Of a stretch of DNA of 50,407 nt, positions 1 to 50,407 are shown in pieces. Position 1 is the first letter of the stretch. Each line of letters starts with the position of its first letter. The notes under the pieces were generated by a model that saw nothing but the letters and a program-made list of their open reading frames with translations, ran no database searches and was not told the origin of the DNA. The position numbers and the translations under genes were made by a program. This DNA comes from an uncultured Anaerolineales bacterium (GTDB lineage: Bacteria > Chloroflexota > Anaerolineae > B4-G1 > SLSP01): positions 32,239 through 82,645 of the forward strand of contig CAZHBB010000001.1 of NCBI GenBank assembly GCA_964530185.1, in the 5' to 3' direction.

Positions 1-117
1 CGTCATTTGCGTGCTCTGGTGAGCGGGGCGACGGAGGCTTGAGGTCGTGCCTGGGGTCGTTGTCTGTGGGCCGGCCGGCAGTTGACGGACGGGAGATTTA
101 GCGGGAGGTATCGTGGT

Positions 118-1116
118 ATGAAAGTCTTGTTTATCGGTGGCACGGGTATCATCAGTTCGGCCTGCGGTGAGTTGGCCGTTCAGCGCGGTATTGAACTTTA
201 CGTGCTCAATCGGGGGCACTCGTCAGCCCGGCCGGTGCCCGAGGGGGCTCATCACCTCGTGGCGGACATCCGGCGGCCTGAGACGGTGCTGCAGGTGTTG
301 GGGACGATGCGCTTCGATGCGGTCGTGGACTGGGTCGTCTACACCCCTGCGCAACTGGAGGTGGACCTGGAGCTCTTCCGGGGGCGGACCAGGCAGTACA
401 TTTTCATCAGTTCGGCGTCGGCTTACCATAAGCCGGTGTTGAGCCTGCCCATCACCGAGTCCACGCCCCTCCACAACCCATATTGGGAGTATTCTCGGAA
501 CAAGATCGCCTGTGAGGAGCGCTTGATGCGGGCTTACCGGGAGGAGCACTTCCCCGTGACCATCGTGCGGCCCTCCCACACTTACGATAAGATGACGTTG
601 CCCTTAAAGGCTCGCTATACTGTGGTGGATCGGATGCGGAAAGGGCTGCCCGTGGTCGTGCACGGCGACGGGACCACCCGCTGGGTGCTGACACACCATC
701 GGGATTTCGCAAAGGGATTCGTGGGTCTCCTGGGGAACCCCCTGGCGCTTGGTGAGGCTTACCATATCACATCTGATGAGAGCCTGACGTGGAACCAGAT
801 CTACCAGTCTGTGGCGCGGGCCGCAGGGGTGGACGAAGTGGATCTTGTCCACGTCCCCTCTGAGCTCATCCACGCCTACGCGCCCGACTGGGGGGCGGGT
901 CTTTTAGGTGACAAAGCCCATTCGGTGGCTTTTGATAATTCCAAGATCAAGCGACTGGTCCCCGATTTCGTGGCGACCATTCCATTTGCGCAGGGCGCCC
1001 GCGAGATCATGGCCTGGTTCGACGCCGATCCGGCCAGGCAGGTGGTTGCCCCTCAGTGGAACGCACTGTTTGACCGTATCATCACGGCATATCGTGGGGC
1101 TTTCCCAAAGCCCTGA
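118..1116 (+). CDS. NAD-dependent epimerase/dehydratase (extended SDR family)
   Basis: Rossmann motif VLFIGGTGIIS, ISSASAY and the YxxxK catalytic motif (YSRNK). Start moved to ATG 118 behind a GGAGG RBS. Confidence 0.85.
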   Translation: MKVLFIGGTGIISSACGELAVQRGIELYVLNRGHSSARPVPEGAHHLVADIRRPETVLQVLGTMRFDAVVDWVVYTPAQLEVDLELFRGRTRQYIFISSASAYHKPVLSLPITESTPLHNPYWEYSRNKIACEERLMRAYREEHFPVTIVRPSHTYDKMTLPLKARYTVVDRMRKGLPVVVHGDGTTRWVLTHHRDFAKGFVGLLGNPLALGEAYHITSDESLTWNQIYQSVARAAGVDEVDLVHVPSELIHAYAPDWGAGLLGDKAHSVAFDNSKIKRLVPDFVATIPFAQGAREIMAWFDADPARQVVAPQWNALFDRIITAYRGAFPKP

Positions 1117-1131
1117 GATTCAGATTTCAGT

Positions 1132-1172
1132 CCCCGCCGCTCTTGCCTGCCAATCTCGGTGGAGCGGCGGGG
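1132..1172. terminator. GC-rich hairpin between convergent genes (probable bidirectional terminator)
   Basis: CCCCGCCGCTC (1132-1142) is the perfect reverse complement of GAGCGGCGGGG (1162-1172). U-tract is weak. Confidence 0.55.
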
Positions 1173-1192
1173 TTGTCGTGCTGGTTATTGCT

Positions 1193-2266
1193 CTATGGGT
1201 AGAGTGATTCCAGCGGAACTCGAGTGAGCTGCAACGTGCTCAATCCGCTGCCTTTGCGAGTGTCACCCGCCGTATAGGCGAGCAGGACGTGGCGCTCGGT
1301 GAAGGCCATGGCTGTGTAACAGTACCATCCGTGAGGGTTCGTCTCCAGATGTCCCCACCTCCGCCAATGCTGTCCATCGTCCCGCGAGATCGCCAGGGTC
1401 AGCGGGGTGCGCAGGCCCCTCAGACCGGGGGGGATATCCGTGTGGTCGTTCCACACCAGGAGTAGGTCCCCAGTCGTGGGAATGCGCTTGATCGACGCCG
1501 GGGAGAGGGGCGACCGTATGGCGGAGGGCTTGGGTGGCGTCCACGATACGCCGCCGTCTTGAGAGTAGGCCAGGTATTGACAACCCGCATCGGTGCGGCC
1601 GAAGAGCATGAGCCGTCCGTCCCTCAATGGGACCACGCCGGGCTCCTGGAGCATGACGGGATGTCCTTTGTGTCGCGCTGGGGCAAGGGGCTCGCCTGCA
1701 TACCAGGTCTGCCCCTCATCGTCGGACAGGTAACACTGCAGGACTCCGTAAGGATCCAGCGGTTCTCCCGTCGGGGTGCGGTGATAGGCTACTGGTGCGA
1801 TCAGGCGGCCGCTATCCAGTTGTATGACCCGATCGTTGTTCATCACGTAGTAGCCCGCCCGCTCATCGGGGATGATGGGGATGGCTGGCCCCCAGGCGCC
1901 CGGCTCGTGCGGCGGGACGCGCTCGCGCAACAGGCGCATGTAAGGTCGGCAATCGCTCGTCGACTCCTTGCGCAGGTAGAAGAGGGCCGCCCGTCCGCTG
2001 GAGAGGCGCAGGAGTGAGACGGACATCACGTTCATCCCTGCTTCGTTGGACAGGATGACCACGTCGCTGTCCGTCCAGGTGGCACCTTCGTCGGCGGAGT
2101 AACGACCAGCGAGGTAGGCAGGGGCGTAGTCGCCGTCGCCCCCATAGAAGTGGGTGTAGACGAGCATCCACCGTCCATCGGCAAGTCTGAGAAAGTCTCC
2201 CTCACTGTTGCGGGGGTTGCCAGCCCCGGGGGGCAGCCGCAGGACGTGTTCTATCTCACCCTTCAT
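1193..2266 (-). CDS. BNR/Asp-box beta-propeller, sialidase-like (exo-alpha-sialidase family) protein
   Basis: Four Asp-boxes: SADEGATW, SDDEGQTW, SQDGGVSW, SRDDGQHW. Also QEP, RTPL and YCY motifs. No signal peptide. Confidence 0.8.
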   Translation of the reverse strand: MKGEIEHVLRLPPGAGNPRNSEGDFLRLADGRWMLVYTHFYGGDGDYAPAYLAGRYSADEGATWTDSDVVILSNEAGMNVMSVSLLRLSSGRAALFYLRKESTSDCRPYMRLLRERVPPHEPGAWGPAIPIIPDERAGYYVMNNDRVIQLDSGRLIAPVAYHRTPTGEPLDPYGVLQCYLSDDEGQTWYAGEPLAPARHKGHPVMLQEPGVVPLRDGRLMLFGRTDAGCQYLAYSQDGGVSWTPPKPSAIRSPLSPASIKRIPTTGDLLLVWNDHTDIPPGLRGLRTPLTLAISRDDGQHWRRWGHLETNPHGWYCYTAMAFTERHVLLAYTAGDTRKGSGLSTLQLTRVPLESLYP

Positions 2267-2300
2267 GATGCGCTCCCTGCTTCCCAGGAAAAGGCAAGTG

Positions 2301-3560
2301 TCACTTCAGCTCCAGTTCGATTACCGGTACGATGACATCGGGCTTAACCACCGGCAGGTTCAGGGTCAGACGCTCGCCCTCCTCAGTAAAGAGGATCTCA
2401 CTTCTGTCGTTCACCAACTGGGCGTAAGCTACCTTGCCTGCGAGGCCATCGAGGTGGAGATGTCGGAAGGGCCAGGCGAAGACGTGGACGTAGACTTTGT
2501 TGTCCTTCTGGGTGAGACGGCAGTCTTGAGGCTCCTTGAACTCACTCATGGTGCAGCCGTAGATCGCCTCACTGTGGAGGGCCATCCAGTCGCGGTACAC
2601 GCCCAGGGCGCGCAGTGCCCGTGGGTCGAGGGTGCCCCGGGCCGTGGGGCCCACGTTCATCAACAAATTGCCCCCGCGTGACACCGTGTTGACCAACATG
2701 CGAATCAACTGGCCGGGGCTCTTCCAGGTCATCTCGTCCCGATGGTACCCCCACGAGCCGCTGAAGGTCTGACATGTCTCCCACACGACGGGCTCTCCAT
2801 CAACGGTGACCCACTCTGTGGGCTGCCACTGCTCAGGTGTGTGGATGTCTGCCTTGTCCGAGGGTAGGTCGAGGCGGTCATTGAGGATGATGTTGGGGCG
2901 CAGCTCCCGGATCATCTCGTAGAGAGCCTCGCTCTGCCAATCCTCGCGCCCCTTGCCCGGAAGCCCTCTGTACTCCCGGTCGGGGTAGGAAAAATCGCAC
3001 CACAGGATGTCGATATCCCCGTAGTTGGTCAGAAGCTCGCGGATTTGATTCCGAATGTATGTCGCGTAACGGGTCATGTCGCGACCAGCGTTGAGTTCAG
3101 CCACGTTGGGTGCGTTGCGCAAGGGGTGGAAGACGTCGATGGGGAAGTCGGGGTGGTGCCAATCGATGAGGGAGTAATAGAAGCCGACCCGCAGGCCGGC
3201 GTCGCGGAAGGCCTCCACGAATGGCTTCAGGAGATCCCGACCATACGGGGTATTGGTCGCCTTGTAGTCCGTGTATGCACTGTCCCATAGGCAGAAACCC
3301 TCGTGGTGTTTGGCGGTGATCACCGCGTACTTCATGCCAGCATCGCGGGCCGCCGCCGCCCACTTTCGGGGGTCATAGTCCACCGGGTTGAAGCGCTCGA
3401 AGTACTTCCGGTAGACCTCGGGCGGGATCTCCTCGCGGGATTGGACCCACTCGTGGCGGGCGGGGAGTGCGTACAGCCCCCAGTGGATGAACATGCCAAA
3501 GCGATCTTTCACAAACCAGCTTGTGTCACCGACTGTGGGTTTAGGCGTTACCAGACTCAT
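2301..3560 (-). CDS. Alpha-L-fucosidase (GH29)
   Basis: WF...RFGMFIHWG, TAKHHEGFCLW, YYSLIDWHH, nucleophile region ILWCD and GNLLMNVGP. Confidence 0.92.
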   Translation of the reverse strand: MSLVTPKPTVGDTSWFVKDRFGMFIHWGLYALPARHEWVQSREEIPPEVYRKYFERFNPVDYDPRKWAAAARDAGMKYAVITAKHHEGFCLWDSAYTDYKATNTPYGRDLLKPFVEAFRDAGLRVGFYYSLIDWHHPDFPIDVFHPLRNAPNVAELNAGRDMTRYATYIRNQIRELLTNYGDIDILWCDFSYPDREYRGLPGKGREDWQSEALYEMIRELRPNIILNDRLDLPSDKADIHTPEQWQPTEWVTVDGEPVVWETCQTFSGSWGYHRDEMTWKSPGQLIRMLVNTVSRGGNLLMNVGPTARGTLDPRALRALGVYRDWMALHSEAIYGCTMSEFKEPQDCRLTQKDNKVYVHVFAWPFRHLHLDGLAGKVAYAQLVNDRSEILFTEEGERLTLNLPVVKPDVIVPVIELELK

Positions 3561-3660
3561 TCTGTGCCTCCTAAGAAATGATAGTGCTGAGCAACTGTCT
3601 TGATCCGACGAGTATCGCGCGCTGTAAACACAACAGGCGATGGGTGTCCCTCGAGGGGCT

Positions 3661-5157
3661 TTATACCTCCTCTTTCAGTTCCTGTGTCATCTGCTCGTGC
3701 GTGTAGGCTATGATAGAGCTGATGTGACCATCGTCACGGTGCGGCACATTGTCACCGGAGACCACTGGGGCATCCTCGTCCAGGTGGGCCTGCGATGGTG
3801 CCTCGAAGAGTGCCCAGGCGGCCAAGGCCTCCCGAAATTCATCTATCGTGCCCTGACAGGCCGGGTCGGCGATGCGATTGTTGATCTCCAGTGGATCGCG
3901 CTCCAGGTCATAGAAGCGCGACTGAGAGGGGTCTCGGCACAGGAGCAGCTTGTGTGCCTCGCTGCGGACCATGTAGGCCCGCCCGCGTCCGCTCTCTGCG
4001 AAGACGTATTGGCGCCCGGCAGAGGCATCGTGGAGATCCATGCCCTGCATCGCCTCGGGGACCTCACAACCGGCGGCGCGCAGCAGGGTGGGGGCAAGGT
4101 CCAAATTAGTGACCTGGGCTGTCACGACCTCGCCGGCCCGGGTTTGCGAGGGATACTTGATGATCAACGGGACCTTGATGAGTGGATCGTACATGTGGTT
4201 CCCCTTGAGGAGGAGATGGTGGAACCCCATGTACTCGCCATGATCGCTGGTGTAGACGATCAGGGTGTTGTCGTAGAGTCCTTTGCGACGCAGGAGGTCA
4301 ATCATGCGTCCCACGTGGTGGTCAATCTGGGAGATGGTGGCGTAGTAATGGGCCATGACGCGCCTGAGTGCCTGTTCGGTCAGCGCTGTGTGGGGGAAGT
4401 ATCCGGCGTGGTAGGCCAGATCCTCGGATTGAGGGGACTCCATCCAGCCTGGGAGCAGGGTCAGACGATCCGGGTCGTACATCGTGTCCCATGGCGCAGG
4501 TGGGTCAAAGGGATGATGGGGCTTGATAAAGCCCACCATGAGGAAGTTGCCTCCCTCGCCCCATGACTGGAGGGTCTCGATAGCCTGCTCCGCTATCCAG
4601 GTGGTGGAATGATGGGCTTCATCCAGGTTCGAGCGGAGCGCCCCGAAGGTCTCCCAGTAAACGGGGGGCGCAAGGCGGCGGAACTCCTGACGCTGGTCTA
4701 TAAGGTCGATGGCATCAATGACGCCTTCCTCGCGCAGCCAGCGATGGTAGTCGTCATCGAAGCGTCCCGGCCCATCCTGCTCAGCCAGGATCATCTCGTC
4801 GAACCCCACGTCCAGGTAGGTGGGGGTGAAATGCATCTTGCCCACGGCTTTGGTGCTGTAGCCATTGGCACGCAGCACTTTGGGGAAAGTAGGGATGCCA
4901 TTGGGCAGTGTGCTGTGATTGGTCCACCCCAGATGCTGATGGACGTATTGGCTGCTCAGCAGGGAGTAACGTGAGGGTGTACAGACCGGAAAGGGACAGA
5001 AGCTGGCCTCGTACAGAACGCCATCCTGGGCTAGAGCATCAATATTGGGTGTCTGAATGTCAGGATTCCCGTAAGCACCCAGACAGTCGAACCGGTGTTG
5101 ATCGGCGTGGATGAGCAGAATATTGGGTCGCGCGGTAGTCTCTGCTGTCTCACTCAT
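3661..5157 (-). CDS. Cys-type sulfatase family protein
   Basis: PNILLIHADQHR, CTPSR formylglycine motif, GKMH, KPHHP and YTSDHG. Confidence 0.9.
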   Translation of the reverse strand: MSETAETTARPNILLIHADQHRFDCLGAYGNPDIQTPNIDALAQDGVLYEASFCPFPVCTPSRYSLLSSQYVHQHLGWTNHSTLPNGIPTFPKVLRANGYSTKAVGKMHFTPTYLDVGFDEMILAEQDGPGRFDDDYHRWLREEGVIDAIDLIDQRQEFRRLAPPVYWETFGALRSNLDEAHHSTTWIAEQAIETLQSWGEGGNFLMVGFIKPHHPFDPPAPWDTMYDPDRLTLLPGWMESPQSEDLAYHAGYFPHTALTEQALRRVMAHYYATISQIDHHVGRMIDLLRRKGLYDNTLIVYTSDHGEYMGFHHLLLKGNHMYDPLIKVPLIIKYPSQTRAGEVVTAQVTNLDLAPTLLRAAGCEVPEAMQGMDLHDASAGRQYVFAESGRGRAYMVRSEAHKLLLCRDPSQSRFYDLERDPLEINNRIADPACQGTIDEFREALAAWALFEAPSQAHLDEDAPVVSGDNVPHRDDGHISSIIAYTHEQMTQELKEEV

Positions 5158-5175
5158 GTCTTCCCTCGGACCGTA

Positions 5176-6504
5176 TTATGAAGGTCTGTTCAGCTCCGTC
5201 TGCAACAGGGCATCCATCTCCACAGCGAGCCCTGGCAGCTCCGCAGCGAGATTGTGATCCTCCCACGGATCGTTCTCTAGGTCGAACAGGAGGCCAGGGC
5301 CGGCAATCTCCCGTACCCACTTGAAGCGGCCGTCGAAGATCAGATGCCAGCCCAGCCTGGGGGTTATGAGACCGGATATGACATAGGGCCTGTGTTGGGT
5401 GGTCATCCCAGCGAGGAGAGGTCGTAGGCTTCGGCTGTCCATGTCTGCGGGTATGGGGAGATCTGCATAATCCAGGAAGGTCGCGGCCAGGTCATGCAGG
5501 ACCACCGGGCCATTGAAGGACCGCTGGGGTTGTACGCCTGGCCCGGCTATGATCAGCGGAACGCCCACCGACGGCTGATAGTAGATGCTTTTACCCCAAA
5601 GATTGTGGTCGCCCAGCATCTCCCCGTGATCGCTACTGTAGACGATCAAGGTGCAGTCGAGCTCCCCGCGGGCCTCGATGGCGTCCAGATAGCGTCCCAA
5701 ATGGCGATCGATGTTCTCGATCATCGCCGCGTAGTTGCGTCGGATGCGGGTGTGGATCGCGGTATCGAACTGGTCATTGGCGTGGGGAGGCGGGAATGCC
5801 GTCCCCTGCCAACGTCTGGCCATGGCGTCGGTCACATCCGTGGGATCGTGAGGCCCGGCGAAGTTGACCTGGAGGAACCATGGTCGGTCCTTTGGGAAGC
5901 CCTTCAACAGCCGCAGGCCGTTTTCGGCAATCCAATTGTCGCAGTAGGCATCCTCGGGCAAGGGGGTGGGGTCAGTGAAAGATCGATCATGCCGTCGCTG
6001 CATGTCCTGTACGTGCAGTTCGGCGAGGCCTCGACTGTGGAGGAAGGCCATGTAGGGATCGTGCGGTGCGCCGTCCCAACTGTTGACAGCGTCCCACTTG
6101 CCGCGATTGTCGATCCCATCTGAGAATCCCCAGGCCTGCAGATAGGCCTTGCCATCCAGGCTATGCCGCTTTGACTTCTTGTGGAGGTCGAACTTGCCCA
6201 CGCCCACCACATGGTAGCCGGCCGTCCGTAGCATCTGATAGAAGGTGGGTTGGTCCAGGGGGTAGTCCTGGTCGTTGTTGACGACGCCACAACGCGGGTA
6301 GTCCTTGCCCGCGGCGAGGCTGGCGCGCGATGGCGCACACAGTGGTGAGGGGCAGATGGCGTTTGTGAACACAGTTCCCCTGCGCGCCAGCCGATCCAGA
6401 TTGGGCGTGCGCAGGGGAAGGGCGGTGTTTAGGCCGATGAAGTCCGGCCGATGTTGGTCCGGCAGGAACAAGAGGATATTTGGTCGCCTGTCGCTGTTGG
6501 ACAT
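5176..6504 (-). CDS. Cys-type sulfatase family protein (choline-sulfatase-like)
   Basis: PNILLFLPDQHR, CAPSR motif, GPHDP and YSSDHG...WGK. Confidence 0.88.
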   Translation of the reverse strand: MSNSDRRPNILLFLPDQHRPDFIGLNTALPLRTPNLDRLARRGTVFTNAICPSPLCAPSRASLAAGKDYPRCGVVNNDQDYPLDQPTFYQMLRTAGYHVVGVGKFDLHKKSKRHSLDGKAYLQAWGFSDGIDNRGKWDAVNSWDGAPHDPYMAFLHSRGLAELHVQDMQRRHDRSFTDPTPLPEDAYCDNWIAENGLRLLKGFPKDRPWFLQVNFAGPHDPTDVTDAMARRWQGTAFPPPHANDQFDTAIHTRIRRNYAAMIENIDRHLGRYLDAIEARGELDCTLIVYSSDHGEMLGDHNLWGKSIYYQPSVGVPLIIAGPGVQPQRSFNGPVVLHDLAATFLDYADLPIPADMDSRSLRPLLAGMTTQHRPYVISGLITPRLGWHLIFDGRFKWVREIAGPGLLFDLENDPWEDHNLAAELPGLAVEMDALLQTELNRPS

Positions 6505-6525
6505 GGATTAGGGCCTTTCGGAGGG

Positions 6526-7896
6526 TCAGCCCTCTGGCTGTGGAATGTCGGGTAATTCCGGCGCCTCGAAATAGAGCGGATCCTCCGCGGTGGGCATCGG
6601 GGGATAGTCAGGCATCCCAATGTCATGGACCAGGTCGTCGATGTAGACCATTTCCCCTGTGGCCATAGAGCGGTTCGCAGCCACCCCAGTGAGGATCGAA
6701 TAGGCGCCTGCACGCTGGTCTGCCGCGTGCATGTAAGGATCGTCAGGCCGTTCTTCGGCAAACAGGTCAGCCAAAATACGCGCGTCCCCACCGCCATGCC
6801 CGCCTTTCGAAGTCCAGACCTCGACGTCATAGGCGGGGCCGAAGTGGGGGATCACACGTGTGAAGGTGCCACGCTGGACCGTCTGCCCGGGGATGGTGCC
6901 ATCGGCGTTAATGTAGGAAGATTCCACGGTCCTATGTTCCAGGCGTCCTCGAGTCCCGTTTATCGCCACGATATGGCCCTCCCAGGGCATGAAGGCATTC
7001 AGGGAATAACTCATCTTGACGCCATTCCGATAGTTCACCAGGACGGTCATAGTGTCCTCAATGTCGATCTGATCACTGAAGACGCAGCGGTCGCGGAAGT
7101 AGCCGTCGTAGATCTCGTTGTCGAGGTAGAGGGTCTTGAGCCTTTCGCTGGCCCGCAGGTCCAGACGGAAGCGACATTGGGTCTCTGGACAGGTCAGACA
7201 GCGTTCAGTTCGTTGATGCAGGCCGAAACGGTCGGCGGTCTCGGGGGTGTAGAAACGGCGCTGTCCCTGTGCGAAGACTGATTCTGGGACGGTAGACAGC
7301 CACCAGTTGATCAGATCGAAGTGGTGCGTGGCCTTGTGGACCATCAGGCCACCGGAGTTGGCCTTGTTTCTGTGCCAGCGGCGGAAGTAATCCGCACCGT
7401 GGCGAATGTCCAGGAGCCAATGGAAGTCGATCGAGAGTACATCGCCGATCACGCCTGCCATGAGCAGGGCTTTGATCTGGGTCCGGGGAGGGGAATAGCG
7501 GTAGTTAAAGGTCACCCGGACTGTCTTCCCGGTAGCACGCTGGGTGTCGATGATCCGCTGACATTTGACCTCATCCGTCGTCATGGGCTTCTCTGTGATG
7601 ACGTCACAGCCCAACTGCATGGCGCGTACGATGTATTTGTCGTGGAAGCAGTCCTTGGTCGTGACGATGACCACATCGGGACGGGTCTCGGCAATCATCT
7701 GATCGAACTGGTGGGGCGGGTAGGCTTTGGGGTTGCTGCCCAACGCGCGCATCTGCTCCACTACCATGCGAAGTCGGCCCTCGTTGATGTCCGACAGAGC
7801 GACCATCTCCCAGGTCTCTGCATAAGTCTCGGCGATCGCGCGCCAGTACATCATGGCGCGCCCTCCCAGCCCGATCTGCGCGATTCTCTTTCTCAT
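6526..7896 (-). CDS. Gfo/Idh/MocA family oxidoreductase
   Basis: N-terminal IGLGGR, EKP motif (TEKPM), FNYRY and HKATHHFD. Confidence 0.88.
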   Translation of the reverse strand: MRKRIAQIGLGGRAMMYWRAIAETYAETWEMVALSDINEGRLRMVVEQMRALGSNPKAYPPHQFDQMIAETRPDVVIVTTKDCFHDKYIVRAMQLGCDVITEKPMTTDEVKCQRIIDTQRATGKTVRVTFNYRYSPPRTQIKALLMAGVIGDVLSIDFHWLLDIRHGADYFRRWHRNKANSGGLMVHKATHHFDLINWWLSTVPESVFAQGQRRFYTPETADRFGLHQRTERCLTCPETQCRFRLDLRASERLKTLYLDNEIYDGYFRDRCVFSDQIDIEDTMTVLVNYRNGVKMSYSLNAFMPWEGHIVAINGTRGRLEHRTVESSYINADGTIPGQTVQRGTFTRVIPHFGPAYDVEVWTSKGGHGGGDARILADLFAEERPDDPYMHAADQRAGAYSILTGVAANRSMATGEMVYIDDLVHDIGMPDYPPMPTAEDPLYFEAPELPDIPQPEG

Positions 7897-7982
7897 TCGT
7901 GCCTAGCCTCCGATACTGATTTTTTTTCTCGTGCCCCAGGGGTCCACGTGTCCCTGCCGTCGGGAGGATCCGCCGGGGGTGA

Positions 7983-9428
7983 TCACTTTCCACGCTGCGC
8001 CTGTTTGATCTCCCTGAGGCGTACATACTCTGGACGCTGTTGGTAGAACGTGTCCAGCGGGTAACACCCTGAGACCATGCCATGACGGGGCGCGGTGGTG
8101 CAGTCGCTGAATGTGCGGCAGATGCGGCGGCGGTCCAGCGGTCGCCCAGCCAGGATGTCGGCGACGATGTCGGGATAAGGCAGGACCATGCGTCCCAGGC
8201 CAACCACGTCAGCCTGACCGGTCCGCACGACATGCTGAGCGACGTGAGGTAGCCACTCTTGCAGGTACGAGTAAGCAGAGCCGACGAAGATCAACGCCGG
8301 CTGATGTCTTTTGAGTCGAGCGGTGATGTCGATCTGGCGGGCCACACCAACCAGGGGGTCCTCCGGAGGCTCGTAGCCGTCAGAAGGGGGGAAGAGCGCG
8401 GGGCGTTGGATGTGAGGGTTATAGTAGGGGCTGCCGGCTGTCACGCATACCAACTGGATGTCGAGCTCCGCCAGCACATCGAGGAAAGCAAGCGGCTCGG
8501 TGAGGTCGATGCCCAGACCGGTGCCGTCGCCACCGAAGGCGTAAGGGTACCGGTCGCCCTCGAAGGCCATGGGGCGTCCAATGCCGTCTGGCCCAGGCTC
8601 AAAGGGCAGGAAGTCGAACGCGCTGAAGCGAACCCCGATGTCCAGGTCCGGCACCTCCGTCCGGATCCCAGCCACAATCTCACGGAGGAAACGCATGCGA
8701 TTCTCGAGGCTCCCGCCGTAACGACCTGGCCGTGTGACGGCACTGAGGAACTCGTGCCCCAGGTATCCGTGGCAGTGCTTGATATCGACAAAGGCGAATC
8801 CGGCCTGGTAAGCCAGTCTGGCAGCCTCGACAAAGCGTTCGATCAGGCGGTCAATGGCCTCGTCGCTGAGAGGGGGAAGGGAGGGGTCGATACCAAACCT
8901 AGCGTCCAGGAGCGGGTGGTGGTACAGGATCTGCGGCTCCAGGCGTGTCTTCACGTGCGGGCGGGCAAAGCGACCGGAGTGGGTAAGCTGCAATCCCACC
9001 AGCAGATCATCCGTGTCCCCGAACTTCCGGCGGTGGGCCTCTACCAGAGCTTCGCGCAACCGGGCGAGGTCCCCCACTGTCCTCTCGTTGATCATCAACT
9101 GATTGGGGTTGGCCCGCCCGTCGCTCTGAACCGCGACGGCCTCTCCCCCCCAGATCAACTTGGCACCGCTCTCGCCAAAGCGCCGCCATCGCCGCTCGGT
9201 AAGCTGCGTCGGTCGGCCGTCTGCTGTGCCGTCCCACCCCTCCATGGGGAGGACACAGAAGCGGTTGCCGATCGTCCGTCCGCTCTTAAGATGGAGGGGT
9301 TGGGCCAATGGGCCCGACGGCCCTTGCTCGACTGTCTCATCGAAGCCAAGGGGGATGTCCAGTGTCTCGATATGCCGGGCGAATGCCTCGGGGGTTCTGA
9401 GGGATGCGATACGTGGGTAGGTTGCCAC
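7983..9428 (-). CDS. NADH:flavin oxidoreductase (old yellow enzyme-like TIM barrel)
   Basis: [35 protein letters not shown] and a C-terminal Cys cluster CRTFSDC...C. GTG start with GAGGAGG RBS. Confidence 0.82.
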
Positions 9429-9445
9429 AGATGCCTCCTCGGCTG

Positions 9446-10621
9446 TCAGAGGGTCCTGAGAACGTCCTCGACAGTTTCAATCATCGACTGAAGCTCCTCG
9501 GGCGGGCGGGTGGGATCTGTGTACAGATATGCAGTCCGTGACAGGACGTCGAGCGTCTGGGGACACATGTCCGGGCTATACGTCACGGTCGATGGCGTCA
9601 GCTTGAAGGCATCCAGGGCTGGGTGATGCGCACCTTGTTGGGTCAGGATGGGCTCCCAATTTGCGTAGATGTGCCGTCCACTGTCAGCGGGGGTGTCTGC
9701 GCGCACGCCATGCTCTCGCACCTTCTGGGTAAAGTCCCGCATGCGCTCCTCGGAGTCAAACAGCAGTGCCACCGTGGTGCCGCAGTCACCCTCAACGTCG
9801 TGGATCGGGTTAAAGGTGAAGGGCCCTGTGCCCTCCAGGGCATGGATGATGGTGCGTTTCTCCCTCAACATAGCTTCCAGCATGTCGTCAAGGCGAGTGA
9901 GTTGCACCCGGAGGATCGCGCTCAGGATTTCGTTGATCCTGAAGTTCATGCCGGCGAAGAGAGGGGTTCGGAGCTGGTCGACGTGCTCGCGGAAAGTAAT
10001 GCCGCCATCGTGAAAGATCAGCGCTCTCTCGAAGATGTCCCTGTCGTCGGTGACAAGGGCGCCTCCCTCCCCACATGTGATAATCTTGAAGTGGTTGAAG
10101 GAAAAGGCCCCGGCATCGCCTATGGAGCCCAATCGCTGGCCTCCATAGGAACCGCCATCGGCCTGACAGGCATCCTCCAGCACGCGCAGGCCGTAATGGT
10201 GTGCTATGTCCATGATGGCATCCATGTTGGACGGCAATCCCACCATATGGACCGGAATGATGGCCTTGGTCCGTGGTGTGATCTTGCGGACGATGTCTTC
10301 AGGGTCAATGGTGAGCGAGGTGTCGACCTCGGCAATGATCGGTACGGCCCCTACCGCCAGCGGCGCGAGAGCGGTGGCGATGAAGGTGTAGCCAGGGACG
10401 ATTACCTCATCGCCGGGGCCGATGCCCATGCCCACCAGACCGCAGATCAGGGCGGCTGTGCCGCTGGTGACCGCGATCGTGTGTCTCACGCCGATCGTCT
10501 TTGACCATTCACGCTCGAACTGGTCCGTCTCGCCTCCCTCGCCGCCCCTGTAGCGGAAGAGCTGCCCCGACTCGATGACGCGGCGCACTGCCTCAACTTC
10601 TTCCTCTCCAATGATGTACAT
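9446..10621 (-). CDS. DegT/DnrJ/EryC1/StrS family PLP-dependent aminotransferase
   Basis: [28 protein letters not shown] and [14 protein letters not shown] (PLP Lys). Confidence 0.9.
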
Positions 10622-10668
10622 GCGTTCGCTGCCCCCCGATTCTCAGAATCATGCGCTCGATCGACGTC

Positions 10669-10696
10669 ATTGTAGTCAGACGCCTCATGGGGGCAA
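10669..10696 (-). promoter_or_regulatory. Putative sigma70 promoter of the leftward catabolic operon
   Basis: Minus-strand TTGCCC-16 nt-TACAAT about 48 nt upstream of the DegT start. Confidence 0.35.
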
Positions 10697-10929
10697 ATAG
10701 ACAGCAGTTTGCGGGCTGAGGGACCACTGTTGGGGTTCAGAGAGATGAACGGGGGCGTCAGGTGAAGTGGGCTGCACTCATGGGGTACTGGGGGACAGAA
10801 GTTCCCGCAATGTCCGGCCCGGTATAGTCATGGCACCGGGGAATTACGCAGTCATGCGGCTGGACGTCACGGGCGTTGTGATTAGACTTGGTTCGGTCAT
10901 AAAGCCGGATGTGTCCAGAGGAGGCTGGT

Positions 10930-12369
10930 ATGTCAGCAAATCGTCCCAATATCCTGTGGATCTGCACGGATCAGCAACGTTATGACACCATTGGCGCTTT
11001 GGGGAATGCCCACATCCATACGCCCAATCTCGATCGTCTTGTATCCGAGGGTGTGGCTTTCACTCGGGCCTATTCGCAGAGCCCGATCTGCACGCCCAGC
11101 CGCGCCAGTTTTCTGACGGGCAGGTACCCCAGCACAATCCATGTGAACCGCAACGGAGATGGTTGGTTCCCAGAACAGGCGCGTTTGATCACCCGCACGC
11201 TGCGTGACATCGGATATGACTGCGGATTGGCGGGCAAGCTTCACCTCACGGCTGCTCACGGCCGAGTCGAGTGGCTGCCGGAGGACGCCTATGGATACAC
11301 TTTCTTTCGCTGGAGTCATCACCCACATCCGGAGCGTTTCTGGCCCACGGAAGCCCATCATTATCAAGCGTGGCTGCGTGAACAGGGCGTGGTGTGGGAG
11401 GAGGCTTACAACGCGGACCTGGACAGCGCCTGGCACGTCCCGGGATATTGTCGTCCGGGTATTGCAGCCGAGTTTCATCAAACCACCTGGTGTTTCAATG
11501 AGGCGATCGCTTTCATCACAGAGGATCACCCAGGGCCGTGGTTGATGTCGATCAATCCATTTGATCCCCATCCCCCTTTCGATCCTCCCCTGAGTTATCT
11601 GGAGCGGATGGACTGGTCCCATATCCCCTTGCCCCTCTACCATGAAGGGGATCTCTCGCATCAGCTTCGCTTCCGGGGTATCGACCACCAGACGGAAGAT
11701 CCCCTGCCGCCTACGAGTTACGATGCCCGCCGGATGGTGGCAGCTTACTATGCGCAGATAGAGCTGATCGACGCTCAAGTGGGACGCCTGCTAGACGTCC
11801 TGGAGGCAACGGGACAGCGCGAGAACACGCTGATCATCTTCACCAGCGATCACGGCGAGATGCTTGGCGATCACGGGCTGCTGTGGAAGGGATGCCGTTT
11901 CTACGAGGGTGCCGTGCGCGTCCCTCTCATCTTCAGTTGGCCTGGGCAGTTCGTGGCTGGTGTCAGGAGTGAGGCGCTGGTGGGGTTGATCGATATCGTG
12001 CCCACGTTGCTGGAGACGTTGGGCCTGCCCATTTCATCTCACGTCCAGGGGCGCTCGCTGCTTTCTCTCTTAGAGGGTACAGTTGCTCCGACCGCTCATC
12101 GCAAGTTCGTGCGAAGTGAGTATCATGATGCCCTGGACCGTCCATATGCCAGCCATGCCAACATGATACGGACCGAGCGGTTCAAGCTGGTTGTCTATCA
12201 TGGGCATGATGTTGGGGAGCTCTATGATCTGGAGGAGGACCCGGACGAGTTCCATAACCTGTGGGATCTCCCTGCCTATCAGGATCTGAAGTGTGAGCTG
12301 ATGCGCCAACTGTTCGATGACATTATGCTCTCCGTCGATGAGGGCATCGACCGGGTGGGGCGTTTCTAG
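10930..12369 (+). CDS. Cys-type sulfatase family protein
   Basis: PNILWICTDQQR, CTPSR, GKLH, DPHPP and FTSDHG...WKG. ATG 10930 follows a GAGGAGG RBS. Confidence 0.9.
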   Translation: MSANRPNILWICTDQQRYDTIGALGNAHIHTPNLDRLVSEGVAFTRAYSQSPICTPSRASFLTGRYPSTIHVNRNGDGWFPEQARLITRTLRDIGYDCGLAGKLHLTAAHGRVEWLPEDAYGYTFFRWSHHPHPERFWPTEAHHYQAWLREQGVVWEEAYNADLDSAWHVPGYCRPGIAAEFHQTTWCFNEAIAFITEDHPGPWLMSINPFDPHPPFDPPLSYLERMDWSHIPLPLYHEGDLSHQLRFRGIDHQTEDPLPPTSYDARRMVAAYYAQIELIDAQVGRLLDVLEATGQRENTLIIFTSDHGEMLGDHGLLWKGCRFYEGAVRVPLIFSWPGQFVAGVRSEALVGLIDIVPTLLETLGLPISSHVQGRSLLSLLEGTVAPTAHRKFVRSEYHDALDRPYASHANMIRTERFKLVVYHGHDVGELYDLEEDPDEFHNLWDLPAYQDLKCELMRQLFDDIMLSVDEGIDRVGRF

Positions 12370-12393
12370 GATTTTGAACATAGTGTAACATCC

Positions 12394-13131
12394 ATGGGGG
12401 GACTAACAGTACGTCCGGATCTGGTGCATCGCTGGGACCTGGCGCCGCAAGAAGCGATAGCGCTTCAGAGGCGGTTGGCAGAGCGCGTGCGTCGCGAACC
12501 GGATCTGGGAGAGGTTCGCAGGGTTGCGGGTGTAGATGCCAGCTACCGCGACCAGACTGCCGTGGGTGCAGTCGTCGTCCTGGACTATCCGACGTTGACC
12601 GTGGTGGACTACGCCGTGGCTCGGTGTCCGGTGACTTACCCGTATGTGCCGGGCCTGCTGAGTTTCCGGGAGGCCCCAGCGGTGCTGCAGGCCCTGGCCC
12701 AGATCGAAGTGGTGCCGGATCTGCTCATCTTCGATGGACATGGCATCGCTCATCCACGCCGGTTGGGGCTTGCCAGTCACATTGGCGTGTTGTTGGATGT
12801 GCCATCCATTGGATGCGCCAAGAGGCGGCTGTGTGGGACTTATGAGATGCCGGGGACAGAGGCCGGCAGCGTGTCCCCGTTGTATGACAGGGACACCCAC
12901 GAAGTCATCGGCGCGGTGGTGAGAACTCGCACTGGCGTTAAGCCTGTGTTTGTCTCGATTGGGCATAGAGTTGACCTGGACACGGCTATTCACTATGTGT
13001 TGACGTGTTGCCGGGGGCGACGGTTGCCTGAGCCCACGCGGTGGGCTGATAAGGTCGCAGGTGGTCTTCGGCCCACTCTGGAGGGGCTTCGCGGCCTGGA
13101 TGGGAGCACAGAGAACGTAACACCTGCGTAG
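12394..13131 (+). CDS. nfi: Endonuclease V (deoxyinosine 3' endonuclease)
   Basis: AGVDASY, PYVPGLLSFRE, DGHGIAHPRRLGLASH, IGCAK and LPEPTRWAD. Confidence 0.95.
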   Translation: MGGLTVRPDLVHRWDLAPQEAIALQRRLAERVRREPDLGEVRRVAGVDASYRDQTAVGAVVVLDYPTLTVVDYAVARCPVTYPYVPGLLSFREAPAVLQALAQIEVVPDLLIFDGHGIAHPRRLGLASHIGVLLDVPSIGCAKRRLCGTYEMPGTEAGSVSPLYDRDTHEVIGAVVRTRTGVKPVFVSIGHRVDLDTAIHYVLTCCRGRRLPEPTRWADKVAGGLRPTLEGLRGLDGSTENVTPA

Positions 13132-13144
13132 ACAGGAGGGAGCA

Positions 13145-14302
13145 ATGGGGAACACTAGGTTGAAGTATGACATTACCAAGGATGACTTGAGCGCACTCCG
13201 AGGGGGAAGGCCCGTATTCGTGACGTTTGGGGAGGTGATGGTGCGCGATACCCCAGCGGATAAGGAACGACCGGAGCGCACGCGGTTGGTCCATTTATCG
13301 CTGGCAGGCAGCGAGTACACCCTGGCCATTGCACTGGCTCGCTTTGGGATTCCCAGCGCCTACATCACACGGGTCCCGGACAATCCCTATGGGCACATGG
13401 TGCGTAACGTGGCCCGTGAACATGGCGTGAACACGGATGACTTGGTGTGGGCCTCCAAAACGGAGCCTATTGGGCGTTTCATCTATGAGATAGGGCGCAC
13501 GCCTCGCAAGAATGTGGGCGTGTACCAGCGGATGTATTCCGCTGCCTCGCGTCTTGACGCGGGCATGGTGGACTGGGGGAAAGTGCTTGAGGGCTGCAAA
13601 CTGTTCCATACCTCGGGTATCACCTTTGGATTGGCGAACCATAGTGGCTATGCGCACAATGGGCCGTTGGCGGCATTTCAGGAAGCCATTCAGCACAAAC
13701 CAACCGACTGTTGGGTGGGCCTGGATTACAACTATCGCTCGACGCTTTGGTCCCCCGAACAGGCTCGAGAGGTGCTGACTCCCATCCTTACGGACTTCGT
13801 GGACATTCTCATCACCTCCATCGAGGATATGGCCAGGATCTATGGCTTTGGCTGCGGTCAATACTCGGCACAGCAGATCGTCGATGGCGATATCGGTCCT
13901 ATTGAGGATGATGACATCCGGGCCTTCGCGGTGGAGATCCATCGGCGCTTCCGCACACGTATCGTGGCCATCACCATCCGCTATCCAGACAACTTCGAGC
14001 AGCACCGTTGGGAATCGGCAGCCGTGGATGCCGACGGGAATTTCTTCCGTTCACCCGCGGTCAGACCGATCACCCTTTGGGACCGCCTGGGTGGTGGCGA
14101 TACCTGGAATGCCGGGTTCTATTATGGGTTGCTCTCAGAAGGGTTCACGCCTGCGGGCATCGAGAAGGGCGTGTTGGTGGGCGATGCGGCGACCCGCATC
14201 AAGCAGACATTGATGTTCGACCTGCCCATTGTGACCAAGGAGGAGGTCCAGGCGTTGTTGAGGGCCGATGTGCTGGGCGGGGGCAAGCGAACGGCGCGTT
14301 GA
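13145..14302 (+). CDS. kdgK: PfkB-family sugar kinase, 2-keto-3-deoxygluconate kinase-like
   Basis: TFGEVMVR, HTSGIT, DYNYRSTLWS and DRLGGGD. Adjacent to eda. Confidence 0.75.
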   Translation: MGNTRLKYDITKDDLSALRGGRPVFVTFGEVMVRDTPADKERPERTRLVHLSLAGSEYTLAIALARFGIPSAYITRVPDNPYGHMVRNVAREHGVNTDDLVWASKTEPIGRFIYEIGRTPRKNVGVYQRMYSAASRLDAGMVDWGKVLEGCKLFHTSGITFGLANHSGYAHNGPLAAFQEAIQHKPTDCWVGLDYNYRSTLWSPEQAREVLTPILTDFVDILITSIEDMARIYGFGCGQYSAQQIVDGDIGPIEDDDIRAFAVEIHRRFRTRIVAITIRYPDNFEQHRWESAAVDADGNFFRSPAVRPITLWDRLGGGDTWNAGFYYGLLSEGFTPAGIEKGVLVGDAATRIKQTLMFDLPIVTKEEVQALLRADVLGGGKRTAR

Positions 14303-14331
14303 ACTGACCCATACAGATGTAGAGGGAGGAA

Positions 14332-14982
14332 GTGATGGACAAGATGGAAAAGCTCGGTCTCATCCAGGAGACGGGGGTGATCGCGATCATGCGCGCCCAG
14401 AGTTCTGATCAGCTCATCGCGGCGGCTGATGCGATCCGTGCCGGTGGTGTGCGGGCGATCGAGGTGACGATGACCACGCCGGGTGCGTTGCAGGTCATCG
14501 AGGAGGCCAGCCGGCGCTATGGGGATGAGGTGCTGTTTGGAGCGGGTTCTGTGCTGGACGCTGAGACAGCCCGCGCTGCTCTCCTGGCGGGGGCGGGTTT
14601 CGTCGTGGCACCCACCTTGAACGTAGATGTGGTGGCGCTCTGTAACCGGTATGGTGTGCCGGTGGTTCCGGGTATCTTTACCCCCACCGAGGCTCTGACA
14701 GCCTGGGAGGCCGGCGCCGATATGGTGAAGCTCTTTCCTGCCAGCGTCGGAGGTCCGGCGATGATCAAGGCAATCCTCGCCCCACTGCCGCAGCTCAAAA
14801 TCGTGCCTGTGGGAGGCGTCAACCTGCAGACCGCAAGTGAATTCATCAGACAGGGCGCGGCGGCTTTGGGGGTGGGGAGCAGTCTGGTCAATCAGTCCCT
14901 GCTGGACCAGGGGGATATGGCAGAGCTGACGCGGCGTGCGGCGGCTTTCATTGAGGCGGTCAGGCTGGGACGGAGCCAGTAA
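14332..14982 (+). CDS. eda: KDPG/KHG aldolase
   Basis: IAIMR, IEVT, FGAGSV, TPTE, KLFPA (Schiff-base Lys) and VGGV. Confidence 0.92.
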   Translation: MMDKMEKLGLIQETGVIAIMRAQSSDQLIAAADAIRAGGVRAIEVTMTTPGALQVIEEASRRYGDEVLFGAGSVLDAETARAALLAGAGFVVAPTLNVDVVALCNRYGVPVVPGIFTPTEALTAWEAGADMVKLFPASVGGPAMIKAILAPLPQLKIVPVGGVNLQTASEFIRQGAAALGVGSSLVNQSLLDQGDMAELTRRAAAFIEAVRLGRSQ

Positions 14983-15012
14983 AGCTTGAGTCTTCTCACG
15001 ATAAGGATGTCG

Positions 15013-15042
15013 AGTGGGGGCTGCCCAAGGGCAGCCCCCACT
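15013..15042. terminator. Perfect 14-bp inverted repeat between convergent eda and the HAS-barrel gene
   Basis: AGTGGGGGCTGCCC-AA-GGGCAGCCCCCACT, with no U-tract. Confidence 0.6.
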
Positions 15043-15050
15043 GTGTCTGG

Positions 15051-15692
15051 CTATGTGGGACGTGCGGCTGTGTATAGGGACTCCAACCTGCGCAGAATCC
15101 GATCCAGGCGCACGGGGTCGCGCCCCAGGTAGCGTGCCAGATATCTCCCGGAATCCACCAGGAAGTGTTCGACCTCAGACGCGGGGCGAAGTGCGGCAGC
15201 CCGTTCCAGGGCCGCGGGGATGAGTTCATCGGTCGGTAAGTCTGGTGCGTCGAGCAAAGTGCGCATGAACTCAGGGGAGGCCGTGATGGCTTTTACCTCT
15301 TGATCAGAGCAGACCGCGATGCTGTATAACACCATGGGGGGCTGGGGAGGAAACCCGTAGATGAAAGATCCACCCCCAGCCATCCGATAGCCGATGGCCG
15401 CCACGGATATCTCTACAGGCAGGGCGCGGTTCTCGCGTTGGTCCTGGATCACCTCTGCATACTGCGGGTCGTCGGGCGCGATGGTGGCAGCCAGTGTGCG
15501 GAGGAAGGGGTCATCTTGAAGGCGGATGTTGTGAACGATGCCGATCAGGTCTGTCTGTCCCTGTTGGATCGGTGCGCGCACAAACGTGCCGAACGTCGGT
15601 ACCTCGGGCTCGGGAATGCGCGACGCCACCACGAACCCCCGGATATCTGCGCGTAGGACGTTGCCGATGACAATGGTATGATAGTTGGTCAT
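15051..15692 (-). CDS. Stand-alone HAS-barrel-like protein (HerA/NurA-associated)
   Basis: Real start is ATG 15692 (MTNYHTIVIGNVLRAD). Contains P.FGTFV, GIVHNI...DD, and IGY...PPQPP....I..C...E, which resembles the HerA N-terminal barrel. Lies directly downstream of nurA. Confidence 0.6.
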   Translation of the reverse strand: MTNYHTIVIGNVLRADIRGFVVASRIPEPEVPTFGTFVRAPIQQGQTDLIGIVHNIRLQDDPFLRTLAATIAPDDPQYAEVIQDQRENRALPVEISVAAIGYRMAGGGSFIYGFPPQPPMVLYSIAVCSDQEVKAITASPEFMRTLLDAPDLPTDELIPAALERAAALRPASEVEHFLVDSGRYLARYLGRDPVRLDRILRRLESLYTAARPT

Positions 15693-15724
15693 GGTTTCAC
15701 TCACTTCGTTGGGCCTTGTCAGGT

Positions 15725-16894
15725 CTATCGGTGGCTCAGAAGGGACTTTTGCTGTGCTTTGGCGGAGGGCTCTGTATAGAGTCCGTCCCGCAGTAGTTCG
15801 CGTTGTATGGCCTGCTCCAGGACTCCCTTGTCCCTGGACGTCACCAGTGCTTCCTCGTGGGCCCGGGCCAGGACATAGGGATACCCGCTCAGGACCTGCG
15901 CTTGATGCTGGAGGACGGACTGCAGCATATCCATGGCTTCCCGGTCCCGGGCTGCCCAGGCCGGTACCTCGACACGCGCCACTGAGGCCCCAGCCGGGCT
16001 TCCGAACTTCCCATAACACAGCCAGATCTCCTGGCCGGCAAGCGCGTGGAGCCGATTTGTTGCACTGAGGCGTGTGAACCACGCCGTCCGGCTGCCAGGC
16101 GTGAGCACCTGTTCCATGAGAGCTAGATCTGTGAGCCCCCGTAGGGGGAATTGCCCCGCGGGTTCCTCCGCTGCTCCCTCGGTGATTTGGCGGCTGACCC
16201 ATAGCAGCGTCAGCAAGAGGCGCCCTCCAGGACGATCGACATATCCCACAGGGATGGCCCCGACCTTTTGCAGGCGAGACAACGCCGATAGATAGCTCTT
16301 GAGGTGGCTCCCCTCGGCACTCCGTTCCATGTAGGGCCAGAGCAGAGGGCCATCGATCAGGACGATGATGGGCGCGACACTACGCGCTCTCTCCCTCTCG
16401 GCCAGCGCCGCAGCGACCTCCATCTCCTTTATGGATCTCTCAATGTTGAGGGTTTCGCTATCGATCAGGTAGCCATGAGCGTCGTAAAGATCCTCATCCT
16501 GGTATCGCAGCCATGCTCGGGTGTACGTCTCCGGCGCCTGTTGCGTGTAGCGAAAGAGCAGGGCGCCGATGTGCAAGAGGTAGTAGAGGAGCGGTGCGTG
16601 TCGATCGGGATAGATCTGAGAGCCATCGACGCCGATGGTGACGACCCGGCTGCGGTCCACACGGGGGCATGGGATCTGGATGGCCCACGGTGTGTCTTCG
16701 GCTGGTAGCAGGCCTATCCCGTTGGGGCCCTCGTCCACCAGGGGCAGGAGCCGGGTTCGTAGTTGGCTGTCTTCTGGGAGATCGCTCAGCCATCGCATGG
16801 CGAGTTTCAGGAGAGATGCGCGCAGTTGTTGGCGAGCGCCCGCCTGTCTCCGCATCTCAATGATGGCGTGGTGTAACTGCTCGATATGAAGCAT
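15725..16894 (-). CDS. nurA: NurA-family 5'-3' nuclease
   Basis: GVDGSQI.PDRH, LIDGPL, GYVD, ARVEVP.W and GYPYVLARAHE.A.V, all typical NurA motifs. Confidence 0.85.
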   Translation of the reverse strand: MLHIEQLHHAIIEMRRQAGARQQLRASLLKLAMRWLSDLPEDSQLRTRLLPLVDEGPNGIGLLPAEDTPWAIQIPCPRVDRSRVVTIGVDGSQIYPDRHAPLLYYLLHIGALLFRYTQQAPETYTRAWLRYQDEDLYDAHGYLIDSETLNIERSIKEMEVAAALAERERARSVAPIIVLIDGPLLWPYMERSAEGSHLKSYLSALSRLQKVGAIPVGYVDRPGGRLLLTLLWVSRQITEGAAEEPAGQFPLRGLTDLALMEQVLTPGSRTAWFTRLSATNRLHALAGQEIWLCYGKFGSPAGASVARVEVPAWAARDREAMDMLQSVLQHQAQVLSGYPYVLARAHEEALVTSRDKGVLEQAIQRELLRDGLYTEPSAKAQQKSLLSHR

Positions 16895-16900
16895 GACTGC

Positions 16901-16928
16901 ATTATAGCGGCATCATGGTCGCAATCAA
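16901..16928 (-). promoter_or_regulatory. sigma70 promoter giving a probable leaderless nurA mRNA
   Basis: Minus-strand TTGATT-16 nt-TATAAT, then 6 nt (GCAGTC), then ATG. No SD sequence. Confidence 0.55.
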
Positions 16929-17162
16929 AGCGTCCTTGGGGGGCCGTAGCCCCGCATGTTCCTGGTGCGATGGTGACACTCTGTACCATGCAGATGTTTC
17001 TCCATGCGGAGAGCGGCTTTGCGACAAGGGTGCGAATCACGGCCCACGCTGGACCCTGGTAGAACTGCTCGACACTTAAGGAATACACAGCGGTTGAGGG
17101 GACATTCAAAAAGAGATACAAAGATATGACTTTGAGATATTTGTTGGATGACTTTTAGGCTA

Positions 17163-17191
17163 TTGCATCGTTTTGGGGTTTGTTGTATAAT
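17163..17191 (+). promoter_or_regulatory. sigma70 promoter of the dcw operon (Pmra)
   Basis: TTGCAT (17163-17168), 17-nt spacer, TATAAT (17186-17191). Confidence 0.75.
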
Positions 17192-17192
17192 G

Positions 17193-17227
17193 GTGGAAGA
17201 TTGTGGGGCAAAGTGGGGCGTCGTGGC
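17193..17227 (+). promoter_or_regulatory. MraZ-binding direct repeats
   Basis: GTGG cores at 17193, 17203, 17213 and 17223 (exact 10-nt period) immediately after the -10 box and upstream of mraZ. Confidence 0.8.
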
Positions 17228-17270
17228 TCTACTGCCCATGTCGTCGTCTAGGACCCCTAGGTGGTGAATC

Positions 17271-17708
17271 GTGTACTTGGGCCAGTACACCTATATGCTG
17301 GATGACAAGGGACGGCTAACCATCCCCTCTCGCTATCGAGAGGAGTTGCCCTCTGAGGTTGTCGTAACTCGTGGTATGGATCGGTGTCTGGCCCTCTATC
17401 CACCGCGAGTCTGGCAGGAGCTCAGCGACAAAGTGACGTCACTGCCACTCACCAATCCTCGGGGGCGGGCTCTGCGACGACATTTCTTTGCGCCAGCGGC
17501 AAACCTCGAGCTCGACCGCCAGGGCCGAATCTTGATCCCTGAGCATCTGCGGGAATACGCTGGGCTAGACTTGTCATCTGAGGTCCTTGTCATTGGACTC
17601 TACAACTTCATCGAGCTCTGGAATCCGCAGCGCTGGCATGATCAGAACGAGCAACAGTTGGCTGAGCTTGACGAGGACCACGGGATATGGGAAGGCGTGG
17701 ACATCTAG
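17271..17708 (+). CDS. mraZ: Transcriptional regulator MraZ
   Basis: Two DxxGR motifs (LDDKGRL, LDRQGRI) and IELW. First gene of the dcw cluster. Confidence 0.95.
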   Translation: MYLGQYTYMLDDKGRLTIPSRYREELPSEVVVTRGMDRCLALYPPRVWQELSDKVTSLPLTNPRGRALRRHFFAPAANLELDRQGRILIPEHLREYAGLDLSSEVLVIGLYNFIELWNPQRWHDQNEQQLAELDEDHGIWEGVDI

Positions 17709-18634
17709 ATCCGTCTCCGGTGGGTCATGTCCCGGTCTTGCTTCAAGAAGTGGTGAAAGGCCTGGCCGTAGGGCCTGGGGGACGTTACCTTGATGCGACG
17801 GTAGGAGGCGGTGGGCATGCGGCGGCTATCCTGGAGGCCAGTGCTCCCACGGGGACTTTGCTTGGGCTTGACCGTGACCCAGAGGCTGTGGCGCGGGCAT
17901 CGGCGCGACTGGCCTGCTATGGTGACCGTGCGAAGGTCATCCATGCCTCCTACGGTGATCTTCTAGCCGTTGCTCAGAGAGAAGGGGTCACCCCGCTGGA
18001 TGGGGTGCTCTTTGATCTGGGGTTTTCGTCCTGGCAGATCCAGGATGCCCAACGGGGGTTCGCCTTTCAGGTGGATGGGCCGTTGGACATGCGTTTCGAT
18101 CCTGGTTCTGAGTCGCCTACGGCGGCTGATCTGGTCAATGAGAGTTCTTTGGAGACGCTGGTTGATCTGTTGCGTCGCTATGGCGAGGAACCACGCGCTA
18201 TGGCTATCGCACAAGCCATCGTGCGAGCTCGTCCTATTCTTTCGACGCGGCAGCTCGCGGAGGTGGTTGCACGCGCAGTTGGGCGGCGGGGACGGGTTCA
18301 TCCGGCAACGCGGACGTTCCAGGCTTTGCGGATAGCTGTGAATCGGGAGTTGGAGATCTTGGAGAGGGCTCTGCCGCAGGCATTGATGGCTTTGAAGCCG
18401 GGCGGTCGACTGGCTGTGATAAGTTTTCATTCCCTGGAGGATCGGATTGTCAAGCGTTTTTTCCAGCAGGAGGCGCGTGATTGCATCTGCCCACCGGAGT
18501 TGCCTGTATGTCAGTGTCACCATCGTAGGACCATACAGTTGCTGGTGCGGAAGCCGATTGTGCCGTCTCCCGAGGAGGTTGAGGCCAATCCGCGGAGTCG
18601 CAGTGCGAAGCTGAGGATCGTGGAGCGGCTTTGA
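17687..18634 (+). CDS. rsmH: 16S rRNA m4C1402 methyltransferase RsmH
   Basis: HVPVLL, DATVGGGGHA, DLGFSS, PLDMR, FQALRI.VN.EL, SFHSLEDR and NPRSRSAKLR. Exact start uncertain. Confidence 0.95.
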   Translation: MGRRGHLDPSPVGHVPVLLQEVVKGLAVGPGGRYLDATVGGGGHAAAILEASAPTGTLLGLDRDPEAVARASARLACYGDRAKVIHASYGDLLAVAQREGVTPLDGVLFDLGFSSWQIQDAQRGFAFQVDGPLDMRFDPGSESPTAADLVNESSLETLVDLLRRYGEEPRAMAIAQAIVRARPILSTRQLAEVVARAVGRRGRVHPATRTFQALRIAVNRELEILERALPQALMALKPGGRLAVISFHSLEDRIVKRFFQQEARDCICPPELPVCQCHHRRTIQLLVRKPIVPSPEEVEANPRSRSAKLRIVERL

Positions 18635-18675
18635 TCGGGGTTGATGTGTGAGAGCGTAATGGAGTAGTTAGAGAT

Positions 18676-19002
18676 ATGGGTGCGGTGTGGCAAAAGGAGA
18701 TGCATGGCGTGCGGCGGCGGACGGAGCCCCTGGATCGCGCGGCTATGGCCCGTCTCCTTCTGCTGATCGCGATCGTTGTGGTCCTTGCGTTTGTCTACAT
18801 GGGCGTTCTGTGGAGCACGGCACGGTTGGGTGGGGAGCTCTGGGCTTTGAATGAGCGGTTGATAGAGATTCAGCGACAGAATAGTCTCATCGAGGCGGAG
18901 ATCGCCAGGCTCAGCTCAATCCCGGTGCTGCAGGTGCGTTCTGTTGAACTGGGCTATGTGCCGGCAGAGCAGGTAGAGTACCTGATTGTGGGAGGACGTT
19001 GA
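18676..19002 (+). CDS. ftsL: Cell division protein FtsL-like
   Basis: Single TM helix followed by a heptad coiled coil and A..LG-like end (VELGY). Lies between rsmH and ftsI. Confidence 0.7.
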   Translation: MGAVWQKEMHGVRRRTEPLDRAAMARLLLLIAIVVVLAFVYMGVLWSTARLGGELWALNERLIEIQRQNSLIEAEIARLSSIPVLQVRSVELGYVPAEQVEYLIVGGR

Positions 19003-19004
19003 GT

Positions 19005-20771
19005 ATGCCGCGAAATCCCGAAGCGCGCCTGCAGGTCGTGGTGGCCCTGCTGGTTGTGGCCCTCGCTCTCATCCTGGTGAAGCTGGTACAGCTTCAGGTC
19101 CTGGATCGGGGAGAGTATCAGGATGTGGTGGAAGACACTATTTACCGTACTTATGCGTTGCCTGAGCCGCCCCGAGGACGGGTCCTGGACCGCAATGGGG
19201 ATCTGCTGATCGGGAATGTACCGACCTACGACGTGGGTGCACAACTGACGGCGATACAGCCCACGGATGTTCCCACGATCGCAACCAGTCTGGCCCCGAT
19301 CTTGGGAATGGAGATCTCTGAACTTATGTCGCTGTTGGACTCTGAGTATCCCTGGGTCTATCTGGCGCGAGGCGTCAGTGTGGAGACGGCCCATGCGATC
19401 ACAGAGGTGATCACGGCACAGAACAAACGGGCTGAAAATTCCCAGACGGAGAGGAAATGGGATTGGCTTTCGCTTCAGGAGACCTGGCGTCGTTACTACG
19501 CCGAGGGGGCATTGGCGGCTCACGTGTTGGGCTTCGTCAATGAGGAGGGCGTCGGCTATGGGGTTGAGGCGGCGCAGCAGCGGTTCCTGCGACCACAATC
19601 AGTCCAGAACCAGGGGGTCGTGAATGTCCTCTCTGAGCCTCTCAGTGAGGAACTGGCCAGCACAGAAGTTCGTACATATCCCGGAGCGGATCTCGTATTG
19701 ACCATTGATCGCACTATCCAGGCCTTCGTGGAGGGAGAGCTCGACAAAGCGCTTGCTGAGTTTGGTGCTGCCTCTGGGACCATCCTGGTGATGGATCCCC
19801 GCACGGGGGCGATTCTGGCGAGTGCCAGTCGGCCTACCTATAGGCCGTACGACTATATGAGCTATGGGGGAGATGCACGAGACCTCTTTGCTGATCCCGC
19901 TCTCAGGGACTATGAGCCGGGTTCGGTATTTAAGCCGTTTGTCGTAGCTGCGGCCGTCGACTCCGGGCGAGTCACGGCCGACTGGTCCTACTATGATACA
20001 GGGGTCGTGGAGTATGGCGGCGTTTTCATTCGGAACTGGGATCGAAAGGGGTATGGGCAGCAGAATCTGCAAGGGATCCTGGACTACTCGCTCAACACAG
20101 GGGTAGCCACGTTGACGACCCGTGTCATGGGACCTGAGGTCTTCTACGCCTACATCCGGCGCTTTGGATTTGGGCAGCGCACAGGCATTGGGCTGGTGGG
20201 CGAGTCCCCAGGAGTCGTGCACCTGCCCTCTGATCTGGGTTGGGAGGACGGTTTCTTGGCGACCAATGCCTTTGGTCAGGGGATCAGTGTGACTCCGTTG
20301 CAGTTGGCGACGGCTGCCACCGCTCTGGCCAACCATGGCACCATGATGGCGCCCTATATCGTGGCTGAGCGGCGTTACCCCGACGGGCGGCGATCGGTGA
20401 CGCCACCACGAGTGCTCAGCGTGGTGCTCCATCCGGAGACCGCCGACTATGTGACAGAGCTGATGGCAAACACGGTGGCCAATCGGCTGAAGATGGCTCA
20501 GGTTCCAGGCTATCGCATTGCTGGGAAGACGGGTACCGCCCAGATTCCGGTCAGTGGCGGGTATGAGAGGGACGATGTGATCACCTCTTTCCTGGGATTC
20601 GGCCCGCTCCCTGACCCACAGATACTGATCCTGGTGAAACTCGACAGGCCTCAGGTGCCCATGCACCTGCGCTGGGGGACCCAGACCGCGGCCCCGGTCT
20701 TCCAGCGGGTGGCCTCTCGCCTGTTTGTCCTGTTGGGGATTCCACCTACCGAGGGGTGGGCAGGGCCTTAA
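19005..20771 (+). CDS. ftsI: Class B penicillin-binding protein (FtsI/PBP3)
   Basis: N-terminal TM, RG.VLDRNG, LTID, SxxK (EPGSVFK), SxN (YSLN) and KTGT. Confidence 0.9.
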   Translation: MPRNPEARLQVVVALLVVALALILVKLVQLQVLDRGEYQDVVEDTIYRTYALPEPPRGRVLDRNGDLLIGNVPTYDVGAQLTAIQPTDVPTIATSLAPILGMEISELMSLLDSEYPWVYLARGVSVETAHAITEVITAQNKRAENSQTERKWDWLSLQETWRRYYAEGALAAHVLGFVNEEGVGYGVEAAQQRFLRPQSVQNQGVVNVLSEPLSEELASTEVRTYPGADLVLTIDRTIQAFVEGELDKALAEFGAASGTILVMDPRTGAILASASRPTYRPYDYMSYGGDARDLFADPALRDYEPGSVFKPFVVAAAVDSGRVTADWSYYDTGVVEYGGVFIRNWDRKGYGQQNLQGILDYSLNTGVATLTTRVMGPEVFYAYIRRFGFGQRTGIGLVGESPGVVHLPSDLGWEDGFLATNAFGQGISVTPLQLATAATALANHGTMMAPYIVAERRYPDGRRSVTPPRVLSVVLHPETADYVTELMANTVANRLKMAQVPGYRIAGKTGTAQIPVSGGYERDDVITSFLGFGPLPDPQILILVKLDRPQVPMHLRWGTQTAAPVFQRVASRLFVLLGIPPTEGWAGP

Positions 20772-20785
20772 GGGAAAGGTATGGC

Positions 20786-22249
20786 ATGGCGCGTCAATTA
20801 ACCCTGGCCTCTTTTGTCGAAGCATTGACTGGCTGGCATCCGCCTGGACTGGAGATGCCAGTTTGGCCTATCATTGACTCGCGCGAGGCCAAGGCAGGCA
20901 GTCTGTTCTTCGCCTTTGAGGGTGAGCATGTCGATGGGCATGACTTCGTCCAGGACGCTCTCCAGCGAGGGGCAGTGGGGGCGGTGATCGAGCATGATGT
21001 GACCCTCGACCGCCATGAGGGCAAGGTGTTGGACCTGAGCAGACCGTTGGATCGTAGCAGGGCCCTTCGGCCGCCCCTGGTGGTACGTGTATCCAGGGTG
21101 TTGGAGGCACTCCAGGGGAGCGCCCGATGGTGGCGACAGCAGCTTCCGGTGCGTGTGATTGGTATCACGGGGAGTGTGGGTAAGACCACCACCAAGGAGT
21201 TGGTGGCACAGGTATTGGAGAAACGCTATCGGGTCAGCCGCAATCCGGCGTCCTACAACAACGAGCTGGGTCTGCCCCTGACACTGCTGCGGTTAGACGC
21301 CACGGTGGAGCGTGCGGTCCTGGAGATGGGGATGTATGTTCCTGGCGATATTCGTTTCCTGGCCGAACTCGCCCATCCGGATGTGGGGATTGTGACCAAT
21401 GTAGCACCGGTTCACGCGGAGCGGGCAGGGAGCCTGGACGCCATTGCACGCGGTAAGCGAGAGTTGGTGGAGAGCCTGCCGGCGGCGCCGCGCGGGGTCG
21501 CGATCCTGAACCAAGATGACCCACGGGTGCGCGAGATGGCAGCCTATACCCAGGCGCGGGTGATGACGTATGGTACCTCGCCGGAAGCCCATCTGTGGGC
21601 CGATGAGGTCGAGCTCATGGGCCTGCGAGGCGTGCGGATGACGTTGCACGAGGGCAAGACGAGTGTGCCAGTGGAGGCATCCCTGCTGGGCCGCCACAGT
21701 GTCTATGCAGTGCTGCGGGCCGCTGCGGCGGGTCTGGTGGAGGGGCTGACATGGGAGGAGATCAGGGCCGGGTTGGCCAGTCGCGGGCCACGGCCGCGCA
21801 TGGTCGTGAAGCAAGGGCGGGATGGGATTGTGCTCATCGACGATGCCTACAACGCCAGCCCGCCCTCAGTGTTGGCGGCGCTCGATTTCCTGGCAGAGCT
21901 TCCACATGCGGGGCGTCGGGTCGCTGTATTGGGTGATATGTTGGAACTCGGTCCTTATGAGCAGGAAGGACATCGGCAGGTAGGGCTGCGGGCAGCCGAG
22001 GTGCTCTCTGAGCTGGTGGTGGTGGGCGAAGCGGCCCGGCTGATTGCAGAAGGGGCCCGCTCGCGGGGTATGTCTGCAGCGCGAGTTCATTGGGCAGCGG
22101 ATAGTGGACAGGCTGTGGATGTGGTGTCCTCTATCCTGAGGCCGGGGGATCTAGTTCTCGTTAAGGGGTCACGGGCTATCCATCTCGAGCAAGTGGTGGA
22201 CGCATTGTGTGATGAGGAGGCGACGATTGAGAGCTCAGCCGACGCCTAA
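20786..22249 (+). CDS. murF: UDP-MurNAc-tripeptide D-Ala-D-Ala ligase MurF
   Basis: IDSR, GITGSVGKTTTK, YNNELG.PLT, LEMGM, IDDAYNASP, LGDMLELG and VKGSR. Confidence 0.93.
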   Translation: MARQLTLASFVEALTGWHPPGLEMPVWPIIDSREAKAGSLFFAFEGEHVDGHDFVQDALQRGAVGAVIEHDVTLDRHEGKVLDLSRPLDRSRALRPPLVVRVSRVLEALQGSARWWRQQLPVRVIGITGSVGKTTTKELVAQVLEKRYRVSRNPASYNNELGLPLTLLRLDATVERAVLEMGMYVPGDIRFLAELAHPDVGIVTNVAPVHAERAGSLDAIARGKRELVESLPAAPRGVAILNQDDPRVREMAAYTQARVMTYGTSPEAHLWADEVELMGLRGVRMTLHEGKTSVPVEASLLGRHSVYAVLRAAAAGLVEGLTWEEIRAGLASRGPRPRMVVKQGRDGIVLIDDAYNASPPSVLAALDFLAELPHAGRRVAVLGDMLELGPYEQEGHRQVGLRAAEVLSELVVVGEAARLIAEGARSRGMSAARVHWAADSGQAVDVVSSILRPGDLVLVKGSRAIHLEQVVDALCDEEATIESSADA

Positions 22250-23621
22250 ATCCGTCGTCATCCTGGGGCTTGCGCGTCAGGGCAAAGCGCTGGCGCGCTT
22301 CTTTGCCGAGAGAGGCGCTCACGTGGTGGTGTCGGACCTACGTGAGGCCACTCAACTTTCCGGTCAGTTGGATGAGCTAGCGGACCTGCCTGTGAAGTAC
22401 GTGTTGGGGCAGCACCCGGTGAGCCTTTTGGATGGCTGCGAGTTGCTCTGTCTGAGCGGTGGGGTCTCTCCGGAGATACCGCTGGTGCAGGAGGCCTTGC
22501 GCCGTGGCATTCCACTGAGCAACGACGCGCAGGAGTTCATGACACGCTGTCCGGCACCCGTGGTGGGGATCACGGGCTCGGCGGGCAAGACGACGACGAC
22601 TGCCCTGGTGGGTCGCATGCTGGAAGCTTCGGGTTTCCGGACCTGGGTGGGCGGCAATATAGGGTATCCGCTGCTCAACGCGCTGTCGGATATTCAGGAG
22701 ACGGATCGTGTCGTGGTGGAGCTATCCAGTTTCCAGCTTGAGCTGATGGATGTGAGCCCTCCTGTGGCGGGCCTGCTGAACATCACACCGAATCATCTGG
22801 ACCGCCATCATACTATGGAGGCCTATATCGCTGCCAAACGTCACATCATGGATTATCAGGGCCCGCAGGATGTGCTGGTCTTGGGATACGACAACGAGAG
22901 GACGCGGGCTCTGGCAGGGTATGCGGTGGGGCAGGTACGTTTCTTCAGCGGTTTGACCCATGTCGAGGAGGGGACTTACCTGCATGGGGGTGAGTTGGTG
23001 TTGCGACACCAGGGACATGAGACTGTCGTGGCACGGCGTGATGCCATCCGGCTGCGTGGATTCCACAATGTGCAGAACGTGCTGGCGGCTATCGCATTGG
23101 CTGATGCTGCTGGGGCGACGGTGGAGGGGATGCGTCAGGCGATTGCCGCCTTCACAGGGGTGTCTCATCGGTTGGAGGAGGTGTGCCGTCGTCGAGGTGT
23201 GCTGTGGATCGATGACTCGATTGCCACGACGCCAGAGCGGGTAGTGGCGGCTTTGGCCTCATTTGAGGAGCCACTGGTGTTGCTGGCTGGGGGACGCGAC
23301 AAAGATCTCCCGTGGGGGCTGTTCGCTGAGCGCGTCGTCGAGAGAGTGCGTGTGCTCATCCTCTTCGGTGAGGCAGCGCCATTGATCGAAGAGCATGTGA
23401 GGGAAGCCTGGGAACGAGCGGAGGCTGTGGGTAAGAGGATTGCCATGGAACGGCTGCTTCGAGCGGGTGACCTCCGGAATGCGGTGACTCTGGCGAGCGA
23501 GTTGGCGCGACCGGGTGATGTGGTGTTGCTTTCACCAGGCGGCACGAGCTTTGATGCTTTTCAGGATTTTGCCGAGCGAGGGGACTGTTTCAAGCGCTGG
23601 GTGGCAGCGCTTGAGGACTGA
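22227..23621 (+). CDS. murD: UDP-MurNAc-L-Ala D-Glu ligase MurD
   Basis: GLARQG, ITGSAGKTTTT, GGNIG, ELSSFQLE, NHLDRH, HRLE, DDSIAT and LSPG..SFD.F. TTG 22227 follows GAGGAGG. Confidence 0.93.
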   Translation: MRAQPTPKSVVILGLARQGKALARFFAERGAHVVVSDLREATQLSGQLDELADLPVKYVLGQHPVSLLDGCELLCLSGGVSPEIPLVQEALRRGIPLSNDAQEFMTRCPAPVVGITGSAGKTTTTALVGRMLEASGFRTWVGGNIGYPLLNALSDIQETDRVVVELSSFQLELMDVSPPVAGLLNITPNHLDRHHTMEAYIAAKRHIMDYQGPQDVLVLGYDNERTRALAGYAVGQVRFFSGLTHVEEGTYLHGGELVLRHQGHETVVARRDAIRLRGFHNVQNVLAAIALADAAGATVEGMRQAIAAFTGVSHRLEEVCRRRGVLWIDDSIATTPERVVAALASFEEPLVLLAGGRDKDLPWGLFAERVVERVRVLILFGEAAPLIEEHVREAWERAEAVGKRIAMERLLRAGDLRNAVTLASELARPGDVVLLSPGGTSFDAFQDFAERGDCFKRWVAALED

Positions 23622-23650
23622 GGCTGTAGCCTTTGGGTTGGGAGGAAAAC

Positions 23651-24823
23651 GTGGATCGACATAGAGATGGCACAGGTTCAGTGGACAGGCTCTTGATCCT
23701 CGTCACTGTGCTGATCGTTGCCTTCGGCGTGCTAGCCCTGTTCAGTGCTTCCTTCGCCGTGGGGGATGACTTCTGGCGAAAGCAGATCCTTTGGATATTG
23801 ATTGGCACATCGGCGGCGGTCCTGGTCACGCGTATCCCCTATTCGGTCTGGGCCAAGGTGGCTCTGCCCTTGTTAGGAGTAACTTTGGCGATGTTGCTCA
23901 TCACCGTGCTCTTTGGCAATGAGGTGTGGGGGGGGCGCAGGGGACTTGTGGGGGGAAGCTCGATTCAGCCTGGAGTATTGGCGCGACTGATCACGGTGAT
24001 CTATGTCGCAGCCTGGCTGGCGTCCAAGGGTGAGGAACTCAATCAGGTGAAGACGGCGTTGATCCCCTTTGGTGTGATTATCGGTGTGACCGCCGTCCTG
24101 GTCATGGCGCAGAGGGATCTGAGCACAGCCTTTCTACTCATAGGCACAGGACTGCTCATGTTCTTCTTTGCCGGGGGGGATCCGCTGCAGATCTTCTTCA
24201 CGGCGATAATCGGTACCGTGGGTGGTGGGCTGTTCGCTGTGCTCGTGCCCTACTCACGCGAGCGCCTCGCGGAGTGGATCGCATCTTTTTCCGATCCGAC
24301 AAAGATGCCCTATCAGGTGTGGCGTGCGTTCCAGGCCATCAGCCATGGGGGCGTGACCGGGACGGGCCTGGGGCGCGGCGTGCTCAAGTTTGGCTATCTG
24401 CCGGTGCCACATACGGACAGCATCTTTGCGGTAATCGCTGAGGAGACAGGGTTATTGGGATGCCTGGTTGTTCTGGGACTGTTCGCGGTGTTTGCCTGGC
24501 GCGGCTATCGTATCGCCCTGAGCACGGTGAACCCCTTCGGGTCGCTGATCGCATTTGGGGTTACCACGATGATTGTCAGCGAGGCTGCGCTGAACATCGC
24601 TGTCATGGTGGGGTTGTTTCCTCCTACGGGCACCGCTCTCCCGTTCTTCAGTTATGGGGGGACGGGCATGGTAGTCAATCTGGTGGGCCTGGGGCTATTG
24701 CTCAGCGTCTCTAGGGGACGCCCACGAGGGGTATGGGATGAGGCTTTGGATCGTTGGTGGCGGAACTGGCGGACACGTCTATCCGGCGCTCGCCGTCGCC
24801 CAGGCTTTGGTCGCTCTCTGTAG
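23651..24823 (+). CDS. ftsW: SEDS peptidoglycan glycosyltransferase FtsW
   Basis: Multi-TM protein with LP.PHTD.IFAVIAEE.G and LPFFSYGG, in its dcw position. GTG 23651 follows GGAGG. Confidence 0.88.
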   Translation: MDRHRDGTGSVDRLLILVTVLIVAFGVLALFSASFAVGDDFWRKQILWILIGTSAAVLVTRIPYSVWAKVALPLLGVTLAMLLITVLFGNEVWGGRRGLVGGSSIQPGVLARLITVIYVAAWLASKGEELNQVKTALIPFGVIIGVTAVLVMAQRDLSTAFLLIGTGLLMFFFAGGDPLQIFFTAIIGTVGGGLFAVLVPYSRERLAEWIASFSDPTKMPYQVWRAFQAISHGGVTGTGLGRGVLKFGYLPVPHTDSIFAVIAEETGLLGCLVVLGLFAVFAWRGYRIALSTVNPFGSLIAFGVTTMIVSEAALNIAVMVGLFPPTGTALPFFSYGGTGMVVNLVGLGLLLSVSRGRPRGVWDEALDRWWRNWRTRLSGARRRPGFGRSL

Positions 24824-25838
24824 TGAAGTGGAGTTGACCTGGGTGGGCACGATAGCGGGCATGGAGCGTGAGATCGTTCAGCGTGAGGGTATCCCATTCA
24901 TTGGGCTGCCTGCCGGCGGCTTGCATGGTGTGGGCATCCTCAATGTGGTGCGGAACGGCTGGACGCTCGCTCGCGGGCTTTTCGCGGCCTGGCGTCACGT
25001 TCGTCGTGAACGACCGTTGGCGCTTCTGACGACAGGTGGGTATGTGAGCGGACCTGTGGCCCTCGCGGCGCGTCAGGAGGGAGTTCCGATCCTGGTATTT
25101 CTGCCCGACATCGAGCCGGCGCAATCGGTGCGAGCTGTCGCTCGTCTGGCACGCCGGGTGGCTGTGTCGGTGCCCGATTCGCTGCAATACTTTCCTGAGG
25201 GCAAGGCGGTCGTGACGGGTTATCCCCTGGGAGAGCGCATCACGCAGTGGACTCGGGAGAAGGGGCGAAGTGCGCTTCAACTGGATCAGGACGTGCGGGT
25301 CCTGCTGATCTTTGGTGGGAGCCGAGGGGCTCGCTCCATCAACCGGGCCACGATGCATCACATCGCAGCGTTGACCCAGATGGCATATGTGGTGCATATC
25401 ACGGGCACGCTCGATTGGCCTGAGGTGGTGCAGGCGCGCGACGCACTTCCTAAGGAGGTGCAGGCACGTTATCACGCCTATCCCTATTTGCATGAGAGGA
25501 TGGGAGCCGCGCTGGCGGCTGCCGATCTGGCCGTCGCGCGAGCAGGGGCTGGAGTGCTGGGGGAGTTCCCCTATTTCGGCCTGCCGGGGATCCTGGTCCC
25601 CTATCCCCACGCATGGCGCTATCAGCGAGTGAACGCTGCATGGTTGGCCGATCGAGGGGCCGCCATAGTCGTTGAGGATGCGACATTGGAGGAGCGTCTG
25701 GTGCCCACTGTAGCGTCACTCTTCGAGGCCCCCGAACGCCTTACGGCCATGGCAGAGGCGGCCCGGGGGCTGGCCAGGCCCAAGGCGGCGGAGGATATTG
25801 CACGTTTGATGCTTGGGCTGGTGGGAGAAGTCTGTTGA
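24738..25838 (+). CDS. murG: Undecaprenyl-PP-MurNAc-pentapeptide GlcNAc transferase MurG
   Basis: GGGTGGHVYPA, TGGYVS.P, FGGSRGA and RAGA. Confidence 0.93.
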   Translation: MRLWIVGGGTGGHVYPALAVAQALVALCSEVELTWVGTIAGMEREIVQREGIPFIGLPAGGLHGVGILNVVRNGWTLARGLFAAWRHVRRERPLALLTTGGYVSGPVALAARQEGVPILVFLPDIEPAQSVRAVARLARRVAVSVPDSLQYFPEGKAVVTGYPLGERITQWTREKGRSALQLDQDVRVLLIFGGSRGARSINRATMHHIAALTQMAYVVHITGTLDWPEVVQARDALPKEVQARYHAYPYLHERMGAALAAADLAVARAGAGVLGEFPYFGLPGILVPYPHAWRYQRVNAAWLADRGAAIVVEDATLEERLVPTVASLFEAPERLTAMAEAARGLARPKAAEDIARLMLGLVGEVC

Positions 25839-25873
25839 TGGGTAAGGCTCCATAAGCGCATAAGGATGAAGCG

Positions 25874-26404
25874 ATGGTTCCTTTAGAGACTGTGTTTACA
25901 GGCTTGGTGATCCTGTTCGCCTTGATTGGTGCGCTACGCGGGTGGGCGAAGGAGCTCCTGGTGACCTTCAGCGTGGTTCTGGCCCGCTTTATCGAGTATG
26001 TGGCACTTGTCTACGTACCGGTACTTGGTGGGTCGCTGCAGTCGCTTCAACAGACCGATCCCAAGACGTGGTTCTACGTGCGTCTTGCGATCTTCGGTGT
26101 GGTGGTGGCGTTCGGCTATGCGACCACAGTGATCTCGAGTCATCTGGGTTCCCGCGCCCGCAAGGAAAAGCTGCAGGATACCCTGTTGGGGTTCTTCCTG
26201 GGCGCGATCAATGGCTTCCTGGTCGTCGGGACCGTATGGGGATTCCTGGATCAGTTGGGATACACCATCTGGGGGATCACGGGGCCGGCGACGGATGCGG
26301 CCCGTGACATCGTGCGCTATCTGCCCACGGTGTGGCTGGAGGGCCCGATGCTATTTGTGGGGGTTGCTGTCGCATTTGCGTTTGTGTTGATTGTGTTTGT
26401 GTGA
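25874..26404 (+). CDS. CvpA-family membrane protein
   Basis: Hydrophobic helices with G..RG..KE.L (GALRGWAKELL) and LLGFFLGAING, characteristic of CvpA. Confidence 0.65.
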   Translation: MVPLETVFTGLVILFALIGALRGWAKELLVTFSVVLARFIEYVALVYVPVLGGSLQSLQQTDPKTWFYVRLAIFGVVVAFGYATTVISSHLGSRARKEKLQDTLLGFFLGAINGFLVVGTVWGFLDQLGYTIWGITGPATDAARDIVRYLPTVWLEGPMLFVGVAVAFAFVLIVFV

Positions 26405-27891
26405 GCGAGGATAGAGGGACATTGGCTGCAAGGCAGAAGGTGTCAGAGCGTCAGGATGTGAAGGCGGTTCACATCGTGGGGATCGGTGGGGCCGGGATGT
26501 CGGCTATCGCCCGTGTGCTGCATGGGCGTGGTGTGTGCGTCCAGGGCTCGGACCGGCGCGCCTCCCCCATCACTGAGGCCTTGCAGGCGGAGGGTATCCC
26601 TGTCTTCATTGGCCATGCGGCCGAGAATGTGGGTGTCCCGGATCTTGTCCTGGCTTCGTCGGCGGTGCCAGATGACAATGAGGAGCTCCAGGCGGCCCGT
26701 GCCAAAGGCGTGCCCGTACTGAGGCGCCCTGAGTTCCTGCCCTGGCTGACGGCGGGCTATGATGTGGTTGCGGTCGCGGGGGCGCACGGGAAGACCACCG
26801 TTACCGGGATGATCGCCAAGGTCCTGGTGGAGGCAGGCGCTGACCCCTCGTTCATCGTGGGTGGGGTGATGAAGGACCTGGGGACGAACGGCCGGGCTGG
26901 ACGTAGTCGGCTTTTCGTGTTTGAGGCTGACGAGTACCGGGAGACGTTTCTGGCGTTGGAGCCGACGATTGCTGTGGTGACCAATGTGGAGTTCGATCAC
27001 CCCGACTGTTTTGCGGATATGGATGCGGTGCGGCGGGCCTTTGAGCGTTTCGTGTCGGGTATTCGGAAGGGCGGTGTATTGATCGCCTGTGGCGATGATC
27101 CTGAGACGGCTGCTATCGCCGAGCACCGGCGTGAGGTCGGTGAAGAGGTGATCCTCTATGGTCTGAATGAGAGTGCTGCCTATGCCTGGCGGGCCACGGA
27201 AGTGCGTCCCAGTGCTCAGGGGGGTGTGAGCCTGACCGTCTGGCGTCAAGGGGATCTCGTGGGGCAGTTGACCCTGCGGATCCCTGGGCGGCATAACGCC
27301 TCTAATGCCCTGGCGGCGTTGGCTGTGGGCCAGATGTTGGGAATCGAGTCGGGTGTGGCATTCAGAGCCTTGAAGACCTTCAGCGGCACCGGCCGCCGTT
27401 TCGAGGTGTTGGGCGAGCGCGCGGGCGTGACGGTCATTGACGACTATGCCCATCATCCTACGCAGATCCGCGGTGTGTTGCGTGCGGCGCGGGGACGTTA
27501 CGGCAAGCGTCGGCTGATCGCGGTGTGGGAACCGCACACGTTCAGCCGCGTGCGCGCCCTGTATAGGGCGTTCATGGGGGCGTTCGATGCGGCTGATCGG
27601 GTGGTGATCCTCCCGATTTATGCGGCGCGGGAGGTGGATGACGGGACGTTGACTGCTGAGATGCTGGCCCGCGACCTCCAGCATGGAGCGGTGTGGGCGG
27701 CTTCCACCCTGGATGAGGCCGTTGAGCATCTGCAGGCGATAGCGCAGCCTGGAGATGTCATTTTGCTCATGGGAGCCGGTGACGAGTATCGGGTGGGCCA
27801 ACGCCTTTTGGCACAGCTTGAGGAGGCCAATGGGACAGGTACGGCCGTGGAGACGTGTGAGGCAGGAAGGGATCATGGGGTTGCGTCCTGA
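26401..27891 (+). CDS. murC: UDP-MurNAc L-Ala ligase MurC
   Basis: HIVGIGGAGMS.IA, GAHGKTT, EADEY, DHPD and DDYAHHP. Start probably GTG 26401 (GTGA overlap) or slightly downstream. Confidence 0.93.
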   Translation: MSEDRGTLAARQKVSERQDVKAVHIVGIGGAGMSAIARVLHGRGVCVQGSDRRASPITEALQAEGIPVFIGHAAENVGVPDLVLASSAVPDDNEELQAARAKGVPVLRRPEFLPWLTAGYDVVAVAGAHGKTTVTGMIAKVLVEAGADPSFIVGGVMKDLGTNGRAGRSRLFVFEADEYRETFLALEPTIAVVTNVEFDHPDCFADMDAVRRAFERFVSGIRKGGVLIACGDDPETAAIAEHRREVGEEVILYGLNESAAYAWRATEVRPSAQGGVSLTVWRQGDLVGQLTLRIPGRHNASNALAALAVGQMLGIESGVAFRALKTFSGTGRRFEVLGERAGVTVIDDYAHHPTQIRGVLRAARGRYGKRRLIAVWEPHTFSRVRALYRAFMGAFDAADRVVILPIYAAREVDDGTLTAEMLARDLQHGAVWAASTLDEAVEHLQAIAQPGDVILLMGAGDEYRVGQRLLAQLEEANGTGTAVETCEAGRDHGVAS

Positions 27892-28834
27892 CGTGGCTCA
27901 GCGATTCGTCCAGGCCTTTCCAGGTGAGGCTGGGCTGGACGTGCCTCTGGCACGCTATTCCGGTGTGGGGATCGGCGGGCCAGCGGATGTGCTGTTGACG
28001 GTCCGCGATCAAGAGACTCTCCTGCGCGCAGTGCAAATGGCGGAGGCGATGGCGATGCCCTGGCGGGTGTATGGGGGGCTGACTAATGTGCTCCTCCCAG
28101 ATGAGGGAGTGCGCGGACTGGTGATCTTGAATCGAATGGATGAGGCACTCTTTGGTGATGAACACCGCCTGATCGTTGCTGGGGGGGCCAGTGTTGTGAA
28201 GGTGGCACGGATGGCTGTGGCACGTGGGTGGGGTGGCCTCACCTGGGCGATCGGGCTGCCTGGGACGTTTGGCGGGGCGATCGTCAACAACGCGGGCGCG
28301 TTCGGAGGTGAGATCAGTCGGCTGTTGCGGTGGGCTGAGGTGTTGGATCCCGAGGGGGAGGTACAACGGGTGGATGCACCGTGGTTCCAATTTGGGTATC
28401 GCACCAGCAGGCTTAAGGGGCATGGAGAACCGTGGGTGGTGCTGCGTGCCGAGCTTCAGCTTCACGCGGCGCATCCTGATCACCTGCGGCGAAAGGCCCA
28501 GGAGTACGCCGATCGTCGCAAGCGAACACAACCGGCCGGCAGGACGTTGGGATCGACCTTCAAGAACCCTCCCGGGGATTATGCCGGACGCCTTATCGAG
28601 GCCGCCGGGCTGAAAGGGCAGCGGCGAGGTGATGTGGTGGTTTCGACGCAGCATGCGAACTTTTTCATCAACGAGGGCGCGGGGACTGCCGAGGATTTTT
28701 GCGCCCTGGTGAGACTGGTGCGCGCGCGAGTGTTTGAGGTGTTCGGAGTCTGGCTCGAGCCAGAGGTAGAGATCCTCTCAGAGTCGGGCCTGGTGAACCA
28801 CCTCGATACTTCCCGGCGGGCCTGGAGTACGTGA
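27875..28834 (+). CDS. murB: UDP-N-acetylenolpyruvoylglucosamine reductase MurB
   Basis: IGGPA, GLPGTFGGA..NAGA, YRTS, GSTFKNP, HANF and LEPEV. Confidence 0.92.
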   Translation: MGLRPDVAQRFVQAFPGEAGLDVPLARYSGVGIGGPADVLLTVRDQETLLRAVQMAEAMAMPWRVYGGLTNVLLPDEGVRGLVILNRMDEALFGDEHRLIVAGGASVVKVARMAVARGWGGLTWAIGLPGTFGGAIVNNAGAFGGEISRLLRWAEVLDPEGEVQRVDAPWFQFGYRTSRLKGHGEPWVVLRAELQLHAAHPDHLRRKAQEYADRRKRTQPAGRTLGSTFKNPPGDYAGRLIEAAGLKGQRRGDVVVSTQHANFFINEGAGTAEDFCALVRLVRARVFEVFGVWLEPEVEILSESGLVNHLDTSRRAWST

Positions 28835-28892
28835 GACTGTGCTGGCAAGGCGAGGCGCGTCTGGGGATGGATATCAGGGATAGGCAGAGACA

Positions 28893-30044
28893 ATGACGAT
28901 GACAAAGTTGCGAGTGGCTGTGGTCTTTGGGGGGCGTTCAGGAGAGCATGAGGTGAGCCTTGCCTCTGCCCGTTCCGTGATGGCAGCCATGGATCAGGAG
29001 AAGTATGAGATCATCCCGGTTGGCATCACCCGCCAGGGGAGTTGGATCGTGGGGCAGGACCCGTTATCAGCACTGCTGCGCGAGGATCTCACGGATATGC
29101 GTTTCGCGACCATTCTGGCCGACCCTCAGCGGCCTGGCCTGTGGGTCGATTCCGGTGAGGGATCCCGCTCGGGCATGAGTCGCTATGTGCTCACGAAGCT
29201 CGCAGAGGTAGATGTTGTTTTTCCTGTGCTGCATGGGACGTTTGGTGAGGACGGAACGCTACAGGGTCTGCTGGAGTTGGCGGGTATCCCCTACGTGGGC
29301 GCCGGCGTGTTGTGCTCATCACTGGCTATGGACAAGATCGCGTTCAAGGACGTGGCCCTCACCCACGGGTTGCGCGTGGCCGATTACCTCTGGCTGACGC
29401 GCCGACAGTGGCGGAGCCAATCTGAGGTATGGCTGGAGCAGGTCGAGGCCCGACTTGGGTATCCTGTCTTCGTGAAACCGGCGAATCTTGGGTCCAGTGT
29501 GGGGATCACCAAGTGCCGGAGCCGGGCGGAGCTTGAAGCTGGGATGACCGAGGCCGCACGGTATGATCGGCGCATTCTGGTCGAACGGGCTGTCCCCGAC
29601 GCGCGGGAGATCGAGGTGAGCGTATTGGGGAACGAGGATGTCGAGGTCTCCATTCCCGGTGAGATCATCCCTAGCCGCGAGTTCTATGACTATGCGGCCA
29701 AATATCTCGATGAAGGTGACCGGGCGTCGCAGTTGCTCATTCCGGCACCCCTGGAGCCACAGGTCCAGGAGGAAGTGCAGGCCCTGGCTGAGGAGGCCTA
29801 TCGGGCCATCGATGGCGCGGGCATGGCCCGGGTGGACTTCTTGCTTTCGGCTGAGACGGGCGAACTCTTCATCAACGAGATCAACACGATCCCCGGGTTC
29901 ACGTCTATCAGTATGTATCCCAAACTCTGGGAGGCCTCGGGATTGTCCTATCCCGAGCTGATTGATCGGCTGATCGCGCTGGCTCTCGAACGATTCGCGG
30001 AGAACGCGTCATCCGAGCGCATTTTCAGGCCCCTGGGTATGTAG
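28893..30044 (+). CDS. ddl: D-alanine--D-alanine ligase
   Basis: GGRSGEHEVSL.SA, LHG.FGEDG, KPA.LGSSVG, FYDY.AKY and NEINTIPG. Confidence 0.95.
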   Translation: MTMTKLRVAVVFGGRSGEHEVSLASARSVMAAMDQEKYEIIPVGITRQGSWIVGQDPLSALLREDLTDMRFATILADPQRPGLWVDSGEGSRSGMSRYVLTKLAEVDVVFPVLHGTFGEDGTLQGLLELAGIPYVGAGVLCSSLAMDKIAFKDVALTHGLRVADYLWLTRRQWRSQSEVWLEQVEARLGYPVFVKPANLGSSVGITKCRSRAELEAGMTEAARYDRRILVERAVPDAREIEVSVLGNEDVEVSIPGEIIPSREFYDYAAKYLDEGDRASQLLIPAPLEPQVQEEVQALAEEAYRAIDGAGMARVDFLLSAETGELFINEINTIPGFTSISMYPKLWEASGLSYPELIDRLIALALERFAENASSERIFRPLGM

Positions 30045-30086
30045 CGGGCGAGTGATTGGGAACGCTTGGTGAGTGGAGGAGGCAAA

Positions 30087-30887
30087 ATGAAGCGGCGACG
30101 TTACTATCGAACGACAGCACTCCTTGGACCGCGCCATCATGTTGTCTCTCACACTGCGCGCCGCCGTGTCAGGATCCGCTGGCCCACTGTGGTGGTCACA
30201 GTGTGTATGATAGCGCTGGCCGGGTGGGTGGTTTTCGGCAATGCCTGGTATCTGGACTGGGAGGACGCGACAGTTGTAGGGACAGCCTCGCAGAATCTGG
30301 CATTCAAGATCAAGGAGGCCTCTGACCTGATGGGGAGGCATAGGAGTGGGTTGAGGCCAGCGAAAGCTGAGGAAGCCATCCTCTCAGAGTTTCCCCAGCT
30401 TTCCAGCGTCCATGTGCGTTGTGCCATATTCCCGACCCGGTGTGAGATCGAAGTGACCGAGCGTGACCCCATCCTGGTGTGGGCCGCGCCTGAGCAGACC
30501 TACTGGGTGGATCGGGAGGGGGTCTTCTTCCCCGCTGCCGGACGGCGTCAGGACCTCCCTGTGGTCTCTGGCCCTTTGCCTGTCGATGCCCCCGCAGAGG
30601 CTACGTCCGAGGAGATGGGGTATGTGGTCGAGATCTTCCAGAGCATCGCGACTCTCTCCTCCCTGGGGATCTCTGCAGAGGCTCTGTCGTATGACGAACG
30701 CTATGGCCTGATCTGGACGGATCCCGAGGGATGTCGTGTGGCTTTTGGGGTGGGTGGTGACATGAAGGTACGCTGGGATCTCTACCGGGATCTGGTAGGG
30801 GATCTGGCCGCGCGGGGTGTGCATCCAAGGGTGATCGATGTCCGCTCGGTCCAAGGGGTCACCTACGCACTTGAACCGTTATGGTAG
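30087..30887 (+). CDS. ftsQ: Cell division protein FtsQ/DivIB-like
   Basis: Basic N-terminus, one TM, POTRA-like segment (FP...I.V.ER.P) and C-terminal IDVR. Lies between ddl and ftsA. Confidence 0.78.
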   Translation: MKRRRYYRTTALLGPRHHVVSHTARRRVRIRWPTVVVTVCMIALAGWVVFGNAWYLDWEDATVVGTASQNLAFKIKEASDLMGRHRSGLRPAKAEEAILSEFPQLSSVHVRCAIFPTRCEIEVTERDPILVWAAPEQTYWVDREGVFFPAAGRRQDLPVVSGPLPVDAPAEATSEEMGYVVEIFQSIATLSSLGISAEALSYDERYGLIWTDPEGCRVAFGVGGDMKVRWDLYRDLVGDLAARGVHPRVIDVRSVQGVTYALEPLW

Positions 30888-30897
30888 GGGGTATGGC

Positions 30898-32112
30898 ATG
30901 GCCAAAGTTGGGATCGATATCGGTTCTCATCGTGTGCTCGCAATTGTGGGGGACGTTGATGAACAGGGGCGTGTGCAGATCTTGGGAGTTGGAGAGGCTC
31001 CCGCCCGTGGCATCAAGAAAGCCGTGGTCATCAATGTGGCCCAGGCGACGGCGTCCATCGCGCAGGCGGTGGAGCAGGCCGAGCAGAGCAGCGGGTTTCA
31101 GATCGAGCGCTGCTATGTGGGGGTGAGCGGGGCGCATATCTCCTCCCGAAACAGCACCGGCGTGGTAGGGGTTTCGCGTCGGGATCGGGGCATTGTGTCT
31201 GACGACGTGGATCGTGTATTGGAGGCGGCCGGGGCGATTGTATTGCCCGAAAACCAGGAACTTATTCACATTCTTCCGCGCACTTATACGGTCGATGGAC
31301 AGGATGGCGTGCGCAATCCATTGGGTATGCACGGGTTCCGCCTGGAGGTGGAGGCCCACGTTGTCATGGGATCGAGCACTGCACTGGAGAACCTCCGAAA
31401 ATGTGTGTCCGAGGCCGGGCTGCAGGCCACGGACCTCGTATTGACCAGTTTGGCGGCCGGTGATGCGGTGTTGACAGAGAGTGAGAAGGAGATGGGGGTC
31501 GTGCTGGTGGACATTGGGGAGGGGACCACTGACATCGCGATCTTCATCGACGGAACCGTCTGGCACACGAAATCGCTGCCGATGGGCGGAGAGTATGTCA
31601 CCAACGACGTGGCGATTGGTCTGCGTCTGCCCTCGCAGGTAGCCGAGCGTATCAAGTTGAGCCATGGGCATGCCCTCTCTAATCAGGTCGCGGAGGACGA
31701 GCGGTTCACCGTGGCCCCCTATGGGGAGGGTAATCCTATCCCAATCCCTCGCTGGAAACTGGCCGAGATCATTCAAGCGCGCTGCGAGGAGATCCTGGAG
31801 AACGTCCAGCAGGAGATCAAGCGTTCGGGTTACGACGGACTGCTCCCGGCCGGGGTTGTGTTGTGTGGCGGGACGGCCAGACTCCCAGGGCTCCGTGACC
31901 TGGCGCGCTCGATCTTTGATCTGCCTGTCCAGATCGGGATCCCGCGCGAGATCACAGGGTTGACCGATAAAGTAAGTGGTCCAGATGGAGCAGTGGCGGT
32001 CGGGCTGGTCCGGTGGACGCCCCTCTGGGAAGAGGGAGGTGGATGGCGGACCGTGCGGACGCCATGGGCCAAACGGTTTTTTGGGTGGTTCCGCAACTTG
32101 TTGCCTGGATGA
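30898..32112 (+). CDS. ftsA: Cell division protein FtsA
   Basis: GIDIGS, P.GM.G.RLE, DIG.GTTD, AE.IK, GVVL.GG and a C-terminal amphipathic helix (WAKRFFGWFRNLL). Confidence 0.95.
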   Translation: MAKVGIDIGSHRVLAIVGDVDEQGRVQILGVGEAPARGIKKAVVINVAQATASIAQAVEQAEQSSGFQIERCYVGVSGAHISSRNSTGVVGVSRRDRGIVSDDVDRVLEAAGAIVLPENQELIHILPRTYTVDGQDGVRNPLGMHGFRLEVEAHVVMGSSTALENLRKCVSEAGLQATDLVLTSLAAGDAVLTESEKEMGVVLVDIGEGTTDIAIFIDGTVWHTKSLPMGGEYVTNDVAIGLRLPSQVAERIKLSHGHALSNQVAEDERFTVAPYGEGNPIPIPRWKLAEIIQARCEEILENVQQEIKRSGYDGLLPAGVVLCGGTARLPGLRDLARSIFDLPVQIGIPREITGLTDKVSGPDGAVAVGLVRWTPLWEEGGGWRTVRTPWAKRFFGWFRNLLPG

Positions 32113-32275
32113 GTGCGGTGAGTTGGAAAAGTCGTAAAGCGATATCGTCTGTGGGTAGGGGTGTAGAGGAGGGATGCATATGCAGGGACAATGGTCGTCA
32201 GCGGGACGAGACAGGAGACGACGCAATTCATCGGGTAAGCGGAGGACAAATTCTGGGATGTTAGGAGGTGTTGAG

Positions 32276-33355
32276 ATGGCAGGATTGGCAGAGAACTTCG
32301 CGCAGATTCGTGTGATTGGTGTTGGAGGGGGTGGCAGTAACGCCGTCAACCGTATGATTCAGGAGGGACTTCAGGGTGTCGAGTTCATCGCGGTCAATAC
32401 TGATGCCCAGGCCCTGATGCTCTCTCAGGCTCCGACCTGTCTGCGGATTGGCGATACCGTCACCCGTGGACTGGGTGCAGGGGGAGATCCAGAGCAGGGC
32501 CGCAAAGCCGCCGAGGAGTCCCAGGACGAGATCCGCGAGGTGCTCCAGGGCTCCGACATGGTCTTCATCACTGCCGGGATGGGTGGGGGCACCGGCACCG
32601 GTGCAGCTCCTATCATTGGTCAGATTGCCAAGGAGGAGGTCAAGGCCCTGACCATCGGCGTGGTTACCCGTCCATTTACCTTCGAGGGGGCCAAGCGCGC
32701 GCGGGTGGCGGCCGAGGGGATTGAGGCGCTCAAACAGGTGGTGGATACGCTTATCGTGATCCCCAACGACCGTCTGCTCGAGATCACTGAGAAGCGTGTG
32801 AGCCTGACCGATGCTTTCACCCTGGCGGATGACGTGCTGCGTCAGGGTATCCAGGGGATCACGCAGGTCATTACTATCCCAGGTCTCATCAACCTTGATT
32901 TCGCCGATGTCAGGTCAATCATGTTGGGCGGCGGTGCGGCGCTTATGGCGGTTGGGCGTGCCTCGGGCGAGAACCGCGCCGTGGAGGCTGTCCAACAGGC
33001 CGTGTCCAGCCGGCTGCTGGATATTACGATCGATGGTGCCCGTGGCATTCTGCTGAATATCACCGGCGGCCCATCCCTGGGGCTGCACGAGGTGAATGAG
33101 GCCGCAACCATGATCCGGGAGACCGCACACCCGGATGTGAATCTCATCTTCGGTGCTGTCATCGATGAGTCGATGGGGGATGAAATCAGCATTACTGTGA
33201 TCGCCACCGGCTTCGCCAATGACGGAGAGCCCGAGGCGTCCCGTGCACCTGTCAGTACGGTCGCCCATCGGCGTGCAGAACGGGTAGATCTTTACAGCAG
33301 CCAGACGATCGACCGCGAGAACATCGAGATCCCAGCCTTCCTGCGACGCCGTTGA
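32276..33355 (+). CDS. ftsZ: Cell division protein FtsZ
   Basis: [30 protein letters not shown] and C-terminal IPAFLRR. ATG 32276 follows AGGAGG. Confidence 0.97.
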
Positions 33356-33486
33356 CGTCTGCGGAGCCAGCGTCAGACAATCGTGAGTGACTCTGCGGGA
33401 ATGAGGGAGAGAGGCGGCGAGAGCCGCGAATCTCTTGCCCTGAGGCGGTGTCGCTGCACGTGAGATGGCGCGAATAGGCGGAAGCG

Positions 33487-33895
33487 ATGACCGGGGTGGA
33501 TGCCCTTGAAGCCGCCCTGTGGATGGCTGTGAGCTACATCGCGCGGGGGATTGAGATGTGTGGCGCGGTGGTGACCATCATCGGCGTCGCACGGGCGTTT
33601 CTGGTGCTTTGTGCGTCCCTTTGCCCTGGGGTATCGGGCACAGGATGTCACGACCCTGCGTGTGCGACTGGGCAGGGCGATGGTTATAGCATTGGAGTTC
33701 CAGGTGGCCGCGGATATTCTCAGGACGGGGTTGTCCCCTGCGTAGGATGACATACTGGTGTTGATTGTCATCGTTGGTGTGCCGACTGTGCTCAACTATC
33801 TCCTGGAACTGGAGCTGGCCTCACTGACTCTTGCACGTCCAGCCGTCGCTGACCACGGCAAGATGGCAGGGGAGAGTGAGTTGATGTCTTCTTGA
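33487..33895 (+). pseudogene. DUF1622 family membrane protein, pseudogene
   Basis: The first frame reads MTGVD...IEMCGAVVTIIG. After a frameshift near 33600-33612 it reads LRVRLGRAMVIALEFQVAADILRT..SPA*DDI.VL...TVLNYLLE, with an in-frame TAG at 33743. Confidence 0.8.
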
Positions 33896-33928
33896 ACGCT
33901 GACGGGTTACCTTCTAGCATCTCAATGG

Positions 33929-33956
33929 AAGCCGCCTCACCAGTGGGGCGGCTTTT
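33929..33956 (+). terminator. Rho-independent terminator
   Basis: AAGCCGCCTCAC / GTGGGGCGGCTT stem followed by TTTT. Confidence 0.7.
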
Positions 33957-34003
33957 GCCTCATCTGTAAAGTGGGTGCTCAGGACCACGATGGTCGCACG
34001 CTG

Positions 34004-34012
34004 TGCTATAAT
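34004..34012 (+). promoter_or_regulatory. Extended -10 promoter of the ABC operon
   Basis: TGCTATAAT directly upstream of the AAGGAG RBS. Confidence 0.55.
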
Positions 34013-34023
34013 TCAAGGAGCTG

Positions 34024-34971
34024 TTGGGGGAAGGTGTTGTGATCGAGACAGTTGGGTTGACAAAGCGGTTTGGGTCTCTGGAGGCCGTCAAGGGCCTGAC
34101 TCTGCATGTGGGACGCGGAGAGGTCCTGGCGTTGCTTGGGCCCAACGGTGCCGGTAAGACGACGACCGTGCGTATGCTTAGCGCGATCCTGCGCCCAACG
34201 GAGGGTAAAGCCTGGGTGGCGGGCTACGAGGTGACCGAGGACAGTCGTGCGGTCCGTCAACGTGTGGGTGTGTTGACCGAGGCACCGGGCCTCTACACAC
34301 GGATGACGGGCCTTGAGTACCTGAAGTTCTTCGGTTCCATGTGGTCCCTCGATCCCGCGATACTGAACGCCCGTATCGCTGAGCTTGCCGACGCCTTTGG
34401 GATGTCCGACGCGCTCAATCGCCGCCTGGGGACCTACTCCAAGGGGATGCGGCAGAAGATCGCCCTGATGCGGGCCATGGTGCATGACCCCCCCGTGCTG
34501 TTGCTGGACGAGCCCACCTCGGCACTCGATCCCCAAAATGCCCGCCTGGTGCGCGATGCCATTCTCCGCCTGCGCTCAGAGTCAGCTCGGGCGATCGTGG
34601 TGTGTACCCACAACCTGGCCGAGGCCGAGGAGTTGTGCGACCGTCTAGCCGTGATCCGTCAGGGGAGGCTCGTGGCGCTAGGGACTCCGGTGGAGCTCAA
34701 GGCACAGGTCTTGGGTCCACCATTGATGGAGATACGCTACGTGGAAACTCTCCAAGATGACCTTCGTGGCTTTGTGGGGCGTTTCGCTGAGGTGGTCGCC
34801 GCAGGGCAGGGATGGGTGCGCTACCGCACCGACGACCCCGAACACTCGAACCCAGCCCTGTTGAAGGCGTTGGTGAGCCAGGGGGTGTCGGTGCACACAC
34901 TGACTGAGGTTCCTCAGACGCTGGAGGCGGCTTACCTCAAGCTGATGCAGGATGGCGCAGATGCCGCTTGA
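34024..34971 (+). CDS. ABC-2 type exporter ATP-binding protein
   Basis: Walker A GPNGAGKTT, signature YSKGMRQK, Walker B LLLDEP and H-loop CTH. Confidence 0.92.
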   Translation: MGEGVVIETVGLTKRFGSLEAVKGLTLHVGRGEVLALLGPNGAGKTTTVRMLSAILRPTEGKAWVAGYEVTEDSRAVRQRVGVLTEAPGLYTRMTGLEYLKFFGSMWSLDPAILNARIAELADAFGMSDALNRRLGTYSKGMRQKIALMRAMVHDPPVLLLDEPTSALDPQNARLVRDAILRLRSESARAIVVCTHNLAEAEELCDRLAVIRQGRLVALGTPVELKAQVLGPPLMEIRYVETLQDDLRGFVGRFAEVVAAGQGWVRYRTDDPEHSNPALLKALVSQGVSVHTLTEVPQTLEAAYLKLMQDGADAA

Positions 34972-36445
34972 TCTTCGGTTGAGGGATCGCACTGCGCAGG
35001 GCCTGGGAAAACTGTGGGAGGCGCTGCTTCCTGTATTCCGCGTCACGCGACGCGAGGTCCAGGACAGCCTCAGGGATTGGCGTATCATCGTGCCCATTGT
35101 GCTCCTGGTGCTGGGGTTCCCCGTGTTGGCCAACTTCGTCGCCCGACGTGGGCTGGTTTTTGTGAGCCAATATGGTGCCAATCTGGTGGCTGAGCGGTTA
35201 TTTCCTTTCCTGATCCTGGTGGTGGGCTTTTTCCCCAGCACCTTTGCCCTGGTAATCGCCCTGGAGGCGTTCGTGGGCGAGAAGGAGCGGCGTAGCCTCG
35301 AGCCCCTCCTCACTACGCCCCTGAGTGATGTGCAGCTCTATCTGGGGAAGCTGTTGGCCTCCACCCTGGTACCGATTGGAGCCAGCTATCTGGGCATCAC
35401 CGCCTGCATTGTGCTGCTGAGGGTCTCCGTCGGGTGGTGGCCTGGGCTTTCCATGTTGCTATTGGCGTTCGCGCTCTCTGCTGTCCAGGCGTTGGTGATG
35501 GTCGCCGCCGCGGTCATTGTCAGCAGCCAGTCGACCAGTGTGCGAGCGGCCAACCTGCTGGCCAGTTTCATCATCGTGCCTATGGCTCTGTTGTTGCAGG
35601 TGGAGGCAGGCCTCCTGCTCTACGGCGACGAGCGGGCGCTCTGGCTGGTGACGCTGGCCCTCTTCGTCGTGAGCGTGTTGCTGGTCCGGCTGGGGACACG
35701 TCTCTTCAGCCGTGAGCGGCTGTTGGGTGAGGACCTGGATGAACTGGACCTGCTGAGCGGGATGCGGTTGCTGTGGCAGGCCGCCCTGCCAGAGGCGGGT
35801 GTGCGTCATATCTACCGGCGGGACCTGCCCCGGCTCCTCAAGAACCTGCGTTGCGAGCTGCTTCTTACGGGGATCGTGTTGATCGGCGGCAGCTTGGCAG
35901 TCGGGGGCTGGTTGTCGGCACGTTTCCCGCTTCCGGCGGTCGTCCTGGAGATGGATACGTCGCTGGATCTGGAGACCTTGCAGACGCAGGTCTCGCAGGT
36001 GGGATTGCTTCCGGCGTTGACGCCTTCGGCCATCCTCTGGCACAACGTCAGGAGCCTGGGCGTGACCCCCTTGTTGGGACTTCTCTCCCTGGGCACTTTG
36101 GCGCAGCTTCTGCTGTTGGTGCCGGGGACTGTTATTGCCTATCTGGGTTTCCAGATGGCCCGCGTGATCTCCCAACCGTGGATGCTGCTGGTCATCACGG
36201 TGCTCCCACATGGTCTCTTCGAGCTTCCCGCAGCGGTGCTGGCCACCGCCCAGGCCACGCGGGTGGGCACCATTCTGCTTCGCTCTCCGGAGGAGGGAGG
36301 CGGCGTCCTGGGCATCGCCCGCGAGCTGGGTCACTTTGTGAAGCTCTTTGTCATCGTGGTGTTGCCCCTGCTGACGATTGCGGCTCTCATCGAGGCATCC
36401 GTGACCCCGCGGTTGTTGATCTGGTGGCTAAGCCGCGGTGGGTAG
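34952..36445 (+). CDS. ABC-2 permease fused to a SpoIIM (DUF95)-like domain
   Basis: N-terminal half has GEKERRSLEPLL.TP...LYLGK. C-terminal half has IL.HN, LPHGLFELPA and AALIEA.VTP. Confidence 0.78.
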   Translation: MAQMPLDLRLRDRTAQGLGKLWEALLPVFRVTRREVQDSLRDWRIIVPIVLLVLGFPVLANFVARRGLVFVSQYGANLVAERLFPFLILVVGFFPSTFALVIALEAFVGEKERRSLEPLLTTPLSDVQLYLGKLLASTLVPIGASYLGITACIVLLRVSVGWWPGLSMLLLAFALSAVQALVMVAAAVIVSSQSTSVRAANLLASFIIVPMALLLQVEAGLLLYGDERALWLVTLALFVVSVLLVRLGTRLFSRERLLGEDLDELDLLSGMRLLWQAALPEAGVRHIYRRDLPRLLKNLRCELLLTGIVLIGGSLAVGGWLSARFPLPAVVLEMDTSLDLETLQTQVSQVGLLPALTPSAILWHNVRSLGVTPLLGLLSLGTLAQLLLLVPGTVIAYLGFQMARVISQPWMLLVITVLPHGLFELPAAVLATAQATRVGTILLRSPEEGGGVLGIARELGHFVKLFVIVVLPLLTIAALIEASVTPRLLIWWLSRGG

Positions 36446-36623
36446 CCGGGCCTGGTCACGATGGTCGGGCCTCAAGGCCATGGGACAGATCTCTTGTGGT
36501 AGCTCTGCGCTATAGCCTCCGTTGTAGCACGGCAACACGGGCCTGACAGGAACCGGGCAGGGCCGGCGCTCCCTTGCCTCTCTCCAGGGGACCGTTACGG
36601 TGAGGATAGCATGCGCCACCCCG

Positions 36624-37823
36624 CTACGACTGCAGTACCGCCAGGATCTGCTCCAGTGCGAAATCGACCTCCTGACGCTCGATGATGAGGGGTGGGGCAA
36701 AGCGGATCACCGTGTCGTGTGTGTCCTTGGCCAGCACGCCGCGCTGGCGGAGTTGCTCCACATAGCGCCGCGCTGGCCCGGCGCTGGGCTTCAACTCCAC
36801 GCCGATCAGAAGACCCTTGCCACGGATTTCCTTGACCTTGAAGCTATGGGCGTGCTCCAGGTGCGTCTTGAAGTAGTGTCCCATGTCCTGGGCCCGCTGC
36901 GGGAGGTCCTCTTCCACGATGACCTTCAGGGCCTCGCGGGCCACGGCGCAGGCCAGGGGATTGCCGCCGAACGTCGAGCCGTGTGTGCCCGGCTGGAAGA
37001 GGCCGAGCACCTCGCGTCGGCCCACCACGGCAGAGACGGGCATCATGCCTCCCGAAAGCGCCTTGCCGATGGTGACCAGGTCGGGCTTGATACCCTCCCA
37101 CTCGTAGGCGAAGAGCTTCCCGGCCCGGCCCAGTCCGCTCTGAATCTCATCGGCGATGAGCAACACATTGTGGCGGTCGCAGATCTCGCGCACAGCCCGC
37201 AGGTAGCCCTCTGGCGGGACGATGACCCCCGCCTCACCCTGGATGGGCTCCACCAGGAAGGCGGCCGTGTTGGGCGTGATGGCCCGCTCCAGCGCTTGCG
37301 CATCACCATAGGGGATGACTTTGAAGCCCGGTGGATAGGGACCAAACCCGCTTCGGTACAGCGGTTCGGTTGAGAAGGACAGGATTGCGATCGTGCGCCC
37401 GTGGAAGTTATGCTCACAGGCGATGATCTCGCTCCTGTCGTCGGGGATGTGTTTGACGCGGTATCCCCACAGCCGGGCGGCTTTCAGCGCGGTCTCCACG
37501 GCCTCTGCCCCTGAGTTCATGGGCAGCATCATGTCGTATCCGCTGAGTTCGCACAGCTCTCGGGCCAGCAGGGGCAACTGGTCGTTGCGGAAAGCGCGGG
37601 AAGTCAGGGTCAGCCGTTGCGCCTGGGCGATCAGGGCCGCCACGATGCGCGGATGGCGATGGCCCTGGTTCAGAGCCGAGTAGGCGCTGAGGCAATCCAG
37701 GTATCGCCTGCCCTCGATGTCCCAGACCCAGACGCCCTCGCCGCGGGTGAGAACCACGTCCAGCGGGGCATAGTTGTGTGCGTTGTACTGATCTTCCAAT
37801 CGGATGTACTCATCGGGGTGCAT
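36624..37823 (-). CDS. rocD: Ornithine--oxo-acid aminotransferase
   Basis: [52 protein letters not shown] and [13 protein letters not shown] 37823 follows GAAGGAG. Confidence 0.93.
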
Positions 37824-38035
37824 GGGCCAGATACTCCTTCGCACGAGCTTATTCCACACTAACACACTGCGCTGTCCTGTTCAAGTGACGGGTATCCATC
37901 TTCTGTCGGGAAAACGACAGCCTGCGAGCGACGGTTCGCGGGTTGCTGAGAAGCTGGGGCCGTCCCGGAGGCCTTTACCCTGTGGCGGCACGTGTCCAAA
38001 GAAGGCCTCGGTGACGGTTGCGGGTTACGAGAAAG

Positions 38036-38063
38036 TTGACAATTCGGGGTGCTATGGTAAGAT
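38036..38063 (+). promoter_or_regulatory. sigma70 promoter of tRNA-Asp
   Basis: TTGACA-16 nt-TAAGAT with an extended TG, 11 nt before the tRNA. Confidence 0.7.
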
Positions 38064-38074
38064 GTGCGATGTCA

Positions 38075-38147
38075 GGGGGCGTAGTGTAGTGGTTAACATG
38101 CCGGCCTGTCAAGCCGGAGATCGCGGGTTCAAATCCCGTCGCTCCCG
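38075..38147 (+). tRNA. tRNA-Asp(GTC)
   Basis: Acceptor stem GGGGGCG/CGCTCCC, D-loop AGTGGTTA, anticodon arm CCGGC-CTGTCAA-GCCGG, T-loop TTCAAAT and discriminator G. CCA is not encoded. Confidence 0.96.
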
Positions 38148-38156
38148 CAGATGATG

Positions 38157-38202
38157 ACTCCGCGCAGTGAGGGGCTCGACCCTTACGCGCGGAGTTTTGT
38201 TT
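38157..38202 (+). terminator. Rho-independent terminator after the tRNA
   Basis: ACTCCGCGC...GCGCGGAGT long hairpin followed by TTTGTTT. Confidence 0.8.
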
Positions 38203-38407
38203 GGGTTTACGCTACTCCCATCACCTGGACAGGCAGCAACGCTGGCAGGGATGATCTGGCTTACACGCCCTTTTCAGCAGCGGTGATGCCTTCTCGGTGG
38301 GTCAAGCTTGTGTTACGGTGTCGGCTGTAGCCCGGCTTCCTCTTGAGAGAGCCACCACCGCCGTCGTGTGGGACTCGTGCGCCACTACGAGAGACCCCGA
38401 ACGGGTG

Positions 38408-38413
38408 TATAAT
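38408..38413 (+). promoter_or_regulatory. Putative -10 box of the DUF4956-VTC-CotH operon
   Basis: Perfect TATAAT 64 nt upstream of ATG 38477. No clear -35. Confidence 0.35.
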
Positions 38414-38476
38414 CTCTTCTGGTATAGGGGGCTCCTCTGGTCGCAAAGCTGCGGGATCGAGCTCTGGATAGGCATT

Positions 38477-39142
38477 ATGGACAATTGGGGTACACCTGTC
38501 GCAACGTCGATCGCATCCGTCGCCCTAAACCTGGTGATCGGGCTGGTCCTCAGCTTGCTGGTCGCCTGGTACTACGAGGCCTACGGTCAATCTCTGGCTA
38601 ACCGGCGCACTATGGCACGCCTGCTGCCGGCGTTGACCATCACGACCGGGTTGGTCATCACCATCGTCAAATCGTCGTTAGCGCTCTCCCTGGGACTGGT
38701 GGGGGCACTCTCTATCGTGCGTTTCCGCACAGCGATCAAGGAACCGGAAGAACTTCTCTTCCTGTTCATCTCGATCGCCATTGGACTCGGCGTGGGGGCC
38801 GACCAGCGTCTGGCGACGATTGTGGGCGTGGGGATCCTGTTGGGCTATATGGCGCTGCGGATGTTGTTTCAACGTACGTCACAGATCCACAATCTCTACT
38901 TGAACCTGGTGCTCACTGAGGGGGAACGCTCCCTCTTCAATCAGGTGAATGCCTGTCTGTTAGATCACGTGAAGGCTGTGGACTTCCGCCGCCTAGACAG
39001 TCGAGAGGGGACACTGGAGCTGACCTACTTCATCGACTGTGCGAAGCCGGAGGCGATCGATGCCCTCATGGAGGACCTCAAGCGCAGGTTCTCCGTCATC
39101 GAAGCCAGTTTTCTCCAGAGAGATTCCAGATTGGGGGACTGA
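38477..39142 (+). CDS. DUF4956 family membrane protein
   Basis: Hallmark SLALSLGLVGALSIVRFRTAIKEP, several TM helices and a soluble C-terminal domain. Confidence 0.85.
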   Translation: MDNWGTPVATSIASVALNLVIGLVLSLLVAWYYEAYGQSLANRRTMARLLPALTITTGLVITIVKSSLALSLGLVGALSIVRFRTAIKEPEELLFLFISIAIGLGVGADQRLATIVGVGILLGYMALRMLFQRTSQIHNLYLNLVLTEGERSLFNQVNACLLDHVKAVDFRRLDSREGTLELTYFIDCAKPEAIDALMEDLKRRFSVIEASFLQRDSRLGD

Positions 39143-40675
39143 TTGCGGATCGGGAGATCGAGCCGGAACCCCTCCGATTTGTGGCTCTATTTAGGGGTGA
39201 TTGGACTTTCCTTCGTGGCCGGGTTGCTCTTCGCACAGTGGGGTTGGTCCCGTGGAATAGAGGAGTTCACCCAGGCGCTGTTTCAGCATCCAGGCCTCGT
39301 GTGGGCCGCCTATCGCCAGCGCGCCACCGTGCCCACCCTGCATTTCGATCTGGCCTTCCAGGACGCTCAGCGGCTCGCATCGCGTCGTGCGCAGGCGCTG
39401 ACCTCGGGCGTGAATCTGGTAGGGGAGGATGATTACGTGCCCGCGCAGGTCAGTTGGGGGGACGCGCGGACGGATGTGAGCATCCGGCTGCCCCAGGCCA
39501 GTGCCTCCTTGCTATCTGGGACGCGCTGGCCGCTGGAGTTAGCGGCCACGCAGTCGGAGCCAGTCTTAGGGATGGCTAGCGCCTTGCTCCTGCCTGCCCG
39601 CGAGGATGCTCTGGTGACTGCGGGCTACCTGACGATGCTGCGCGACGCTGGTTTCCCGGTGGTGGATCGCCACTTCGTGCGTGTGACTTTCAACGGCGTG
39701 GACTGGGGAGTGTATACGATGGAATCGCGCGTGGCTCCGGAGGGGATGTCGTCCGCTGCTGTGATGGTCTCATTCGACACCCGTGAGTTCCTGGCTGCCC
39801 CTGTTCTGGATCGAGCGAGTGGTTTTGCCTATGCCCAGGTCGAGGTCTCATCCCCCGCCCTGGCGGAAGAAGAAGAACTGGTCCTCTCTGCCGAGGTGGC
39901 CCAGCTCCTGCGGGCGATTGCCCAGGGGGAAGCCGCCCCCACGCGGTATTTCGATGCCGACGCGCTGGCCCGTTTCCTGGGGATAACCACGCTGTGGTAC
40001 GGCTCTCCCCTGTTGGACTGGCGAACGGTGCGATGGGCTTACGACCCGGGAAGTCAGACGTTCACACCCATCGGCGTAGGCACGGTTCCAGATCCGACGT
40101 ACGCCTGGCCCCAGGTTTTCACCGACGATCCTTCTTTACAGCGGGCGTACGCCCAGGACTTGCGCAGCCTGAGCGAGCCAGCGGTCCTGGAGTCCCTGGA
40201 CCATACGGCGTTGGAGGCGCTGCGTTTGGCGGTGGGTGCAGATCTGGGGTATCCGCCGCCGCCGTGGGAGATGTTGTGGGAGCACCAGCAGGAGATGCGG
40301 GCTGCTCTCTCCCCCTCACGCACGCTCTTCGCTACGGCTGACGAATATGAGGGGACCCTGCGCATTGCGCTCGAGGCCCTGTTGCCCTTTCCCGTGGAGC
40401 TCCTGGGCCTTGACTTCGGTGACTGGGGGCAGATGCCCATGGATGTCTCGTGGGTGGATCCGAGCACGCGAGCGGCGCTGGTTGAGGCCACGTCGAGTGT
40501 TGTGCTGCGGGCACGGTTGAATGAGACGCCCATGCCGTTCCTTCTGACTATCCCGCTGGAGGTGATCCCGGTTGAGGCCCGGGACGCCATGGGTCGGCTC
40601 TCGCTGGTGACCCGCATTTGGGGACTGGATGGGCTCATCGCGGTCCCGGTGAGCTGGGGGTCAGAGCCGTGGTAG
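39143..40675 (+). CDS. Degenerate CotH-like protein (probable pseudokinase), membrane anchored
   Basis: N-terminal TM. Aligns by eye with the 41394 protein (PTL..D, FV.V..NG...G.Y..E, FD...LA.FL, SLVTRIWGL) but lacks the K, HN and D motifs. Confidence 0.6.
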   Translation: MRIGRSSRNPSDLWLYLGVIGLSFVAGLLFAQWGWSRGIEEFTQALFQHPGLVWAAYRQRATVPTLHFDLAFQDAQRLASRRAQALTSGVNLVGEDDYVPAQVSWGDARTDVSIRLPQASASLLSGTRWPLELAATQSEPVLGMASALLLPAREDALVTAGYLTMLRDAGFPVVDRHFVRVTFNGVDWGVYTMESRVAPEGMSSAAVMVSFDTREFLAAPVLDRASGFAYAQVEVSSPALAEEEELVLSAEVAQLLRAIAQGEAAPTRYFDADALARFLGITTLWYGSPLLDWRTVRWAYDPGSQTFTPIGVGTVPDPTYAWPQVFTDDPSLQRAYAQDLRSLSEPAVLESLDHTALEALRLAVGADLGYPPPPWEMLWEHQQEMRAALSPSRTLFATADEYEGTLRIALEALLPFPVELLGLDFGDWGQMPMDVSWVDPSTRAALVEATSSVVLRARLNETPMPFLLTIPLEVIPVEARDAMGRLSLVTRIWGLDGLIAVPVSWGSEPW

Positions 40676-41379
40676 CGTTTGACGTGACGCACGCTGCCCA
40701 GCCTCGCTATGAGGTCAAGATCCCGCTGCCAGCGGCGCGGTTGCCGGAGATACAGGCCTGGATCCGCGTGCATCCGGCACACTGGCGTGTGGCCTATCCT
40801 GAGCGCCAGGTCAACAACATCTACTTTGACTCGCCAGATTATGCCGGACTGAACGCCAACCTGTCGGGGATCGCAGAGCGGGCCAAACTGCGGCTGCGCT
40901 GGTATGGGACGGTACTCTCCCATGTTGAAGGTGCGCATTTGGAACTCAAGCGCAAACACGGGATGGTGGGCTGGAAAGAGGCGGTAGCCCTAAAAGTATC
41001 GGTTGAGCTTACCTCGCTCACATGGGGCGCCTTCTGTGCCCTCTTGCGTTCGAGCCTGGAACCCGTTGCGCGGCGCTGGCTGGACAGTTTCCCTGTCCCT
41101 GTGCTTCTCAACCACTACCAACGCGCCTATTATGTCACGCTGGATCGCCGTGTCCGCCTCACCGTGGACACCGCCCTGCGGGCCTACACCCAGGGCCTGC
41201 GGGGGCGACCTAACCTGGACCGCCCCGTGTCTATGCCGGTGGAGGAGTGGGTGGTGGTGGAGATTAAGGCACTTAACCGTCCGGTGGACTTCCAACGGCT
41301 GGTGGAGGTGCTGACGGACTCTCCGGTGCGCATCCAGCGCTTCTCGAAGTACGTGCACGGGATGCTGGCCTTCCCATGA
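40669..41379 (+). CDS. VTC-domain (CYTH/triphosphate tunnel) polyphosphate polymerase-like protein
   Basis: RYEVK, VNNIYFDSP, R.KLRLRWYG, LELKRK, Y.R.Y, RLTVD, VVEIK and FSKY. GTG 40669 overlaps the upstream stop. Confidence 0.87.
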   Translation: MVAFDVTHAAQPRYEVKIPLPAARLPEIQAWIRVHPAHWRVAYPERQVNNIYFDSPDYAGLNANLSGIAERAKLRLRWYGTVLSHVEGAHLELKRKHGMVGWKEAVALKVSVELTSLTWGAFCALLRSSLEPVARRWLDSFPVPVLLNHYQRAYYVTLDRRVRLTVDTALRAYTQGLRGRPNLDRPVSMPVEEWVVVEIKALNRPVDFQRLVEVLTDSPVRIQRFSKYVHGMLAFP

Positions 41380-41393
41380 GGGGGATGTGACGG

Positions 41394-44057
41394 GTGTTTG
41401 AGGGAGGATCGGGGTTTGAGATGGGGGGAGCGGGTGGGCGCCGGCCAGGGGTGCCTCGGCCTCCTGTTCTGATGACGCTGGTGATCCTGGCTTTCGTCGC
41501 CGGAGCGATCTCCGCGCGCCTTGTCTGGCCTGCCACAGGGACACCGGCTTCCTCGCTGGCGGTGGTCACAGCGTCACCCATCCCGCCGACGGCTACTCTG
41601 CCGGCGACCCCAACCCCGACGACGCCAGACATCGACGGAGCGCTACCCACACTCTATATTGACATCGCCCCCGATGACTTTGCCAGGATCGCTGCCCGAC
41701 GTGAGGAGGCGTTGGAGCAGTGGATCCTGCTGGCGAGCGATGCAGACTTCGTGCCTGCGACTGTGCGTCTTGGCCAGGGGGATCCTGTCCCTGTGCGGCT
41801 ACGGCTCAAGGGCGATTGGGCCGACCACTTCGCGCGCGATAAATGGTCGTACCGGGTGGAGGTACAGGGGGACCACGCCCTGTTGGGGATGCGTGTCTTC
41901 TCATTGCAGGATCCGTCGACGCGCACTTACCTCAACGAGTGGCTTTTCCTGGAGAACCTGCGGGAGGAGGGGATCCTGGCGGTGGGATATCGCTTCGTCC
42001 AGGTGGTCCAGAACGGGCGCGCCATGGGGATCTACGCCCTGGAGGAAGGGTTTTCCAAGGAGCTGTTGGAGTCTCAGGGGCGTCGGGAGGGCGTTATCCT
42101 GCGCTATGACGAGGATCTGCTCTGGCGGTATTGGGTGGCCTACCTTGATGATGCCGTGGTGCCCCGCGGCGTGATGGATTTTCACTTGATTGATGAATTC
42201 CAGTCGGGTAAAGTGCGCAGTGATCCTCTGCTCTCCGCACAGCGCACGGTGGCCATTGGCCGTTGGCGGGCATGGGAGGAGGGAAAGCTACCGACATCCC
42301 AGGTGTTCGATCTACCCACGCTGGCGAAGTTCCTGGCACTGACCGATGTCTGGGGGGCCAAGCATGCCCTGCGCTGGCACAATCTGCGTTTCTACTACAA
42401 CCCGATCACCACCCGGCTGGAACCAATCGCCTTTGATACGCAGGCTTTGGAGGGTGGGGCTGAGGTTGTGTCCTCGGAGCTGAGTGGCCTGCAGTGGGCG
42501 CTGGCCCGTGGGGACAGCCATCTACAGCGTGCGTACGTGCAGGAGCTTTGGCATTTCTCTCAGCCCGACTATCTGGAGAAGATCCAGTCGCGCTTGGGGG
42601 CGGACTTTGAAGCGTTGCGCGCGGCCCTGATGTCAGAGTTCGGTGGGCAGCGAACCCCTGCAGGCGCCGAGGTGCTTGCACCGCCCTGGACGGTGCTGGC
42701 ACAGCGACAGGCTGCCCTACGAGAGATGCTCTCGCCCATTCAGACGGTCTATGCTTATCTCCCAGCCGACGCGCCTACCACTACGCTGCAGATCGATGCC
42801 GGAAACCTCATGGATTTGCCCGTTGAGGTCGTCGGCGTGCAGGTGGGAGAGGTATGGTTTCCCGCCACACGTATCTCATCCACCTTACGGGCCTCCGCCG
42901 ATGCATTGGTCCTGCCCCCACTCCCCGCGCAGGCGACGGTGATGCCCTATGCCCGGCTGTACGTGCCTGTGGCGCTTCCCCAGCCTACGCCCCCTGCGGA
43001 TCTACCCACACCGAGTCTGGTCACACGGATCTGGGGGCTCACGCAGACCGTGACGCAGCCAGTGGCGTTGAGCTATCCCGCCTCTCTCATCTCCGGACCC
43101 ATGCCGGTTCCTCCGACGCTGGAGGCTGTCCTGGCACAGCACCCGTACCTTGAGGTGGTAGATACGGAGGAACCGATGCTGATGATCCCACCCGGGACCT
43201 GGGAGGTCAGCGAAAGCCTGATCTTGCCAGAAGGATATGGCCTGCGTCTCGAACCCGGCACGACGTTGCGTTTCGCTCCTCAGGCTTTCCTGTTGGCGCA
43301 TGGCGGCCCTCTTCTCTTTGAGGGGCAAGAGGATGCGCCGATCGTGCTGCGGCCAAGCGAGGAGGTGTGGCGCGGTGTCGTTGTCCTGGGCGCGGACATT
43401 CCGTCGGTCTGGCGACACGTGGTGGTGGAGAACACCGATGTCATCACCACCCCAGGGTGGACACTGACCGGTGGCATCACGTTCTATGAGAGCCCTGTCC
43501 GTATTCAGAGCTCGCGTTTGCTTGGGATGCGGGCCGAGGACGGGATAAATGTGGTCCGGACGCGCTTCGAGATCGTGGACACGGAGTTCGCCGCCATGGC
43601 CTCCGATGCCCTGGATGCTGACTTCTGCCAGGGCGTGATCGAACGCTCCCTCTTCTACGATGTTGGGACTGATGGGCTGGACGTGAGTGGCAGCACGGTG
43701 TATGTGCGCGATGTGCAGATGCACAATGTGGGCGACAAAGGTATTTCGGTGGGCGAGGCGAGCTCTCTAACAGGGGAGCATCTGGAGATCATTGGTGCGT
43801 CTTTCGGTGTGGTGAGCAAGGATCTTTCGCGGGTGGTGTTGCGTGATGTGACGATCGCCGAGGTGCGTGTGGCGGGATTGGCGGCCTATACCAAGAAGCC
43901 CGCCTATGGCCCAGCTTCGATCGAGGCGCAGGACGTGACCTTTGTGGATGTCCCCGCGGAGCGGCGGACGCTCGTTCAGACCCATAGTTGGATCGACCTG
44001 GAGCACACCCGCATTTGGGGAGAGGACGTAGACGTCGAGGCTCTGTACAGTCAATGA
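41394..44057 (+). CDS. CotH kinase family protein with C-terminal right-handed beta-helix
   Basis: TM/signal plus a P/T linker, then RLKGD..DH, KWSYRV, FSLQ.P, NEW, GIYALEE and H...W.N.RFYYNP....EPIAFD. Beta-helix repeats EDGIN, SDALDADF, DGLDVSGS and DKGISVGE. Confidence 0.82.
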   Translation: MFEGGSGFEMGGAGGRRPGVPRPPVLMTLVILAFVAGAISARLVWPATGTPASSLAVVTASPIPPTATLPATPTPTTPDIDGALPTLYIDIAPDDFARIAARREEALEQWILLASDADFVPATVRLGQGDPVPVRLRLKGDWADHFARDKWSYRVEVQGDHALLGMRVFSLQDPSTRTYLNEWLFLENLREEGILAVGYRFVQVVQNGRAMGIYALEEGFSKELLESQGRREGVILRYDEDLLWRYWVAYLDDAVVPRGVMDFHLIDEFQSGKVRSDPLLSAQRTVAIGRWRAWEEGKLPTSQVFDLPTLAKFLALTDVWGAKHALRWHNLRFYYNPITTRLEPIAFDTQALEGGAEVVSSELSGLQWALARGDSHLQRAYVQELWHFSQPDYLEKIQSRLGADFEALRAALMSEFGGQRTPAGAEVLAPPWTVLAQRQAALREMLSPIQTVYAYLPADAPTTTLQIDAGNLMDLPVEVVGVQVGEVWFPATRISSTLRASADALVLPPLPAQATVMPYARLYVPVALPQPTPPADLPTPSLVTRIWGLTQTVTQPVALSYPASLISGPMPVPPTLEAVLAQHPYLEVVDTEEPMLMIPPGTWEVSESLILPEGYGLRLEPGTTLRFAPQAFLLAHGGPLLFEGQEDAPIVLRPSEEVWRGVVVLGADIPSVWRHVVVENTDVITTPGWTLTGGITFYESPVRIQSSRLLGMRAEDGINVVRTRFEIVDTEFAAMASDALDADFCQGVIERSLFYDVGTDGLDVSGSTVYVRDVQMHNVGDKGISVGEASSLTGEHLEIIGASFGVVSKDLSRVVLRDVTIAEVRVAGLAAYTKKPAYGPASIEAQDVTFVDVPAERRTLVQTHSWIDLEHTRIWGEDVDVEALYSQ

Positions 44058-45331
44058 AAGGTAGGTCGATCTGGCAACTGGGTTTTGCCCCCTTGCTTCT
44101 CCTTCTGCTCGGTGCCTGTGCGCCCCCCCGTCGCGCGCTCTATGCCGACATCGTCGCCTGGCTGCGCGCCCATGCCCTGAGTTCGGAGTGTGTGGCCGTG
44201 CCGATGGAGGCAGTTGACCTCTTTGAGCCATGGTGCCCTCTGGGGCTGGCGCCGGATCTGACCACGTTTCGCCTGCTGGCGCATCTGGATGAGCATCGGC
44301 CAGACTATGTGCTGGTCCCACGCAGTGTCGGCTGGGATGGCGTCCGTGCACAGCCCTGGTTCCGTGAGCGTTACCATCAGGTCTACGATGCGGCATCCCC
44401 TTATGATGGGGCCACACCGTTGAGGCTCTATGCCTATACCCCGTCACCTTTCGATGTCGGCGAGCGCAAGACTGTGGAGTCGGTGTTTGTGGATGTGCCG
44501 GTCGAGCTGCGGGGATATCGTCTCTCCCTTCCTCCCTCCTTGCCTCTCATCATACCCGGCGAACCCCTTCGGCTGACTCTGTTCTGGCATGAGGAGGTCC
44601 TTGGCGCCCTTCCCACACTGAGCGTACGACTATGGCTCGAAAATGTGCACGATGGCAGAGTGTGGGGACAGGTGAGTATGCGGGGGGAACCCGGCTTGGA
44701 CCCCTTGGGTAAGGGAGACGAGAGGATCACGCGCCACGTGCTACCGATCCCAGAGGATATCCCGACAGGGAGGTATGCCTTGATGGTGAGCCTGAGGCGT
44801 GCTAATGACCGCCCTGTGATGGTGACCAGCGGGGAGGCGAACGGCAGCACTGTGGAGCGGCTGAGATTAACCACGTTGCAACAGGTGCCGAGCGTGGGCA
44901 AGGATCGTCCGCCAGTGGAGTATCCGGTCTTCTTCGAGCTCGGCGGGTCGATTGAGTTGCTGGGCTACGATGCCCCGGTCCGCGCTGCGCCAGGCGAGAC
45001 TGTGCGGTTGACTTTGCTATGGCATGTGTGGGAGCCCGTCGTCCGGGATTACAAAACGTTCGTGCATCTCTATGATCCGGGGGGAAACGTGGTGGTTCAG
45101 GATGACACCAAGCCGTTGGATTGGGCCTATCCCACGCTGCAGTGGCAGCCCGGCGATTATGTGCGTGATACGCACCTTTTGCTCCTGCCTGGGGACCTTC
45201 CCCGTGGGGACTACATGATAGCTGTGGGGATGTACGAAGAGACGAGCGGTGAGCGGCTGTCGGTGACCGATGTCGAAGGAAGCGTGTTGCCCGAGGGACG
45301 GATCTTCTTACACGAGCTACAGGTCCGGTGA
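44054..45331 (+). CDS. Putative lipoprotein with tandem Ig-like domains of the kind found at the C-terminus of Chloroflexota membrane glycosyltransferases
   Basis: ATG 44054 (ATGA overlap) and lipobox LLLGA-C. Two repeats of L.GY......PGE...LTL.W ... P.D.P.G.Y, plus FVHL.D..G..V.Q.D..P.....PT..W.PG. Confidence 0.6.
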   Translation: MKGRSIWQLGFAPLLLLLLGACAPPRRALYADIVAWLRAHALSSECVAVPMEAVDLFEPWCPLGLAPDLTTFRLLAHLDEHRPDYVLVPRSVGWDGVRAQPWFRERYHQVYDAASPYDGATPLRLYAYTPSPFDVGERKTVESVFVDVPVELRGYRLSLPPSLPLIIPGEPLRLTLFWHEEVLGALPTLSVRLWLENVHDGRVWGQVSMRGEPGLDPLGKGDERITRHVLPIPEDIPTGRYALMVSLRRANDRPVMVTSGEANGSTVERLRLTTLQQVPSVGKDRPPVEYPVFFELGGSIELLGYDAPVRAAPGETVRLTLLWHVWEPVVRDYKTFVHLYDPGGNVVVQDDTKPLDWAYPTLQWQPGDYVRDTHLLLLPGDLPRGDYMIAVGMYEETSGERLSVTDVEGSVLPEGRIFLHELQVR

Positions 45332-45340
45332 GTGGTGTCG

Positions 45341-46786
45341 ATGAAGAAGTATGTCTATCCGCTGGGGTTGTTGGTTCTGTTGCTGCCCCTTTTGATGCTC
45401 TCCGATCGCCTGGAGCGTGCGTCAGGACCATCGCCCGAGCCTGGCACGCTGCGCCCCCCGCGTATCTCCCCGATGCCGGGGAGCTATGATCGCAGTGTAA
45501 CGGTGCGCCTGCGTCCTAATGAGTCTCGCCGGCGGATCATCTTCACTACCAATGGGGCTCTGCCCATTCTCTCCTCCCCTGAAGCCTCTGGCACGATGAC
45601 CAGTACAGGGGTTTTCTATGATCGCCCCCTCCGGCTGGATATGGATTTTCCCAATGTAACGGTTTTACGTGCCGTTGAAGTCGCCGGTGATCAGGTAGGG
45701 CCTCCCCTGGAGGCTGTCTACGCTGTGGGCATGGCAGGGGATCTGCCGATCTTGTCGTTGACCGTTGACCCTGAGGATCTGTGGAGTGGCGCCCGTGGGA
45801 TCTTCACCAACCCTACCTGGCGGGGACGCGAATGGGAACGACCAGTCTTTGTGGCATTTCTGCCTGCAGAGGGGGAGGTGGCTTTTGCGACGTCGGCCGG
45901 GCTCCGGGTGGATCAGACAGCCCCGGTGGCAGCACCAAAGTACGCACTGCGCCTGTATTTCCGCACGTCGTATGGTGCGGCGCGGCTGGCATTTCCCTTG
46001 TTTCCCTCTGACCCGCCGCAGCTTGAGCAGGGCCAGGGGTATCAGCGGCTGTTGCTTCAGGCCGGGGATCTGACACCCACCTGGACACTGCTGCGTGATC
46101 AGATAGTGTCAGAGATCGCGTTCGATCTGGGCCTGCCTGCCGCACGAGGTTGCTTCGTGCGGCTCTTCATCAATGGTGAGACGTGGGGGATCTATCGGCT
46201 GACCGAGCGCGTAGATCGCTTCTTCTTAGAGGAACACGATGGGTCTCGCTCCGTCGATATCCTCCAGGATGGCAGGGTACGTGAGGGATCCGATGAGGCA
46301 TGGAACGCATTGATCGCCTGGGCTGCGACTCATGATTTGGCCGATCCGCAGGTCTACGCTCAGGCACGGTCTCAGATCGACCTGGCCAACTTCCGTGACT
46401 GGGCCCTCTTGCAGCAATATTTCGGCTTCCCAGCGGATGCACTGTACGCCGTGCGCCCCGACGGTGGACGATGGCGCTGGGTCTATGTGGGAGGGGGGAC
46501 CTCTCAGTCGCGGAATGACTTTGCAAGGCTTCAGCGGGCATTGCTGAGGAATCAGGAGTACCGCGCCGGTGCTGCCCGACGGGCCAGGGCACTGCTGGAT
46601 ACCTCTCTCAGTCCAGGTGCCATAGCAGATTGTCTGGCAGAGGCTACGGCCTCGCTGGCACGCGACTTTGCCTTTGAGCGCGCGCGGTGGCCCAATATCG
46701 CGGCCCTGGACGCTCAGGTGACCGCGCTGTCTGCTGGCCTGGAAGCCAATCGGATGCGCCTGCAGAACTCCCTACAGGATCAATGA
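45341..46786 (+). CDS. CotH-family protein with N-terminal Fn3-associated/chitobiase-C-like domain, catalytic motifs degenerate
   Basis: Signal/TM, then P.ISP.PG.Y and I.FTTNG..P, LPILSL, GREWERP, K..LRLYFR..YG, LRD and LFING..WGIY.L.ER. The DW..NN and D.D motifs are absent. Confidence 0.7.
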   Translation: MKKYVYPLGLLVLLLPLLMLSDRLERASGPSPEPGTLRPPRISPMPGSYDRSVTVRLRPNESRRRIIFTTNGALPILSSPEASGTMTSTGVFYDRPLRLDMDFPNVTVLRAVEVAGDQVGPPLEAVYAVGMAGDLPILSLTVDPEDLWSGARGIFTNPTWRGREWERPVFVAFLPAEGEVAFATSAGLRVDQTAPVAAPKYALRLYFRTSYGAARLAFPLFPSDPPQLEQGQGYQRLLLQAGDLTPTWTLLRDQIVSEIAFDLGLPAARGCFVRLFINGETWGIYRLTERVDRFFLEEHDGSRSVDILQDGRVREGSDEAWNALIAWAATHDLADPQVYAQARSQIDLANFRDWALLQQYFGFPADALYAVRPDGGRWRWVYVGGGTSQSRNDFARLQRALLRNQEYRAGAARRARALLDTSLSPGAIADCLAEATASLARDFAFERARWPNIAALDAQVTALSAGLEANRMRLQNSLQDQ

Positions 46787-49335
46787 CGTAGCACCACCGG
46801 CAGGTAGGTCCGGTGGGTATGCCCAAGCACCCCGTAGAGGCCGAGGTAGTGGATATCCGCCTCTAGATAACCTGGGAGCTGCATTTGCGGTTGAATTCCC
46901 TCTGTCACCCAGGCGTGGGCTTCAAGCCGGTAGAGCATGGGCATCGTCACAGGTAACCCGCTTGCTGGATACCCCAGGATAAGGCGCAGCGGATGGGTGA
47001 AATATCCTGGCGGAGTGCCGTCAAGAGGCGTCGCGTTCAGGGTGAAGAAGTGGTTGATCCCCTGGAGATCGCCTTGCGCCTCGTGAGTGGTCGTGTAGGA
47101 GAGCGTGAAGGTCGTGTCCGCTTCGACGGTGTTCTCCGAGACGCGAAGCAGTGTGAAATGATCTGGGTAGGCTAACCACAGTGCACCGCCTTCCGGGCCA
47201 ATTGTAGCTGAAGTGGAGGGGAGTGGTGTTGGCGTAGGAGTGGGGAGGATGGCAAAACGGGCGAAGAAGATGTCAGCTTGCCCTGCTTTATGGCCCTGGA
47301 TTGGAGCCTGGAGCGGGAAATCGAATGAAGTGGTCGCACCAGTGACGTGGACCATCCAATTTGGATCAACGACGAGACGCCATCCGCGGTCGTCAGCGCT
47401 CCCACCAAGGTAGGAGCTATAGAGAAGTACTCCATCATTGCCATCCAAGACAGTTAGAAATGCTTCCATCTCCCCACCATAGTGAGGTTGTAGGGCCGCG
47501 TAAGTGGGAAAATTCGGGGACGTGGTGTCCCCGGTGACATAGACGTGATGTCCGCTATCTACCGCCAGATCCCACGCCCACTCGCGTTTACTGCCTCCCA
47601 GGTAGGTAGAGAAGACCAGGTGATCACCCGCTGGGGATAGTTTAGTGACGAAGGCCTCGTAATAACCGTTGTATTCCAGGTCGAACCCCCCAACGGTTGG
47701 GAAATCCGTGGAGATCGTGTATCCCGTGACATAGGCAGCTCCGGTCTCGTCAATGTCAATACCCCAACACTCATCCCTGTTGCTGCCCCCCAGAAAGGTC
47801 GCGTAGAACATCTGGTTGTGCCAGGGGTCAAGTTTAAAGACCAGACAGTCGTCCCAGTCACCGCCGTAGGTGCTTTGAAAGGGGTTAACAGTGGGAAAGT
47901 CCGGCGAGGAAGTCATGCCTGTCCCGTAGACGATGCCCTGGTCATCGACGGCCAGACGGAACACTTGATCCCGCTGCGGGGCGCTAATGAGAGTCGAGTA
48001 GAGCATGGTACCGTCGGCGCTAAATATAGTAATAAATCCATCCTCTTCGTCGGAGCCGAAGGTTGCTGATCTCCAGGGGTTGAGTAGGGGAAAATCGTCT
48101 GAGTAGACTTCTCCTCCCAGGTAGACACGACCGAGATGGTCCAGTTTAATGTCGTTGACCTCCTCACCTCGCGTGCCCCCCAGGAAGGTAGAGAAAATGA
48201 GCTTTCCATCCGCGTCCAATTTAACCAGGTAGGCGTCCTCATACCCGGCAAATCCTGGTTGCCAGGCGTCCTTGATAGGGAAATCCGTAGAGAAGGTCTC
48301 TCCAGCCACATAAGCGTTACCAGCTTCATCTATGACGATGGCATTGCCCTGGTCGCCGCTTCTTCCGCCGAAGATCGTGACATACACGAGGTTGCCTGAG
48401 GTATCCAGCTTGGCGACAAAAACATCAGAATCACCAGCATACTGTCCAGTGGAGAGCCCGGGAAAGTCAGAGGAATTGGTGACGCCACTGATGTAGGTAT
48501 TGTTCTGTTGGTCAAGGGCGATAGACCATCCTTCATCCTTGGCACTACCGCCAAGGTAAGTGGCGTAAATGAGGACAGGATCGATGATCAATGGGCGCGT
48601 GGGATCGAAAGGGCCACGAGCGGCAAAACCGTAGGTCCCGTCATCCAGTAGTTTGAAGACGATGGTGACGGCCCTTCGCTGCCCATTGAACTCCTGATAG
48701 GCTGCGGGGATGCGCTCTAGGAGGGTACTGCCACCCGGCAGGTCGACACGCAAAGTCTGGCCCCCGTCGGCGAGCGACAGGGACTGAACGCCCGTGTACC
48801 TGATGTGGATCTGGGTCAGGGATGCGCCGGCCTGGACTGTGAACTGGGATTTGAGCTTTCCCTCCTGGAAGGTGTAGCTCAGGTCAATGCCGTTGTAGAG
48901 GCCCTTGTAAGTGAGATGCCCGTAGATTGGTAGATCCGTCTGCCACTGATCCGGCTGGTTCCCGTGGTAGCTGTGGGCCAGTGCCCCGGTGGCTTGCTCT
49001 CCACGGAGCTGGACCGCTGGATTGGCGTCCACGAACTCTATCCCAACCTGGCCCTGAGACAAGAAACTGATCATACCGGTGGGGCTAAAGTGCATCTCGG
49101 GCACCACACCGAAGGTCTGATAGTGAGAACCCTCAGCGTAGGCGACGAAGTGCCCAGGGGACTTCCAGTCCCCCGGGGACTGGAAGTCCCCCAGGGACTG
49201 GAGCCCGCTCGCATTAGCAGTGGGGACCGCGTGGGAGGTGGGCGCGAGTGGAAATCGCAGCGCCACGGTGAAGGCGATCACAATTCCCAACATCAGGGCT
49301 TTCCCTGGGACATGTACACGGTGTTTGGACTCCAT
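46780..49335 (-). CDS. Secreted SBBP-repeat beta-propeller surface protein
   Basis: Signal peptide, N-terminal LY.GIDL.Y / P.AYQ / LIIDPVL domain, about seven Y.TYLGG...D....I..D..G..Y..G.T.S.DFP repeats, a PT linker and C-terminal YLPVVLRH. Confidence 0.85.
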   Translation of the reverse strand: MESKHRVHVPGKALMLGIVIAFTVALRFPLAPTSHAVPTANASGLQSLGDFQSPGDWKSPGHFVAYAEGSHYQTFGVVPEMHFSPTGMISFLSQGQVGIEFVDANPAVQLRGEQATGALAHSYHGNQPDQWQTDLPIYGHLTYKGLYNGIDLSYTFQEGKLKSQFTVQAGASLTQIHIRYTGVQSLSLADGGQTLRVDLPGGSTLLERIPAAYQEFNGQRRAVTIVFKLLDDGTYGFAARGPFDPTRPLIIDPVLIYATYLGGSAKDEGWSIALDQQNNTYISGVTNSSDFPGLSTGQYAGDSDVFVAKLDTSGNLVYVTIFGGRSGDQGNAIVIDEAGNAYVAGETFSTDFPIKDAWQPGFAGYEDAYLVKLDADGKLIFSTFLGGTRGEEVNDIKLDHLGRVYLGGEVYSDDFPLLNPWRSATFGSDEEDGFITIFSADGTMLYSTLISAPQRDQVFRLAVDDQGIVYGTGMTSSPDFPTVNPFQSTYGGDWDDCLVFKLDPWHNQMFYATFLGGSNRDECWGIDIDETGAAYVTGYTISTDFPTVGGFDLEYNGYYEAFVTKLSPAGDHLVFSTYLGGSKREWAWDLAVDSGHHVYVTGDTTSPNFPTYAALQPHYGGEMEAFLTVLDGNDGVLLYSSYLGGSADDRGWRLVVDPNWMVHVTGATTSFDFPLQAPIQGHKAGQADIFFARFAILPTPTPTPLPSTSATIGPEGGALWLAYPDHFTLLRVSENTVEADTTFTLSYTTTHEAQGDLQGINHFFTLNATPLDGTPPGYFTHPLRLILGYPASGLPVTMPMLYRLEAHAWVTEGIQPQMQLPGYLEADIHYLGLYGVLGHTHRTYLPVVLRH
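49157..49191. repeat. Perfect 35-bp palindrome (REP-like) inside the SBBP coding sequence
   Basis: GGGGACTTCCAGTCCCC-C-GGGGACTGGAAGTCCCC; the arms are exact reverse complements. Confidence 0.85.
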
Positions 49336-49454
49336 ATCGCGGAACTCCTTTAGTCCTGCTGTCTTTCTGTCGGTTTGTGCCGTGGGTTCGGTTCCCCTGT
49401 CGAGAGCTTTGGCGCTGTTATCGTCCTGTCAGGGGAGCGTCATGTCTCCCTGTC

Positions 49455-50054
49455 CTATCGGGCCAAGTCCAGGACTATCGTGGTGATGAGAATCCCCCCT
49501 ACGGCCCCGGCCACCAACTGGCCGGGGGTGTGTTTCCTGCGATGTAGACGGGCCCAGGCCACCAGAGGGAGACTCAGGAATGTCCACCAGGCCTTCCATC
49601 CGAAGGCGAACATCAGGACGGTGGCGAAGCCACCAACGCTCACCATGTGGAGACTGATCTTCCAGAAGTTGGAGATGGTGAACATGGTCAGGCCCAGACA
49701 GGCGTAGACCAGCGCCAGGCTCCACAACAGGGATGGGGCATGCCCAAGGCCAAGGACGAGCAGCGTCAGCAGGTCGCTGAACAGACTGACCAGGATAAAA
49801 CGCGGTCGATCTCGACGATCACTTAGTTCCAGGTCATGGACCCAACCGCGACGTCTGCCCACCACGAGATAGGCCAGTGGGATACCGGAGAGAAGTACGA
49901 TGGCGATGAGGGCCCAGAGGATCCCGCGCCACCGATCGCCCTGCCAGCCGATGATCGGGAACACAAATAGAGAGAGGACAGAGCTGTCAAAGAGGATTGA
50001 TGTCCACCGTGCCAGGTGATCTGTAAGTGTGGCGGTTCCTGTCTTGTTGCTCAT
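49455..50054 (-). CDS. PAP2-like membrane phosphatase family protein
   Basis: Six hydrophobic segments, KISLH and WARL...KHT..Q...G (PAP2 C2/C3-like motifs). Confidence 0.6.
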   Translation of the reverse strand: MSNKTGTATLTDHLARWTSILFDSSVLSLFVFPIIGWQGDRWRGILWALIAIVLLSGIPLAYLVVGRRRGWVHDLELSDRRDRPRFILVSLFSDLLTLLVLGLGHAPSLLWSLALVYACLGLTMFTISNFWKISLHMVSVGGFATVLMFAFGWKAWWTFLSLPLVAWARLHRRKHTPGQLVAGAVGGILITTIVLDLAR

Positions 50055-50319
50055 GGTATTCTACTCGCTTTGTCCAACGATATCCATCACGCGGGGACCC
50101 TCTCGATCTCCGCCCCGGGGGAGTATACAGCAGCAAAGGCCTGTCGCAAAACTTCCCTCCAGGTAGGGTCTCAGAGGTCTCTCGTTACGGCCAGTAGAAT
50201 TGACTCTGATGGAATGTTGTGCTAGCGGCCTCTCAGCGCTGGGGGCTCTCTCATCTAGCGAAGGCCCAGGGGGCTGGGAAGCCCGCTTTGGCCGTTGGAG
50301 GTGAGCGGCTTCGGCTTGC

Positions 50320-50406
50320 TCATCCTATCTCCGGGCCGGCGATGGCGAACTGCGCCTTCGGTTCCCACGGCAACGGTCGGGGGCCAAGGGCCATCCGGGT
50401 GAAGCT
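50320..50406 (-). CDS. 3' end of a gene truncated by the window edge, possibly a GNAT (YitH-like) acetyltransferase
   Basis: Minus frame reads ...SFTRMALGPRPLPWEPKAQFAIAGPEIG*, resembling the RM..G....AGPE.G C-terminus of that family. A hairpin overlaps the stop. Confidence 0.4.
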   Translation of the reverse strand, partial: SFTRMALGPRPLPWEPKAQFAIAGPEIG

Positions 50407-50407
50407 G

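Follow-up and report, generated by a model that had tools for sequence, protein, structure and literature searches.

The window analysed here, a 50,407-nt stretch of DNA from an uncultured Anaerolineales bacterium (assembly GCA_964530185.1, contig CAZHBB010000001.1, positions 32,239-82,645), contains a run of six genes, here designated g1 to g6, downstream of a tRNA-Asp gene (Table 1). As stated in the original prediction for this DNA, the six genes lie on one strand and abut or overlap one another, although their order differs from the one listed there and is DUF4956, CotH-like, VTC, CotH/beta-helix, lipoprotein and CotH. The TGA stop codon of g1 is followed immediately by the TTG start of g2; the GTG start of g3 overlaps the stop codon of g2 (40673-40675) by 7 nt; g4 begins with a GTG 14 nt past the stop of g3; the ATG of g5 overlaps the stop of g4 as ATGA; and the ATG of g6 lies 9 nt past the stop of g5. 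The start of g1 is an ATG whose Met also begins 38 homologues. A promoter-like site between the tRNA gene and g1 is possibly the operon promoter, judging from its consensus match. Pfam HMM searches bore out the earlier assignment of the VTC, DUF4956 and CotH domains, and hydropathy predicts the CotH-like proteins and the lipoprotein to face outward, in agreement with the extracytoplasmic location first proposed for them.

Table 1. Features of the six-gene locus, in coordinates of the window
Feature	Coordinates	Strand	Description
tRNA-Asp	38075-38148		upstream of g1
promoter-like site	38226..38255	+	consensus scan, 9/12 matches; between tRNA-Asp and g1
g1	38477..39142	+	DUF4956 membrane protein, 221 aa
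g2	39143..40675	+	membrane-anchored, degenerate CotH-like paralogue of g4, 510 aa
g3	40669..41379	+	stand-alone VTC-domain protein, predicted cytoplasmic, 236 aa
g4	41394..44057	+	CotH-fold/beta-helix protein, predicted outward-facing, 887 aa
g5	44054..45331	+	lineage-restricted lipoprotein, 425 aa
g6	45341..46786	+	CotH-family protein, predicted secreted or anchored, 481 aa

The product of g3 scores 91.3 bits with the VTC family model (PF09359; cut-off 23), and its hydropathy profile is without a TM segment. All 17 columns that are invariant in an alignment of 84 VTC sequences are present in g3, including R13, E15, K17, R75, R77, E198, K200, S226 and K227; the catalytic residues of the tunnel, the ExK of strand 1, the RxR within RLRWYG, the further ExK and the SK, are thus retained. 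The family profile matches yeast Vtc4 (3g3q) with an E-value of 2e-9, the RLRWYG, ExK and SK motifs being aligned. On these sequence grounds g3 is predicted to be a cytoplasmic tunnel enzyme of the Vtc4 type, that is, a polyphosphate polymerase, and the earlier view of a cytoplasmic VTC protein with intact catalytic motifs stands. The host genome also encodes PPK1 and PPK2, elsewhere than the cassette, and the VTC protein is therefore an extra, dedicated enzyme. The eukaryotic VTC complex (Vtc4/Vtc3/Vtc1; 3g3q, 7ytj, 8i6v) shares with g3 the tunnel domain and the aligned catalytic motifs, and as g3 is genetically coupled to a membrane protein, a coupling of synthesis to translocation may serve as a working analogy. 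In contrast to the eukaryotic proteins, g3 is a stand-alone protein without an SPX or TM domain, and no relationship between DUF4956 and the Vtc TM domains could be detected, so far as a poor model of g1 allows the comparison. Fused VTC forms were absent from the best 150 of 3058 clusters and from a search for 'longer' forms, which is weak evidence.

The membrane protein g1 belongs to DUF4956 (PF16316; 46.6 bits, cut-off 30.6), and the nearest named sequences among 8000 scored homologues are from Anaerolineae. Hydropathy indicates several TM segments, and the predicted architecture comprises five helices followed by a C-terminal domain of beta-alpha-beta-beta-alpha-beta (ACT/ferredoxin-like) topology, with a basic motif, SIVRFRTAIKEPEE, that is invariant in the homologue alignment and lies between helices 3 and 4. 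The protein is predicted to be oriented N-out/C-in, with the conserved basic loop and the ACT-like domain in the cytoplasm, because the membrane part of six long Chloroflexota DUF4956 forms is preceded by a PF06439 domain in four and by an N-terminal hydrophobic segment, ahead of PF06439 or the membrane part, in five. The AF2 model of g1 is of low confidence (pLDDT 61.7); it gives weak fold matches to ACT and MgtC C-terminal domains (2lqj, TMt 0.60; 3ibw, TMt 0.70) and, at that confidence, matches the VTC chains neither in sequence nor in fold. DUF4956 had been proposed as an analogue of the membrane part of yeast VTC, and to the extent that the poor model can be relied upon, homology between the two is unsupported.

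The largest protein, g4, exceeds the Pfam cut-off for CotH (26.3 bits against 23.8, model positions 1-109 only) and falls just under that for Beta_helix (25.8 against 25.9). A TM anchor at aa 25-44 leads through a disordered linker into a domain of CotH kinase fold (about aa 86-450), which is followed by a beta-sandwich (about aa 452-556) and, at about aa 587-875, a right-handed beta-helix; by hydropathy the N-terminal anchor is the only one, as in 31 of 35 family members. The family profile matches residues 25-347 of B. cereus CotH (5jd9) with an E-value of 1.3e-11, and a Foldseek comparison of the AF2 model (pLDDT 87.5) with 5jda gives an E-value of 1.2e-12 and a TMt of 0.65. Within the family, E217/E218 are conserved throughout (35/35) and K150 nearly so (33/35), with D348 kept in 27 and N330 in 25 members, whereas the position of the catalytic Asp is occupied by a His (His324 in g4), which is shared by 30 of the 35. 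Lacking the canonical catalytic Asp, g4 is therefore possibly inactive. Bacillus CotH, the fold of which is recognised in g4 by profile and structure and whose family g6 matches over the Pfam cut-off, is reported to be a protein kinase, with data on D228Q and D251A variants (PMC7821199). It differs from the proteins described here in acting in the mother-cell cytoplasm with ATP, where these are predicted to face outward, and in retaining the Asp (B. subtilis D228) that is a His in g4; the mapping of D228 and D251 is inferred from their 23-residue spacing in 5jd9.

The C-terminal domain of g4 is alike in fold to beta-helix enzymes that act on polysaccharides, viz., GH87 alpha-1,3-glucanase, the epimerases AlgE4 and AlgG, PL6 alginate lyases and GH28 enzymes (Foldseek E-values of 5e-6 to 1e-3), and Pect-lyase_RHGA_epim matches occur in five of the 35 family members. 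It differs from these enzymes in having its own conserved set of Asp/Lys-rich motifs, and the family profile found no sequence-level match among solved beta-helix structures.

The g2 protein is clearly paralogous to g4 over the N-terminal half of the latter (BLASTP, 28% identity over 483 aa, E-value 2e-30), with no Pfam family over the cut-off (CotH E-value 0.14), an N-terminal anchor formed by a TM segment at residues 13-31, and no beta-helix. Of the g4 residues K139, G140, H145, K150, E218, H324, N330 and D348, none is retained in 3 of 3 g2 orthologues; intact frames of the g2 type are present in 16 of 21 same-genus genomes. Fam20A and Fam20C form a pseudokinase-kinase pair in the secretory pathway, and by analogy, the families being unrelated, the degenerate g2 encoded beside the conserved g4 may represent a comparable pairing outside the cytoplasm. 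The second paralogue, g6, scores 57.8 bits with the CotH model (positions 32-184 only) and begins with a signal-like segment as judged by hydropathy, but in alignment with its relatives it is without the catalytic-loop Asn and the metal-binding Asp (the D251 equivalent), and VYVGGG replaces the relatives' WD. Its orthologue in one related cassette (L026) is degenerate in the same manner and additionally carries CHB_HEX_C_1, Fn3_assoc and Flg_new_2 domains; where related cassettes encode canonical CotH proteins, these keep the catalytic Asp, the Asn and the metal-binding Asp. At the C-terminus g6 is ~350 aa shorter than its orthologues, most of which measure about 800-870 aa in relatives.

The lipoprotein g5 has the lipobox LLGAC and no Pfam family over the cut-off, a faint match to DUF4832 (E-value 0.095) reaching 12.9 bits against a cut-off of 29.2. 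Its repeated C-terminal modules are common to the C-termini of GT39/PMT_2 glycosyltransferases, six of the 25 homologues found in all carrying PMT_2, and its matches in the Atlas are confined to Chloroflexota hypothetical clusters. It is an accessory gene, outside the core of the cassette.

The association of these genes recurs widely. The 80 loci with the most similar DUF4956 proteins come from many phyla, and when genes on the same strand within 5 kb are counted, 65 of them have VTC, 68 a CotH-like gene and 58 both; of the 54 that are flanked on either side by 4 kb or more, 47 have the two together. A g4-type protein of more than 700 aa is encoded in 46 of the 80 loci. In a phylum sample of 201 genomes, VTC is found in 13 (one of them an unpublished genome), DUF4956 exceeds the cut-off in ten, in every case adjoining a same-strand VTC gene, and CotH is found in nine, being adjacent in eight. 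The families also occur apart, VTC without DUF4956 in three of the 13 genomes, including the unpublished one, and CotH without VTC in one genome and in the B. subtilis control. The VTC/DUF4956/CotH trio is present in three of 14 control genomes matching all three families. The co-occurrence anticipated in the original prediction is thus strong, and gene linkage far exceeds chance. The six genes can be regarded as an enlarged version of a widespread, probable envelope cassette with a core of g3, g1 and g4, g4 being its conserved partner. Polysaccharide genes are found beside related cassettes: of 158 contiguous ORFs on the same strand, the 101 nearest include Wzy_C (5), flippases (2), glycosyltransferases (7), MBOAT (3) and AlgX (1), but no Pel proteins; the operon's own strand in the window carries no polysaccharide genes.

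We tentatively favour an explanation in which polyphosphate synthesised at the membrane reaches the outside through the DUF4956 protein, where g4 uses it to modify a glycan of the envelope. The g3 enzyme would polymerise ATP-derived phosphate into polyphosphate on the inner side of the membrane, where g1 would tether it and move the chain, or its phosphoryl groups, across. Anchored outside, g4 would bind an envelope polysaccharide through its beta-helix, and its kinase-fold domain would transfer phosphate or polyphosphate to that glycan, possibly via the His replacing the catalytic Asp. As non-catalytic CotH paralogues, g2 and g6 may act as scaffolds or allosteric partners, and g5 would be a lineage-specific lipoprotein accessory. 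A glycan is preferred as the target because of the fusion of g4 to a beta-helix and the polysaccharide genes beside related cassettes; of the targets first suggested, surface proteins or glycans, the protein part is unsupported. A cassette of this kind may reveal how bacteria drive extracellular phosphate chemistry.

The product of the VTC enzyme could instead stay inside, the authors of a 2024 preprint having proposed that polyphosphate remains cytoplasmic (10.1101/2024.04.20.589940). VTC would then make polyphosphate or sense phosphate status, DUF4956 would be an MgtC-like regulatory protein of the membrane whose ACT-like domain senses a metabolite, and the outward-facing CotH-like and beta-helix proteins would bind or structure an envelope polymer; there would be no export, and the linkage of the genes would reflect a common regulation of glycan production in the envelope. 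We consider this unlikely, yet it draws on several observations: g1, like MgtC/SapB/YhiD proteins, has ~5 TM helices and a cytoplasmic C-terminal domain resembling ACT and MgtC-C domains, and aligns with MgtC over 138 colinear columns, weakly (hhalign probability 11%, E-value 0.0028); some of its homologues are labelled 'YhiD' by JGI; a two-component system adjoins the cassette in three of seven scanned phylum genomes with VTC-DUF4956 loci; and g2 and g6 are catalytically degenerate. On the other hand, the Pfam MgtC model (PF02308) misses g1 even at E-values up to 10, true MgtC genes sit elsewhere in the relatives' genomes, and the host genome's own MgtC match is on another contig. Regulation without export also leaves unexplained both the nucleotide/phosphate-binding residues that g4 keeps across phyla and the need for a dedicated polymerase beside PPK1 and PPK2.

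Alternatively, the VTC protein may here be no polymerase but a hydrolase of the triphosphate-tunnel type, or some other TTM enzyme, with tripolyphosphate, PPPi or a nucleotide as examples of its substrate, in which case the cassette would handle short phosphates or a nucleotide-derived group in place of long polyphosphate. The CYTH/TTM superfamily consists mostly of hydrolases, an inorganic pyrophosphatase directly adjoins VTC in three loci, two loci have a Metallophos phosphoesterase within the cassette or next to it, and a second tunnel protein (CYTH, PF01928) is encoded between DUF4956 and the g4-type gene in another two. Nevertheless, g3 matches the VTC and not the CYTH family, and its SK aligns with that of the active Vtc4, the corresponding residues of the inactive Vtc2 being SI; we regard a hydrolytic role as rather improbable. 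Less credit still can be given to the original prediction as written, in which three active extracytoplasmic CotH kinases phosphorylate surface proteins with polyphosphate from a split VTC synthase/translocase. Topology and co-occurrence are as it predicted and the kinase activity of Bacillus CotH is a precedent, but every checked conserved CotH-domain residue is lost in g2, g6 is without its Asn and metal-binding Asp, g4 has a His for the catalytic Asp, and both the fusion partner of g4 and the cassette neighbours indicate glycans. A chance neighbourhood of unrelated genes has a negligible probability, being contradicted by the overlapping and abutting junctions and by the synteny of the trio across many phyla and in the control genomes.

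The gene set itself has already been noted in print. Whitfield et al. (2020, PMC7112168) describe a cotH/VTC/DUF4956 (/DUF4832) trio among the accessory genes, as yet uncharacterised, that accompany pel in Gram-positive bacteria, and its homologues in the pel locus of S. intermedius are SIR_1594-1592 (mBio 2025, PMC12345266). Deletion of the DUF4956 or CotH homologue there alters Pel level and aggregation, while aggregation and Pel production persist upon deletion of the VTC homologue (SIR_1593), so that the CotH phenotype does not require VTC in that setting. The authors of the same article state that they encountered the trio in Pel loci only. In our case the cassette is not contiguous with pelDEADAFG; the window has no pel genes, and PelG was not found in the genome (91.6% complete). 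Literature searches found no biochemical function in print for the gene set, in keeping with the original prediction, which knew of none. The pel accessory trio and the present operon are alike in comprising the same three families in adjacent same-strand genes; in both, CotH is secreted, VTC is cytoplasmic and the DUF4956 protein joins a TM part to an ACT-like domain. They differ in gene order and in the CotH partner, which here is a His variant fused to a beta-helix, and the present operon has in addition two degenerate CotH paralogues and a lipoprotein.

The window is chromosomal DNA from an uncultured member of the Anaerolineae, with a 228-contig genome assembly that is 91.6% complete, and it carries a run of six plus-strand genes, referred to here as g1 to g6. 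The TGA of g1 directly abuts the TTG of g2 with zero spacer, g2 and g3 overlap by 7 nt (GTGGTAG), a 14-nt spacer containing a GGGGGA run separates g3 from g4, g4 and g5 share an ATGA overlap, and a 9-nt spacer lies between g5 and g6, so that all the abutting and overlapping junctions of the original prediction are found as claimed. Pfam assigns g1 to DUF4956, g3 to VTC and g6 to CotH, and on g4 it finds CotH (only the first 109 model positions) together with Beta_helix, the latter 0.1 bit below the cut-off. The Pfam search gave no family for g2 and g5, and the NCBIfam search gave zero matches above cut-off for all six proteins. The g2 protein is paralogous to residues 1-560 of g4 (28% identity across 483 aa, E-value 2e-30). 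By hydropathy, g1 has several transmembrane segments and g3 has zero; g2 and g4 each carry a single N-terminal anchor behind a basic stretch, g5 carries a lipobox, and g6 carries a signal-like segment. The predicted inventory of protein types is thus correct, since Pfam, the g2-g4 paralogy and hydropathy agree with it, but the genes stand in another order than listed there, namely DUF4956, CotH-like, VTC, CotH/beta-helix, lipoprotein and CotH. On its 5' side the operon is preceded by a dcw cell-wall cluster, an ABC transporter, a class-III aminotransferase on the opposite strand and a tRNA-Asp; within the window, no glycan genes were found on the operon's strand.

Coordinates of the operon genes and of other features discussed in the text (window positions, unless a related cassette locus, L, is named)
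Feature	Position	Strand	Description
g1	38477-39142	+	DUF4956
g2	39143-40675	+	CotH-like
g3	40669-41379	+	VTC
g4	41394-44057	+	CotH/beta-helix
g5	44054-45331	+	lipoprotein
g6	45341-46786	+	CotH
Convergent neighbour ending operon	46780-49335	-	851-aa secreted DUF7948 + SBBP beta-propeller-repeat protein, PTPTPTP linker
Putative glycan-use cluster	1193-12369		sulfatases, fucosidase and others
496-aa ORF	30859-32349	-	past the dcw cluster
ABC ATPase	34024-34971		adjoins the permease fusion
ABC-2 permease-SpoIIM fusion	34952-36445		one ORF
PF06439-DUF4956 form	L073:8637-10016
PF06439-DUF4956 form	L087:879-2462
PF06439-DUF4956 form	L089:8056-9453
PF06439-DUF4956 form	L103:6602-7984
Cassette with Cthe_2159 protein	L022 (G021:C1):10817-12697	-	Cthe_2159 beta-helix protein / VTC / DUF4956 / response regulator / histidine kinase
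Inorganic pyrophosphatase (PF00719)	L043:14314-14970		directly beside VTC
Inorganic pyrophosphatase (PF00719)	L061:14111-14755		directly beside VTC
Inorganic pyrophosphatase (PF00719)	L094:9217-9822		directly beside VTC
CYTH (PF01928)	L049:10636-11514		Bacteroidota cassette
CYTH (PF01928)	L088:10606-11481		Bacteroidota cassette

The co-occurrence proposed for these families is borne out as a strong linkage. In a phylum sample of 201 genomes, VTC is present in 13 (one of which, G038, is an unpublished genome), DUF4956 above cut-off in 10 and CotH in 9; a same-strand VTC gene adjoins DUF4956 in 10/10 genomes, and CotH adjoins the VTC-DUF4956 pair in 8/9. The ten DUF4956 genomes span six genera and therefore represent few independent cases. 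All three families occur together in three of 14 control genomes (B. thetaiotaomicron, C. glutamicum and M. acetivorans), and the B. subtilis control has CotH without the other two. A cross-phylum scan with a DUF4956 alignment, taking one genome per species, found at least 596 loci, the best 80 of which belong to Chloroflexota, Bacteroidota, Verrucomicrobiota, Planctomycetota, Myxococcota, Proteobacteria (including one Pelagibacteraceae genome), Nitrospinota and one Woesearchaeota MAG. When the ORFs of these best 80 loci were scored with custom profiles, a same-strand gene within 5 kb was found for VTC in 65, for a CotH-like protein in 68 and for both in 58; in the subset of 54 loci whose flanks reach 4 kb or more on both sides, the corresponding counts are 50, 49 and 47. 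The most frequent orders among the 80 are DUF4956 / CotH-like / VTC (24) and CotH-like / DUF4956 / VTC (17), and 46 have a g4-type CotH-like gene (> 700 aa). Nearer to the window, the closest DUF4956 homologues of g1 bear the name Anaerolineae, the full six-gene set recurs in the same order at one Anaerolineae locus (L026) and g1 to g4 at another locus (L025), while same-genus genomes carry g2-type genes in 16/21 and g6-type genes in 14/21 cases. From the cross-phylum and within-genus counts, the core therefore comprises three genes, encoding VTC, DUF4956 and the g4-type protein, and g2, g5 and g6 are lineage additions.

The enzyme of this core appears intact, as had been predicted. An alignment of 84 VTC sequences has 17 invariant columns, and g3 retains 17/17 (R13, E15, K17, Y52, K73, R75, R77, W78, K94, K103, R152, Y154, D167, E198, K200, S226 and K227). 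Single-sequence PDB searches with g3 and g6 gave no usable match and profiles were required; the g3-family profile matches the catalytic domain of yeast Vtc4 (PDB identifier 3g3q) with an E-value of 2e-9, as well as Vtc2 and Vtc3. In this match, RLRWYG and the ExK strand line up with Vtc4, and the SK pair of the g3 family aligns to 'FSKF' of Vtc4, the non-catalytic Vtc2 having 'FSIF' instead. These aligned residues reportedly form the catalytic site of Vtc4 (Hothorn et al. 2009). The genome of the window also encodes PPK1 and PPK2, and VTC is therefore an extra, specialised enzyme. An exhaustive search retrieved 3058 VTC clusters at E <= 0.001; the best 150 of these are all 129-321 aa long and are therefore stand-alone proteins. 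No fused VTC forms were found among these 150 representatives; a longer-protein search also gave none, the latter being weak evidence. Two predictions of a g1 + g3 complex (A1 and A2), run without controls, each gave an ipSAE of 0.00, a value that speaks neither for nor against binding. In three related cassettes, an inorganic pyrophosphatase with a 40-55 aa N-terminal extension lies directly beside VTC, and in two Bacteroidota cassettes a second tunnel protein (CYTH) is located between DUF4956 and the g4-type gene.

The CotH-fold proteins fare differently from the prediction of three active protein kinases. A profile of 35 g4-family sequences matches B. cereus CotH (PDB identifier 5jd9) over residues 25-347 with an E-value of 1.3e-11, and the structure model of g4 (pLDDT 87.5) has another Bacillus CotH structure (PDB identifier 5jda) as its top match (E-value 1.2e-12, TMt 0.65). 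In the 5jd9 alignment two Asp residues have a 23-residue spacing, equal to that of B. subtilis D228-D251. PMC7821199 reports that the B. subtilis CotH mutants D228Q and D251A are inactive; on the basis of the shared spacing and these mutants, we infer that D228/D251 probably correspond to D224/D247 of 5jd9. The canonical CotH proteins of other cassettes have the catalytic Asp, the loop Asn and a Trp-Asp metal site. In the g4 family, the catalytic-Asp position is His in 30/35 members, the loop Asn is kept in 25/35, the metal-binding Asp is kept in 27/35 and is Glu in five, and K150 and E217/E218 are essentially invariant. All three g2 orthologues have lost each residue checked, the catalytic Asp, the loop Asn and the metal-binding Asp among them, with their ORFs still intact. 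The loop Asn and the metal-binding Asp ('VYVGGG') are likewise lost in g6 and its Anaerolineae orthologue, and the Asn and Trp-Asp are retained in remoter g6 relatives. At 481 aa, g6 is about 350 aa short of its orthologues, the frames of its relatives being mostly about 800-870 aa with extra C-terminal domains, and its own frame extends 7 nt into the convergent neighbour; the window's g6 therefore looks C-terminally truncated. Judged from these sequences, no more than one of the 'three kinases' seems to be catalytic, and it would be non-canonical with regard to the Asp base. The original interpretation is upheld in part: its linkage, its topology and its intact VTC hold, but it fails on the three active protein kinases.

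Conservation within the g4 family is highest in the C-terminal domain, where eight Asp and four Lys are nearly invariant. Its fold resembles the GH87 glucanase, AlgE4/AlgG epimerases, PL6 alginate lyases, GH28 and phage tailspikes (E-values 5e-6 to 1e-3), and the substrates of such beta-helix enzymes are polysaccharides, many of them anionic. Over the 35 family members, Pfam finds CotH in 25, Beta_helix in 18 and a pectate-lyase-like family in 5, and 31 have a single N-terminal anchor. Among the nearest 101 of 158 contiguous same-strand ORFs flanking related cassettes, there are five Wzy_C proteins, two flippases, seven glycosyltransferases, three MBOAT, one AlgX, three inorganic pyrophosphatases, each directly beside VTC, two Metallophos phosphoesterases and one NAGPA phosphodiester glycosidase; Pel, HlyD and TolC proteins number zero among these 101. 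A two-component system flanks the cassette in three of the seven phylum-sample genomes with scanned VTC-DUF4956 loci. At one locus (L022), CotH was not detected and a Cthe_2159 beta-helix protein stands in its place; hhalign shows no relation between this protein and the g4 family (probability 0.7%). L022 belongs to a small genome of Dehalococcoidia-like type, and reductive dehalogenases are encoded in its vicinity.

The model of g1 is poor (pLDDT 61.7) and has five helices followed by a beta-alpha-beta-beta-alpha-beta domain. With this low-confidence model, fold matches are weak and confined to ACT-like domains, including MgtC C-domains, and Foldseek returned no match at E <= 0.001 and no VTC chain. 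Searching g1 with the MgtC model of Pfam gave no match, and a profile-profile comparison of the g1 family with MgtC is colinear and weak (probability 11%). Six long Chloroflexota forms of DUF4956 are informative on topology: five begin with an N-terminal hydrophobic, signal-like segment, and four carry PF06439 (3-keto-disaccharide hydrolase / concanavalin-like) ahead of the membrane part, which places the DUF4956 N-terminus outside the cell. An outside N-terminus and a cytoplasmic C-domain are compatible with five transmembrane helices. In this arrangement, the invariant basic loop (R82, R84 and K88) would face the cytoplasm and may serve as the entry for a polyP chain.

We tentatively propose, with slightly less than even confidence because each mechanistic step is our own deduction, that a polyP-making VTC enzyme, coupled via DUF4956 to the outward-facing g4, serves this His-variant CotH/beta-helix enzyme, which would act on envelope glycan, with g2 and g6 as non-catalytic partners and g5 as a lineage accessory. 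The gene set itself is already known. In Whitfield et al. 2020 (PMC7112168), the accessory genes adjoining Gram-positive pel operons include cotH, a poly-phosphate polymerase gene, DUF4956 and DUF4832, and VTC and CotH genes are on the list of C. perfringens NELoc-2. In S. intermedius, according to PMC12345266, deletion of the DUF4956 or CotH homologues altered Pel level and aggregation, aggregation was retained upon VTC deletion, and the authors suggest a role in phosphate metabolism and report not finding the trio outside Pel loci. Unlike the Gram-positive pel loci, the window has the cassette without Pel genes. The literature covered gave no biochemical function, His variant or beta-helix fusion for the cassette; Fig. 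S4/S5 of Whitfield et al. and Fig. S6/S7 of the mBio paper lie outside this coverage and might contain operon variants relevant to whether the trio occurs outside Pel loci. The VTC-deletion result weighs against the proposed model, as does the lack of detectable homology between DUF4956 and the yeast VTC membrane subunits.

A more specific reading, which we consider unlikely, is that VTC and DUF4956 form a bacterial polyP synthase-translocase feeding an Asp->His CotH-fold enzyme, in which polyP would replace ATP and a phospho-histidine intermediate would lead to (poly)phosphorylation of an envelope polysaccharide held by the beta-helix. If true, it would be a general answer to how phosphoryl transfer is driven beyond the bacterial cytoplasm. 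ATP is not known to be present outside the bacterial membrane, which raises the question of how kinase-fold enzymes that are secreted could function there. One concrete, testable answer is offered by a polyP polymerase that is genetically tied, across many phyla, to a small membrane protein and to outward-facing CotH-fold proteins. The proposed coupling of polyP synthesis to g4 would, if true, also set bacterial VTC-domain proteins and DUF4956 in a functional context for the first time. Apart from the absence of Pel genes, the window adds that the partner conserved in the cassette combines a His-variant CotH with a polysaccharide-type beta-helix in one protein and that additional CotH copies can be degenerate, non-catalytic paralogues; the fusions in some Chloroflexota relatives add the outside position of the DUF4956 N-terminus.

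Elsewhere in the window, three sulfatases, an alpha-L-fucosidase, a BNR-repeat protein, a GFO/IDH/MocA oxidoreductase and a DegT aminotransferase are clustered in what looks like a locus for the use of sulfated fucose-containing glycans. Pfam assigns no family (E <= 1e-5) to the 496-aa ORF past the dcw cluster, and a single ORF with an adjoining ABC ATPase fuses an ABC-2 permease domain with a SpoIIM domain. No RNA run is listed as containing the operon, and at least half of its sampled words occur in sequencing runs labelled as hydrothermal vent metagenome and marine sediment metagenome (X4, 0.64; X6, 0.55).
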